Shown in pieces: positions 1 through 64,000 of a stretch of 64,000 nt of DNA. Below the pieces are notes generated by a model. That model saw only the letters and a program-made list of their open reading frames with translations, was not told where the DNA came from and ran no database searches. Numbering within the stretch: position 1 is the first letter of the stretch; every line of letters starts with the position of its first letter. Source of the stretch: Mantamonas sphyraenae STR306 (Eukaryota; Protista; CRuMs); NCBI GenBank assembly GCA_026936335.1, contig JAPMXV010000010.1, positions 62,001 through 126,000 of the forward strand. Reading direction: 5' to 3'. The position numbers were made by a program, and so were the translations under genes.

Positions 1-2222
1 ATGGGCGTGTGCACAGCTTCGTTGCCGCTGTTCAGGATCTTGATGGGGTCGGTCAGGTCGGCCACACTCTGCAGCACTTCGGGTTCGCTGTCGTCGCCCT
101 CCTCGCCGCCCAGCATTGCTTCCAGTGCTTTGGACGACAGCTCCTCGATGGCGTTTTGCATCTTCTCCACAAACACCTTCTTCTGCTCCGGCTCGTCCAG
201 CAGAACGGTGATCTCGTTCTGTGTGGGCCACTCCACCTTGAGCAGCTCGTCGCCCATGATGCCCGACTTTCCCAGATCCAGCAGACGCGAGGACATCAGT
301 TCCACGCGTTCCAGGAACTGGTATTTGTCACGCTTCAGCGGCACCGCAAAGATGAGGATGTCGTTGAAGAGGAACAAGCTCACGGGCCGCCCTTCGTGGT
401 CGCCTCCAATCTGTGTGGTGCTCAGCTCGTACAGGAACGTGCGGTACGCGTCCACAATTGGCTCAAACTCGCCCACCAGCGAGTCCTGCACTGCGATCAT
501 CTTGATACGATCCTCAGAGCCCTTGATGGACTCGTTCATGGTGCGTCCCACCGCATCCATCTTTTCCGCCGCCTCGTTGAGGCCCTCGTAGTCCGGGTGC
601 GAGGGGATGGTGGGTTTGATCAGGTCGCGCAGCAGCAGGTTGTACCTCGGAATGCGCTGCACGGGCATGATGAGGAATGAAGACAGGTCCAGGCCGTTGG
701 CCTCGGGTTTGTTCTTGCACTCCAGCAGAAACTCGACAAACACGGGGTTTTCCCGCAGCTCGCCCACCTTGTCCGATGCAAGGTTGTAGTTTGCGTAGTA
801 CGGCGCATACACGTCCAGCTCGTCCATCTGCACGCAAGAGTATGGTGTGTTGGCGGTTGTCAGTTACGTTTGCGCCGTTCACTCACAGCACAGTGCGTGC
901 ACACAGACACAGACGCGCGAAAAAGGAAAGCGTGTGGCGGGAACGTAGCGTTTTGGCCGGTGTTTTCTCGCACACACGGGTTTGCGAAACGTCTGTTCAC
1001 ACACACGCCTGCACACAGGACGCACACACACACACACATGCACACACAACGTACCACATCCAGGAAAATGTCGGACATGTACTGCAGCGCAGACCACTTG
1101 CTGATGCGCTCTTCGAATCGCGCCAGCAGACGCGAGTTGACTTCGATGATGTCCTCCATGTTGGAGAACAGAAGCTCGACGTCTGATTTGCTCATCTTCA
1201 GCTCGTCCAAACGCGCCATCATAGGTTCTTTCAACACCTGCGCGCATGGTGCCATGCGTACGCCATCCACGTGCACGCCCCTACCGTGTCAGCGTCGCCC
1301 TCAGGACTCGCACACGCTCACACTGCCTTTTTGGGAGCCGACGGGAGGGTCGCCAGTCACATTGCCTCCTCTCTGCGCGAGCCTCTCGTTCGACCCCAGC
1401 CCACAGGGACTCACAACCCACCTTGATGGACGCCTTGAGCGAATTGACGTATGACCGTTCCGACGTCATGATCTCTGTGGCCGTCATGTTGCGCAGCTTG
1501 GCCTTTTTGACTGCGCAGTGGTTCCCGAACCAGCCCCCGCCAGTGCCGGTTCGTTTTTCGTGTTAGCGTTTTGGCCCTCCTCCACACCACCTGTCCCTCC
1601 TCACTCCCGCACATGCACACCCCCTCCTTTGCTCCCATCCCATCCAGACGTCGCCGTCTTGCCACCCGCGCCTTTGCGACATCCTCCCCTCGCCTGCCGC
1701 CGTTGTCCCATTGGGCATCCTTTGCCTCAAGAGGGCCGACGAAAACCTACAAGCCTTCTTGAACTTCTTGCGGTTGCGGAACGACACGTAGCATTTGCGG
1801 ATCGAGTTGGCTGCCTCGTGCACATCGTCCCACCGTTTCTGCGCCCACCGCGGGTCTGCAAACGGGTCGTCTTCGTCCAGGGCGTACGCGTCGTCTGCAA
1901 ACGCCGCGGGCGGCTTGGGCGGCGGCACCGCAAGCGCCCCGTCGCTCACGCCCTCGGGCTCCGAATGCGTAAACTTGGTGCCCTCCCGCTCCGCCTTGAC
2001 AAACAGCGACTGTGTGCTGTATGTGCCGGGCGGCCGCGGTGCGTCCTTCAGCGGCGCAGACGGGAACTGAGTTTGCCCGTCGCACCCGGTCACCGGATTG
2101 CCCGTGTCGTCGTCTTCCCATTCAAAGTTTTCATACACGTCCGAGTCAGCAGACTCATTCGAGCCAGACGACAACACCGACGACGCGCCGGGTGTCGATG
2201 CCCCTCCGTCAGTCGTGCTCAT
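1..2222 (-). CDS. RhoGEF (DH-PH) protein, runs off the left edge; exons ~2222-1751, 1510-1422, 1237-1055, 827-<1
   Basis: The spliced translation gives DH hallmarks (EIMTSERSYVNSL; SFLIMPVQRIPRYNLLLRDL; HPDY). GT-AG junctions keep the frame. The start codon is uncertain. Confidence 0.85.
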
Positions 2223-2332
2223 CGCCAACAAGTGTGGGTTTCGTTGCCACCTACGGCGACGGTTCTCCCTGCCCATCCCATGCGCCACTCCCACCTGGAG
2301 AACATCAAAAGACATCTGCTTTCTTCATCTCG

Positions 2333-4923
2333 TCACCACTCTTCATGCTCCCTCTCCTCAAGCTGCTTCTGCTGCCCACGCACATACCGCGGCATCTTTC
2401 CCCGCTTCGCTACCCCTTGCCGCTGCTTCAACCCTCCTTGCCGTTGGCTCGCCATCAATTCCGACGTCGGGTCGTACACACCCTCCTCTTCCCCTGCTCC
2501 TGACCCGCCTCCGTTCCGCTTCGTGCCCAGTGGTGCGTCGTAAAGCCGCAGTTTGTACTGGTCTGCAAAGATGTTAAACTCGTACAGGCTGTGCAGCAGC
2601 TTCGCATTGGCTTCCGCCTGCTCCAGGTCTTTGTACAAGTCGGTCTGATCTGTCAGCGTGTTGCCGCCTTCCGCTTCCTCCCATGTCGGCGTCTGGTACA
2701 CCACCGTCGGGTCGTACTCGCCCTTTGTGTACAGCTGCGACAGCCGCTTGAACTTTTTCAAATACTTGAATCCCGTGTCGATGGCCTGCTGGCTGTCCCT
2801 CGACTTGTTTGCAAGCTTTGCCGCCTTCTTCAATTGTTTTTCCACGTGCGTCATCCTGTCCGACTTGCCCACCTGTGGACCCTTGCCCAACCCGCTTGCC
2901 TTGCTGCGCCTGCTCGCCCCACTCTTTCCACTCGCCGCGCTCGCCTGCGACGGTGGCCTCGGCCCTCCTCCCGTCTGATTGCCCTCCCCGTCTTCACTCA
3001 CCAAGCTGAGTGCGTCCAGCGCTCCGTTGGTGCTCAGCAGCGTCAACGCCTTTTCGTCCAGTTGTACTCCGCCCAAATGCGTGCGTGCCTTGAGGAAACG
3101 CTCAAACGTCTCTGTCAGCTGTGCGTACTCGCTCGAGCGTTTGCTGAGCTCGTGTTTGAGCAGTGTGTTTCGGTCCTTGGCGTCTGCCAGCTTGCGCTCC
3201 AATTGGTTGCGCTCCGTTGTCAGCGTCTCAAACTCGTGCAGCAGCTTGTTGTACTTCAGAGACAAGTCTTCGCTCTGCTGCACTAGCCGTGTCACCATGC
3301 TCTGGATCGTGTTGGACCCTTCGGGTCCCTTTCTGTCCAGCTGCATCTTGATGATCCTGTGTCGCAGGTGTTCCTTCTCTTGGTTCAGCTCAAGGATCTT
3401 GCTCGACGCAAGCTCCAGCTGCTTCTGCCACTCCATCGACACACGCGACACACTTTCCTCCTTTTCAATAATCACTGCGTTCTTGCGCTCAATCAGCTCG
3501 TAGCACTCCTCCAATTGCTTCTGGATCTGCACACACTGCCCGCGATACTTTTCTGCCTGCGAGTTCTGCGATGCCACTTCTGCCTCCAGCTGCCGCACAG
3601 TCATCTTCATCTCGTTCTGGTGCTGCGACTTGAGCGTCTCCAAGTGTTTCTTGTGGTTGCTGCGCAGTTTTGCAATTTCCTCCTCGTGCTTGCCCAGCAG
3701 CGATTGGAAGTCACTTCCTTCGATCAGACTCATGATCTTGGCATCCTTCGCCGTAATCATGTCGTCGTACAGCTGGTCCTTCGTCCGCACAATGTACTTG
3801 ATTTCCTGGTCATACTTTTGCATCTGCGTGTTCAGCTTCTCCTCCAACTTTGCCGCCTCTGTGTTGAACAGAAACTCTGCCGTCGTGCGGTATTCGTCAA
3901 ACTGTGTCTGCATCGCATACAGGATCGCCTGCTGCTCACGCAAAAGCTGCCGCTTGTCCTCGTACTGCATCACCTTGTAGTTTTCAAACTCGTTCTTCAG
4001 CCGCTCATACTCTGCCTTGTGGATGGCCTTGAATGCGTCTTGCTCCAGCTGACTTGTTTCCACAAAGTCGTCGTACTCCTGTTTCAGGCCCTCGATAAAC
4101 TGTGGTGCGTCCCGCGTGTTGTTTTGTGTCAGGGCCGATGCTCTCCAGCCGACACCCGCCTTGCTCCTGTTCATCACACACTCGCCCAACCGCCACGCCT
4201 GACCACACACAACGCGTACGACACAAAGTCACACGCAACATCCACTGGACAGCTTCGTCCATGCTTCGGCCGTCCTTGTGTGGACGTGGGCAAGGAAGCG
4301 TTGGGCGGCTGAGGAAAACGGTCACTTACCTTTTTGTTGCCCTGCAACTGGTTCTGCAGCCTGCTGTTCTTCTTGTTCGCCTCCGTGGCAATGGAGATGA
4401 GCTGTTTCTTAAGAAGATCCAGTTGTCGCGAGCTCTCCTCAGCTTTGCGCTTGTTTTCGGCCGCATTCTTCACTTCCTCGTCCAGCGAATCCAGAATCTG
4501 CTCCTTCTCAGAGAGCTTCGCCGTCAGGTCCTCGATCCACAACTGTTGTTCCTTGTTCTTCGACTCCATTTTGCGCAGCTCCCTGTCACTGCGTGCTGCG
4601 GCCGTCTTCATCTCGTCCAGAGTCAGCTGCAACTTGTTCATCTCCTGACGCGTCAGCAGAAGCTCCTCCTTCGCCATGTCTGCCATCTGCTTCTTGTCAC
4701 CCATGTCCTCCGGTGTTTTGTTCCGCTCGTTGGCACCCGCCCCATTTGACTTTTGCAGCTCCTCCACCTTGGCAGACGCCGTTTTCAACGCCTGCCGCAG
4801 CTCTTCAACCTGGCCCTTTGCCGTCTCCAACTGCCCGCCCTGTGCCTCATACTTCTGCTCCAGGTCCATGTACTCCGCCTTAAGCTGGTTCAGCGCTTTG
4901 TAGCGCGCCTGCTCGTCCGACAT
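2333..4923 (-). CDS. Long coiled-coil protein of unknown function; exons 4923-4330 and 4099-2333
   Basis: Two E/K/Q-rich heptad-like ORFs joined by a GTAAGT...CACAG intron. Confidence 0.75.
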
Positions 4924-5241
4924 GGCTTGGATTTGTGTTGGCTCCAACGGGGTTTCATCCCGCGTGCGCTCACCACATCTGCCCCTACTCCATCCGCGAC
5001 CCACATCTACCATGTCTGCTATGTCCACGCTTTTCACTTTATGGTTGATATGTACACCTCGTCCTCCCAACACTCTCGCCGTCGACGCCTCTTCTCCACC
5101 ACGCACTCATCTGCGGGCCTACGCGTGTCTAGGTCCTCACAGACGCACACACTCACACACACGCACGCGTGCGCCCAAGTGAAATGCTGCTGCCACTGCT
5201 GCCACTGCTGCCACGCTGTTTGGCTGGGCCACCCTCGTCGT

Positions 5242-6579
5242 TTACAGAAAGTAGTCCGGCGTGCGGCGCGTCACATGCGGCTCGCCACGACGCGGCGCAG
5301 GGTCAAACTGCAGAAAGTTGTGCTTCAGGTGCTCGTCCACTTCCATGATCGCTGCCTGGTTGCCGCACCGGTAGCAGTAGTTCGGCGCAGAAAAGATCGT
5401 CACCACCTGCTCGGCGTGCGACCAGTTGTATCCCTCCATCACCAGCTGGTGAGCGCGCGACACAAGCTTCAAGCCGTTGGTGCGGTTGAACTGCTCGCTG
5501 ATGTCCTGGCCAAACGTGTAGCCCGCTCCGCGAGGCGAGATGCCCCATCCACAGCGGTCGTCCGGGTCCGACCACAGCAGATCACACATCGGTCCCTCGT
5601 GCGGCACCTCCTGGATGCGATCCAACGATCGGATGTGCTCCAGCGTGTCGATCGACGGCGACAGTCCTCCGTGCAGGCAGAAGATCTGGCTCTCGATCAG
5701 CGCCGTCAGCGGAAGGTAGTCAAACAGGTCCGTAAAGTACTTCCACACATTTGCGTTGCCGTACTTGCGCAGGCACTCGTCGTAGAAGCCATACCTGCAC
5801 GTGTGTGCACACTCCCTTGTCAGCAACCCTTCCTCCTCTCGCAGTCCTTTGCCTTTCTTCTTCCTTCTGCTCTCTCGCGCGCGTTTTTTCCTTCTGCCCG
5901 CACACACTCACTCAGCCCCACAACTCACACTTGCGTGATCTGACGCGACTCGTGGTTGCCTCGCAGGATTGTCACACGGTCCTTGAAGCGCACCTTGAGT
6001 GCCACCAGCAGCGACACTGTCTCCACGCTGTAATAGCCGCGGTCGACGTAGTCGCCCATGAACAGATAGTTGGTGTCTGGGCATTCGCCGCCGATGCGGA
6101 ACAGCTCCTCCAGGTCGTGGAACTGTCCGTGGATGTCGCCGCACACCGTCACCGGCGCGCTCACAGGCTGCACATTCGACTCTTCGATCAGCACCTCGCG
6201 TGCCTGTGTCCATACGACGTTGTACCACACGTAAACACCGGCCCCAAAACGCAAAACACACCACACAAAGCACACGCAAAAACACCTCTGTGTCAGCCAC
6301 TCCATCCCTCACATGTCCAACTGCCCCTCCCATCCTCACACACGCCAATTCGATGATCTCCCCTCCCCGTTTCCTGCCCTCTCTGCCCCTCTTTCATGCC
6401 TGTTTCTGCCTCTAGGCACATGCGGCCCTCTCGGCTGCTTCTCTTTCCATCCACCTCCTTCCCCTCCATACCTTGTCACACAGCTGCTTCACCTGCTTCT
6501 CCGACAGCGGCGTGCACGTCCTCAGGATCTCAATGAAGCCGTCCACGTCGTCATAGTTCTGCTTCTTGATGTCGCTCAT
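5242..6579 (-). CDS. PPP2C: Ser/Thr protein phosphatase 2A catalytic subunit, copy 1; exons 6579-6472, 6203-5929, 5794-5242
   Basis: GDIHGQ, GDYVDRG, RGNHE and SAPNYC motifs plus the diagnostic C-terminus TPDYFL. Confidence 0.96.
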
Positions 6580-6877
6580 GGTTGGGGGTGTCGCTGGAGC
6601 GCAAAAGAGGGAAACTTTTTGGGTTGTTCGGGCTCTCGCGCACTTCTCCACCCACATCCATACCCAGTGCAACAGTACAGACATCCATTGTGCACAGAGG
6701 GTAGAGTGGGAGGAAAGGGGACACAGGGTGGGATGGGCGGCTGGAATGATGGTGATGGCGGTGCTGGGGGAGGGTGAAAGAGCGGGTGGGGAGGAAAAGA
6801 GGCGAGACGAGAAGGAAGCGGCGGATGCGCGCGACGGGAGGCAGTGCAAACACACCAACCAACCAAGACAGGTAACA

Positions 6878-9021
6878 ATGGGCAAGGAGCGTACGAAGAA
6901 GACACGTGAGGCGCCGGCGCCGTATGAGCGCCCGGGCAAGGGTGGCAAGGACGGCAAGTTCTCGCTGAGCGAGGCGACGCCCAAGAACTTTGGCATTGGC
7001 GGCAACGTGCAGCCGCGCCGCAACCTGAGCCGCTACGTGAAGTGGCCGCGCTACGTGCGTCTGCAGCGCCAGCGCCGCGTGCTTCAGCAGCGCCTCAAGG
7101 TGCCGCCTGCGCTGAACCAGTTCACGCGCACGCTGGACAAGAACACGGCGACTGCTCTGTTCAAGTTCCTGAGCAAGTACCGCCCGGAGGACAAGAACGA
7201 GAAGAAGGAGCGTATGCGTGCGATTGCCGAGGCCAAGGCCGCTGGCAAGGAGTACGACCGTGGAGAGAAGCCGCGCGTGGTGAAGTTCGGCATCAACCAC
7301 GTGACCGCTTTGATTGAGATGGGCAAGGCTGCTCTTGTGGTGATCGCCCACGATGTGGACCCGATCGAGGTGAGTGAAGATGGATGTGGGAGGAAGGGGA
7401 GGAGGAGGGAGAGTGTGTGGGAAGAGTGTGGAAGGTGTGTGGGGGGAGTTTTTGTGTGTGAGGCGTGCATGCGAGAGGCGGCAGCAATTTTCTGCATGCG
7501 TGGCAGGGTGTGCTCGGAGGCGGAAGGGAGGCGATGGGCAGTTGTGGAAGGATGGGGGACACGGAGGAGTGGGTGTGCATGGACTCGGAGGTGCATGGGG
7601 AACAGTCCGATGTGTGGCTGTGGAGAAAGGGGAAGGAGAAGCAAAGCGAAAGGAGGCAAAATGTGGTGGTGGCTTTCTCGTTGGATGAGGTCCTGAGGCA
7701 GCATGAGAGCTGTGTGACTGAGGGGCTTGTCTGCCACACGGGAAAGCGCAAGCAGAGAGCGCACGCACAGGCACCTTGTGGACTCGTGTGCGTTGGACCG
7801 ATGGTGGTCTGGCACATGGCCACAGAGTGTGTTTTTGTGGTTTTTGCTTGCGCTTTCTGCAAGGTGTGTGGCCCAGGCAGGCTCATCAGGGCACAGTGCT
7901 CGATGGATCGATGACCCAACGCTGTGCAGAGACGGACGAGTGGGAGGAGTGTGGGGAGGAACGGAAGAGGTGAAAACACGAGGGTGTGTGTGGCGATGCG
8001 AGTTTGAGGACGAGGCGCTTTGAGTGAGATTGGTCGGCGAGGGGGGAACACAGGCTGTGTGTGCAGGACTGGGAGGACTGGGAGTGAAGGGAAGGAGTGC
8101 AGAGAAGAATGGGTGGACGAGAGAAAGAGGAGCAGAGCAGCATGTGCCTGTGCCTGTGCTGATGGGCCTGAAGGGAGACGGGAAACAAGCGTTGGTCGAG
8201 ATGGATGTAAGAGAGAGTGCCTGTGTGCACCCGCTCATGTCCATCTCGTGCCTTCTGTTTGTGTTACCCATTCGCCTTGTCAGACCCTGTCACGCAGGCA
8301 CGGTACCATGCGTATCTGTGTCCTCTTGCGTTCGTCCGCCTTGCTCTGCGCCTCCTCCCGACCCCACGCCCCTGGTACCAGTATCCAACAGCCTTGACCC
8401 CTTCCCGCGTGTCTCTCCTTGCGTGTCTCTGTGTCCTCTACCCGTGTCGTGCATGCAACCCATCTGTGTTTGGCCGCTTGTGTTTGCCTCCTGCACTTGT
8501 CCACCTCGTTGCGCGTCCCTGCACAGCTGCAGTTGGTGATCATCAATCTAGCATGCCTGGGCTTGGTCCAACGAGGAATGAAGTGCGCCTCCTACGCTTG
8601 CGCAACCCCCACACCCACCCCCAACCTTGCGTTGTGTGGCTTTTTTCACAGCACTCGCTCACACACACACACACGCACAATTCCCTGCTTCGCCCGTCTA
8701 CCACAGCTGGTTGTGTGGATGCCCGCTCTGTGCCGCAAGTACGGTGTGCCTTACTGCATTGTGAAGGGCAAGGCTCGCCTGGGCAAGCTGGTGCACATGA
8801 AGACGGCGACCTGCGCCTGCCTGGTTGCGGACGACGTGCGTGCCGGTGACCAGCAGGAGTTCAACTCGCTGACCAGCCAGATCACGAGCGCCTTCAACGA
8901 GGAGCCGCGCCAGGTGCGCAACAAGTGGGGTGGCGGTATCCTGGGTGTCAAGTCTCAGGTTGCCCAGGACAAGAAGCGCAAGGCTGTCGAGGCCGAACTC
9001 GCTTCCCGCAGCAAGTATTGA
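6878..9021 (+). CDS. RPL7A: 60S ribosomal protein L7a (eL8), copy 1; exons 6878-7369 and 8707-9021
   Basis: [46 protein letters not shown]|LVVWMPALC and WGGGILG. Confidence 0.97.
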
Positions 9022-9100
9022 AGAAGCCAACAAACAATCAAACCACCTCTCTTTTTCGCAGTCGATCCATATCCACCCATCCATTGCCTCTCTTCACACT

Positions 9101-11034
9101 TCACATGCCCAGCTGTGCCAGCAGCTGCTCGTTCTTCTCGCACTCGTCCTGAAAGTCGCGCACAGCCTTGAAGTATCGACGTTGCTGGTCAAGCAGGGTC
9201 AGATACTGCTCGTTCAGCTCTTCACTCTCTTGCAGCTGCGCATCTCGTTTCTCCTGTACCTTGTCCAGCGAGCGTTCGACGCCGTCCACGATGCCTGTGA
9301 TCTGCTCGCCAAACTTTTCGCGGCCGCTCTTGGACGAGATCTCCTTGACGTTCTCGTTGATGGACTGGAGCAGAGACAGCTCCTTGCTGATATACTTCTT
9401 TGTGTCGTCCAGCGTGTTGTACTGGCCGTAGTACTTCTTGGTCTCGGACAGAGTACCGGTGACCTGCTCAAACAGCTCCAGGAAGCGCTTCTCGTACTGG
9501 ATCAGCTCCGCACGGCTGGGGATTTCGTCGATCTTGCGCTGGATGCGTGCAATGTCCCTGTTCTTCTTGTTCAGAAGCTGCTTGGCCTTGCCCAGCTTCA
9601 CGCTTTCCTTCTCATGCGTGGCAGTCAGCTTGACCCATCGCTCGTCGTTGTCCAGTTCGCCCTGCTCCTCCTGCATCTGCTGGATGGCGTCACGCAGGTT
9701 CCTCAACTGTCGCCTGCAGTTGGTTTTGAACTCTTCCTGCTGCTCCTCCAGCTTCTGGCTCAGCCCGACGAGGTGTTTCAGCTGTGCAATCACCTCCCTG
9801 TTCTCGTCTGTCTCCTGTGCCTTGAGTTTCTCCGTCTCCTCCACAATGCGCTGGCTGCGTGCCTTTTTCTTGTCCAACTTGCCCTGCGCCTTGCTCAACC
9901 TGCTGGACAGTTGCGTGTGTTCCGCCTCCACCTCGTCAAACTTGGCGCGTGCCAACGCAAGCGTCTTTTGCAGTTTGGCCACCTGCCTGCGGTGGCTCTC
10001 GTCTGCAATCACCTTTTGTGCCTGGGCTTCCGACAGGCCCAGCGACTTGATCTTGTCCTCGTACTCCTGGTGTGCAGACGAAATGGCGTTTGCCTGCTGG
10101 CCCACAATGGAGGACACTGTGGACGACGACACCTTGCCTGAGCTGCCCTCCACCTGGCTGAGGTTGGCCATGATCTCGTTGATCTGCATCTCCTCACGCT
10201 GGATGTCCTCCAGGCTGATGCCGCTCTCCTTCAGCTTTTCGGCAAGCGCACGCGCAGCCTCCTTGGCCTCCTTGTCCTCAGCACTCGCAGCCTCCACGGC
10301 GCCGTCGGCCACCGTTCGTTGTTGCCGTCCGTACTCCAGAATGGCTGCCTGGACGCGCTTCTCTTCGTCGTTGGTGTCGGCCTGCGAGGCCTGCTTGTAG
10401 CGGCGCTTGGGTTTGTATGTCTCGACATTGGTGGACAGGAAGGGCATGGCACGCTTGGCGTTCACCTGTGCTTCAGCGTCTGTGGGCAGTTCGTAGTTCT
10501 TGCGGAACTGGGCTTCGCTAAAGCGGCGCACAAGATCACCCGTCTCCTCTCGGGTTTCCAGCACCTTGGTCACGAGGAAACGGATCGCAGGCAGGATCTC
10601 TTCAAAGTTGAGACCCTGGATATGCTGCGGCTCGAGTCCGTAGTAACCCATTTGGGTCAGGGCCTTGATCAGCGTTTCCGACAGGTCACTGTGCAGCGAG
10701 CAAGGGCGGGTTGAAAAAGCGCGTGAGCAAAACGAGGCTGATGAACGAGAGGGTCGAATTCACGCGCGACCTACATCTTCTCACCCAGGCTCATGTTTTC
10801 GCGGAACACCACGTCGACATCCACGATGACATTAGAGGACTGGATGCCCCACGACAGGCCACCAATGACCTTGTCAAAGGCAGAGAGCGTAGAGATTCGT
10901 GCCCGGAAGTACCCGGCTGCCACGAGCATCTGCACGATCTCGTCCAGCAGAGCCTGCTGGTCGTCGTCAAGCTCGTTGCCTCCTGCAGATCCAACGTCGA
11001 TCTGGCGTCGCTTGGTGGACAAGGAACGTTGCAT
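9101..11034 (-). CDS. CCDC93: Coiled-coil domain-containing protein 93 (CCC/Commander complex); exons 11034-10775 and 10688-9101
   Basis: LVAAGYFRARI..LSAFDKVIGGLSW, LEPQHIQGL and EIPSRAELIQYEKRFLEL. Confidence 0.9.
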
Positions 11035-11157
11035 GGGCGAAAAACGATGTTGGGACCAGCGCAGGCACGTCGAGCAAGAGAGAATGAGATTGGCACTGCA
11101 GGCTGTGCAACACTCTCGAAACAAAGTGTGTGCTGTGTGCGCACACGGAACCAACAA

Positions 11158-11553
11158 ATGGAGGAGCCGGACAACGATCCAACCCAGCTGTATTTGTACA
11201 AAAAAGCACGCCGTCATGGCGGCTTCATGGCGCGGCGTTGCGTCATTTCAGACGGGGAGTTGCTTGTTTACGGCGGCCGAAATAGTTTGAAAGGATGTTA
11301 CAGCCTCGATGGCGTCCAATTGGACAAAGAGGGGCTGCAGACGACGACACGATTCCCAGCCAGTCGTACTTTCGTGCTGGTGTTCCAGACTCCCAATGGA
11401 CCACGGGACATTCTCTTTGCTGCAAATTCCGAGCAAGACAAGCAACTGTGGCTGTCCGACCTCGGCCTCAGCGAGGAGGAGGAGCCAGAGGAAGAAGAGG
11501 AACACGAAATCGTGATTGAAAGCGAGGTGCAGGACCCGCAGGATGCTGCATGA
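11158..11553 (+). CDS. Small PH-domain protein with acidic tail
   Basis: LYKKAR...RRCVISDGELLVY...KGCYSL...FAANSEQDKQLWL matches the PH-fold pattern. Confidence 0.7.
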   Translation: MEEPDNDPTQLYLYKKARRHGGFMARRCVISDGELLVYGGRNSLKGCYSLDGVQLDKEGLQTTTRFPASRTFVLVFQTPNGPRDILFAANSEQDKQLWLSDLGLSEEEEPEEEEEHEIVIESEVQDPQDAA

Positions 11554-11700
11554 ACGCACAGAAAATACAGAGGAGCAGCCACGTTGCATTGGTACAGACA
11601 CATTGTGCGACTGGAGGACCAAAAAGCCATCTCCGAGATGCACACGCGCAACAACACCTCTGCCTCAGGTGAGGCCTGAAGTCTCGTCACTCCTCCTTCG

Positions 11701-13828
11701 TCACTCCTCCTTGACGTCAAACTCTGTCTCGTCGACTTGTTGGATGGGCTTGGGCTGGTTGAGGTACCTCAGGGCCAAGTAGCCGGCAAAGCGGACGACA
11801 ATGATGAGCAGGATGAGCATGCCAAAGTTGAAGCCCTGGTCACGATTGATGTTCTGCTGAGCGAGGATGTCTGCCCCAGAAATCTGAGAGCCCGGGCATG
11901 AAGGGAAGGCGCTAGGCGAGGAGCAGGAGAAGCGGACGGTGTCGTCGCCCCAGTCCTCAAGCAGGATGACAAGTGCAGCCTGGTAGCCGTACTTCAGGAA
12001 GGAGAGGTAGGACACAATCTCGGAAAACACATTGTACACCTGAACGTAGAAGGAACCGAGCAGCATGAAGCCGAGCATGGTCACACCGGCAATGATGAGG
12101 GACTTTGTAAAGTCCATCACGATTGTAGCAAAGAAGATGCCGAAGCTCTGGCCAGCAATGACAATGAGGAGCATCAGTCCGACGAGTGCAAAGTAGCGTG
12201 CAGGGTTGGGACTGAGGCCAGCCATCCAGAAGTAGATGGTGACTGAAATGAACGGGTAGACAAAGTCCACTGGCCATTCGCTCATGGTCTTGGCCATGAA
12301 ATAGGCAGACAAGCGATAGCTAGAGCTGCTTCGTTCCTTGCTGACCACAGCGCGCTCCGACGGAAACGCCGTCAGGATGCCAAACATGGAATTGAAACTC
12401 CAGAACACGACGGTGAAGAAGATGCAACCGAGACGGTCGCTGATGGCCTCCTCGCGATACGGCGTCTGGAACCACAGAATGCCCACGATGAAGGACATGG
12501 CCAGTGTCTGAAAGAGCTGTAGGTTGGACATGGACGTGCCGCGGCGTTGCTTGAACGAACGCTGCGACAAGAGCACAAACTGTGTCCACCAGGTGGTTTC
12601 CCATTTGCGTTCCTCCTTGCTGTCGCCCTGCTGTTCCTCCTCGCCCTGCTTCGCCTTGCCTGTGCCCTTGGTGTTGTCTTCGCCCCCGTCTGCCGTCACC
12701 AGCGCAGCCTCTGCATCGTCGCCATGCGTGTGAAACTCTGCCCGTTTGCTCGGCTCCATTTCCTTCCATGCCTCGACCAGATTGGCCTTGATGGGAGTGC
12801 GCGTGGTGTCCAGATCCTCGAGGGTGACCAGGTCGAGCACGTGGTCCGCAATGTTGTAGTGTTGCGGGCACGGATGGCCCATCTCCTTGAAGTAGTGTGC
12901 AACCTTGCGCGTGTGGCCGTGGTACACGACCTTGCCGTCTGCAAGCAGCAGCAACTTGTCGCACATGGAAAACAAAAGAGACGACGGCTGATGGATGGTC
13001 GTCACCACCGTGCGTCCACTGTGCACAGCGAGCGACTTGAGGATTCGGAACAGCTGTGTGGCTGTGCTCGAATCAAGGCCACTGGTCGGTTCGTCCAGCA
13101 ACAGCACTGCAGGCTCGGCAATCAGCTGCTCCGCAATGTTGACACGCTTGCGCTCGCCACCAGACACCCCTCGCACCATGGCACTACCCACGATCGTGTC
13201 CTTGCACTTGGTCAGGTTCAGCGTCTGGATCAACGCATCCACCTTGGCCTCCTTATCCTCCTTGGACATCTCACGCGGCAGCTTCAGCATGCCCGACAGC
13301 ATAAGAGTCTCTTTCACCGTCAGGTTGGCAAAGAAGAGGTCGTCCTGCAGGCAATACCCGATTCGGCGTCGCATGCGCTTGTCCACAGTTCGTCCGTTCA
13401 GCGTCATCCTCCCCGAGATCGCGGCGTCCGTGTTGGCGTACGGACGACCAGCCAGGATGTTGAACAATGACGTTTTTCTGTGGCGCCCATATTGAGGTTA
13501 GGTCGTGTGTGAGTGCTGTGGCCTGAGCCGGAATCACGCAACGTTGTCGGGAACCTGTTCTTGGAAATGTTCACACCGGTCCGTGCTCGAGACACGCAAC
13601 TCACCCTGATCCAGACGGTCCCATGATGGCCAACACCTCGCCCGGGTTCGCCTGTCCACTGACGTTTGTCAACACACGCTTCGTGGTCGACGTCTTGCCC
13701 ATGTGGGTGGTGATGTTCAGGTTGACGTTTTCGAACCTCAGCGTCAGGGGCTCGCTCACGGGCGAAATGGCCTCCTGAATGTCATCGATGGAGATGCTGA
13801 TCTCCTCCATTGGCAGGGTGTCTCCCAT
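11701..13828 (-). CDS. ABCG (White-family) half transporter; exons 13828-13605 and 13477-11701
   Basis: Walker A GPSGSGKT across the intron, signature VSGGERKRV, Walker B LLLDEPTSGLD, TIHQP, then a C-terminal TM domain. Confidence 0.93.
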
Positions 13829-13916
13829 GGCGGTCGGGCTGTTGGGTCAAAAGTGGTCCGGGCAGCGCACGAGCCGCACCAACCATTTCAACCGTTCCCT
13901 TTCGTCTTTGTGCGCC

Positions 13917-16900
13917 ATGTTCACCCCGGCTGTCAAGGAGCGCACAGTGCACTCTGGCACCACCAGCAAGGGCACAAAAAAGTTCCGATACCAGTCGTTC
14001 AGCGAGCGCATCGGCGCGTTGAACATCGACGTCCTGCACAAGGTCGACGAATACCAGTTTGACTTGGACACAGGTGAGTTGTACTTCTCCCCCGTGGTTT
14101 GAATGCCATTCCAACCATGCATGGTTCCCATGGTCCCTCATGTGCGTGGCTACGGCCTCCCTTCCCTGCCCTGGGCTGACACGGATGCGTGTGGGCGGAT
14201 TTTGGCGACACATGCGACCAAGACTCGAACTTTGCGCACCACCTGGAAAACTGGCGGGAGCTGAACACCACCGCCCAGTTTGCAGACTTTTACCACCGAG
14301 TGCAGCCACTGTGCACGTCGCTGCCTCTGCTTCTGCATTCCAAGCACAAGGTCGTGGAAGCGCTGCTGGACGAGCTGCAGCCAACCGAACGCAACGGCGG
14401 ACGGGAGCCAGACCCGGCTGCCCTGCCTCCTGCCCTCAACCTCATCACCATGTTGGCACGCGACCTGCGCCACGAGTTCTACGAGTTCTTCCCGCAGTTC
14501 ATGACTTCCCTCCTGCAGCTGATGGACCCGCAGAACCCGACGCTGCTCGAACTCCTCTTCAGCTCCCTCCTATTTCTCTTCAAATACCTGGTCAAGGACC
14601 TTGTCAAGGACATCCCCATGCTTTTTGACGACCACTACAGCCATCTGCTTGCCCATCGCAAGGAATACGTCCGCCGTGTGGCTGCAGAGTCCCTTGCCTT
14701 TCTGCTGCGCAAACTTTCCACCTCTGCCCTCCAGGTGCAGCTCCTGCGCATGGTCACACACACACCCAAGAGCATCGGCAGCAGCAGTGGCAGCTCTGCA
14801 GGTGACGATGACGACGATGGAGACGAGCCCATGAGCGAACGAGCGCAAACGGCCCTCCGCGAGCAACTCGACGATGGCCTGGGCCACCTGCTGTTCCAGG
14901 TGGTGCGTGGTGTGCGCCACCGCCTGCATTCCAAGGCATCCACCATGCTTCCCTTTTATCTCGACGAGTGCCTGCAGTACGCACACGTCTCTGTACAAAA
15001 CGCCTTCAAGCATCTTGTGTCGCACGTCGACACAGACAATGCCGCCCACGTGTGGTCAGTCTTTCTCAAGAGCGTGGCCCAGCAACTGGATACCGATCCC
15101 ACCGCTGCTCACCTGCCGCATCTGCTCACCATCATCCGCCGATGGACACACTTCCACCACGGCGACCGCGTACACGACCCGACTACCCTCGACATCATCC
15201 TACAGTCGCTGGTACTGTCCAAACAACCGCTTCAAGCACACCCGCAAGCCATTTTGGACCTCTTTGCATCGTGCGTCCTGGTTCTCGGCTCCCGCCCCTT
15301 TGAGGCCTCCATGTCGGCGTACCTGAAAGCCATATTCAAGCTGCGCGACGCCTCCGATGCCGTCTTTGCCATGGCTGCACGCTTGGGCGAGCGCATCGAG
15401 CTCATGACGGACGCCTACGTGGCCCAGTTGCTCAAGTACGTCCAAACAGTGCTGACGCACGCCCATGACGACGCCCAGCAGCACATGCACGTGTTGTCAT
15501 TTCTTTCACAATGGCCTTACGCCAAAGCACGCGTGTCTGACGAGGTTCTCGCAGCCGTGCTGGCACCCCTGGAGGAGGCCTCCGAGTCGCCCCTCCATGT
15601 TCTCCACTTGGCTCTGGGTGCGCTGCAGAATCTGCATCTCGGTTCAAAGACCCTCAACAAGGTTGCACAAACGCACCTTTACCCGCTGCTGGATCGCATG
15701 CCAAACGACAGCCTGGAGAGCGCGTGCGTGCGTGCCCAGCTTGTGCGTGTGCTGTTGCAGGGCATGAGTGGCGAGCAGCTCGTGCAAGAAGCCATGGCAT
15801 GTGCAGACAGTCCCCACATGCTCACTGTGCTGGCTGACGAGTGTGTGCAACGCAACCTGGAGTTGGAGGACGAGGAATTGCGCGACGAGTTCACCGCGCG
15901 TGTGTTTGAACCCAACATGATGTCGCGCAACCACACCCTGCGTCTGCACACCCTGCGCATTTGGGCTTGTTTCACCCACCCGGCGTGGGCCAAGGACATG
16001 GCGCAGCTGATGGCCGAAATCGAGGAGATCGACCCGCTCAACCCCAACGAGATCCGCGAAAAGACGACACGCATGCGTACACTGGACACGTACATGCGCC
16101 CTTCCACCATGGACCAGAGTTACCGCGAACACTACCAGCGCTTCCTACAGGGCACGCTGTACGCCAAGCTGTCTCTGGTGCTGCCCGAGGTGGCGCTCTC
16201 CCTGCGCGATCTCGCAACCCTCGATTTCGACTCGTTCTGGCGTGTGTTTAGCCCGGTGCTCACCGAAGCGCTGTACAATGCGTCGCACGAGTCGCCCGAT
16301 GACGTGGAGGCAGCACTGTTGCAGGAGGCCCTGCAAGAGGCCGAAGGCGACGAGGTGCACGAAGCCTTTGTACGCCATGTGCACGACGTGCCGCCCCACC
16401 TCAACGCACACGATTATGCCGAAGCCATGTTGACCATTCTGGCAGAGATGGGCAACGCCGTGTACCCTGCCTCGACGGAACTCGCGCGCCTGTTCCTCTT
16501 TGCCCTGATGCCCGAGTATGCCTCCGTGTACCGAGACGAGCATCTGGGTGCTGACACAAGTGTGTTTGAAGCCCATCCAGAGCTGGAGGAGGAGTACGAG
16601 GCGGCCATGGCCAGCGACATCCGACCTGCGCCCTCGCGCAAGCAACTGCTGAACAAGCTGCGCCTCTTTCTGCGCATCTTTTCCAATCTGACCAAGCCAC
16701 GACGCATTGAACAGCCCGTGCGCGACGCACTGTACCACGTGTGTATGCGCTTCCTCATGAAGACGGAGGAATCAATCCAACAGCTTGCGCTGGAGGTGAT
16801 TCTGCGTTGGCAGAACGAATCGCACATGGCACACAAGGACCACCTGCGCAACCTTGTGCAACCCAAAAAGATGGCCGAAACACTGGTGCTGTTTTCCTTG

Positions 16901-19900
16901 GACGTGGATGCAGGTGTGGCCAACGTTCAGGAGCGACCCCACCTGCTGCCGCTTGTGTTTCGCATCCTGTTTGCACGACTGGTGTCGCGTCGAGGCAAGC
17001 GCAACCGCAGGGCCATTGCCACCTCGCGCAACAAGATTTTCACTTATTTCAGCAATTTCCAGCCTGAGGAGCTGCGCTACTTTGTCGACCTCATGCTGCA
17101 GCCGTTCCGCGAGTGCCTGGCACGTGTGGAGGAGACTGGCCAGCCCCCACTTCGTGCAGACACACGCAAGTTGCTCGGTGTCCTGCATTTCATCGAGGAC
17201 GTGGTCCGCCAGCTGGGCTCCCGCCTCAAGGCCTATCTCGGCGACTTTCTCGACGTCATTGTTGCCGCAACGCGCATGTCGCTCATCATCGACGAGCATG
17301 AGGCTTCCAAAGAGGCGGCCATGGAGGTGGATGACGAAGAGGAGGAGGAGGAGGACAAGCAGGATGATGATGAGGAGGAGGAAGAGGAGGAGGATGGAGG
17401 CCAGGGCGATGGTGACGACGATGACAATGAGCCTGCCGGCGATGTGGCTGCGTCGCTGAGACTGCCAGCCACAGGGAGACAGGCCAAGCAGATCCGCTCG
17501 CTTTGCTTGAAGCGGACAGCACAGATCATGCGCAAGTTCCCGCGTTGGGACTTTGACGAGGCGGCGACGGAGCTGCTCACAATGCAAGCAGAACGCATCC
17601 GTGCGATGCCGCTGCACAATGTGTACAACATGACGGGTCTGCTGGACTTTCTGCTGACGCTGAGCAACCACCGTGCACTCGTGCACCTTCTGGCGGTGCA
17701 GGAAGATGCGGTGCCCAGTGTGCTCCGCATGATTTCCGTGCCACACATCAACCCGTCCGTCCTCTCATCAGTCCTCTCCTTTGTAGAGAACCTTCTTGGA
17801 GCACACGACGACCACGAGGGTGTATATCACCGATACGACGCATCCTCATCGTCGTCCATGCAGGTGGACGGGGACGACAAAGGCGGCGACGACCAGGAAG
17901 CCAAGGTGGATGTGCTGGAACCGCACGTACAGGTGCTTCTGGAGCAGATGCAGCAGCTGGTGGAGCTGCATGCCATCGACCGCAAGGTGGACACAGAACA
18001 TCTTGCGTCGGAGGGAAAGAACACAGCCACGGCACTGGGCAAAACACACGGCAAGACTCAGATGGCACAGCAGATCGCAAAGGAAAAGAAGCATCTGCGT
18101 GCACAGAGTGGACGTGAACTGATCATTTTGTCGCAGGTGGCCAAATATGTCAACGACGGCGACCGTGCTCAGACGTTGTTGGATCTGTTGACACCGCATC
18201 TGCGAGACAAGCGCACACACAAAGCCCACGTGGTGAGCATCTTGGAGATTGTGGGCCAGCTTGTGCCCCTTCTGCACGATCCCATGACGTACTGGAGGAC
18301 CGTGAGTGCCCTGTACGCAACCCTTGGACCGCACAGCGCAGCACGCAAGGCGCTGGGCACGGCCATGCATGCGTTCTCCCTGGCCAACAAGGCGCTGAAG
18401 CCTGTGGCCGACGCCCTGTCGCTGTTGAATGCGTTTAGCAAACGGCGCTTGGACGAGTACGACTTTGACGCGCGAGCGCAGGGTTTCCAGCGTGTGATGG
18501 ATCTGATGCCATCGGCAGAGGCGGAACACCTGTGGCCCATCATTGCGTGCTACCAGGCCCTGTTGCAGGACGAGGATATGTCCATGCGCAACATGACGGC
18601 CAGTGCCTTTTTGGAGTTGATTGGATACGTGGGTGCCCATCCGCAGCAGCTCCCAGGTGTTCTCACCGGCCCCGTGTACTCGTGCATCAAGGAGGGGCTG
18701 CGGTCGCACAATGCCAGCCACCGCAAGGACTTTGTGCGCCTGCTGGCAGAGACGGTGCGACAGGAGGGAGGCGAGGCGTTCCCGGATTACCAGTGGCTGC
18801 TGGGCCATGGTGACGAGGAGCAAGACTTTCTCATGAACATTGTGCACATCCAATTGCACAGGCGCACGCGTGCTATGCTGCGCCTGCGACGCCGCATGGA
18901 GGAGGCACTGGAGGAAGGGGAGCATCCATTGGGTGCGGGCACGCTGGTCAACGTGGTGATCCCGCTGGTGAATCACGCGGTACACGAGGCCGGCGACGCT
19001 GACAACGACTTGTTTGAGGAGGGCACACGCACGCTGGGTGCACTGGCCAAACATCTGAGCTGGGGCCACTACTATCGCTTCCTTCGCACCAACATCAACC
19101 TGATCGAGAGCAAGCCCGAGATGGAAAAGCGCCTGATCCGCATTGTCACCAAATGGCTGGATGCGTTTCACTTTGAAGCTGCGGACGAAGAGAGCAGTGG
19201 CCACCGCGCGCTGGTGGGCTTTGTGCTGCCAGCCCTGGACAAGCTGCTTGTGGAGGTAAAGAGCACGGAGCGACGGGGCAAGGACAGCACAAAGGTGATT
19301 TCCAGGCACAGCATCCGCGTGCCCGTGGCCCTTGCGGTCGTCAAGGTGCTGCACCTGCTCCCGGAGGCGGTGATGAAAAAGAACCTGCCCCGGCTGGTGA
19401 TGAAGATGGCCTTGCTGTTGCGCTCGCGCGAGCAAACAACACGCGACAGCACACGCAACACACTCGTGCGTGTGTTGCAGGAAACAGGCGTCTCGTACCT
19501 GCGCTTCATGCTGGAGGAGCTGAAGGGCACGCTGACGCGAGGGTACCAGGTACACGTGCTGGCCTACACGCTGTTTTCCATCCTGGAAGCCATGGTGCCA
19601 CGTGCGCAGTGCGGTGACCTCGACTATTGCCTGGACATCATGCTGGAAATCATGCTGCGAGACATGGTGGGGCTTGTGGCTGCTGAAAAGAAGGAGGACA
19701 AGGTGTACGCTGGGATGCGCGAGACCAAGGCCACCCGCTCCTTGGACTCCTTCCAGCTGTTGGCCAGTGTGGTTGACTTCAAATCCAGCGTGGTGGCTCT
19801 GGTGGAACCTGTGCAGCGGCTGATGTACGACACCACCAGCCGCGAGATGGCTCGTACGTTGCAGGAGATGCTGCGCCACTTGGGCATTGGCATCCTGGCA

Positions 19901-22321
19901 AACAAGAGCGCCAATGTGGACGACGTCCTCCTGTTTGTGTTTGCCCTGCTGCAGGACAACCGGCCCCTGTGTGTGCCGCCGCCAAAGAAGGACCGTGGCA
20001 AGCGCCGAGGCGACGGGGCGTCGACGCCGCGCGAGACGTCGCACATGACGGAGAAGCTCCTGGTGGACGAAAAGGCGGCGGAACGAGAGGCAGCCGCCAA
20101 GGCCATGCGCAACAGTCATTTCAAAGCAAACGCACACTTGTTGGTGGAGTTTGCGTTGAATCTGCTGCACACCTTGGCCAAACGGGGACGTGTTCATCGC
20201 GGCAAGAAGGAACACGCACAACTGTTGGATCCGTTTGTGGAAGAGGTGTTGGCAGGCATGAAGCTGAAGTACGCAGAGTGCAGGGTGCAGGCACTCAAGG
20301 CTGTGGGTGCCCTGGTGCAGTTTGACCTGCCCAGCATGCATTCGCACATGCCCGCCGTTCTCAAGCAAGTGCTGCGTTTGATTGAGAGCGCAGGTTCCAT
20401 GGAGTCGGACCTTGCGCAGGCGTCGCTCAAGTGCCTGACTGTGTTGTTGCGCGACTGTCCCTACGCCGAGCTCAGCGATGCGCAGCTGCGCGCCCTGGTG
20501 CACATGCTCTCGCTGGAGCTGGAACCGTCCAAGGCGCTGGCCAGCGTATTGACCCTGGTGCGTGCACTGGTTGGACGACGCTTTGTGTGCCCGGAGATGT
20601 ACGACTTGGCGACTCTGGTGGGCAAACTCATGGTCACCAGCATGCTGGAGCAGGTGCGAGGCCTCTCATCCACCATCTTCCTCAACTTTCTGCTGGACTA
20701 TCCGCTGGGTACCAAGCGGCTGACCCAACACATGGAATTCCTGATGAAGAACCTGGCGTACAAACGCCCCAGCGGCAGGCTGGCTGTGCTGTCACTGCTG
20801 GCTTCCATGTGCACCCAGTTCCCCGAGGCCGTGTTGGATGAGCGAGCCCCAATGATGTTTCTGCCGCTGGTCATGCGTGTGGCTGTGGACGAAGACGCAC
20901 GCTGTCGCCAAGAGGCCGGCGGCGTTTTGCGCAAGCTGCTCGCTCATGTGGGCGACAAGACATTCCGCCAGCTCATGTCCATGGCTGTCCAGTGGATGTC
21001 CAGTGGCATGGATGGCATGCAAGAAGACGAGGAGGATGCGAGCAGCAGCGCAGGGAGCCGGGAAACGCGAAAAGAGGCGCAACTGCGTCGTCTGGGCGCA
21101 CAGGTGTTGAGCATCAGCCTGGAGGTGCGCGAGGGCATGGTGCGAGCTGAGATGATGGACACGGTGCTGCCCTTGTTGACCAACATGTTGGACATGCGCG
21201 ACTGGCAGCCTGTGTACCATGCACTGAAGGTGTTGGAGAAGCTGTGCGCCAGCGAACGGGCCCTTCTGTTTGACTCGCGACTGGACACGCTGTGGAGCTC
21301 GTTGCCTGCCCTTCTGGTCCATCCGAACCAATGGATCCGAGCGGTGGCTTGCCGCGTGTTGGGCTTGCTGTTTGCGGCGTTGCCTGCGTCGCTGGTGGAC
21401 ACCCACGAGTCGCCCTTGGAACCCGAGGACCTGTGGCTGTACAAAGAGAACAAGCTGTACGAAGTGGCATGGTGCCTGTGTGCCCAGCTGCTGGATAAGG
21501 CACAGCCGGACGAGGCCACCGGCGACCAGCTCGTGCGCAACCTGCTCTATGTGTGTCGCTTGGCCACACACCACGTCCAGTTGGCTGTGGATCCGGAACA
21601 CGCAACCAAGCACGACGACGATGAGGACGACGAGGACGCCGCTGCGGACTCGCTCATCCTTCGCCAAGACCAGGTCTTGCATCTCGGCGTACCTGGTGCA
21701 ACTGGAGGCAGGAACGAGCACAGGAACAGTGACAGCGACAGTGACGTTGACGAGGAGGAGCAGGAGCAGGAGCAGGAGGACAGCGATGCCCCGGCGATCG
21801 TCATTCCAGAGGTGAATCCGCTTCTGCGTTTTGTGTTTCATCGATTGTCCAAATCCAGCGCGCAACTCAATGCCCAAGGCCAAGTGCTCGTGTTCAAACT
21901 TTTCGCTGGCGCGTGCATGCAGCTGGGCGAACAGGTGCGTCCGTATCTGCTGCTGATCATGCAACCGTTGTACAAGGCCACCGAGAGGGGCGAGGATGAA
22001 CGGTTTGCCACTGCATCGGAAATGGCGCAGCAGGTGCTGGACCTCCTCCGCGACTCTATGGGCACACGACTGTATGTACATGTGTACAACCGTGTGCACA
22101 GCAAGGTGCGCGAGCGACGGGAGGACCGCAAGCGTCGCCTGGCGGTGAAAAAGATTGTCGATCCCGAAGGCGATCAGAAGCGACGCAGGGTCAAAGCGGA
22201 GCGCAAGAAAGCAAGCCGCAAACGCAAGGTGCAACAGTGGAAGGCTGTCAAGGAGGGAGTGGCACAAGCCAGCAGTAGCAGCAGCAGCAGTAGCAGCGGT
22301 GGTGGGAGGAGGAGGAGGTGA
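13917..22321 (+). CDS. UTP20: U3 snoRNP / SSU processome HEAT-repeat protein UTP20; intron starts at 14074
   Basis: N-terminal KFRYQSFSERI..LNID, LENWRELN, LTRGYQVHVL, FLLDYPLG..L..H..F...NL.Y...SGR and a basic C-terminus; about 2,750 aa. Confidence 0.92.
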
Positions 22322-22332
22322 CCAAAATGTGT

Positions 22333-25031
22333 TCATTTTCCCCAGTTTCGCATCTCATCCTTGACGAAATCAAACGAGTCTGTCGTTTTGCTCTTGTTGG
22401 TGGACAGGCCAAACGATCCGCCGCCACTGGACGCGATGCCGTTGTCCTGTTGAGGGGCGGTGGAAAAGGCTTGGCCGACGCGAATGCCACCCGAACCCAG
22501 CGCAGCGTAGTTTGGAGAGGCATTGCCCGTCTGCTGCTGCTGTTGCACATGCGAGTTGGTGAACAGGATGCTTCCGCCACCGCTTCCGCCGGAGTTCATG
22601 GGCGACAGGCCGAACGAGTTGCCGCTCGGTTGCATGGTGCCTCCACCTCCGCCGCCCATGCCCAGACCGAATGCATTGCTTCCTCCTCCCTGCTGTTGTT
22701 GTTGCTGCTGCTGTCCCTGTGTATATGTACCGTTTCCTCCACTGCCGCCGTTGTTGCTGCCGGTCGTAAAGTCGGACGAGTTGAGCGCAGCCAGGACGGC
22801 GTTCTTTCCGCCTCCACCCATGCCACCTCCACCATTGCCTCCACCTCCACCTCCGCCCAGATCCAAACCGAACAGACCTCCCATGCCACCGTTGTTCTGC
22901 TGCTGCTGCTGCTGTTGCTGCTCTTCCTGTCCGTCTCCGCCCATGCTCAGGCCTCCAAACAGACCTGGGCCACCGCTACCACCGCCACCTCCTTGCTGCT
23001 GTTGCTGCTGCTGCTGCCCTTGCTCGTCTCCACCCATGCTGAGACCACCAAAGAGACCCGGTCCGCCTCCGCCTCCGCTTCCGCCTGCGTTGCCGCTTGT
23101 GTTGACACCCAACGAGGACAAGTCGTCATCTTCCTCCTCCTCGTTGCCGAATCCAATGTCGACGAGTCCTCCTCCGTCACCGCCGCCCCTGGACGAGTTG
23201 CCACGGCTCGATCGGCGTTCGCTGGCGCGCATCTGATTGCGCGACACCCGCTTGCTGCCGCTGCCCTTGCTGCTCTTGCCTTCGTACTCATCGGGGAACA
23301 CGCGTGCCATGACCTTGAGGGCCAGATTCTTGACCACGGTCTGTTCGGCCTCCACCAGCTGCTCCACAGCCTCGGGCTGGTCCGCCAGGTAGTCCAGGTA
23401 GTGTTCACTGAGTTTGGAGCTCTTGGTCAGTGCATCCAGAACGTACAGGGCACGGTAGCGCACCTGCCACGTCTCGTCCTCAAGTTTTTCGCACAACAGC
23501 GATGCCATGATGTCCACATCCAGGGTCTCGCACCGACCCACAAAGGTCTGTGTATCCTCTCGAGGTGGTGCTGCACGCACACCCGACGGCGTGGTGATCT
23601 CCTCCACCAGCCGTGCCTCGTACTCTCCCGGATCACTGCGCATTGCAGGCCTGCTTGGCGTCGTCTGCCCACCGAAGGAGTTGCGTCCCGAGGATCCTCC
23701 ACGCGACTGCGTCTGTCCTCCTCCTCCTCCTCCACCTCCTCCACCTCCACCTCCAAAGCCAGTGCGACTGTTGCCCGAAGCGCTGCGTGACCCCAACGAG
23801 CCGCTGCCGCTGTCGTTGCCTCCACTCGAGCCCCATGAACCTCCCACAGTGCCCTTCTGGCGTGTGTTTTGGGCTGAAAAGCCGCCGCTGCGTGCGGTGT
23901 TTGTTTCGGTGGTGTTGCTGACGCCGCGGAAGCCGTCGTAGTTGCGCTGTTGCTGTTCACGCTGCATGCGTGCCTCCTTCATCGTGTTGCCACTACCTGC
24001 CACGCTGTTCACCTTGTCCTTGGCCGATGATAGCATGTTGGACACTTTGTCCACAATGTCCTCGCTGCTGTTCTGGGCGCGCTGTTGGGCGAATTTCGGG
24101 TTGCCAAACCCGCCGTACTTGCTCCCTGTGTTGGCAAAGCCTCCACCACTCACACCCATCGACTGCCCTCCGTTGTTGCCTCCTCCGTACGATGTTGACG
24201 ACGACGTGTTGCCCAACGACGACGTGCTTCCCGAGCCCCAGCCTCCGCCGACGCTGCTCCGGTGCTGCCCTGCTGGCTGGTGCCCGTCGACCCAAAGCCC
24301 TGCATGCGGCTCGATGTGCTGGTGCTCTCCTCTCGCTCGATGTTCGAGTCAAACAACATGTTCATCAGCGTCTGTGTGTGCGTGTCGTGTCAGCTGTGGG
24401 ACCCTGTGTGTCGCGTGCGGGGCCAAAGAGGGGAAAGCCCACTCACCTGCGCTTCAGTTCGGATCTGCTTGTTGATCTCGTCCCCATGGAACTGGTCTTC
24501 CGTGCCCTTGAACGCTGTGGGCACCCAACCACACGTGCATGTCAGTACTGCCCCGTCCGTGGCACCTCCATCTCTCTGTGGCCGGCCGCAGGCCCACGAA
24601 AACGGGCCGCGTTTGCAAAGGAAATGGACACGCGCGTGTGTTTCGTTCTTCAACGCCCACCGCCGCAGGCAGCCTGCACAGATGGACTGGCATCATCCAA
24701 CCACACGCAAGCGGTTGCACACACGTTTGCCCATGTGACACTTACACACGCATTCCTTGATGAGGTCGGTGCGCTGCTGCATATCCGACTGAAAGTCTGG
24801 CGAGCCCTTGCTGACGCAGTGCTGCATCACCTTGAGTGTCTTGAGCTTGACCCAAGCCTGATCCTTGGCCAAGCGTTTGAGCAGAAAGTCCTGCAGTTCC
24901 TGGTTTGCCTGCATGCTCTTGGTGGTGATGGCTGCGATGTCCTTGAACATGTACCCGGGCGTGCTGTTCTCGTCGTTCGACGTGGCCTTGGCCACAAGTG
25001 TCTTGTCGATGGAGTAGATGAAGCGCGACAT
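22333..25031 (-). CDS. TEPSIN: Tepsin-like AP-4 accessory protein (ENTH + VHS-like domains, Gly/Gln-rich tail); multi-exon, 1-nt indel near 24260
   Basis: KATSNDENSTPGYMFKDIA...VKLKTLK, a second domain YEARLVEEITTPSGVRAAP, and C-terminal DSFDFVKDEM. Confidence 0.78.
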
Positions 25032-25234
25032 GCTTGTTCGCCTCGTGTGGGGGTGTCTATGTGGTGCCGGGGTGTTTTGGGTTGGGTTGCGGAGGTTGGC
25101 GCGACTCATGCTCCTGCTGAGTGTGTGAGGGGTGGGTTGTGTGTGTGGTGTGGGGAGGGGGTTGGAGGGAAGGAGGGGAAGCGGTGATGGCGGTGGTGAT
25201 GATGAAGGGTGAATTGCTGGCGACCGCAGAGATA

Positions 25235-25256
25235 CAGTGAATTCGAAGCAAACTGA
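25235..25256 (+). repeat. Left imperfect terminal inverted repeat of element 1
   Basis: TA|CAGTG start typical of Tc1/mariner; pairs with 32352-32373. Confidence 0.65.
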
Positions 25257-25694
25257 AATTGGCCTCATTCGGGCAAGATAGACTCATTTGTCAAAGTAAG
25301 GGGTGCCAGAGTAGCAACACGTAATGAACAAATGCATCCTGTGCACAACTACAATGCCTGTCTGAGGCATTGGCTGCCGCATCTCATCGTCCCGTTTGCT
25401 GGTGGTATTTCACCACCGCGTTTCCACATGTCCACTCACCACGCCACCATCCTTGTGGACATGCCGATATGATTCAATTCTCCAGCAGCTCGTTGACGGA
25501 GCGCAAGGCTCTTCTTGCCACTCCGGATGATCAGCATGGCAGTGTTTGGACAAATTCCCTCCAATCGTCCAACGGCGTCGTGGAAGAGAGTCGTGACGAG
25601 ATTCAAGCAATGCACCATTGTCTGTGGCGAGGTTGGCGTGCGCAAGGGTAACAACTTCCCCTCAACATCCAAGTGCGACATGTGAGGCACAACA

Positions 25695-26694
25695 ATGTTT
25701 CGAGAGTGGAAAACCAACGCAAACGGTGGTGCATACTACCTGGGAATGGAGTACAGCGAGCGCGAACGGCGCAATGTGCTGCATACGAAGAATCTCAACC
25801 CGTGCTGGACTTTGGAAGAGGTGGCACAGCATTGCAGCGTGTCGCGATCGTCCGTGTGTTGCTTCCTCCGCAACGGCCCCACGGCCAAGAAGCGAGGCGG
25901 TGCGCGAGGTCCCCGAAAGATAGGAACGACGGAAGAAGATCTTTTGCGTACTGGGTTTGATGCTGACCCTTTGCTGAGTTTGGATCAACTGCGGGGCCTG
26001 CTCGCAGATGTGGGAGTGTCCGTTGCAAAGTCGACGATTTGCGCCGCACTCAAACGCATGCAGTATAGTCGCAAACAGGCCAAGACTATTCCTACGGAGC
26101 GATTCAAGGAAGTAAACATGCAGCGGTTGGAGACGCACATGGAACGCATGCAGAACGACCCGTTGCTGGCAGCCAAATCATCGTCTTTGTGGACGAGTGT
26201 GGTGTGGACCGCAGGGCCATGCAGCGTCGCTTTGGGTACTCCCGCATAGGATCGGAGTGCGTGGTGAAGCGCATGTGAGTGAGAACGGGTCGAATGGCTG
26301 GGGCGAATGGCTGCTTTGTTCGGGCTCTGTCGTGCTCACACTGCTGTGTATGCGCACACGCGCGCTGATCAGCTACAACCGGGGAAAGAATCACAGTGTG
26401 CTTTCAGCGATAGGAATGGAAGGACTGATCCAAAGCGAGGTGCAGAGCATGCCGTACAAGAGCGCGACGTTCACAGAGTTTATGATGCGGCTGCTTCAGG
26501 ACCAGAGACGCATGCGCACAGTCGTGCTGGACAATGCAAGCATCCACAAACAGGCAGCAAAGCAGATCGAACGAATGGGTCACACGTGTGTCTTCCTACC
26601 AGCGTATTGTCCGTTCCTGAATCACATCGATGCGACGCAGTTCATGGGGTATTGGATGGTGCGCCACAACGCTCAAGAGAAAAGTGTACCATGA
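25695..26694 (+). pseudogene. IS630/Tc1-mariner DDE transposase, likely degenerate: frameshift near 26175, intron 26275-26372, apparent C-terminal internal deletion
   Basis: HTH region (MEYSERER...VSRSSV...VSVAKSTICAALKRMQYSRK), then IVFVDECG, RGKNHSVLSAI, VVLDNASIHK and FLPAYCPFLNHID. Confidence 0.85.
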
Positions 26695-29600
26695 GCCAGC
26701 GCAACATGGAATACAACCGTACACGAAAACGTGGCCACAGCGACATCATGGTTGACAACGACGATGACGCGGCTCTGCAGCTGGAGATGAGCGGTGCGGA
26801 CCAAAAGCGGTCGCGGTGGCACAAATGCGATTCCCGCCGATGCGGAAACGATGTACAGTTGAAGAATAGATTCTGTAGTGCGTGTGTGCTGCGTGTAAAA
26901 GACCAGGTGGTCGAACTGGGCGAGGAGGAGGATGCGGTCGGCGGACGGAGGCGCGACCGAGGTGTTGGCAGCGTCCACATGTTTCAGGAGGCCATCGAGG
27001 CGGAGGCAGACGATGCAATGGACGAGGACTGGGAGGAAGGTGGGGATCAGATGTACATGGATGAGGCCAGTGTCCTTGGGAATGCGGTGTGGCGCGACGA
27101 AGAAGAAGTGAGGGAGGCTGTGAAAATGCACGGAAGGTATAGCCACAAAACGCAGCCCGTAGAGCTTCAAACGGGACGACAGGGCGGATCAGGGAAAGCA
27201 AAACGACAGAGGGATATCATGTCTATGCTTGGCATCGAGTTCCACGAGGAATTACTGACTCCCACAGGATTGGTGGTCGTATTTGTGGATGTTTCGGCAG
27301 TCTGCTACTCAGCACTGGAGAGCGCGTGTCGTACGACGGATTTGAACAAGCAGCAGGTGCGCGAGTTGGTAAAGCGGTGCATTGAGATGGAAATGGCAAA
27401 CACAGAGCTGCGGATCGACGTGAGAGATGCCAAGAAAGCCGGCAAGCTCCGTTTTGCCCTGTGCTGTGACATCAAGCCAGAGATCGCTGTGGAGGAGGCC
27501 AGATCCATCAGCTATGGGACCCACCTCCGGCGAATTGAGGGCACCCTGGTGCATGTTCAGGCGATGCAGCGACTGCGGCGCGAAATTGCTCAGGAGAAAC
27601 GAGGACGGCCAGCCGGGCCCCTGTCTGCAGACCGACTCGGCCAAGAGCGCCGACTCTGCCTTACAGGAGAGGCTCACATGGCCATGTACCACGCTACAAA
27701 GCATCTGTGCTCGGAGCATGAGGAGCTCATCTTCGGGAACGAGATTGCGGGGTTGGCACAACAGGCCGTGCTTGCAGACCATGTCAAGGATGCCGTGATG
27801 CAGACCTACGCGGAGGAGGACGACGACATCAGTTTCATCATCGCTGTCCACCGGGACAGTGACTGGGCGTATTCTCAAACCACACATCCCGTATTCCTGA
27901 TCCACGACACGCTGGGCACAGCGATGGTGGACGGAATGGACAACCAAGTCATGAGTTTGTCGGCTGCCATTCTGCTTTCCAGCGACATCCAAGCCAGTGT
28001 ACGACCACCACGTCGCAGTGCATTGAACTTGGATAGGGCGTCGCTGGAGCAGCTGCTCGACGACGGAGATCTGCTCACGCACGTGTACGCTCCCATTGTC
28101 GAAAACGACCTATCCATCGCTCACCTCCTGCGTGGCACGTCTGGAAAGCAACCAGCATCGAAACACAGGCTCCTTCTCCAGGAGCACGCTCTCCGCTACC
28201 TTCCGTGGGTTGCGCTGCATATGCAGGTGCTTGGGTTTGAGGACAGCGACATTGCGCGTATCACGTCCCTCCATGCGTGGGGGCGTGTGTTCGATGGGGC
28301 CGTGAAGGACGTGGTTGTTGAGGAGACCTTGCCAGAGGCCAACGTCATCGGCACCGTGCATTTTGACGACGGTGGTGGTGTCACGTCGCTGTTGGATGCG
28401 TTTGTGGCGCAGTTTGCAGTCGAGTCTGACCCAGAGATGTCAACAGCTCATGTACTTCCCGCTGGTGAGGTTTGCCGGCGAGGAAGAGCACTCAAACACA
28501 GTGAAACACTGCAGGATCAACTGCTTGAGCTCAGCGAACAGACGCAGCTACGCTGGGCGAACCAGACCGATCATCGCTCCCCCCACGTCGACTTTGCAGA
28601 CATCGACCACAAAGATCGACACCAGTTCAAGGTAACGGTCGACACAAGCGCCGCGGGCGTCGAGGGGCTTGTTGCGGCGGCGCAGGCGAATGACCACCCT
28701 CCCGTATACACAAACCCATCGGATCTGTTCAACAACATGATCACCGGGAAGAGCTGGACGAGTCTCTGCACACAATGCCTACCCAAGGGCAAGCTGCGCA
28801 AGTCAATTGCGTCGCAACGCGGAGTGATCGGAGTCGATCTGCGCCGAGCGCTTTCCAAACAGCATCGCCTCGTCGCTGCGCTGAAGGAAATGGACATTGA
28901 CACGACCAGGAACTTCTTCGTGGGTACCAACGAAGATCTCGCATCCATCCTTGGTTCCACACCCCCCTCGGCAGAAGAGGCGGAGGTGTGGAAACACAAC
29001 GCCGGCGCAGCAATCGACCGTGTGTTCCAGCTGCAAGGCGACGGAGACGGAGACGGAGACGGAGACGGAGACGGAGACGGAGACGGGGGCTTGCTGTCCT
29101 TGGATCACGTCATTGACACCATCCTTCCTGACAAAGAGGAAGGAGCGGCTGACAATTGGCGTGTGTTTCTTGGCTTGTCCACACCGAACCTCAACGAAGG
29201 GTATGCAGAGCGCCTGGCCTCCTCATCATGCATTTTAGAACTGGGGGCTCTGTCCACTCTCCGCAACCAAGCCCTCGTCACTGAGGATGACGTCGAACAG
29301 CTGCGACGGGTCCAGGCAGTGTTCGGGTATCTCGTTGCAATTCAGCAAGACTTGCTTGAGTGCGGCCAGATTGAACCACACACAAAGGTGGAACGTCTGT
29401 TGGCAAACAGTTGCGTCTGCGAAGAAGGGCGCCTGTACCTGAAGGCACCAGAGGGCCTGGGCGTGGTTTGCGCAGCACATTGCACACAAAACGGTCTGAT
29501 TGCCGCCAACACAGATCTCATACTGCGAAAGAAGCAAGACGGAGGCATTGAGGCTGAGTATCTAGATGGATTGGAGGAGACGGTGGAGAGGGAGGCCATG

Positions 29601-32216
29601 CGGTTGGACATCCTCCCGAAGGGCATGTTTTCGACCTTGTGCAAGCGAGCTGCCGCTCATGTGGTGACAAGCTGGAGGGTAATGCTTACCTCACAGGCCA
29701 ACACGAACCTGATTGACCTGGTTCGAGCTGCTTCCCCGGAACTGGCACACACAGACCTTGCCGCGTTTGTGAATCGCGAACTGGACACCAACGACAGCGC
29801 AGATGGCTACGGCGTCGCCACAGACGCGAAGACGCGCCGGGCATGCAAACGGGCTGTTGAGGATGTGCTGCTGCAGGTGTGCAACGTCTCGTTCAAGGAG
29901 TTCCGCTCGCTCCAGGGCGAGGACACAAAACGCAAGGTCGCCGCCCTCCAGTGCTTTTTCAAGCTCGGTAAGGCCTGCAACTCGACCCGCAAACTCTACG
30001 GGGACAAAAGTTCTTTCCACATCCAGCTGGCCGCCGAACGAGAACGTATCTTCGGGAGCTGGGCCGCTCAAACCATCGCCCGGAATCTCTCGCTGATTTG
30101 CGAGGTACGGGAGGACGAGATGGACAGCAAGCTTGCATGGTCTATCCTCTGTGCTGCATCAACATCCACCCCTGGGGTTTTGGATGGTCCTCCGTCGGAG
30201 GTTTGTCGGCACCGCGCCAAGAGTTGCCAATGTGTTGTGCATCGATGGGTGCGGCAAGTCCAGGTAGCTCGCAATGAGGCTCATGTTCATTCCATGCGTG
30301 CCTCGCTGGCTTGGCACATGATGAATCACGAGGAAGACCTGGTTCAAAGCAGCAGTAGCAGCGGTGGTGGCGGTGGTGGCGGCGACGGTGATGGCGGCGA
30401 CGGATGCGCCCGCAGGCCTCTTTTTTCCTCGACATCGGTTGAGGGTATGCGCATGTGTGCACAGACATGTGCAAACCAAACAGCGCGCATGATCACGTAC
30501 GCTGAAGGCGCGCGTATTCCGGATGACGAGCTGGGTGCGTTTGCTGGTGCGCTCTTGTTCGCGGCGTTCAACCTGTTTGACGTCCTCTCGCCCACACATG
30601 CGCCCCGCTTGGCAAAGACACCCTTCCTCAACGATGGCTTTCTGTCCGTACGCTTGTTCAGCAGCGTGCACATGGCACATGCGCGGCATTGGACAATCCC
30701 TGCTGGCCCCCAACAGCGGCGCTTGTACATGCTAGAGCACCTTCTCGTTCCCGACGAGCGCTTATCCCTGTTTCCAACCCTGAAAGCGTGCATCAACTTG
30801 CTCCGGAATCCCACGGCGACGTCCTGTGACGACACGAAGGACATCGAGGACGCTGACCTCCTCAAGTTTCTTCAAGGTGACTTCTCACTGCTGGAAGATG
30901 CGCCACAGCCCAGGCCTGCTCTTTCTGCGCCTTTTGTGACCCATCCGATTGCGCGATACAACTACTCTGCGGTTGGCAAGGCGGCGCTCCGTGCGACTAG
31001 CGGAAGAGACCCCGGTGCCCACACCCAGGAGCAGCGCAACACGAGACGGCTGATCGACCGTATCGCAGCCGTAGCCATCAGATTGTGCCAGGTGGGTGTG
31101 CTGGTGGCCTCGCACGAGAGTCTGCGGAAGCGGGGGGACGGAAATGGTGGTGGTGAGCTGGCGGCCGACGACGAAACTAAGGCTGTGCACGCATTGCTCC
31201 GTAAATGGCTTCCGCGCTCTGCTGCAAAGCTCATTGCCGTGGGATTGTGCCCAAGGCACCTGGAATCCAGGCGGCCGCATGGAGTGATCCCCTCCTTTTC
31301 GCGGATCCTCCCTCTGAGCCAAGAGGCCAATATGCGACTGCAATTCATTGGAATGGATCCGGGTATGGCGAACGCGCCGTCAGCTCTTGTTGTCCCCCTT
31401 CCAGAGACCGTCCGGGATGGCAACTTGCTGCAATTTGCAACCGCGTACCGCTTCTCGCCACCGTCGCTCGGCGCATTGCTACGCAAGACTGGGATCAAGA
31501 AAGAAAGTGCTCTGCTCTCAAGTAGGGTGCGTGAACGGATGCAGGAGCTGCGCGTGAAAAGAGCAGGACTGTTTGCCGAGAGGCATTCGGAGGCGAGGGT
31601 GGGACGCACGCTGCGCCATCAGTGCAGGGCGGCCTTGACGGTTGAAGAAGCTTCATCAGCTGTCAGTCAGGAGGAGGACAGCCAAAGTGGAGACAGAAAG
31701 ACGCATCATCCACGGGAACAGAAGAGCAGGATTCGAAAGATGCGCGAGCACTGGCTTGCGCAGGTGCGTGCGACCGAGAAGATGCAGTTGGAGAAGGGGC
31801 AACTGCGACGCATCACACTGCTGTGCATTGGTGACGGATACAAGGGTGGCCGTGGTGGTGTGCAGAAACTCGAAGATCTTGCCAAGCACAACATGCTCGT
31901 TGTGCGTGTAAATGAGTGTAACACAACGCTGCGATGCCCCACATGTGGCAGTGTGCACGAGAGCAAGCACGGGAGTGCACGCACTGCGCGTGTCAAGTAC
32001 TGTAAGCGATGCAAAATGCACCGGAACCGGGACTTTGCCAGCGCACAAGCAATCGCAAACAAGGTGTACGCTGCCCTTCGCGGCCACACCATATGGTGCA
32101 TGACCAAGGTTTGGCAACGGAGTCAGATCGGCAGGGCGTTCAGAAGCAAGATTGGTCTGCCAGAGAACGTGGACGGCGAAGCAAAGAACTTGGAGGCGAA
32201 TTCGAGCGCCGGCTGA
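26691..32216 (+). CDS. Giant Fanzor/TnpB-like RNA-guided endonuclease, ~1,841 aa (Fz-A)
   Basis: RuvC-I FIGMDPG (D at 31356), LCIGDG, RuvC-II VNECNTT (E at 31914), zinc ribbon CPTC...CKRC, RuvC-III NRDFASAQAI (D at 32031). The ORF is uninterrupted. Confidence 0.88.
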   Translation: MSQRNMEYNRTRKRGHSDIMVDNDDDAALQLEMSGADQKRSRWHKCDSRRCGNDVQLKNRFCSACVLRVKDQVVELGEEEDAVGGRRRDRGVGSVHMFQEAIEAEADDAMDEDWEEGGDQMYMDEASVLGNAVWRDEEEVREAVKMHGRYSHKTQPVELQTGRQGGSGKAKRQRDIMSMLGIEFHEELLTPTGLVVVFVDVSAVCYSALESACRTTDLNKQQVRELVKRCIEMEMANTELRIDVRDAKKAGKLRFALCCDIKPEIAVEEARSISYGTHLRRIEGTLVHVQAMQRLRREIAQEKRGRPAGPLSADRLGQERRLCLTGEAHMAMYHATKHLCSEHEELIFGNEIAGLAQQAVLADHVKDAVMQTYAEEDDDISFIIAVHRDSDWAYSQTTHPVFLIHDTLGTAMVDGMDNQVMSLSAAILLSSDIQASVRPPRRSALNLDRASLEQLLDDGDLLTHVYAPIVENDLSIAHLLRGTSGKQPASKHRLLLQEHALRYLPWVALHMQVLGFEDSDIARITSLHAWGRVFDGAVKDVVVEETLPEANVIGTVHFDDGGGVTSLLDAFVAQFAVESDPEMSTAHVLPAGEVCRRGRALKHSETLQDQLLELSEQTQLRWANQTDHRSPHVDFADIDHKDRHQFKVTVDTSAAGVEGLVAAAQANDHPPVYTNPSDLFNNMITGKSWTSLCTQCLPKGKLRKSIASQRGVIGVDLRRALSKQHRLVAALKEMDIDTTRNFFVGTNEDLASILGSTPPSAEEAEVWKHNAGAAIDRVFQLQGDGDGDGDGDGDGDGDGGLLSLDHVIDTILPDKEEGAADNWRVFLGLSTPNLNEGYAERLASSSCILELGALSTLRNQALVTEDDVEQLRRVQAVFGYLVAIQQDLLECGQIEPHTKVERLLANSCVCEEGRLYLKAPEGLGVVCAAHCTQNGLIAANTDLILRKKQDGGIEAEYLDGLEETVEREAMRLDILPKGMFSTLCKRAAAHVVTSWRVMLTSQANTNLIDLVRAASPELAHTDLAAFVNRELDTNDSADGYGVATDAKTRRACKRAVEDVLLQVCNVSFKEFRSLQGEDTKRKVAALQCFFKLGKACNSTRKLYGDKSSFHIQLAAERERIFGSWAAQTIARNLSLICEVREDEMDSKLAWSILCAASTSTPGVLDGPPSEVCRHRAKSCQCVVHRWVRQVQVARNEAHVHSMRASLAWHMMNHEEDLVQSSSSSGGGGGGGDGDGGDGCARRPLFSSTSVEGMRMCAQTCANQTARMITYAEGARIPDDELGAFAGALLFAAFNLFDVLSPTHAPRLAKTPFLNDGFLSVRLFSSVHMAHARHWTIPAGPQQRRLYMLEHLLVPDERLSLFPTLKACINLLRNPTATSCDDTKDIEDADLLKFLQGDFSLLEDAPQPRPALSAPFVTHPIARYNYSAVGKAALRATSGRDPGAHTQEQRNTRRLIDRIAAVAIRLCQVGVLVASHESLRKRGDGNGGGELAADDETKAVHALLRKWLPRSAAKLIAVGLCPRHLESRRPHGVIPSFSRILPLSQEANMRLQFIGMDPGMANAPSALVVPLPETVRDGNLLQFATAYRFSPPSLGALLRKTGIKKESALLSSRVRERMQELRVKRAGLFAERHSEARVGRTLRHQCRAALTVEEASSAVSQEEDSQSGDRKTHHPREQKSRIRKMREHWLAQVRATEKMQLEKGQLRRITLLCIGDGYKGGRGGVQKLEDLAKHNMLVVRVNECNTTLRCPTCGSVHESKHGSARTARVKYCKRCKMHRNRDFASAQAIANKVYAALRGHTIWCMTKVWQRSQIGRAFRSKIGLPENVDGEAKNLEANSSAG
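29039..29085 (+). repeat. (GACGGA)n hexamer repeat encoding poly-GD inside Fz-A
   Basis: Seen directly; about 7 in-frame copies. Confidence 0.9.
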
Positions 32217-32395
32217 GGACGGGGCGCCAGAACCGTCAAACAACCAACCAACCAACCAAACATTGGGTGTATTATGCCACCTAGCACAGGGTTGTAATGA
32301 TGTAAGTTTTCCTTTTCCAGCACCGAGACCAAACCCTTTGCGCGAGCTGACTCAATTTGGCTCGAACAGCCTGTAAGGAAACACTTCTCGCGATG
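32217..32395 (+). ncRNA. Candidate omegaRNA of Fz-A (scaffold to ~32373 plus a flank-derived guide)
   Basis: Lies between the Fanzor stop and the right TIR. Stems at 32264-69/32278-83, 32284-93/32332-41 and 32343-48/32359-64. Confidence 0.55.
32352..32373 (-). repeat. Right imperfect terminal inverted repeat of element 1
   Basis: Ends in CCTG|TA; 15/22 match to the left TIR. Confidence 0.65.
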
Positions 32396-32486
32396 TAGGT
32401 TGCACATGCTGGAACTGCCCGCATGGCATCACCACGCCCGCCTTGCACACAGCCACTGACTCCATGTGTTGATCTCCACCTCGCAG

Positions 32487-35243
32487 GAATACATGCAAGT
32501 ACGACCGTCCGGGCTACCAGCTGGACGAGGAGTACACAAAGGTGAGCAAGCCCCTTTTGCCTTCATTCGGCAAGCCCGCCGTGTGCTCACACCTCCTCGC
32601 CACAGTTCATTGCAGAAACCGTGGAAGAAAAGGACCGCCGTTACATCGAAGAGTTGATGCTTCGCATCCCCAAGAAGGATCGCGAGCAGTACCGCGAACT
32701 CGTCCAGGTGGGTCCCGGATTTTTTTTACCGTTGCCAAACACGAAAATGTGTAGGCCCCCCCCCTACTTTGCCCGTTTGCAACACAAGTCGCCGACTCAC
32801 ACCACACCCTTCCACAGACAATGCGATCGGTGGATTCTGCACATGAAAACGCAGACGAAGGAAGCCACGGAGGGCTGGACGAAGGGAGCCAGAAGCCGCC
32901 GCGCAAGGGTCGTCGCAAACGAAACAACAAATCCGTCAAGGTAAGGGCACAGACACAGACAGACACAAGACACAAACATGCACACTTCCCCTACAATCCA
33001 CAGGGAGCCAATCCCAGTGTGGTCTCTCCGTGTGTGTTGTCCTTAGGAGTGTGGGGCTGACACACCTGCGCGGCGCTGGTAGATTCATCGCGGAGCCACA
33101 AAGGGCAAGCCGCAGCACTCGCTGACCGCACGTGAATATCGTATGCGCACACACCTGCGTCCCTCGGTTGGATACAACTTTGTGACAGGCGAAGAAACGA
33201 TGTATGACGATCCGTCGTCATTTGAGACGCACCGACCCAAGTCGCGGTCGTCCTCGCGTGCCTCGCGCGTCTCCCTGGACGTGGATGCGTTTGCCTCGCG
33301 TCCTGCCTCGTCTTCGTCACGTGGCAACCACCGCTCGCGTGGCAGCGTCTCGTCGCGTCCTCGCACGGGCACTCCCAAGTTTTCGCACGTGTCGGACGGC
33401 ATGGTGGAAGTGGCACGCCACATGGCCAAACGCGACGTGCTCCAACGTCCGGGGTCCTCGCTGTCCAACAAAAACCTCAGCTATCTCAACGAGGCTGCTG
33501 TGCGTCCGTCCAGCCGTGCCGCACGTCCCCCGTCGCGACGCCCCATGTCGCGTTCGTCGACTCTGCGACCCCTCTCGCGCACAGGTTCACGTGCGAGCTC
33601 ACGTGCGGGCTCACGTGCGGGTTCACGTGCCAGCGGGCGTGCCGAACTCGCGTGCTTCTACCTCCCATGGCTCGCAGGTGTTGCGCATCCAGCGTGACGA
33701 GGAGAACGGCGGGCATGGGGAAGAGGAAGAGGAGGATGAAGAAGGACAGGGCGATGGAGACGGGGAGGAGCAGCAGCAGCAGGAGGAGGAAGAGGGGAAG
33801 GAAGAAGCAACTGGTGGTGACACCGTACAAGGGGGCAATGAGCTGGTGGACAACGTGGTGGGCAATTACCAGGCGGCCAAGTTCAACTCGCAAAACACAG
33901 GGTACCACAAGCGCACCCAGCCGTTTGCACAGGCCAAAATCACCTTTTATCACACCTCCAACGACTTGTATGGCAAGGAGCAGGATTACACGTCGCGGCT
34001 GGAGCCGTCGCAGCGACGCAAGATGCTGTACAAGCGCAAAATCACCGACGAGGAGTGGGTGCCTGGGGAACACAAGCCCAGCGAGATGTTCATGTCTACG
34101 TACCAACACGAGTTGCTGAGCATGGAAGGACCCATCAACAGTGCCCGTGACATGGAGGACAGCGATGACGAGAGCAGCGACGGCGAACCGGAAGACCGCA
34201 AGGAGGCCACTCGCATGGCTGTCGAGGCCGTCAAGGATCCCATGTGGACCAACAAGGACACCGTGTCGGGCCAGTCGTTTCAGCCGTGGACAGCCATGCC
34301 TGGCATGCAAAAGTTGGACCTGAATCGCACGAACCGTGGCTTGGATGCACACGGCGACACTGCCGCCATCTTCCAGGCCAAAACCGTGGACAAGGATCCC
34401 GAACAGTTCACGACGCTGTACGCCGGTTCCTTCAACAACAGCACGAGCAACGAGGCCACGGACGACTACAAAAAGGTGCACGAGCGGGAGAAGGATCTGC
34501 ATCGCTTCCAGCAGGGCGACGCCGACCAGGTGGCCGACCTGTACGCACGCGGCCTGGTCAAGGACGAACTCATGCCCACTGTGGTGGCCTGGTTGCAGCA
34601 GGCGTCGCCCCAGGAGAAGAACAAGTTTTACGAAGTGTTTGGTCGCATCCACGGCCAGAGTGGCGAGACCACGTACCGTGCAGGCGCCGCCTGGAAGATG
34701 AAACCCAAGGAGCTGAGCAGGCGTGAGTTTGGCGCCGATTTCTACGGCAGCAATGTGGGCGTGGGCATGAGTCTCGCCGCACACCATCCCACCGCCGAGA
34801 TGGAGGGCTCCGACGTCAAGAACCACAACGCTCAGGGTGGCGCACAGCCCGTCACCGAGGAGTATGTGTATCGCAACACCACGTACGGCAAGTCGTTTGC
34901 CTTTTATGACGAGAAGACGTTGGAAACCACGCGTCGCAAGCCCATTTTCAAGGCCCACTCCTCCACGTACAAGACCCCCTTTGGCACGCTGGGAGGCGAG
35001 AACGTGGACATGGAGAAGGAGTGGTGCCAGCCTGCGTACAAACGCTCATTCCAGCCGCCCACGCGCGACCAGCAAGCCTGGGCTGTGCAGAAGCAGGCCA
35101 CAAAAATCCACCACATGGCCAGTGCCTCTATCGGCCGCGTCATGGGTGGCACCGGTGCCTGGAAGGAGGTGGAAGAGCGTGCCATGGCTGCCCTCGACAA
35201 GAAGCGCCGTGCCCGAGAGTTTGCCATGCAAGGACAGCGCTGA
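32487..35243 (+). CDS. Multi-exon protein of unknown function with repeated [ST]xY-x3-[FL] motifs (possible ciliary microtubule-inner protein); 5' exon probably split by element 1
   Basis: Short exons 32487-32541, 32616-32707 and 32818-32940, then a long exon from ~33083 with a 1-nt indel near 33637. Motifs STYQHEL, TLYAGSF, TTYGKSF and PAYKRSF. Confidence 0.6.
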
Positions 35244-35257
35244 CGTGGGCCGAGAGA

Positions 35258-35263
<6 letters not shown>

Positions 35264-35305
<42 letters not shown>

Positions 35306-35336
35306 GAGCATGTGAGAATGCAACATGTTCATTGCC

Positions 35337-35378
<42 letters not shown>

Positions 35379-35397
35379 TGTCTGTCTGTCTGTCTGT
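35264..35397. repeat. (GA)n, (GT)n and (GTCT)n microsatellites between convergent genes
   Basis: Seen directly. Confidence 0.95.
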
Positions 35398-35414
35398 CCT
35401 CTTCCCGCATCACA

Positions 35415-38400
35415 TCATTTGGGGGCCACCTTGCCGTTCCGTCCTCGTCGCTTGCTTCCGCTGCTGTTGTCTTCCTTCTTGCCCCGCTTGCCGCTGCCTG
35501 TGCTGAGGGCACTCGACGTGCTTGCGTTGCTTGCGACCGAGCGGGTGCTGTTTGTGTTTGCTCCTGCGCGTGCAAGCCCTTTGTTCTTGCGTGTGGCACC
35601 CGTGGGAACCACGCCGTCCAGCTTTGCATCCGACGCCACGTTGGGCGGTGTTGCATCCTCGTCTGCACCGCCGCCTTCCTCCGCCTCCGAGTTGGCTGCG
35701 CTTCCTCGGCTGAACGTGCTCTTGATGCTCGACATGCTCCAGTTGCGTTCTCGCAAGTGTCCAAATCGCTTCTTCTTCACCGCACCAGCCTCGGGCGAGG
35801 ACGAATCATCCGACGCTCCTTCTGCGCCCAGCTGCACTGTTTCCGTGGCCCCTGCACCCGCCTGCTTTCGTCCCCCACTCTTTTTGGTGTTGCTGCTGCT
35901 GCCCTTCTTTCCACCATCTTTGCCATCTTTGCCATCTTTGCCTTCCTTGATGCCTCTGCGACGGATGCCTGGATCCGATTTGCGTGAGGCTCGTGATTGT
36001 TTGCCTTTGCCTTTTCCTCCCTTGCCGCTGCCACCGTTGCTACTGCCGCCTTCCTCATCCGCCTCCTCCTCTTCGTCCTCTGCACTGCTGCTTTTGGATG
36101 CGTTGGGAGTGGTGAACCTGCGCAGTCCCGACATGTTGAACCGGCTCTTTTTCCCGTCGCCACCTCCCTGGTCGCCCGTCTCATCGTCTCTCCATCTGCT
36201 TCCTCCAGGGCGAGATCATCACCACCCGCTCCCCCTTTACCTCCTTTGCCCTTATGTCCACTCTTGCTCTTGCGCAACGATCGTCCGGTGCCCGCTCCGG
36301 CGTCTCCTGATTCCTCTCCCTCCTCTGCGCCCCCGTCGGCATCCCACGCCTGCGGTCGTGTTTCCAACGAATTGCGTGAGCGTTCTGCGTGTGCACGCAC
36401 AGCGCCACGGTCCAGTTGGCTCACGTGGTGGCGGATTTCCGTGTCGTTGGTCATCAGCAGGTTGACGAGGAACTTTTGTGCCACCATGCGCACATTCTTG
36501 CCCTTCAGTGTGGCCATGGGCTTGGCCAGACCAGCCTTGTACAGGATGCGCCTGTTCTTGACCCGCGACGAAAGGTTCATCACAATCTTGGCCATGTTCA
36601 TGCGCACGTCCGGGTGCTTGCGCAGCGGCTTGAACCGCATCAAGTTGTAGATCATGCGAGGGCGAGCCGGATCGTCCAGGAAGTGGTCCAGGAAGATGAC
36701 GTCGCTTGCAAGCAGCTTCAACACAAGCGAGGCTACAACCAGTGTTTCGATGTCCTTGTGGTCTTTGTGCGCCTGCAGGATGGTCACCACACGCGTCACC
36801 AAATCCAACAGCAGGAACGTGTGGCGGTTGTCCTTGTCCTTGCCAATGAAGCCCACAATGGCGTACATCAGCTGCTGCAACACCTTTTCCTCCACGTCGC
36901 CGCCCAGCAGGTCGCCGCGGTCGAGCATCGACACAAGCGCCTTGGGGATGGCTTGTTCCTTGTACTCCATCAGAGTGGCCCTGTTTGTGTCGTTCTTGGC
37001 CACCAGATTGCGGATGACCAGGGCACAGGCTTCCATCACCTCGCCATCGCTGCAGTTGTTGCACACGCGAACCAGTGCATCCAGCGCTTCTGTGTTGGCC
37101 GCAATTTTCATCTGGTTCATCTCGTCCCAGGCCATCAGCGAGATGTTGTGGACTGCCTCGCGCACGTCCTCGATGGGCCACGTGTCGAGGTCGACGGCCA
37201 CGAGCCGCCGCAGCGTTTTGGTTTCCATGTTCTCGTACCAGCGCTTGGAAACCATGTAGATGCCCACCACCACCGGCACGAGACCAAAGGCATACACATA
37301 CAGGGGCCAATCGGTGCGTGTGGCAGCAATCACCACCATGAGGGACACCACAGAACCCCACATGGCGCCTGCCAACGAGGCACTCTTCAGGTGGTTGTAC
37401 CACGAACTGCTGCCGATGGCCGGCTGCAGGCGGATGTTGTACGACACAAGCGCACCCAACATGACCAGGGTGCAGATGACTGTGACGGTGGTCACATTGC
37501 TGAGCATGGTGGTGACGGCACACAGGAAGAGCGAGGCCATGACAAAGTAGATGTAGAACCGCGGCATGAAGCTCATCTTGGTGCTGCGTTCGTTCTTGGT
37601 CAGGGCGGCATTCAAGGCCAGTGGATAGATGACAAGGAGCATGAGGATGGCCACAATGACGTGGAACACGTGCACGGGGGTCCAGCAGGGAAAGTTGGGA
37701 TCACTGTCCAGGTGAATGGGCGCATTGTTCTGCGTCAGGTACGTACATGACATCATGGTGAAGTTCATCTTGCAGAACGGGATGAATGCAAGGTCCAACA
37801 GCAACACTGGCGCATACTTGAGGAAGCCCTCCCGTACGGTGGTTCGCCATTGCTCCTTGTTGCTCGTCGCCTCCTCCGTGCCTGCGCCACTGCCTTCCCC
37901 TTCGTTGCCTGCCGTCTTGCCACCCGTCCTTGCGTTTGCCTCCAGGTCCTCTTCGATGTCCAGCAGCTCGTCCTCACCATCCTTGTCTTCGTCGCCGTTG
38001 GAGTCGTTCGCTGCACGTTTTCTTTGCAAACATCCGAACAAACCGCCGGCGCTCTGCGACTTGCCGCCCCCCTCCTCGTCGTCTGCATCGTCATCATCGT
38101 CTGCATCGTCGTCTCCGGTCGCCTCCACCCTTCCTGGCTTTGCACGACGGCGTGATTGCTTTCCTGCGTCCTTGTGCTTGCCGTTTGCGGCGGACGTTGC
38201 AGAATGTGCCTCGGCTCCGTTCCGTTTTTTCCTCGGTTTGCGAGCCGGTTTCACAGCCACCGCCTGCACGTCGTCGTCCACAGGCGCACTCTCCGGCGCG
38301 CTCTCGTCAATGGTCACCGTGAGATCGTCATCGGTGGGCGTGTTGTCGTCATCGTCATCGTCGTCCTCGCTGTCGGTGTCGCTGTTCTCCTTGCGGCAGT

Positions 38401-38914
38401 TGGCCACCCACCACGCTTGCACGTCCGCGGCCGTCTGCCGTCTCCATGCATGGAATTTGGGGCCCAGCTCGTCCCAACGCAGGTAGGTGTACGTGGCACC
38501 CACAAGGATGTAAACGGCGTTGACCACCCAAAACAGACTGATCACAATGTCGCCCGTGACGTTGCTAAGGCCAAACGTTGAAATCGCCACAATTGCGGCC
38601 CGAGTGCGCGGGTCCACATTCCACGGAATACTGGGCAGAAAGGCAAAGGACGAAAGGGCAAAGAACTCATACACGAGACCGAGCAGGATGAGGGCGCGAT
38701 ACCTCTGAGCATTCCTTCTCTCCCGTTCCAGCTCCTCTTCCTCCTTGCCCTTGCGCGAATCTCGCTTGCCTCGCAGCTCCGCCACGTTGTGGTGCAACCT
38801 GTCCATGTCATCCTTCTTGAGTGTACGCAACCCCCAAAATAGCCAATACGACAAGAAGATGACGCTGAAGACAACCCCGACCACCGCGCCGACTTCTGTG
38901 TTGGAAAGAGCCAT
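35415..38914 (-). CDS. Multi-pass membrane protein with C-terminal armadillo-like repeats and a basic low-complexity tail; 1-nt indel near 36187
   Basis: About 9-10 hydrophobic segments, a C..L..DP...CW...H loop, and ARM-like helices (ACALVIRNLVAKNDTNR; AKIVMNLSSRVKNR). Confidence 0.7.
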
Positions 38915-39122
38915 CGCGAGTGTGTGGTGTGGTGATCTGTGCAATTGTTTGGTGGCATGTGCGAGCATGTTGACGCAGATGGACAATTCCTGTGTGACTC
39001 ACGCATGACTCCCCATGCACTTGGGAGTGATTCGGTCCTCTGGTCGACGTGGATGGGCGGATGGGCAGGGCGCCTGGAAGCCGCTCGGAGGCGGCCACAC
39101 CTTTCCCCTCATTTCCCAAATC

Positions 39123-41784
39123 ATGAAAACCTGGCTTCTGCTGGGAATGCTGCTTGCAGCATCCTGTGTTGTGGTGGCCACATCGGACGACTCCTCGGAT
39201 GTGTCCGACACCGATCGCGCGGTGTGAGTGTTGGCGTGTGTGTGGAACCCACCACCCGTTTTGCAGCACTGCCCTTTTTTTCGTCTTTTGCACCTTGCTG
39301 ACCGACGCAAATGTCCTCAACACAGGGTGCAACTGCTCCAAGCACACGCGCAACAAGTCCAAGAAGGCGTTTGTAAGTGGAGAGTACACGCAGAGTGTTG
39401 TGTCCACACAAGAGCGACGAAAATGTCCCACAAACTCACACGAAATTTGGGACGACAATCTGCAGCGCTCCCGATGCAGGAGGAAAGCGAAGCGAGCGAA
39501 GAGGTCAGCGGCTCGGACAGCGACGAGACTGACGCAAACGCAGACGAAGCCTCGGAGCAGGAGAACAACGACAGCAGCAGCTCGGATGACGAGCAGGTTG
39601 CCGATTTCTGGGGTTCCTCTGCCGGCCGACGCCGCTACATCCCGCGTCGTACATACAGGTACAGGCCCCGTCGCACATACAGGCCCCGTCGTACATACAG
39701 GGCACCTCGTCGCACGTACAGGCCCCGTCGTCGCACGTACACCCCGCGTCGTCGCACGTACACCCCTCGTCGTCGCACGTACACCCCGCGTCGTCGCACG
39801 TACACCCCGCGTCGTCGTACATACACCCCGCGTCGTCGTACATACACCCCGCGTCGTCGTACATACACCCCGCGTCGTCGTACGTACACCCCGCGTCGTC
39901 GCACGTACACCCCTCGTCGTCGCACGTACACCCCTCGTCGTCGCACGACCACCCCGCGTCGTCGCACGTACACCCCGCGTCGTCGCACGTACACCCCGCG
40001 TCGTCGCACCTCGACGACCAAGAGGAGCTCGCTGTGGGGCCGCAAGAGCAGCACCACGCGTCGTCCCTCCACACGCAAGACAACTCGTCGCACCTCGACG
40101 ACCAAGAGGAGTTCGCTGTGGGGCCGCAAGAGCAGCACCACGCGTCGTCCCTCCACACGCAAGACAACTCGTCGCACCTCGACGACCAAGAGGAGTTCGC
40201 TGTGGGGCCGCAAGAGCAGCACCACGCGTCGTCCCTCTACGCGTAAGACAACTCGTCGCACCTCGACGACCAAGAAGAGCTCTCTGTGGGGCCGCAAGAG
40301 CGGATCCAGCAGGAAGTCTTCGTCTTCGACCAAGAAGAGCTCTCTGTGGGGCCGCAAGAGCGGATCCAGCAGGAAGTCTTCGTCTTCGACCAAGAAGAGC
40401 TCGCTGTGGGGCCGCAAGAGCGGATCCAGCAGGAAATCTTCGTCGTCGACCAAGAAGAGCTCGCTGTGGGGCCGCAAGAGCGGATCCAGCAAGAAGTCTT
40501 CGTCTTCGACCAAGAAGGGTGGCCTTTGGGGCCGCAAGAGCGGATCCAGCAAGAAGTCTTCGTCTTCGACCAAGAAGAGCTCGCTGTGGGGCCGCAAGAG
40601 CGGTTCGAAGAAGGACAGCAAGAGCGGCAAGAAGGGCGGCCTTTGGGGTCGCAAGAGCGGTTCGAAGAAGGACAGCAAGAGCGGCAAGAAGGGCGGCCTT
40701 TGGGGTCGCAAGGACAAGAAGGACGGAAAGAACGGCAAGAAGAGCGGCAAGAAGGGCGGGCTTCTGGGGTCGCAAGGACAAGAAGGATGACAAGAAGGAC
40801 GGCAAGAAGAGCGGCAAGAAGGGTGGCTTCTGGGGTCGCAAGGACAAGAAGGATGACAAGAAGGACGGCAAGAAGAACGGCAAGAAGGGCGGCTTCTGGG
40901 GCAACAAAGACGACAAGAAGGGTGGCGATGACCGTCGCCCGGGACAAGATGGCCCCCCTGGCCAAGATGGACCTGGTGGTGAGGGTGGAGACGGCGGAGG
41001 CATTGGTGGCTTGCTGGAGAAGCTCGGTGGCATGTTTGGCGGCGGAGGCGGTGGTGAAGGAGGAGGAGGCGGTGGTGAACCCCCTCAGCAGCCGGAGCCC
41101 CCTCAACAGCCGGAGCCCCCTCAACAACCGGAGCCCCCTCAACAACCGGAGCCCCCTCAACAGCCGCAGCCCGAGCCTGAGCCCCCTCAACAGCCGCAGC
41201 CCGAGCCTGAGCCCGAGCCTGAGCCTGAGAAGCCGCAGGATGACAGCAACACGGATTACACCAAGCTGGAGCCGATCATCCCGAACACATTTGGCACCAA
41301 GGCCCTCTCGCAGGCGGGTCTCCGGCGCAGGATGGGCGACCCGGGACCTCTGACCCAGGATTGCGCAAACAGCCGCATGAACAACCAAAAGCTGATCAGC
41401 AAGATGGTTGATGTGAGCATTGGACATCTGTCCTTCACCGGAGCCAAGCCGTTCACCGACCGCCTGCTGCGTGGTCTGGAGGAGGTGCGTGAACGCTATC
41501 CGGCACTCTTCCAACAGCTCAGCTCCGCTGGTCTGGTCTGCATGCGTGCCGTGCGTGGCTCCACAACCGCCTTTAGCACCCATGCGTTTGGTGCCGCCGT
41601 CGATTTTAAGATCAACGGCAAGCTTGACCCGCGCCGCGACGCCAAGGCCCAGCACGGTCTCAACCTGATGGCGCCCATTTTCGCTCGCCAAGGTCTCCAC
41701 TGGGGAGGTTGGTACTCGCCGCAGTACGAGGACGCCATGCACTTTGAGCTGTCCAACCAGTACGCCGGTGAGCTCGCCGCGTAA
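39123..41784 (+). CDS. Secreted Arg/Lys-rich repeat protein with a C-terminal peptidase M15 (D-Ala-D-Ala carboxypeptidase / L-Ala-D-Glu peptidase-like) domain; intron 39222-39479, 1-nt indel near 40759
   Basis: Signal peptide MKTWLLLGMLLAASCVVVA, acidic pro-segment, tandem repeats, then R..RGS....STHAFGAAVD...GLHWGGWY...DAMHFEL. Confidence 0.82.
39640..41225 (+). repeat. Coding tandem arrays: 21-bp (TYTPRRR), 81-bp x3, 60-bp x5, WGRK units, 18-bp PQQPEP
   Basis: Seen directly in DNA and translation. Confidence 0.92.
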
Positions 41785-41970
41785 AAAGGCGTGACATGAC
41801 AACTGGAGCGTCTGGCGCTGCACCTCGGGCTGCCAGCACGACCAGGAGAACAAAACAAGATTAGCTCTCTCACCCAACAACAAGAACCTTGGCTCCCTCA
41901 TCTCCCCCCCCCGCTTGTGGACCAACGGACAGAATGTGTTTGTTCTTGGAATCGCACCTGCCTCGCCTGA

Positions 41971-44900
41971 TCACTCGATCTGGGCTTCCAGTTCCTTGGT
42001 GACCTTCTTGGCGGCCTTTGTGGCCTTCTTGGCCTTGTTGGCAGCCATCTTGGCCTTGTCGGATGCCTTGTCAGCCTCACGGTTCATGTTGGGCTTGTTC
42101 TTGGCCTCCTCCTCGTCCAGGACCTCGCCCAGCTTCTTGAGCGCGCGCTGTCCTACTTCGGTCACCTCGGCCAGCTGGTCAGCCAGCTCGGCGGGGCTGA
42201 AGCGAGCACGCACGCTGTCGGCCTTGAAGAGGTTGGTGAGCTTCTTGGTCAGATCGCCAAAGCGGCTGGCGGCGTCGCCAACCATGTCAGCCTTGTCGCT
42301 GAACTGCACATCGGGATCCTGCAGGCGCTCGATCAGCTCAGTCACAGACTCCACGCTGAACATGGAGTGGATGCGACGGGTGAGCTTGGAGGCGGCGAGC
42401 ACGTCCTTGCTCTCCTTGGCGGCGTTCTTGGCCTTGGCCTCGACGAGGGCGCTGTCCAGGGCACGCAGTGCCTGGGAACCCAGCTGGGTGATCATGTCGA
42501 GCTGCTGGGACACCGACTCGACGGGGAATCCCTCGCGGATGACCTTGGAGCCGAGCACAGAGTCGAGCTGCGTGCGCAGGTTGCCGTACTGCTGGCTGAT
42601 GGTGCGCACCAGGGATGCCTTCTTGTCAAAGGAAACCGAGTGGTCCGTGCTGATGGTCTTGATCATGTTGTCCACAATCGTCTGGTCAAACAGCTGCTTG
42701 ATCTGGGCCGTCAGCTTGCGAGCAAGCGTGACCTCGGGGCTCTTCTCCAGCGCCTGGGCCTTCTTCTGGGCTTCGGCCTCGACGGCCTTCTGCTTGGCAA
42801 CCAGCGACTTGAGACGCTGCAGCACCTGCGTGCCAGCGGTAGACAGAGACGCCAGCTGGGCCTTCTTGTCCTCGGGCTTGAAGAGCTTGGAGAGCATGGG
42901 GCCGTCCAGCAGCTTGGTGAGCTCGGCCATCTGGGTGGTGAACTCCTTCTCCACGTCGGCAACCATCTTGTCGTTGTCGGCGGGCGAAGACTCACCCATG
43001 CTCTTCTCCACCTTGGCGACGGTGGCGGGAGCAAAGAGGGAGCGGACGCCCTGGATCAGGTCCTGGGCGCGTGCGTACTCGTCGCTGTCCTTGATCTTGG
43101 CCAGCTCCTCCTGCTGCTCCATCTGCATCACGTGGCGAGCCTCGGCACTCTTGAAAGCCTGCTCGAGCTGGTCAAAGTACGACTTGCCCTGTGCCTCCGT
43201 GTTTGCAATCATCTGCTTGGACTGCTCCGGGGTGAACACCTTTTGCATGACAGGGTCCTCCAGAATGTCCTTGAGCTGGTTCAGCAGACCGGCAAACTTC
43301 TGGTCCTCCTTGGAGAACGCCTGCGACAGCAGGTCACCGTTGAAGGAGCCGTCCTTGCCGTGGGCCTGCTTGATCAGGGCAACCATGTTCTTGCCCTCAA
43401 ACAGCTGGCGCAGCTGGGCAATGATGCCCTTGACCTTGTCGGCACCCTGCTGGGCGGCCTTGAGGTCCTCTGCGTTCTGCTTGGCAACCTCCTGTTGCAT
43501 GCGAGCCTCCTCGTCGGGGTTCAGGAAGTCGTTGCCCTTGCTCTTGCCTCCGAGAAGGCCTCCCAGCAGGTTGGCAGCACCCATCACGGCGTCCATGAAG
43601 CCACCAAAGCCGGAAGAGCCGTTGGCGCCCGACTGGAAGATGCCGCGCACCTTGGAGCGGCCCTGCGAGCCAAACAGCGAGCTGCGAGTGGTCTTGCGGA
43701 TGTTGCGGCCCTTGAACAGGTTGCGGAACAGACCACCCTTCTTCTTCTTGGAAGAGGTCTTCTTGTTACCAGCCTTCTTGCTGCCCCAGAAGGTGCTCTT
43801 GCGACGCGGGCGGCGGCGGGGAGTGGGCACCTTGCGGCCCTTGCGTCCCTTGCGTCCCTTGCGGGTAGGGCGACGGCGGGGGGTGGGCACACTGCGACCC
43901 TTGCGGCCCTTGCGTCCCTTGCGGGTAGGGCGACGGCGGGGGGTGGGCACACGGCGACCCTTGCGGCCCTTGCGTCCCTTGCGGGTAGGGCGACGGCGGG
44001 GGGTGGGCACACGGCGACCCTTGCGGCCCTTGCGTCCCTTGCGGGTAGGGCGACGGCGCGGGGTGGGCACACGGCGACCCTTGCGACCCTTACGGGTAGG
44101 GCGACGGCGCGGGGTGCGCGGCTTGCGGGTGGGGCGGCGGCGCGGGGTGCGAGGCTTGCGGGTAGGGCGGCGGCGCGGGGTGCGCGGCTTGCGGGTCTTG
44201 CGAGCCTTGCGGGTAAGCTTGGCGGCACGCGCGCGAGCACGAGCAGCCTTTGCAGCACGGGCGCGAGCCTTGTAGGCAGCACGACGAGCAGCGGCGCGAG
44301 CACGAGCAGCCTTGGCAGCGCGAGCGCGAGCCTTGGCAGCAGCACGAGCGGCGCGAGCCTTGGCAGCACGGGCCTTGGCAGCAGCACGAGCAGCCTTGGC
44401 GGCACGAGCACGAGCCTTGGCAGCAGCACGGGCACGGGCAGCCTTGGCAGCACGAGCACGAGCAGCAGCGGCAGCACGCGCGCGAGCACGGGCGGCCTTG
44501 GCGGCAGCGGCGCGAGCACGAGCCTTGGCGGCAGCAGCAGCACGAGCACGAGCAGCAGCGGCACGACGGGCAGCGGCAGCACGAGCACGAGCAGCAGCAG
44601 CGGCACGCGCACGAGCAGCGGCGGCAGCGCGAGCACGAGCGGCAGCAGCAGCGCGAGCACGAGCAGCAGCACGAGCACGAGCGGCAGCGGCGGCACGAGC
44701 ACGAGCAGCGGCGGCAGCACGAGCACGAGCAGCAGCGGCAGCACGAGCACGAGCAGCAGCGGCAGCACGAGCACGAGCACGAGCAGCAGCGGCAGCACGA
44801 GCACGAGCAGCGGCGGCGGCACGAGCACGAGCAGCGGCACGAGCACGAGCAGCAGCGGCGGCACGAGCACGAGCAGCGGCGGCAGCACGAGCACGAGCGG

Positions 44901-45578
44901 CAGCAGCACGACGGGCAGCAGCAGCGCGAGCACGGGCGGCAGCAGCAGCACGAGCACGAGCAGCGGCGGCAGCACGGCGACGTGCAGCGGCACGGCGTGC
45001 AGCAGCATAGTTGTAGCGACGGCGAGGACGATAACGACGACGGCGGCCCCATCGTTCACGGTTGGTGTCACGCACCTCCGTCGTACCCTAAACGCAGTGT
45101 CTGTGTGTGAGCGTTCCACTTCCGCGTCTTCTCGAAAAATGTAAAACCCGCCGCTCTTTTCGGCTCCTACAACACTCACCTGGTCCATCATCTCCTCATC
45201 ATCGCTGCTCTCGCTGGCGTCACCATCGCTGCTCTCCTCCGACTCTTCCTGGGCGTCCTGCACAGCCTCGACCTGCGAGGGGGGGACAGAAATGGGGCCT
45301 GTGTCAGAAAAAAAAAGGGGGCATTGAGAAAAACACACACCTCCTCCACGGTTGTTGCACGCGTGTACGCCGGTGTACAACGCATAAATGTCACACCATC
45401 ACCATCGCACAATGCATTCCTTGCAATCGCAATAAATTGTGTGACGTACCTCATCCGCAGGGAACGCAGCCTCGGTCGGCTGAGCCCACTCGTCCGAGTC
45501 GCTCGAGGCAGTGGCAAATGCAGTGGCAAAGCACAGCAGGCACGCCAGAGCCAAGAATGATTTGGTATAGGTTCTCAT
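41971..45578 (-). CDS. Secreted Ala/Arg-rich polycationic repeat protein with a helical C-terminal domain; exons 45578-45450, 45273-45180, 45087-41971
   Basis: Signal peptide MRTYTKSFLALACLLCFATAFA, acidic exon 2, (AAAARAR)n, 60-bp VPTPRRRPTRKGRKGRKGR repeats, then repeated amphipathic helices. Confidence 0.78.
43810..45005 (-). repeat. Coding 60-bp and Ala/Arg low-complexity tandem repeats
   Basis: Seen directly. Confidence 0.9.
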
Positions 45579-45669
45579 TCTTTCCCGTGATCGAGTTGGG
45601 AAAAGTGTTTGGGTTTTTTGAAAAGGTGTGGCGCTGGGATCGCATCACCGAGCATCGTTACACACCTCC

Positions 45670-45694
45670 ACACACAGACACAGACACAGACACA

Positions 45695-45731
<37 letters not shown>
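45670..45731. repeat. (CACAGA)n/(CA)n microsatellite in a divergent intergenic region
   Basis: Seen directly. Confidence 0.95.
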
Positions 45732-45734
<3 letters not shown>

Positions 45735-45795
45735 CTTTGGGAATTCATGGCGATATGCTCGGGATCGCGCCGGGTCAGCCAACGAATTCTCGACA

Positions 45796-46597
45796 ATGGA
45801 CACCAAAGCAAGGTTGGAGAAACTGAACCTGACGGATGAGGTGGGTGGGTGCCCTGCACAAATTGCCCAGGCCAGCAGGCCACAGCGCACATTTGCTGAC
45901 ACGGTGAGCGCCATACACAGGAGGCCACACAATTCACAAAGGCGTTCCAGGACGAAGGGTTCTTGAACCTGTTTACGGAGTACCTTCAGGAAATCCGTGA
46001 TCCTGAGGTGTTGGCACAGCGTGAGCGCGAGCTGGATGCCATGGAACAGGGGGAGTACGATGAATACCTGCGCAACGCAAACGTGGACCTCATCACTCCC
46101 GACGAGGGTGTGTGCCTGAAAACCATGGAGGAAGGGACCAACGCAAAGGTGTTTGTTAACTTGTGCCGCTCCGACCGCATTGCACGCGCCTTTGTCGACA
46201 AAGAGGCGAGCAGTGACGAAAAAGGCCAGTCTTGGAAGGTGCCATACACGGTGGCGCCGTTGAAACACGTCAAGGACGCCGGTAAGGCCAGCCGTTTGTG
46301 ATCGTTGGCGCGCAGCCGTTTCCGCGCCCCAACCCACGCACTCACACACGCCATCATGCCATAGCCGGTGTCAACTGCATGTGCTTCGATGCCGTGTTTC
46401 ACCCAGACACGCTTGCACGTGGCCTGATCAGCGAGGCCTTCTTCGACATGCTGGTCAGCACTGCGTTTGATGGAATCCGCCAACGCTTCAGCGTCGTGCT
46501 GCCGCAGAACGCATACAAGAAACTGAAGAATGTATATTACAAAGGACAGCGCACGCGTATTCCCGTGCGCCGTGAGAACAAAGATGCGGGGAGCAGT

Positions 46598-46629
<32 letters not shown>

Positions 46630-47515
46630 CAAGAACAGCGAACGGAAGCAGGCTGATCCACCCAAGCCGAAGCCGAGGGTGCGGATTGAAGAGGTGGAGG
46701 AGAAGGAGGAGGCAGTCGACGCCAGGCTGCCCAAGTACACCATTCTGTACCGTGGAGGGGGCATCGACATGTCCGAACACATGTTGAGCACACGGGAAGT
46801 GAACAACCGGCCGAGCGAGCTTGTGGTGAACATTGAGTTACCACGCATGCAACGGGCCTCCCAGGCAGATCTGCAAGTCACGGAAAATCAATTGGTATTG
46901 ACCAGTGAGGCTGCAGACTACCAGCTGGACCTGAAGCTGCCCTACGAGGTGGATGACGAGGCCGGGAGCGCAAAGTTTGACAAGAAGAAGCGTGTGATGA
47001 GCGTCACGCTTCCGGTAAGGAAGCAAGTGCAAGCCCCGCAGCCGTTTGTGGAGCCCCGTTTGAGCCCGGAGGAGCTGGAGTTGCAGGAGGAGGAAGCACG
47101 CCTCGAAGAGGAGAAGCGCAAGCGCAAGGAGGCAGAACGCGAACGTGCACGCCTGGTCGAACAGCGCTTGCACGACAAGCGTGCAGGTGTGCATGCACCT
47201 GGTGAGGATAGCGACGACGAGGGGGATGACGAGGACGAGGAGGACGAGGAGGAGACCGCCGAGGAAGCCACACACACTGTGGGGACACATCCGCTCGTGC
47301 GCGATGCAGACGACAAGGCAGCCCCCAGACGTGCAGGAAAGGAAGCAGTGGACGAAAGTGAAGTACGGGAAGAGAGCGGAAAACAAGAGGAGGCAGCGCA
47401 GGAAGGTCAGGCAGGACGCAAGAAGAAGACAACCCAGCCAAAAGTGCGTGCACAGACCAGCAGGAAGGTGGAGAGTGCTGCACGTACCGCAGAGCTCGTC
47501 TTTGAGCTCGATTGA
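45796..47515 (+). CDS. DNAAF2: Kintoun/PF13 dynein assembly factor (PIH1 + CS domains), three exons
   Basis: LFTEYLQEIRDP, KVFVNLC, GQSWKVPY, FDAVFHPDTL, RPSELVVNIELP and LDLKLPYEVD...GSAKFDK. Confidence 0.83.
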
Positions 47516-47571
47516 AATCACATGTCGTTTGGTCCAGTCTCATTTTGATTTGCTGTGTCTCTGTGCCAGGC

Positions 47572-48039
47572 TCAATCGTCCAGCTCCGCGCGGAAATTAT
47601 CAATCGGCGGCGACTCGGACGCAGGGAATCGGTGCAGTGGGATCAGCGATTCGTCGATTTGCAGCGCCTTTGCACGCAGCTCCTCATCGTCGATGGCGTT
47701 GATGGCTGCCCACTTCAGCCCCAGGCGAATAGACTCTTCCTTGGCTGCATGTTGGTGCGCCTGCATTCTTTTCTGTACATACTGGCGGGCAGTCACCTCT
47801 GCCTCCTCGTCCACCACCGGCTCCGGTGAGACACCCTCTTCCTCAAACTGGGGTTTCATGGCGTTGAGCATGGCGTTGATCTTCGCCTGCTTGCCGGCGT
47901 TGAAGTCCATGCCCGGTTCTGGGCCTGCCGTCGCGCCCTTCTTGGACTTGGCTGCGGCAGCAGAGCCCATGGTACGGGTGCTGTACATCTCCATCGATGT
48001 CTGCAGAGCCGTTGTGGTGACAATCCGCCTCTGGAACAT
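47572..48039 (-). CDS. Probable mitochondrial ribosomal protein mL40-like
   Basis: Arg/Thr-rich presequence-like start and a C-terminal ELRAKAL..D...IP...P..SPP pattern; the family call rests on recalled similarity only. Confidence 0.5.
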   Translation of the reverse strand: MFQRRIVTTTALQTSMEMYSTRTMGSAAAAKSKKGATAGPEPGMDFNAGKQAKINAMLNAMKPQFEEEGVSPEPVVDEEAEVTARQYVQKRMQAHQHAAKEESIRLGLKWAAINAIDDEELRAKALQIDESLIPLHRFPASESPPIDNFRAELDD

Positions 48040-48349
48040 TGTTGTTGGATTGCGTTGGCTCCAACGGGGTTTCATCCTGCGTGCGCACACCACATCTGCC
48101 CCTACTCCATCCACGACCCACATCTACCATGTCTGCTATGTCCACGCTTTTCGCTTTATGCTTGATATGTACACCTCGTCCTCCCAACACTCTCGCCGTC
48201 GACGCCACTCGTTCACCACGCACTCATCTGCGGGCCTACGCGTGTCTAGGTCCTCACAGACGCACACACTCACTCACACGCACGCGTGCGCCCAAGTGAA
48301 ATGCTGCTGCCACTGCTGCCACGCTGTTTGGCTGGGCCACCCTCGTCGT

Positions 48350-49688
48350 TTACAGAAAGTAGTCCGGCGTGCGGCGCGTCACATGCGGCTCGCCACGACG
48401 CGGCGCAGGGTCAAACTGCAGAAAGTTGTGCTTCAGGTGCTCGTCCACTTCCATGATCGCTGCCTGGTTGCCGCACCGGTAGCAGTAGTTCGGCGCAGAA
48501 AAGATCGTCACCACCTGCTCGGCGTGCGACCAGTTGTATCCCTCCATCACCAGCTGGTGAGCGCGCGACACAAGCTTCAGGCCGTTGGTGCGGTTGAACT
48601 GCTCGCTGATGTCCTGGCCAAACGTGTAGCCCGCTCCGCGAGGCGAGATGCCCCATCCACAGCGGTCGTCCGGGTCCGACCACAGCAGATCACACATCGG
48701 TCCCTCGTGCGGCACCTCCTGGATGCGATCCAGCGATCGGATGTGCTCCAGCGTGTCGATCGACGGCGACAGTCCTCCGTGCAGGCAGAAGATCTGGCTC
48801 TCGATCAGCGCCGTCAGCGGAAGGTAGTCAAACAGGTCCGTAAAGTACTTCCACACATTTGCGTTGCCGTACTTGCGCAGGCACTCGTCGTAGAAGCCAT
48901 ACCTGCACGTGTGTGCACACTCCCTTGTCAGCAACCCTTCCTCCTCTCGCAGTCCTTTGCCTTTCTTCTTCCTTCTGCTCTCTCGCGCGCGTTTTTTCCT
49001 TCTGCCCGCACGCACTCACTCAGCCCCACAACTCACACTTGCGTGATCTGACGCGACTCGTGGTTGCCTCGCAGGATTGTCACACGGTCCTTGAAGCGCA
49101 CCTTGAGTGCCACCAGCAGCGACACTGTCTCCACGCTGTAATAGCCGCGGTCGACGTAGTCGCCCATGAACAGATAGTTGGTGTCTGGGCATTCGCCGCC
49201 GATGCGGAACAGCTCCTCCAGGTCGTGGAACTGTCCGTGGATGTCGCCGCACACCGTCACCGGCGCGCTCACAGGCTGCACATTCGACTCTTCGATCAGC
49301 ACCTCGCGTGCCTGTGTCCATACGACGTTGTGCCACACGTAAACACCGGCCCCAAAACGCAAAACACACCAGCACACAAGCACACGCAAAAACACCTCTG
49401 TGTCAGCCACTCCATCCCTCACATGTCCAACTGCCCCTCCCATCCTCACACACGCCAATTCGATGATCTCCCTCCCCGTTTCCTGCCCTCTCTGCCCCTC
49501 TTTCATGCCTGTTTCTGGCTCTAGGCACATGCGGCCCTCTCGGCTGCTTCCCTTTCCATCCACCTCCTTCCCCTCCATACCTTGTCACACAGCTGCTTCA
49601 CCTGCTTCTCCGACAGCGGCGTGCACGTCCTCAGGATCTCAATGAAGCCGTCCACGTCGTCATAGTTCTGCTTCTTGATGTCGCTCAT
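48350..49688 (-). CDS. PPP2C: PP2A catalytic subunit, copy 2
   Basis: Same exons and motifs as copy 1; intact. Confidence 0.94.
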
Positions 49689-49987
49689 GGTTGGGGGTGT
49701 CGCTCGAGCGCAAAAGAGGGAAACTTTTTGGGTTGTTCGGGCTCTCGCGCACGTCTCCACCCACATCCATACCCAGTGCAAGAGCACAGACATCCATTCT
49801 GCACAGAGGGTAGGGTGGGATGAGAGGGGACACAAGGTGGGATGGGCGGCTGGAATGAGGGTGATGGCGGTGCTGGGGGAGGGTGAAAGAGCGGGTTGGT
49901 GAGGAAAAGAGGCGAGACGAGAAGGAAGCGGCGGATGCGCGCGACGGGAGGCAGTGCAAACACACCAACCAACCAAGACAGGTAACA

Positions 49988-52147
49988 ATGGGCAAGGAGC
50001 GTACGAAGAAGACACGTGAGGCGCCGGCGCCGTATGAGCGCCCGGGCAAGGGTGGCAAGGACGGCAAGTTCTCGCTGAGCGAGGCGACGCCCAAGAACTT
50101 TGGCATTGGCGGCAACGTGCAGCCGCGCCGCAACCTGAGCCGCTACGTGAAGTGGCCGCGCTACGTGCGTCTGCAGCGCCAGCGCCGCGTGCTTCAGCAG
50201 CGCCTCAAGGTGCCGCCTGCGCTGAACCAGTTCACGCGCACGCTGGACAAGAACACGGCGACTGCTCTGTTCAAGTTCCTGAGCAAGTACCGCCCGGAGG
50301 ACAAGAACGAGAAGAAGGAGCGTATGCGTGCGATTGCCGAGGCCAAGGCCGCTGGCAAGGAGTACGACCGTGGAGAGAAGCCGCGCGTGGTGAAGTTCGG
50401 CATCAACCACGTGACCGCTTTGATTGAGATGGGCAAGGCTGCTCTTGTGGTGATCGCCCACGATGTGGACCCGATCGAGGTGAGTGAAGATGGATGTGGG
50501 AGGAAGGGGAGGAGGAGGGAGAGTGTGTGGGAAGAGTGTGGAAGGTGTGCGGGGGAGTTTTTGTGTTTGTGGCGTGCATGCGAGAGGCGGCAGCAATTTT
50601 CTGCATGCGTGGCAGGGTGTGCTCGGAGGCGGAAGGGAGGCGATGGGCAATTGTGGAAGGATGGGGGACACGGAGGAGTGGGTGTGCATGGACTCGGAGG
50701 TGCATGGGGAACAGTCCGATGTGTGGCTGTGGAGAAAGGGGAAGGAGAAGCAAAGCGAAAGGAGGCAAAATGTGGCGGTGGCTTTCTCGTTGGATGAGGT
50801 CCTGAGGCAGCATGAGAGCTGTGTGACTGAGGGGCTTGTCTGCCACACGGGAAAGCGCAAGCAGAGAGCGCACGCACAGGCACCGTGTGGACTCGTGTGC
50901 TTCGGACCGATGGTGGTCTGGCACATGGCCGCAGAGTGTGTTTTTGTGCGTGTGGTGGATTTGGTCTTCTGCTTGCGCTTTCTGCAAGGTGTGTGGCCCA
51001 GGCAGGCTCATCAGGGCACAGTGCTCGATGGATCGATGACCCAACGCTGTGCAGAGACGGACGAGTGGGAGGAGTGTGGGGAGGAACGGAAGAGGTGAAA
51101 ACACGAGGGGTGTGTGTGGCGATGCGAGTTTGAGGATGAGGCGCTTTGAGTGAGATTGGTCGGCGAGGGGGGAACACAGGCTGTGTGTGCAGGACTGGGA
51201 GGACTGGGTGTGAAGGGAAGGAGTGCAGAGAAGAATGGGTGGACGAGAGAAAGAGGAGCAGAGCAGCATGTGCCTGTGCCTGTGCTGATGGGCCTGAAGG
51301 GAGACGGGAAACAAGCGTTGGTCGAGATGGATGTAAGAGAGAGTGCCTGTGTGCACCCGCTCATGTCCTTCTCGTGCCTTCTGTTTGTGTTACCCATTCG
51401 CCTTGTCAGACCCTGTCACGCAGGCACGGTACCATGCGTATCTGTGTCCTCTTGCGTTCGTCCGCCTTGCTCTGCGCTTCCTCCCGACCCCACGCCCCTG
51501 GTACCAGTATCCAACAGCCTTGACCCCTTCCCGCGTGTCTCTCCTTGCGTGTCTCTGTGTCCTCTACCCGTCTCGTGCATGCAACCCATCTGTGTTTGGC
51601 CGCTTGTGTTTGCTTCCTGCACTTGTCCACCTCGTTGCGCGTCCCTGCACAGCTGCAGTTGGTGATCATCAATCTAGCATGCCTGGGCTTGGTCCAACGA
51701 GGAATGAAGTGCGCCTCCTACGCTTGCGCAACCCCCACACCCACCCCCAACCTTGCGTTGTGTGGCTTTTTTCACAGCACTCGCTCACACACACACACAC
51801 GCACAATTCCCTGCTTCGCCCGTCTACCACAGCTGGTTGTGTGGATGCCCGCTCTGTGCCGCAAGTACGGTGTGCCTTACTGCATTGTGAAGGGTAAGGC
51901 TCGCCTGGGCAAGCTGGTGCACATGAAGACGGCGACCTGCGCCTGCCTGGTTGCGGACGACGTGCGTGCCGGTGACCAGCAGGAGTTCAACTCGCTGACC
52001 AGCCAGATCACGAGCGCCTTCAACGAGGAGCCGCGCCAGGTGCGCAACAAGTGGGGTGGCGGTATCCTGGGTGTCAAGTCTCAGGTTGCCCAGGACAAGA
52101 AGCGCAAGGCTGTCGAGGCCGAACTCGCTTCCCGCAGCAAGTATTGA
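49988..52147 (+). CDS. RPL7A: 60S ribosomal protein L7a, copy 2
   Basis: Same two exons as copy 1; intact. Confidence 0.95.
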
Positions 52148-52226
52148 AGAAGCCAACAAACAATCAAACCACCTCTCTTTGTCGCAGTCGATCCATATCC
52201 ATCCATCCATTGCCTCTCTTCACACT

Positions 52227-52517
52227 TCACATGCCCAGCTGTGCCAGCAGCTGCTCGTTCTTCTCGCACTCGTCCTGAAAGTCGCGCACAGCCTTGAAGT
52301 ATCGACGTTGCTGGTCAAGCAGGGTCAGATACTGCTCGTTCAGCTCTTCACTCTCTTGCAGCTGCGCATCTCGTTTCTCCTGTACCTTGTCCAGCGAGCG
52401 TTCGACGCCGTCCACGATGCCTGTGATCTGCTCGCCAAACTTTTCGCGGCCGCTCTTGGACGAGATCTCCTTGACGTTCTCGTTGATGGACTGGAGCAGA
52501 GACAGCTCCTGGCTGAT
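52227..52517 (-). pseudogene. Truncated 3' fragment of CCDC93
   Basis: Matches the last ~96 codons of 9101-9391; the upstream part is absent. Confidence 0.88.
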
Positions 52518-52711
52518 GGAGTCCATCAATTCATCTGTGCCCGATGGACCGCATGGGCCGCCTAACTGGTCTGTGAGGTGTGGGAGTGCTCCGCTCACTT
52601 CTGAATCCACAGCATCATCGCTCAGACCTGAGCTGTCCCCCCTCAGAATCATCAGAATCCCCGGAATCGTCGTCCTCTTCAACCCATTGGCGCAAATCAC
52701 GCTGTCCTTGA

Positions 52712-52837
52712 CCTTGTTCTGCTGCTGCCAGCTACAGGGTTTTGCGATTGCTCGCGCCCCCCTGTTGTCTGGTTCTGGATAGTTACCATAAGTTGACCAT
52801 TGAAGTGTCCTGCCTGATTCTGTGCCACAACTAGCAG
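52712..52837 (-). ncRNA. Candidate omegaRNA of Fz-B (scaffold to ~52735 plus a flank-derived guide)
   Basis: The sense strand reads ACAGGG-GGGC-GCGA-GCAA-TCGC-AAAA-CCCTG|TA, a GNRA-capped nested hairpin directly 3' of the Fanzor stop. Confidence 0.5.
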
Positions 52838-55800
52838 TCAGTTGATGTTGCCCTTGTCCTTGACCCACATGAGTGCCGGCGGTCGTGTGCCGCGGCGCAT
52901 CCAGGTCAGGAAAACCATCAGGATGTTTTCACAGGCCGACACGTCTCGGTCCTTGATGATTGGCCATCCTGAAGCACGCTGCAGAGTTGCCAGCAATGCC
53001 CCGCCCTGTGTACGGTCATTGTACGACACGCTGCACGCACAGCTTGCTTGCCTCCCGAATTTTTGCAAGTTTGATCCCACCTCGGCAACACCCTGCGCCT
53101 CGTGTCCACAGTTGGAGCAGCACTTGGTCGTACGGTGCTCGCTCTGCAGAAACACAGCGGCGTCTCGTGCAAGGAAATCGCGTGTCTTGGCGTCATTTGC
53201 GTTTCCTCCCCTCCACCCACGGGTGTTGCCCATCACAAAGACGACCACTGCCTTGGGACCAACCAGCTCCATTGCCACACGTCGCACATTGGACTTGAGC
53301 CGCTGAGCCTCTCGCATCTGGCCAACATGGACTTTTGCACGGATCTCCTTGTCGAGGATGCGTGCGCTTGACCGCGCTTGCAGCCCTTGTTGCCCAGACA
53401 TGTGCAGCCGCTTCTTGTGTGTATGTGTGGGAATAGTAACACTCTCTGCGTACACATCGGCACCTCGCAACCGCCCGTCCATTGGCCTTGCCACCGACCA
53501 GTGCGTCTTCCATGATCCCGTGTCAGCAACGGCAAGCACAACAACGGCAAGCGCTTGTTTGTGCTGCTGGACTTCTTCTTCACTGCATGGTGGACGCGTA
53601 TGCTTCGGGTTGACAACGCCGACAAACGGCCAAGCACGTGGGAGCCGGCTCACCACGTTGTGTGGAACCTTGCTTGCAAGTGGGTCCGGGAGGCGGCCGT
53701 TGAGAAGCATGCAGCGAGCACAGAACAGCACCACTTGTTTCTTTGACCAAGTAGAGGGCAGTTCGTCCTTCAGCCACCCCAGTGACCGCCCGCTGGGAAC
53801 CACAACGTCCCCCAGTGTCAGCCCGTATCTCTTGATCCGCTTCTCGGTCATCACAACGTTTGCTACGCCGCTGTTGAAGCGTAGCAGACGAACAACGCTC
53901 CCTGTGACCTGAAGGGTGCCAGTAGCGCACAGGAGTGCCCGTGCGGCCATTTTTGCGATACAAGGCACCAGCAGCGCACACAGAACAACGCTGGAGCTCC
54001 AAAAGTCGTCAGCGCGCCTCTGCATGTCCTCCTTGTTGTCAAGCACGTTGCCACACGCATCCAGACGTGCATACTTCTCCTGCGCATCCCAGAGCCACGG
54101 GGCAAGCTGAACCAGGTCGTCGCGTTTGTCGCAAACATAGTCGCGTAGGCTCTCCTTGGTAAAGGGTCCAGATTCCCGCAGGTGTCTCAGCAATGCACTC
54201 TCTTGCCCCTCCTCACTCATTTCCTCCGTGTCCATGCCTCCTCCTTTGCCGAGTAGCGAGGCCAGGAGCGTGCCCGAGATCGACACGGCATCCGTCATGC
54301 TGTGATCACTTGGGATGCCGCGCGTCGAGCCATCGTCAATGCGACTCGCAAGGTACTTTGCTGTACTTGTCGTCAGCGCACCCTTGCTCTTCGATTGGGG
54401 CTTTGCAAAGAACAACGACTTTTGCACATCCACCTTCGCGACGTTGCGGCACACGTCGTACACCACAGGCCACTTCTCTTCGTCCATGTCATCCTCCAAC
54501 CAGTCAAGCACGGCTTCCGGGATACGTTCTTCCACACGCGCTCTCTTGCTGCAGTTCGCTCCTCCGTCCTCGTCCTCGTTCGTGGATTCTTCACCGACCT
54601 CATCGGAACGGCTCCGCTTCCGCGCGTGCTTCTTGCCTTTGCCTTTGGCGTTGGGTTTGCCTTTCTTTCCCTTTCCTCCCTTTGCTTGTCGCTGCTGTTC
54701 CTTGCGTGCCCTTGTTTTGGGTTTTTTCGGCGCCCTTGCAAAGGTTGCCTTTTGCCACAACAAGCTTGTTTTGAGCTTCCTGCGCATCAGACCCATGCCT
54801 ATTCCAAAGTACTTGCATAAGACAAGCAGCGTTTGCGTCCGCGTCAACTGTGTTGTCTTTGCAGCTGTGACAAGTGCGTCGATCTGCATCTCCGTCGCAG
54901 CTCGCGTTGCCATGGCGGCCACAATCCCTTGCCACTTTACGCGCACATCCCCGTTCATCTTGCTGGCCCCGTCCATGGCTTGATCCATCTCCTCGTAGTC
55001 ACGATACCGGCCAAGCTGCTTTTTCAGATCCTCGTTGCTCATCAGCTCCACGGCCTTCCTCCTCGAGGACGAGGATGAAGACGAGGATGAAGACGACTCC
55101 ACCCGTCCCCTTGTCACTCTCTTCGTTTGCAGCACAGGGACGATTGTCCGCGTGTCACCGTGTTCCCGGATTTCGAAGTTTTGCGCAAGCACAGACCACG
55201 CACGCGGGCTCGTGTCTAACATCAAGGTGGTGATTTTGCCCCGGTACATGTCGCGAATACCCTCCCCCACGCACTTAAAGAAGCGATTTTGGACGTTCTG
55301 GTCTCCTAGCAGTCCATCGTTCGCCGCGTGCCCTCCGTCCGCGGCTGCTGCCACCAGCATCTCGCCCAGATTGGCGACAGCAGGGGACAGCACGATGTTG
55401 AACACTCGCGCAGCACATTCGAGAAGGTTTGTGCCCGCACGCAGCTCCTCCTTCTTGCTGTCCCACGGAGGGGTCGATTTTTGAAGAGGTGGGACCACCA
55501 CCGCTGCAATATCATGCTCGTCCGCCAGTGCGCCCAACAGGTCGCCCGGCACATCCTCCTCGCTCAATGTGCCGCACAGCTCGATTGCACCAGTCATCTT
55601 CCTGACGACAACCGCCTGGTCGGCTGCGAGTGATGCGTGTTTCTCGCGGGAACTTTCTGTGGCCTTGTGCTGCTGCTTGACGGCTGCCACGAGTGGCTGC
55701 ATCCCGTGCTGGTTGGCCAGCTCCTTCGCCGTTGTGCGCTCACTCTTGTTCTCGCTGAGCAGCCCGGCCTTGACCTCGTCCTCCAGCGAGTGCATCTCTG

Positions 55801-58390
55801 GGTCAAAATGGAAGAAATGGGCGCAGAGGTCCTGCCAGAGACACTCAAAAACATCTTGTGCCATCTTGCCACGTGCCCTACCCGGTTTCTTGCTCACCTC
55901 CAAGCATCCAATCCCTCCGTGGGAGAACTTGCGCACGCTGACGCACTGCTCAAATTCAGACCCGGTCACGTGGAAAAAGTGTTTCAGCGCATCGTGTACA
56001 TCATCGGCATCCCTCATCGTGAACGAGGAGAGGTCGTCCTTGCCCACGGCTGCCTTCCCATGGCACGTGGCTTGCTGCCCACGGACCAGTTTGCGTGTGT
56101 GTTTTGTCACCACGTTCGCCTTCTTGCCCTTGTTACCGCCACTCATCTTGCGCGCGTCCAAACGCAAGTGAACCGAATGCAAATCGTCATCCCCTTCAGC
56201 TGGCACATGCGCAGCGACGCACACGTCGCCTTCGTACACCAGCAAAAGATCACCTTGGTGTTGGACTCGCCGTGTCACAAGCTTCTCGTCGAATGTAGCC
56301 ACACTGGCCACAACGCTTCCCACGTATCCATTGCGCACTTTCCTTCGGTGCCACCTGTACCACGCCCACCGGTATGCGGGCTGTTTACACGTCAGCTTTT
56401 CACGAAACACATGTTGATCCACAGATTGGCCGCTCCGCAGTTTCTGGGTCCTACCTGCCTGCCCCGTCTCAAATACACGCCGCAGGCCGCACTCCACGTA
56501 TCTGGAGACGGAACGCAGGTGTTGGTTCAACTGGCTCACTTGATGCGCCTGCAGGGCCTGAAAGGCGGGAGCCAGCTTGGACGTTGATTTTGTCGTGCCT
56601 GCTGCAGTCTCCACCAGGGACTGCAGGCCGTGCACGAACTTGCACGTGAACTGGATCTCTGACTTTGGCCAGTGAGTGGGCTCTGGTTGCCCGTCTGCCA
56701 GGAGAAGCAACCGATGGCCGCCATGAGTCTCTCGCGCTCCGACACCAGCAAGCACTGCATGGCTGTACACACTGAGAGAGAGCGTCCCATCCGGAGTTGG
56801 CGTGTGATCGTTCCAGTCCATGAGAGTCGCTGCGCATGCCAGCACATGACGCGTTGCCTGAGACGTGACCATGACGGAGCCCTCAATCTTAAAGAAGATC
56901 TTGGACGTCGGCAGATCAGAAAGGGATCTCAGGTGATCGGAATCCACCCCAACGTCAGCCAGTACTGCCTTCTCATGGAACACACCATGCAGCAGCCTCT
57001 CCATCGCCCACAGCTGCTGCTCTGCCTCCACTGCTCCTTCAAATGCACCAGAGTGGACGAAGAGCACCCCATCGCCATGCCTGACCTCCTCCACCACTCC
57101 CTGGATACTCTCCAGCGTGTCTTTCTTCACTTTGGCAGCCCCAACGCAGTCGAAATGGACATGGTGGCTCAGATCGAGCTCCGGGAAAATCTCGGCAAAC
57201 TCGGCTGTGAAGTACACGTACAGTGCCTCGTCCTTGCCATTGGGTCCGGATGTGTCGTGATCTGGGTTACGTACGATGCTCTCCAGCAGCTCGTCCGCGT
57301 GGCCAGCGTCTTTTGGGTGGGCCAGGCCTCCCAGGACTTTATCCGCCGGTGTGTACTGCTCTGTTGCCACAATCAGCACACACGCATGAAAGTGTTGTCT
57401 GAAGGCAGCCAGGATTGCTTTGATAGCATTGGACAGGTCTAAGACCCATGTTTTGAGCACCTCCTGCTGTTGGTGTTTTGATTTCCCGCACAGGCGTGGA
57501 GGAAAGTAAACCAGGCCATCTGTAGAGAGTGAGAGTGTGAGTGTGGTGGAGCAAGGAGTCTGTCACACGCACGCTTACTTACACAGACAGGACAGGTCCA
57601 GATGCAGGTACATGTTCTGCAGATTCTCACTGCCAAACAAGTCTTGGATGAACGCGTCTTCGCTCGCACATTTGGCGACTGCCGCAAGCTTGTCCACGTA
57701 GCTCTGATCCTGGGAGAGGCACTCAGGACGCAGCATGATCCCACCACAGCCCTGGGCATAGCCGACAAGCTTATGTTTGGACTTGTGGAGGGAAGGTGAC
57801 CCTACCTTAGTCCCGGGAGGAAGCATGGTGACGATCAGCTCCTCATCATGGGTCTCAGCAGATACAACAGTTGGGTAGCTCAGTGCTGTTGCCTTCAGCT
57901 TTTCCAGCACACCGGCCTTGTCCTGCTGTTTGCGCTGTGACTTCGTCCGTGTTTGACCGTTTTTTTGCGCGTTGCTGTTCCCTTTCTGGACACACAGCCT
58001 AGCCAAGGTTTCCGCATGTTTCCTCAGGCGCACAACAATGTCCTGGTACATTGGGAAACGGTCGTCAATGTTCTCGGACAGTTGTTGCAGCAGCTCGGCG
58101 TTTGGCGACGTTTGGTCTGCCGATGGATTTCCGTCGAGGGCACTGAGAGTGTGAAACGCATCAAAAACAGGCTTCACCATGCTCACCAACTCGTCCTCGT
58201 ATTCGGACACGTCGCACAGACCGTCCAGCAACACGCAGGTCGCTTTGACTTTGCGTTTGCGAATCCTTCCTTTACCTCTGCGATTTGGCCGACGACGGCG
58301 CTGTCTCGAAGAGGATGTGGATGAGCTTGAAGATTCAGAGGCTGAGGACACTGAGGACGATGAAGAGCAAGATACGTCGACAATATCCAT
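52838..58390 (-). CDS. Giant Fanzor/TnpB-like endonuclease, ~1,829 aa (Fz-B); exons 58390-57583 and 57519-52838
   Basis: A 63-nt GTAAGT...CTACAG intron joins the 271-aa and 1540-aa ORFs in frame. RuvC-I LAVADTG (D at 53524), FVMGN, QSEHRTTKCCSNC (E at 53140), DRDVSACENI (D at 52945), C-terminal GTRP. Confidence 0.85.
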
Positions 58391-58564
58391 TGTTGTTGTT
58401 GTTGTTGGTAGGCAAGCGCACTTTGCTCCGTGGGTCGCTGCGCAACGTGACGGTGGTGCACAAGACGGGTTGTGAGAACAGGATGAATCACTATCATGTC
58501 ATCCATGATGTTGTGGTTGAATTCATGGACGCACAGACACACACGAGCTCGTTGTTGCCTGCCA

Positions 58565-58987
58565 TCACCATTTAAGCAAAAGGCGCGACACAACAATATT
58601 GATATCCTCCTCGAGCTCCAGAACTGTTTGTGGAAGTTCCTCCATACTCATGATGTGACTGAAGAGCTCCTGACGTGCCTCCAGCTGCTGTCGTTCAGCA
58701 TCTTCGTTTTCCATTCCGTCCACACTTTCTCTCTCCTGGGGTTGCGAATTCGTCCATCCCCAGACAACGACCAAATCTCTGCCGTTGGGGTGCACATCTC
58801 GCACACACAGTCCCTCGTGCCTGGCCAGCCTCCGCACCCAGTTGATTGCGTTCCCATCCCCGAGGCTGACATCGGTTTCTTTCTCCCATGTTGCGACCAG
58901 TGCGTTCAGTTCACGACAAGTGGATGGCAAATCGTGGTTGCTCATGTGTTGAAGAAAGCGTCTTCGCTCAAGTGCATCGGCGCTCAT
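58565..58987 (-). CDS. Hypothetical 140-aa ORF upstream of Fz-B
   Basis: ATG-initiated ORF with protein-like composition; no recognisable motif. Confidence 0.4.
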   Translation of the reverse strand: MSADALERRRFLQHMSNHDLPSTCRELNALVATWEKETDVSLGDGNAINWVRRLARHEGLCVRDVHPNGRDLVVVWGWTNSQPQERESVDGMENEDAERQQLEARQELFSHIMSMEELPQTVLELEEDINIVVSRLLLKW

Positions 58988-59105
58988 GTTTCCTTTCCAT
59001 TTGTTCTCGAGTTGCTTCCGCTGGCGCTTGCAACATCCCGTGCGACATGTGCGCAATCCACACACCCACCCTCGCTCTCTCCAGCTCTCCAGCTCTCCAA
59101 CTCTC

Positions 59106-60647
59106 TCACATGTCACACTCCACACCCTGCAGCAGGTGATTGAGTGCGTCGTCGATGCCCGGGTACCGAAACTTGAAACCTGCCTCTGCAAGCTTGCCTG
59201 GCTTCACGTTCTGATCCATGAGCAGGAGCTCCTTGGTGAATTGGCCACCGTACTCCAGTACCTTGGTGGGCAGCGGGATGATGTGTGGCCTGTGCAGGGT
59301 GCGTGCCAGGGCGCTTGTAAACTTGCCACTCATCACAGGCTGGGGCGAGGTGACGTTGACGGCGCCCTCCAGGGTGTCGTTGTCCATCAGAAAGTCGATT
59401 GCGCGCATGGCATCGTCGATGGCCACCCAACTCATTCGCTGGGTGCCCGGTCCGATGGTGCCGCCGAAACCCAGCCCAAAGGGCAGTTTCAGTTGACCCA
59501 GCACGCCTCCCGAGGGTGTCATGACGGGTGACAGACGCATGACGACGCGACGCACGTCGTCACGCAGCTCCAGGCTGGCCTTTTCCCAGGCCAGGGCAAG
59601 CGATTGCATAAACAGCGACGGATCGTTCTCCGTGTCGCGAGTGACCTCCAGGCGCTGTTCCACAAAGGGTGACTTGCGATCCAGGGCATCGTAGACACTG
59701 ATGCCCGAGGCGGTGAGAAAGAGCTTGGGGGGCGATTCGCAGCGGTTGACGGCAGCCACCAGGTTGCGTGTGGTGTCCACACGCGAACGCAGACAGGCCT
59801 TTTTGAAGGCATCGGTCCACAGGCCATTCACATTCTTGCCATTGAGGTTGATCAGCACGTCCTGCTCCTCCAGGGCATCGCTGGAGGCCTCGGGATCGTA
59901 GGGGTTGAAGCCCACCACGCGCACATCGTCCATGTAGTCAAAGGGTGAGGCACGGCGGTTGCTGTGGCGGTTGAGAATGGTCACTTCATGGCCACGCAGG
60001 AGCAGAAAGGGCACCAAAGCCTGGCCGATGAGGCCCGAGGCGCCACTGATGGCCACGCGTTTGCCCTTTCCTGTGTTTTTCTTGGCTGCCATGTCCTCCA
60101 GATCCGTGGCCATGACTGCGTGCATGTACGCCTGGCTGCGTTGTAGCTTGCGTTGCAGGTACATGTCTTCCCCGACGGTGGAGATGATGGTGCCGTACTT
60201 GAGCAGTGCCTGTTGGGTGTCGTGCAGCTGCACTGCACCCTCGCTGTTCTGACTCACCGTCAGCGTGCGATCCAGGTCTGCAAACATGCCTCGCTTCAAC
60301 GTCTGCGTGTACTCGTGTTGCGTGCCATCTGCGTTGGCGCTGTGGCGCGTGTCGAAAATCGTGGACGACGATTCCGGCAGGAAGGGCGGGTACCACACCT
60401 GCTTGACCACACTCTCGCCATTGGTGAAGCCTCCGTTGCCACTGAGCACCTGCGTTTTCAGAAGAGGCGCTCCCGTGCGCTGCAGGCATCCGTCGCTTTC
60501 CAAATAGCGGCGTACGGCGTCCTGCGTGACGCCGGGTGCAAACACCGTTGTGCGCTCGGCGCCAATCCGCGCCGTCGGCGTCACAAAGGTCTTGCGCAGC
60601 GTCTTTACTGCCGGCGAGTTCTTAACCTGTTCCAACACCTTGGACAT
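59106..60647 (-). CDS. TIGR01777/SDR39U1-family NAD-dependent epimerase with N-terminal SRPBCC-like extension
   Basis: VAISGASGLIG, INLNG, SRVDTT, PFGLGFGGTIGPGTQRMSWVAIDD, GAVNVTSP, and P.KL...GFKFRYP. Confidence 0.88.
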   Translation of the reverse strand: MSKVLEQVKNSPAVKTLRKTFVTPTARIGAERTTVFAPGVTQDAVRRYLESDGCLQRTGAPLLKTQVLSGNGGFTNGESVVKQVWYPPFLPESSSTIFDTRHSANADGTQHEYTQTLKRGMFADLDRTLTVSQNSEGAVQLHDTQQALLKYGTIISTVGEDMYLQRKLQRSQAYMHAVMATDLEDMAAKKNTGKGKRVAISGASGLIGQALVPFLLLRGHEVTILNRHSNRRASPFDYMDDVRVVGFNPYDPEASSDALEEQDVLINLNGKNVNGLWTDAFKKACLRSRVDTTRNLVAAVNRCESPPKLFLTASGISVYDALDRKSPFVEQRLEVTRDTENDPSLFMQSLALAWEKASLELRDDVRRVVMRLSPVMTPSGGVLGQLKLPFGLGFGGTIGPGTQRMSWVAIDDAMRAIDFLMDNDTLEGAVNVTSPQPVMSGKFTSALARTLHRPHIIPLPTKVLEYGGQFTKELLLMDQNVKPGKLAEAGFKFRYPGIDDALNHLLQGVECDM

Positions 60648-60878
60648 TGTTGTTTGCGTGTGGATGCTGTGTGTACGTGTGTCTATATGTGTGTGTATGT
60701 GTGTGTGTGCGCGGGCGCAAGCAGCAAATTGCAACGCAGCTGAAGACCACACTCTCTTCTGCCACGCAACCACACACATTCACACACACATACACACACA
60801 CGCACACACACACACGCTCGCAACGTCTGTGTGACCCATTTAAACGTTAAAAAAACCACCAAGGAGTACCACGAGAAC

Positions 60879-63118
60879 ATGCCTGGAAAGCGCAGGAAGG
60901 GACGTCGGGGCGGCGGCCGCGGAAAGGAGAGCGAGGGATCAGGAGCCTCGTCCTCTGCAGACCTCTCCGGATACACCGAAAACCCACGCACATGCACAGC
61001 CATCCTTACCTCGGAGCGAGCCTCTATGGATTTGCACTGGGACTCTGTCACGCTGTCGCTGCACGGGCGCGAGCTGATCACGGACTGTTCGTTGGAGTTG
61101 AACTACGGCAACAGGTGAGTGGCACTCGAGCATGGGGCCATGTGCAGACACACCGTTGGGCAAACAGGCACCACGGCAGGCAGGGCAGGGCCGTGGACAC
61201 AAGCAAGGAGGGAGGGCATTCACATTCCGGTCGCCATGGGTCACTGACACACACACACATTCCTCCACGCCACCCATTTCCGGCTGTGTGACACACCAGG
61301 TACGGTCTGATTGGCGTGAACGGATCGGGCAAGGCGTCGTTGCTGCGGGCCATTGGCAACCGAGAGTTTGAGGTGCCGGACCACATCTCCATTGGCCTGC
61401 TGGACAGCGAAGCCGAGCCGTCGGATCTGACGCCGATGGAGTACGTGCTGGCCGACGTGGAGAAGGAGACCAAGAAGATCGACGAAGAGATCAACCGCAT
61501 CATGGAGGAGGAAGGACCCGAGTCCGAGACGCTTCTGGTGCTGTACGACCGTCTGGAGGAGCTGGATATGAGCGTGTGCGAGGCTCGGTAGGTTGTGTGG
61601 GATCGGCAGGGAATATTGGGGCCACACATGCAGGTGTGCGGCGGACCACCGCACACGTGCAGGAGACGGCCCCACGCACGCAAAGACTGTGCATGCGCTG
61701 GGCGAGACGGCCCAAGATGCAGGGGACATGTGCACATGGGTGCAGGAGGGCGCTGTGGCAGTGTGGCGAGCAAAAGGAGGGCGGACCGTGAGCGTTGGGG
61801 CAAGGAGGAGGGCACACAGGCTGACACATGCGTCGGGGCGGACACACACACTGGCACAACGGATGGCACACATTGCAGAGCGGGCACCATTCTGTTCGGT
61901 TTGGGCTTTGACAAGTTCATGCAGCAGGAGAAGCCGCTGAAGGACTATTCGGGAGGTTGGCGTATGCGCATTGCACTTGCCAAGAACCTGTTTACGGCGC
62001 CGATCCTGAACATTCTGATCCAGCCGTCGAACCATTTGGACCAGGAGGCTGTGGTGTGGCTGGAGGAGTACCTGAGCAAGTACAAGCACATCCTGGTGAT
62101 TGTGTCGCACTCGCAGGATTTCCTGGACGGAGTGTGCACAAACATCATCCACCTGCACAACAAGAAGCTGATCCCGTACGGTGGCAACTATTCGTCGTTT
62201 GTGCGCACGCGTTCGGAGCAGGAGGAGAACCAGATGAAGCGGTACGAGAAGGAGCAGGCGGACATCCAGGACATGAAGGACTATGTGGCACGATTCGGTC
62301 ACGGAACGGCCAAGCTGGCCAAGCAGGGCAAGTCCAAGGAGAAGCTGCTGAACAAGATGCTGGAGGCGGGTCTGACGGAAAAGGTGGTGCGTGACAAGGC
62401 GATCAACGTCAAGTTCCCTGATCCGGGCACGTTGAACGGCCCCATTGTGCAGGTGCACGACCTTGCGTTTGGCTACCCGAACGCAGACTTGCTCTACGCC
62501 AACGTGAACCTGAGTGTGGATCTCAACTCGCGCGTGTGCATTGTGGGCAACAACGGCACGGGCAAGAGTACGTTGCTGAAGCTGATTGTGGGCGATCTGG
62601 AGCCCACGGATGGCATGATCAAACTGCACAGCCATCTGCGCTTCGGTCGCTTCCACCAGCATCTGACGGAACAGCTGGACCCGGAGATGAATGCGCTGGA
62701 TCACATGCTGCAGAAGTTTCCCAACGAGTTGAACAAGACCAACGTGCGTTCGGCGGTGGGTCGCTATGGCCTCAGCGGCGACCATCAGCTGATGCCCATC
62801 AAGCAGCTGAGCGACGGTCTCAAGTCGCGTCTGGTGTTTGCGGAACTGGCCATGACGGCGCCGCACATTCTGGTGTTGGACGAACCCACCAACTTCTTGG
62901 ACATGGAAACCATCGACGCCCTGGCCGATGGCATCAACGAGTTCAAGGGCGGCCTGCTGATGGTTAGCCACGACTTCCGCCTCATCTCCCAGGTGGCCGA
63001 TACCCTGTGGGTCACTGCAGACAACAAGGTCACCATCTACGACGGCGACATTGGCGAGTACAAGGAGACTCTGCGCCAGGCCATCCTGGCAGACGAGAAC
63101 AAGTGGTCGAACGAGTGA
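60879..63118 (+). CDS. ABCF2: ABCF2-like translation-associated ABC-F ATPase, three exons
   Basis: LELNYGNRYGLIGVNGSGK, SGGWRMRIALA, VSHSQDFL, GNNGTGKST, LSDGLKSR and LDEPTNFLDMETIDALA. Confidence 0.9.
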
Positions 63119-63205
63119 GCACTTTGGCCAACCAACAAAGAAAGCATCCAGAAACACCAGTCTCCAGTCTGTTGTATTTCGTGGTTGGTCGGTTCCCGGT
63201 TCCGA

Positions 63206-64000
63206 TCAACGCCGCCTGCGGTTGCCTCCATTGCCTCCTCCGTTGCCACCGCCATTGTTGTTTTTGCTGACGCTGTTCCGTCTGCCGTTGCTGTTGCTGC
63301 TGCGTCCAGCGCCGCCGCTGCCTGCGGCGGGCTTCTTGTTGACGACGGTGCGGCCGGCGCGTTGTTCCTGCTGGGCTTGCTTGCGGTTGGTTTTGGTGCG
63401 TTTGATGGCTTTGGAGACGACGACAGTGCCACCCGAGGCCTTTGCGTTGACAATGGTCACTGTGAGCGCCTTCTTCTTGGGGCCACCTGCAGATGCCGTC
63501 TGCTGCGACTGCTTGCGAGCGCCGCCCGTTTTGCCTTTGGGCGCCGGCGACGTGCTCGCGCTCTTCTTTCCACCCTTGGGACTGTGGGTGGGTGTGGTGG
63601 ATGTGGGCATGGGAGGGAGGGGTACGAGGAGAGTGCAATGTACGACCAACGTGGGATGCATCACCGTGTGTGAGTGAGAGTGTGTAGAGGCACAGAGAGA
63701 GAGAGAGAGCGCGCTTTCTCGCGTCCCTCTTTTCTGCGGGGGCAAGACGGGAAAAACGCTCGCTCTCTGTGGCTCCGACCACCCAACTGACCCTGTGGGC
63801 ACAGCCTTGGCCTTGCCGGCGCGGCTGAGGGGCCTGGTGGCACTCTTGGCCACATTGCTGTTTGCCAGTGTGCTCTTCTTGTTGCTCTTGACAACCTTGG
63901 AGGCTGCGCGCGACTTGCCCGTGCTTCCCGCGCCCGGTTTGACGACACCCACGCTGGGCTTGTTCTTCTTGCCCGCGCCTGCATTGCCGCCACTCGCCAG
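63206..64000 (-). CDS. 3' part of a basic Lys/Ala/Gly-rich low-complexity protein (starts beyond the window; probable intron ~63787-63580)
   Basis: Open frame with host-like codons; no diagnostic domain visible. Confidence 0.5.
   Translation of the reverse strand: MASGGNAGAGKKNKPSVGVVKPGAGSTGKSRAASKVVKSNKKSTLANSNVAKSATRPLSRAGKAKAVPTGSVGWSEPQRASVFPVLPPQKRGTRESALSLSLCASTHSHSHTVMHPTLVVHCTLLVPLPPMPTSTTPTHSPKGGKKSASTSPAPKGKTGGARKQSQQTASAGGPKKKALTVTIVNAKASGGTVVVSKAIKRTKTNRKQAQQEQRAGRTVVNKKPAAGSGGAGRSSNSNGRRNSVSKNNNGGGNGGGNGGNRRRR

Follow-up and report, generated by a model that had tools for sequence, protein, structure and literature searches.

Why cut-and-paste DDE transposons retain Fanzors is a puzzling question: their excision leaves a break anyway, so that homing would bring them less advantage (PMC13565253). 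The question is raised by a locus of Mantamonas sphyraenae STR306, located in a 64,000-nucleotide stretch of contig JAPMXV010000010.1 (positions 62,001 to 126,000; hereafter the window, in whose own numbering all coordinates are given), where a Tc1/IS630-type element carries a giant Fanzor-like protein. The reading tentatively favoured here, with a probability of about 0.4, is that this protein is a Fanzor1 to which a 5'-nuclease domain is tethered, and that it may serve RNA-guided restorative homing in which the extra domain trims the cut 5' ends.

The element and its single cargo gene

The element consists of the following parts:

25233..25234, + strand: left TA target-site duplication, which also forms the final two bases of the putative TAM (here GATA)
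25235..32373, + strand: whole Tc1/IS630-type element of 7,139 bp; its terminal inverted repeats (TIRs), ~20 bp long, are imperfect, and its boundaries are the limits of sister-copy similarity
25695..26694, + strand: broken IS630/Tc1 transposase
26691..32216, + strand: giant ORF of 1,841 aa, a predicted fusion of a 5'-nuclease fold and a Fanzor1
32374..32375, + strand: right TA target-site duplication

The genome contains at least 13 full-length copies with identities of 36-98%, and these 13 occupy unrelated genomic sites. The left end reads TA-CAG in all of them, and the right end reads CTG-TA in 12 of 13. The TA duplication and TIRs typical of the IS630-Tc1-mariner group are thus present, and the DD(34)E transposase is represented in this copy by a broken remnant. 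A damaged transposase had been noticed in an earlier sequence-only reading, and the remnant indeed matches Pfam HTH_32 on one piece and DDE_3 on another. It has a frameshift near 26175-26179 and a likely intron at 26275-26372, and it breaks off at the third catalytic residue, where the stop codon overlaps the ATG of the giant ORF. The transposase is missing in 11 of the 13 copies, and 17 other DDE_3 frames in the genome look intact. As a whole the element is a Tc1/IS630 transposon, mostly non-autonomous, with a single protein as cargo.

The giant ORF is single and free of internal stops, as that reading had described, and the probability of such a length arising by chance at the local composition is about 1e-30. 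The frame is open upstream as far as 26283 (1,977 codons from stop to stop). The proposed start at 26691 holds, since this Met is where the subfamilies align. The family ATG starts an open frame in 11 of 13 full-length copies. An alternative start at 26307 (1,969 aa) was rejected: the codons it would add run over the transposase remnant in a different frame, and a 97%-identical sister copy lacks part of them.

The genome-wide copy search and dN/dS comparison suggested by the same reading show that the giant ORF is under purifying selection along its whole length, with dN/dS of 0.15-0.4 between subfamilies, N-terminal part included. The nuclease-domain and REC-lobe trees are congruent, showing co-descent of the 5'-nuclease part and the Fanzor part. 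Synonymous divergence between subfamilies is low over aa 1681-1841, the 3' ends being far more alike than the remainder. RNA constraint was rejected as the cause, the signal being largely gone in comparison with copy L013; more probably the subfamilies have swapped 3' ends.

The protein can be divided as follows:

aa 1-167, 26691..27191, + strand: weakly constrained region (dN/dS 0.4-0.75 between subfamilies) with an acidic tract, a zinc knuckle and basic patches that resemble, and may act as, nuclear localisation signals
aa 46-65, 26826-26885, + strand: CCCC zinc knuckle C-x4-C-x10-C-x2-C, all four Cys kept in 6 of 6 subfamilies
aa 168-519, 27192..28247, + strand: predicted FEN1/XPG/EXO1/XRN-like 5'-nuclease fold
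aa 520-842, 28248..29216, + strand: linker and helical region, family-conserved, mostly of low pLDDT, dN/dS about 0.3-0.67, no homolog found
aa 843-1326, 29217..30668, + strand: predicted WED-REC-WED recognition lobe, expanded, of Fanzor1 type
aa 1327-1550, 30669..31340, + strand: conserved stretch from WED to RuvC-I, low pLDDT, dN/dS 0.12-0.3 between subfamilies
aa 1551-1841, 31341..32213, + strand: RuvC and TNB zinc ribbon (D1556, G1714, E1742, D1781)

The Fanzor part and its candidate guide RNA

A motif scan recovered at the C terminus all the signatures that had been read there, including the relocated Glu: DPG at aa 1556, GDG at 1714, E1742 followed by six spacer residues before C1749, a C4 zinc ribbon at 1749-1774, and RD at 1780-1781. 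The arrangement agrees with the Fanzor pattern of Bao and Jurka 2013, D-x(125-275)-[TS][TS]-x2-C4 zinc finger-x(5-50)-RD, D1556 being 188 residues from the TT at 1745-1746. It likewise shows, in 13 of 13 copies, the features described by Yoon 2023 (DPG in RuvC-I and, six residues ahead of the zinc finger, an alternative Glu), with a DPG-to-Glu spacing of 183 against 120-160 in the published pattern. The D-E-D triad is intact in all 13 copies. The Pfam Cas12f1-like_TNB score exceeds the cut-off, weak sequence matches were obtained to Cas12f and mimivirus Fanzor2, and the host is, as for other Fanzors, a eukaryotic DNA transposon, judged from its TIRs, TA duplication, transposase remnant and 13 copies.

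The predicted model of aa 843-1326 matches SpuFz1 with Z 8.6 (rmsd 5.9, 278 residues aligned), followed by PpFz1 (7.1), GtFz1 (6.1) and Fz2 (5.9). The GtFz1 match recurs with a second structure model, and Fanzor, TnpB and Cas12f account for 7 of the 10 top rows in a wide structure search. By language-model features, aa 840-1841 score 0.97 against TNB-domain clusters of 625-804 aa from viruses and eukaryotes. The RuvC region was modelled poorly. On these models the Fanzor part spans ~1,000 aa, with WED/REC beginning at aa ~843. The sequence-only reading of a Fanzor with an unassigned N-terminus of ~1,500 aa therefore stands as regards the Fanzor RuvC and the single ORF, and gives way as to much of the N-terminus, where WED/REC and a 5'-nuclease fold are predicted and, of the larger segments, aa 520-842 and 1327-1550 alone are left without an assignment. 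Its expanded Fanzor with extra accessory domains likewise survives in the extra domains and the whole-length selection, the Fanzor part being far larger than 290 aa, and the N-terminal zinc knuckle it reported is present. Assignment to Fanzor1 rather than Fanzor2 is tentative: it agrees with the non-IS607 host, the enlarged REC, the Z-scores (8.6-6.1 for Fz1 vs 5.9 for Fz2) and the candidate terminal RNA stem in place of a pseudoknot; the TDG motif of WED is only loosely kept.

The right end of the element and its flank hold two further predicted features:

32264..32375, + strand: candidate omega-RNA scaffold, a small hairpin followed by a stem closed by ACAGG/CCTGT that encloses the right TIR and TA
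32376..32395, + strand: predicted guide in the right flank, placed by analogy with Fanzor1 (PMC10711439)

Both scaffold helices show compensatory changes across copies. The fold is strong in copy L010 only (z -7.2; this copy, z -0.4), and the scaffold has no match in Rfam. An initial reading of the ACAGG/CCTGT pair as a pseudoknot was replaced by the nested terminal stem. The putative guide differs in every copy. The insertion sites suggest an RHTA-like TAM ending in TA.

A predicted 5'-nuclease fold in the N-terminal part

The domain at aa 168-519 was found by fold search alone; Pfam and PDB sequence searches, including the XPG_I HMM, did not detect it. With VIA-align, ranks 1-17 among 48,161 chains all belong to the 5'-nuclease superfamily (Z 10.4-6.6, rmsd 4.0-7.3, 200-301 residues aligned), and Foldseek searches of PDB, viral and atlas structures were concordant, although the structure models have mean pLDDT of 54 and 58 and every Foldseek E-value is >0.001. 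The domain, modelled within a longer chain, appears to comprise a PIN core, a helical-arch insertion and a C-terminal helical domain. D200, D260, D389, D391 and D432 are invariant in 13 of 13 copies, across lineages 36-55% identical, and the first four sit after S1, S2 and S4 and before H5 in the model. E264, E268, E283 and D363 are further invariant acids of the domain. The usual helix-4 E-x-E/D pair is replaced here by E327-A-H329, and by Q-A-Q, K-A-Q or Q-A-H in other subfamilies. The two Asp/Glu/Gln expected before helix 4 in a seven-carboxylate site are therefore lacking, position 329 being acidic in 0 of 13 copies, and for this reason the domain is classed as FEN-like by fold alone. It is probably not a canonical active member; because the central Glu-x-Glu pair is replaced, its predicted activity is uncertain and it may not cut.

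A 29%-identical relative carries the domain in its frame as well. Protein homology searches, within a restricted length window and requiring shared words, found no homolog outside the genome; a profile of aa 155-1240 gave 0 matches among 1.84 billion representatives; scans of metagenome and viral contigs gave no homolog of the giant protein; and an Atlas feature comparison of aa 155-1450 gave none outside the genome. Within this 25-Mb genome there are at least 46 giant Fanzor-like loci in several families, the other families being known by coordinates. A second giant family in the window, as read by eye, has its motifs in the same order and keeps EAE intact. Compared as profiles, the two families match only weakly in RuvC-II/TNB (E 0.004) and not at all in the 5'-nuclease domain.

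Proposed role and relation to known systems

In the favoured reading, which follows the homing model (PMC13565253), a transcript through the right end of the element would yield an omega-RNA guided by the flanking DNA, and WED/REC would read the TA-ending TAM. RuvC would cleave the element-free allele, leaving 5' overhangs as SpuFz1 does (PMC11423790). The tethered domain would trim these 5' ends and favour homologous repair from an element-bearing copy, so that the element is restored after excision by a transposase acting in trans. Restorative homing as such is the likeliest role, whether the extra domain processes these ends or holds them. The model is supported by the fold matches, the invariant Asp residues, the congruent trees, the copy-specific guides and the intact EAE of the second family. 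It is weakened by the modest models and poorly folded RuvC, and the trimming role by the replaced helix-4 pair, the motif-equivalent Xrn1 change E178Q being inactive (PMC8850482). It is possible, if doubtful, that some families of the larger radiation are natural two-nuclease effectors, in which the Fanzor cuts, the 5'-nuclease resects and repair leads to homologous copying, the site being rearranged in the family described here.

A somewhat less probable alternative retains RNA-guided homing but takes the domain, in this family, for a pseudo-enzyme whose task would be to hold the cut end or the R-loop at its single-/double-strand junction. The lost helix-4 carboxylate is almost invariant among PIN-like nucleases (PMC5499597), position 327 drifts between E, K and Q, and the arch is of low pLDDT, its Lys/Arg having no clear assignment. 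However, all five Asp are invariant, and in the FEN-like pattern four acidic residues can suffice, Gln being permitted at both helix-4 positions (PMC5499597). It is improbable that the domain acts on RNA, either by XRN- or RNase H-like 5'-3' trimming of the 5.7-kb transcript to omega-RNA or by removing R-loop RNA after the cut. T4 RNase H (Z 10.4) and XRN1 (Z 9.9) are level with DNA-specific members, viral XRN-like proteins rank high, and the candidate scaffold lies within the mRNA 3' end, but Z gaps within 1 unit are uninformative on substrate, and a Fanzor of the ordinary kind needs no domain of this sort to obtain its RNA. Competing elements, viruses or host loci as main targets, or RNA-guided binding in place of homing, are very improbable: the number of giant loci and the similarity of 3' ends between subfamilies would suit them, whereas the RuvC triad is intact and neither a fixed guide nor a guide match was found among the element loci compared. 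It is highly improbable, despite linkers of low complexity around aa 785-800 and 1220-1240, that the N-terminal part represents a passenger or a captured gene of its own and that only a short 3' ORF is made: 0 of 13 copies have a stop or frameshift between the parts, selection acts throughout, the trees are congruent, and WED starts at aa ~843, so that no product of 290 aa could adopt the Fanzor fold.

The protein resembles Fanzor1 (SpuFz1, GtFz1, PpFz1 and the Mariner-borne SPu-1, PUl-1 and ROr-1) in the DPG of RuvC-I, the Gly at the RuvC-II site, the relocated Glu, the C4 ribbon and RD, the predicted WED/REC fold, the TA-flanked Tc1/mariner host and the candidate terminal RNA stem enclosing the target-site duplication. 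It differs in its core of about 1,000 aa vs 600-800 aa, in 840 extra N-terminal residues with the 5'-nuclease fold and zinc knuckle, in having NDG/NGE/NAG in place of the WED motif TDG, and in significant sequence similarity limited to the TNB region. Its size, which the sequence-only reading set against typical Fanzors of well under 1,000 aa, is not unprecedented: Bao and Jurka 2013 listed predicted Fanzor1 proteins of 1,135-1,827 aa in Polysphondylium and Mucor (PPa-1, -4, -7; MCi-2), those of 1,699, 1,756 and 1,827 aa being from Polysphondylium (PMC3627910 suppl. 1). Unlike the present ORF, these were predicted as genes of several exons and lie in elements that are Sola2/MuDR/Crypton-like or unclassified; no report of a nuclease domain in them was found, and those parts of their sequences that were inspected by eye did not show the series of FEN1-type motifs. 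For PPa-1, supplement 3 gives a sequence that falls short of the length listed.

With FEN1, XPG, EXO1, XRN1, T4 RNase H and T5 D15 the N-terminal domain shares the predicted fold over 216-300 residues, the Asp after S1, S2 and S4 and before H5, and a fifth Asp; it differs in the replaced helix-4 E-x-E/D, the lack of XPG_I HMM or PDB-sequence matches and the fusion to an RNA-guided nuclease. A natural Fanzor/5'-nuclease pairing was not found in the literature searched, and the novelty is this fusion, giant size alone being already known. If the favoured reading is true, this would be the first TnpB/Cas12-lineage effector carrying its own end-processing enzyme, and such a combination suggests an element that steers the choice of repair pathway; canonical and non-canonical 5'-nuclease sites among families of one genome offer a ready comparison. 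The closest parallel is artificial: exoCasMINI likewise joins a 5'-nuclease to a TnpB-family RuvC nuclease, and such T5-exonuclease-Cas12f fusions give better editing and more deletion (PMC12337685). The giant protein, transposon-borne and under selection, would be the natural version of these exonuclease-Cas12 fusions engineered for larger deletions.

The giant frame and its mobile element

The giant ORF lies within a mobile element, and the main features around it in the window (GC 59%; 25-Mb assembly; introns of spliceosomal type) are as follows.

14189-22321 (+), UTP20 host gene
24693-25030 (-), ENTH-domain host gene, its start ~200 bp from the left end of the element
25235-32373, element of 7,139 bp with TA on both sides and short imperfect inverted repeats
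5' of the giant ORF, broken IS630/Tc1 transposase remnant with HTH and DDE_3 Pfam matches on separate pieces
26691-32216 (+), giant ORF

Translation gave a single uninterrupted frame of 1,841 codons, the chance of which is ~1e-30 given the local composition, and thus bears out the 5.5-kb open frame of the sequence-only reading. A motif search of the translation recovered every motif listed there: a zinc knuckle (aa 46-65), DPG (aa 1556), GDG (1714), E1742, a C4 ribbon (1749-1774) and D1781. The protein carries the Fanzor sequence fingerprint, matches Pfam Cas12f1-like_TNB above cut-off, and most likely belongs to Fanzor1. The adjacent transposase, identified from the split Pfam matches, is indeed damaged, as had been noticed: it has a frameshift and a likely intron, and is cut off at the third catalytic residue.

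The genome contains 13 full-length copies of this family, falling into six subfamilies with amino-acid identities of 36-98%, together with one 29%-identical relative and one 3' fragment. The frame is open from the family ATG in 11 of the 13, the other two having a frameshift within the first 150 codons; the transposase is absent from 11 copies, nine of them ~5.8 kb long. Since the flanks differ for every copy, the family has been mobile, in part recently.

The insertion-site preference of the 13 copies is asymmetric: A is found two bases 5' of TA in eight and directly after TA in ten, and the base directly before TA is never G (p < 0.001 for each, uncorrected, relative to TA sites across the window). 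An intact 340-aa IS630/Tc1 transposase (L003:7204-8223, +), which starts ~45 bp beyond the left end of copy L003 and runs on the opposite strand, is possibly a nested insertion. The right flank of copy L007 (L007:7110-7116) reads TA-CTG-TA and resembles the footprint left by Tc1 excision, or else a duplicated end.

Within the 142-169 bases that follow the stop codon, ACAGG pairs with the terminal CCTGT (ACAGC with GCTGT in the most distant full copy), and a small hairpin shows a G-C to A-U change across copies. The right end of copy L010 forms a long terminal stem (z -7.2); that of the 25235-32373 copy folds no better than shuffles. A terminal stem enclosing the TIR and TA is consistent with Fanzor1 RNAs (PMC10711439), and the right end would hold a putative guide RNA of this type.

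Predicted folds of the N-terminal region

Sequence searches for homologs outside the genome found none. Two AlphaFold2 models were built from family alignments, spanning aa 800-1841 and aa 155-1240 (mean pLDDT 54 and 58). In the former, the best match of aa 843-1326 was to SpuFz1, in the WED/REC lobe (Z 8.6, rmsd 5.9, 278 residues), followed by PpFz1 (Z 7.1), with TnpB and Fanzor2 behind (5.9); a wide structure search with the Fanzor-part model ranked GtFz1, TnpB and Fanzor2 first to third. Despite its middling Z, the predicted Fanzor1-type WED/REC lobe is backed by the RuvC motifs, which predict the same family, by its recurrence from aa 844 in the second model, and by Atlas features scoring 0.97 to TNB-domain clusters (625-804 aa) of giant viruses and eukaryotes. 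The RuvC lobe itself was modelled poorly, so its assignment relies on the motifs and Pfam.

With the aa 155-1240 model, residues 168-519 retrieved 5'-nucleases at ranks 1-17 of 48,161 chains: T4 RNase H (Z 10.4), XRN1 (9.9), EXO1 (9.2), T5 (8.6), XPG and GEN1 (8.3) and FEN1 (7.2). Foldseek, using the same model, concurred in three libraries at E values above 0.001. This domain is thus predicted to be FEN-like in fold. Of the ~1,500 N-terminal residues that the sequence-only reading left unassigned, aa 168-519 and 843-1326 are predicted to match known folds.

Active site, proposed role and selection

Restorative homing with tethered 5'-end trimming is the likeliest reading of the protein, at a probability of about 0.4, and follows a published homing model (PMC13565253). 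We infer its catalytic steps as follows: a guide from flanking DNA and a TA-ending TAM would steer the cut to the element-free site; 5' overhangs such as SpuFz1 leaves (PMC11423790) would be trimmed by the tethered 5'-nuclease domain; and the element would be copied back through homologous repair.

D200, D260, D389, D391 and D432 are invariant in all 13 copies. In the model D200 follows S1, D260 follows S2, D389 follows S4, D391 precedes H5 and D432 lies at the end of the next helix; aspartates of FEN-like enzymes are placed likewise (PMC5499597). These five residues point to metal binding maintained by selection. The acidic pair before helix 4 is non-canonical in every copy: position 327 is E in two (the giant ORF's own included), K in two and Q in nine, and position 329 is H in four and Q in nine. 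By motif reading, the latter corresponds to Xrn1 E178, and changing that residue to Gln inactivates Xrn1 (PMC8850482). Loss of the glutamate speaks for catalysis that is weak or absent, and because the helix-4 carboxylates are replaced aa 168-519 was not classed as a canonical active FEN-like member. Catalytic activity is given slightly better than even odds. A non-catalytic junction clamp is the strongest rival, though tentative; trimming of RNA instead is doubtful, and a different target or binding role is more doubtful still.

Between subfamilies, dN/dS is 0.20-0.30 across aa 155-1500 and ~0.2 across RuvC, and relaxed constraint is limited to aa 1-154 and some stretches of aa 666-800. The six subfamilies cluster alike in trees built from aa 168-519 and from aa 844-1362. 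In the 29%-identical relative L015/L016 (C52:258704-263550), which has a long acidic repeat mid-protein, the nuclease domain shares a frame with the Fanzor part (E 1e-15). These results mark the N-terminal part as an ancient portion of the protein that selection has maintained, and a separate passenger gene is very improbable.

The L015/L016 frameshift is located after the RuvC-II glycine motif. In all copies, between-subfamily DNA identity is 88-92% in aa 1681-1841 versus ~53% in the N-terminal part, and L004 diverges from its twin L003 in aa 1681-1841 only; exchange of 3' ends among subfamilies is the likely explanation of this identity.

Other giant loci and known systems

At least 46 giant Fanzor-like loci are present in the genome, the families beyond that of the giant ORF being known by coordinates only. 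The window itself contains a second, very distant one, together with a further long frame.

39154-41784 (+), frame of 876 codons containing tandem repeats, Peptidase_M15_4 match (E 8e-10) at its C-terminus
52735-58390 (-), second giant Fanzor-like gene, exons 58390-57581 and 57519-52838, intron 57580-57520

The second gene (52838-58390, minus) was searched one exon at a time. By eye, its exon 2 has FEN1-type motifs with intact EAE and DSD, and RuvC-I reads DTG; this like motif order with an intact EAE supports the motif mapping of the giant ORF. Its right end has the same ACAGG/CCTGT stem; the left end of this element was not found.

Further giant open frames in the genome (G000; 24 and 8, of 1,175-2,087 aa) have Fanzor-like C-termini. 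Five of these (genome handles C2, C11, C57 and, twice, C44), each preceded at 5-7 kb by an intact-looking DDE_3 transposase in the same orientation, are candidate autonomous elements. Peptidase_M15_4 is a bacterial/phage-type domain, found here in a eukaryote. Near-identical ~4-kb duplicates at 4933-8900 and 48050-52000, 43.1 kb apart and with PP2A-like and ribosomal-protein-like exons by eye, are either a genuine duplication or an assembly artefact.

The analysis contributes the Fanzor-lobe boundaries, the non-canonical 5'-nuclease site, the size precedent and the count of giant Fanzor-like loci. The size had been considered unusual, but it is not new, since predicted Fanzors of 1,699-1,827 aa were catalogued in 2013 (Bao and Jurka, PMC3627910). 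Characterised Fanzor1 proteins reach only ~800 aa (PMC10711439), against 1,841 aa here. A term search of the literature and of two surveys, covering subscription papers in part, returned no natural fusion of Fanzor or TnpB with a FEN-like domain; the nuclease fusions that surfaced are engineered, whereas that of the giant ORF is natural.
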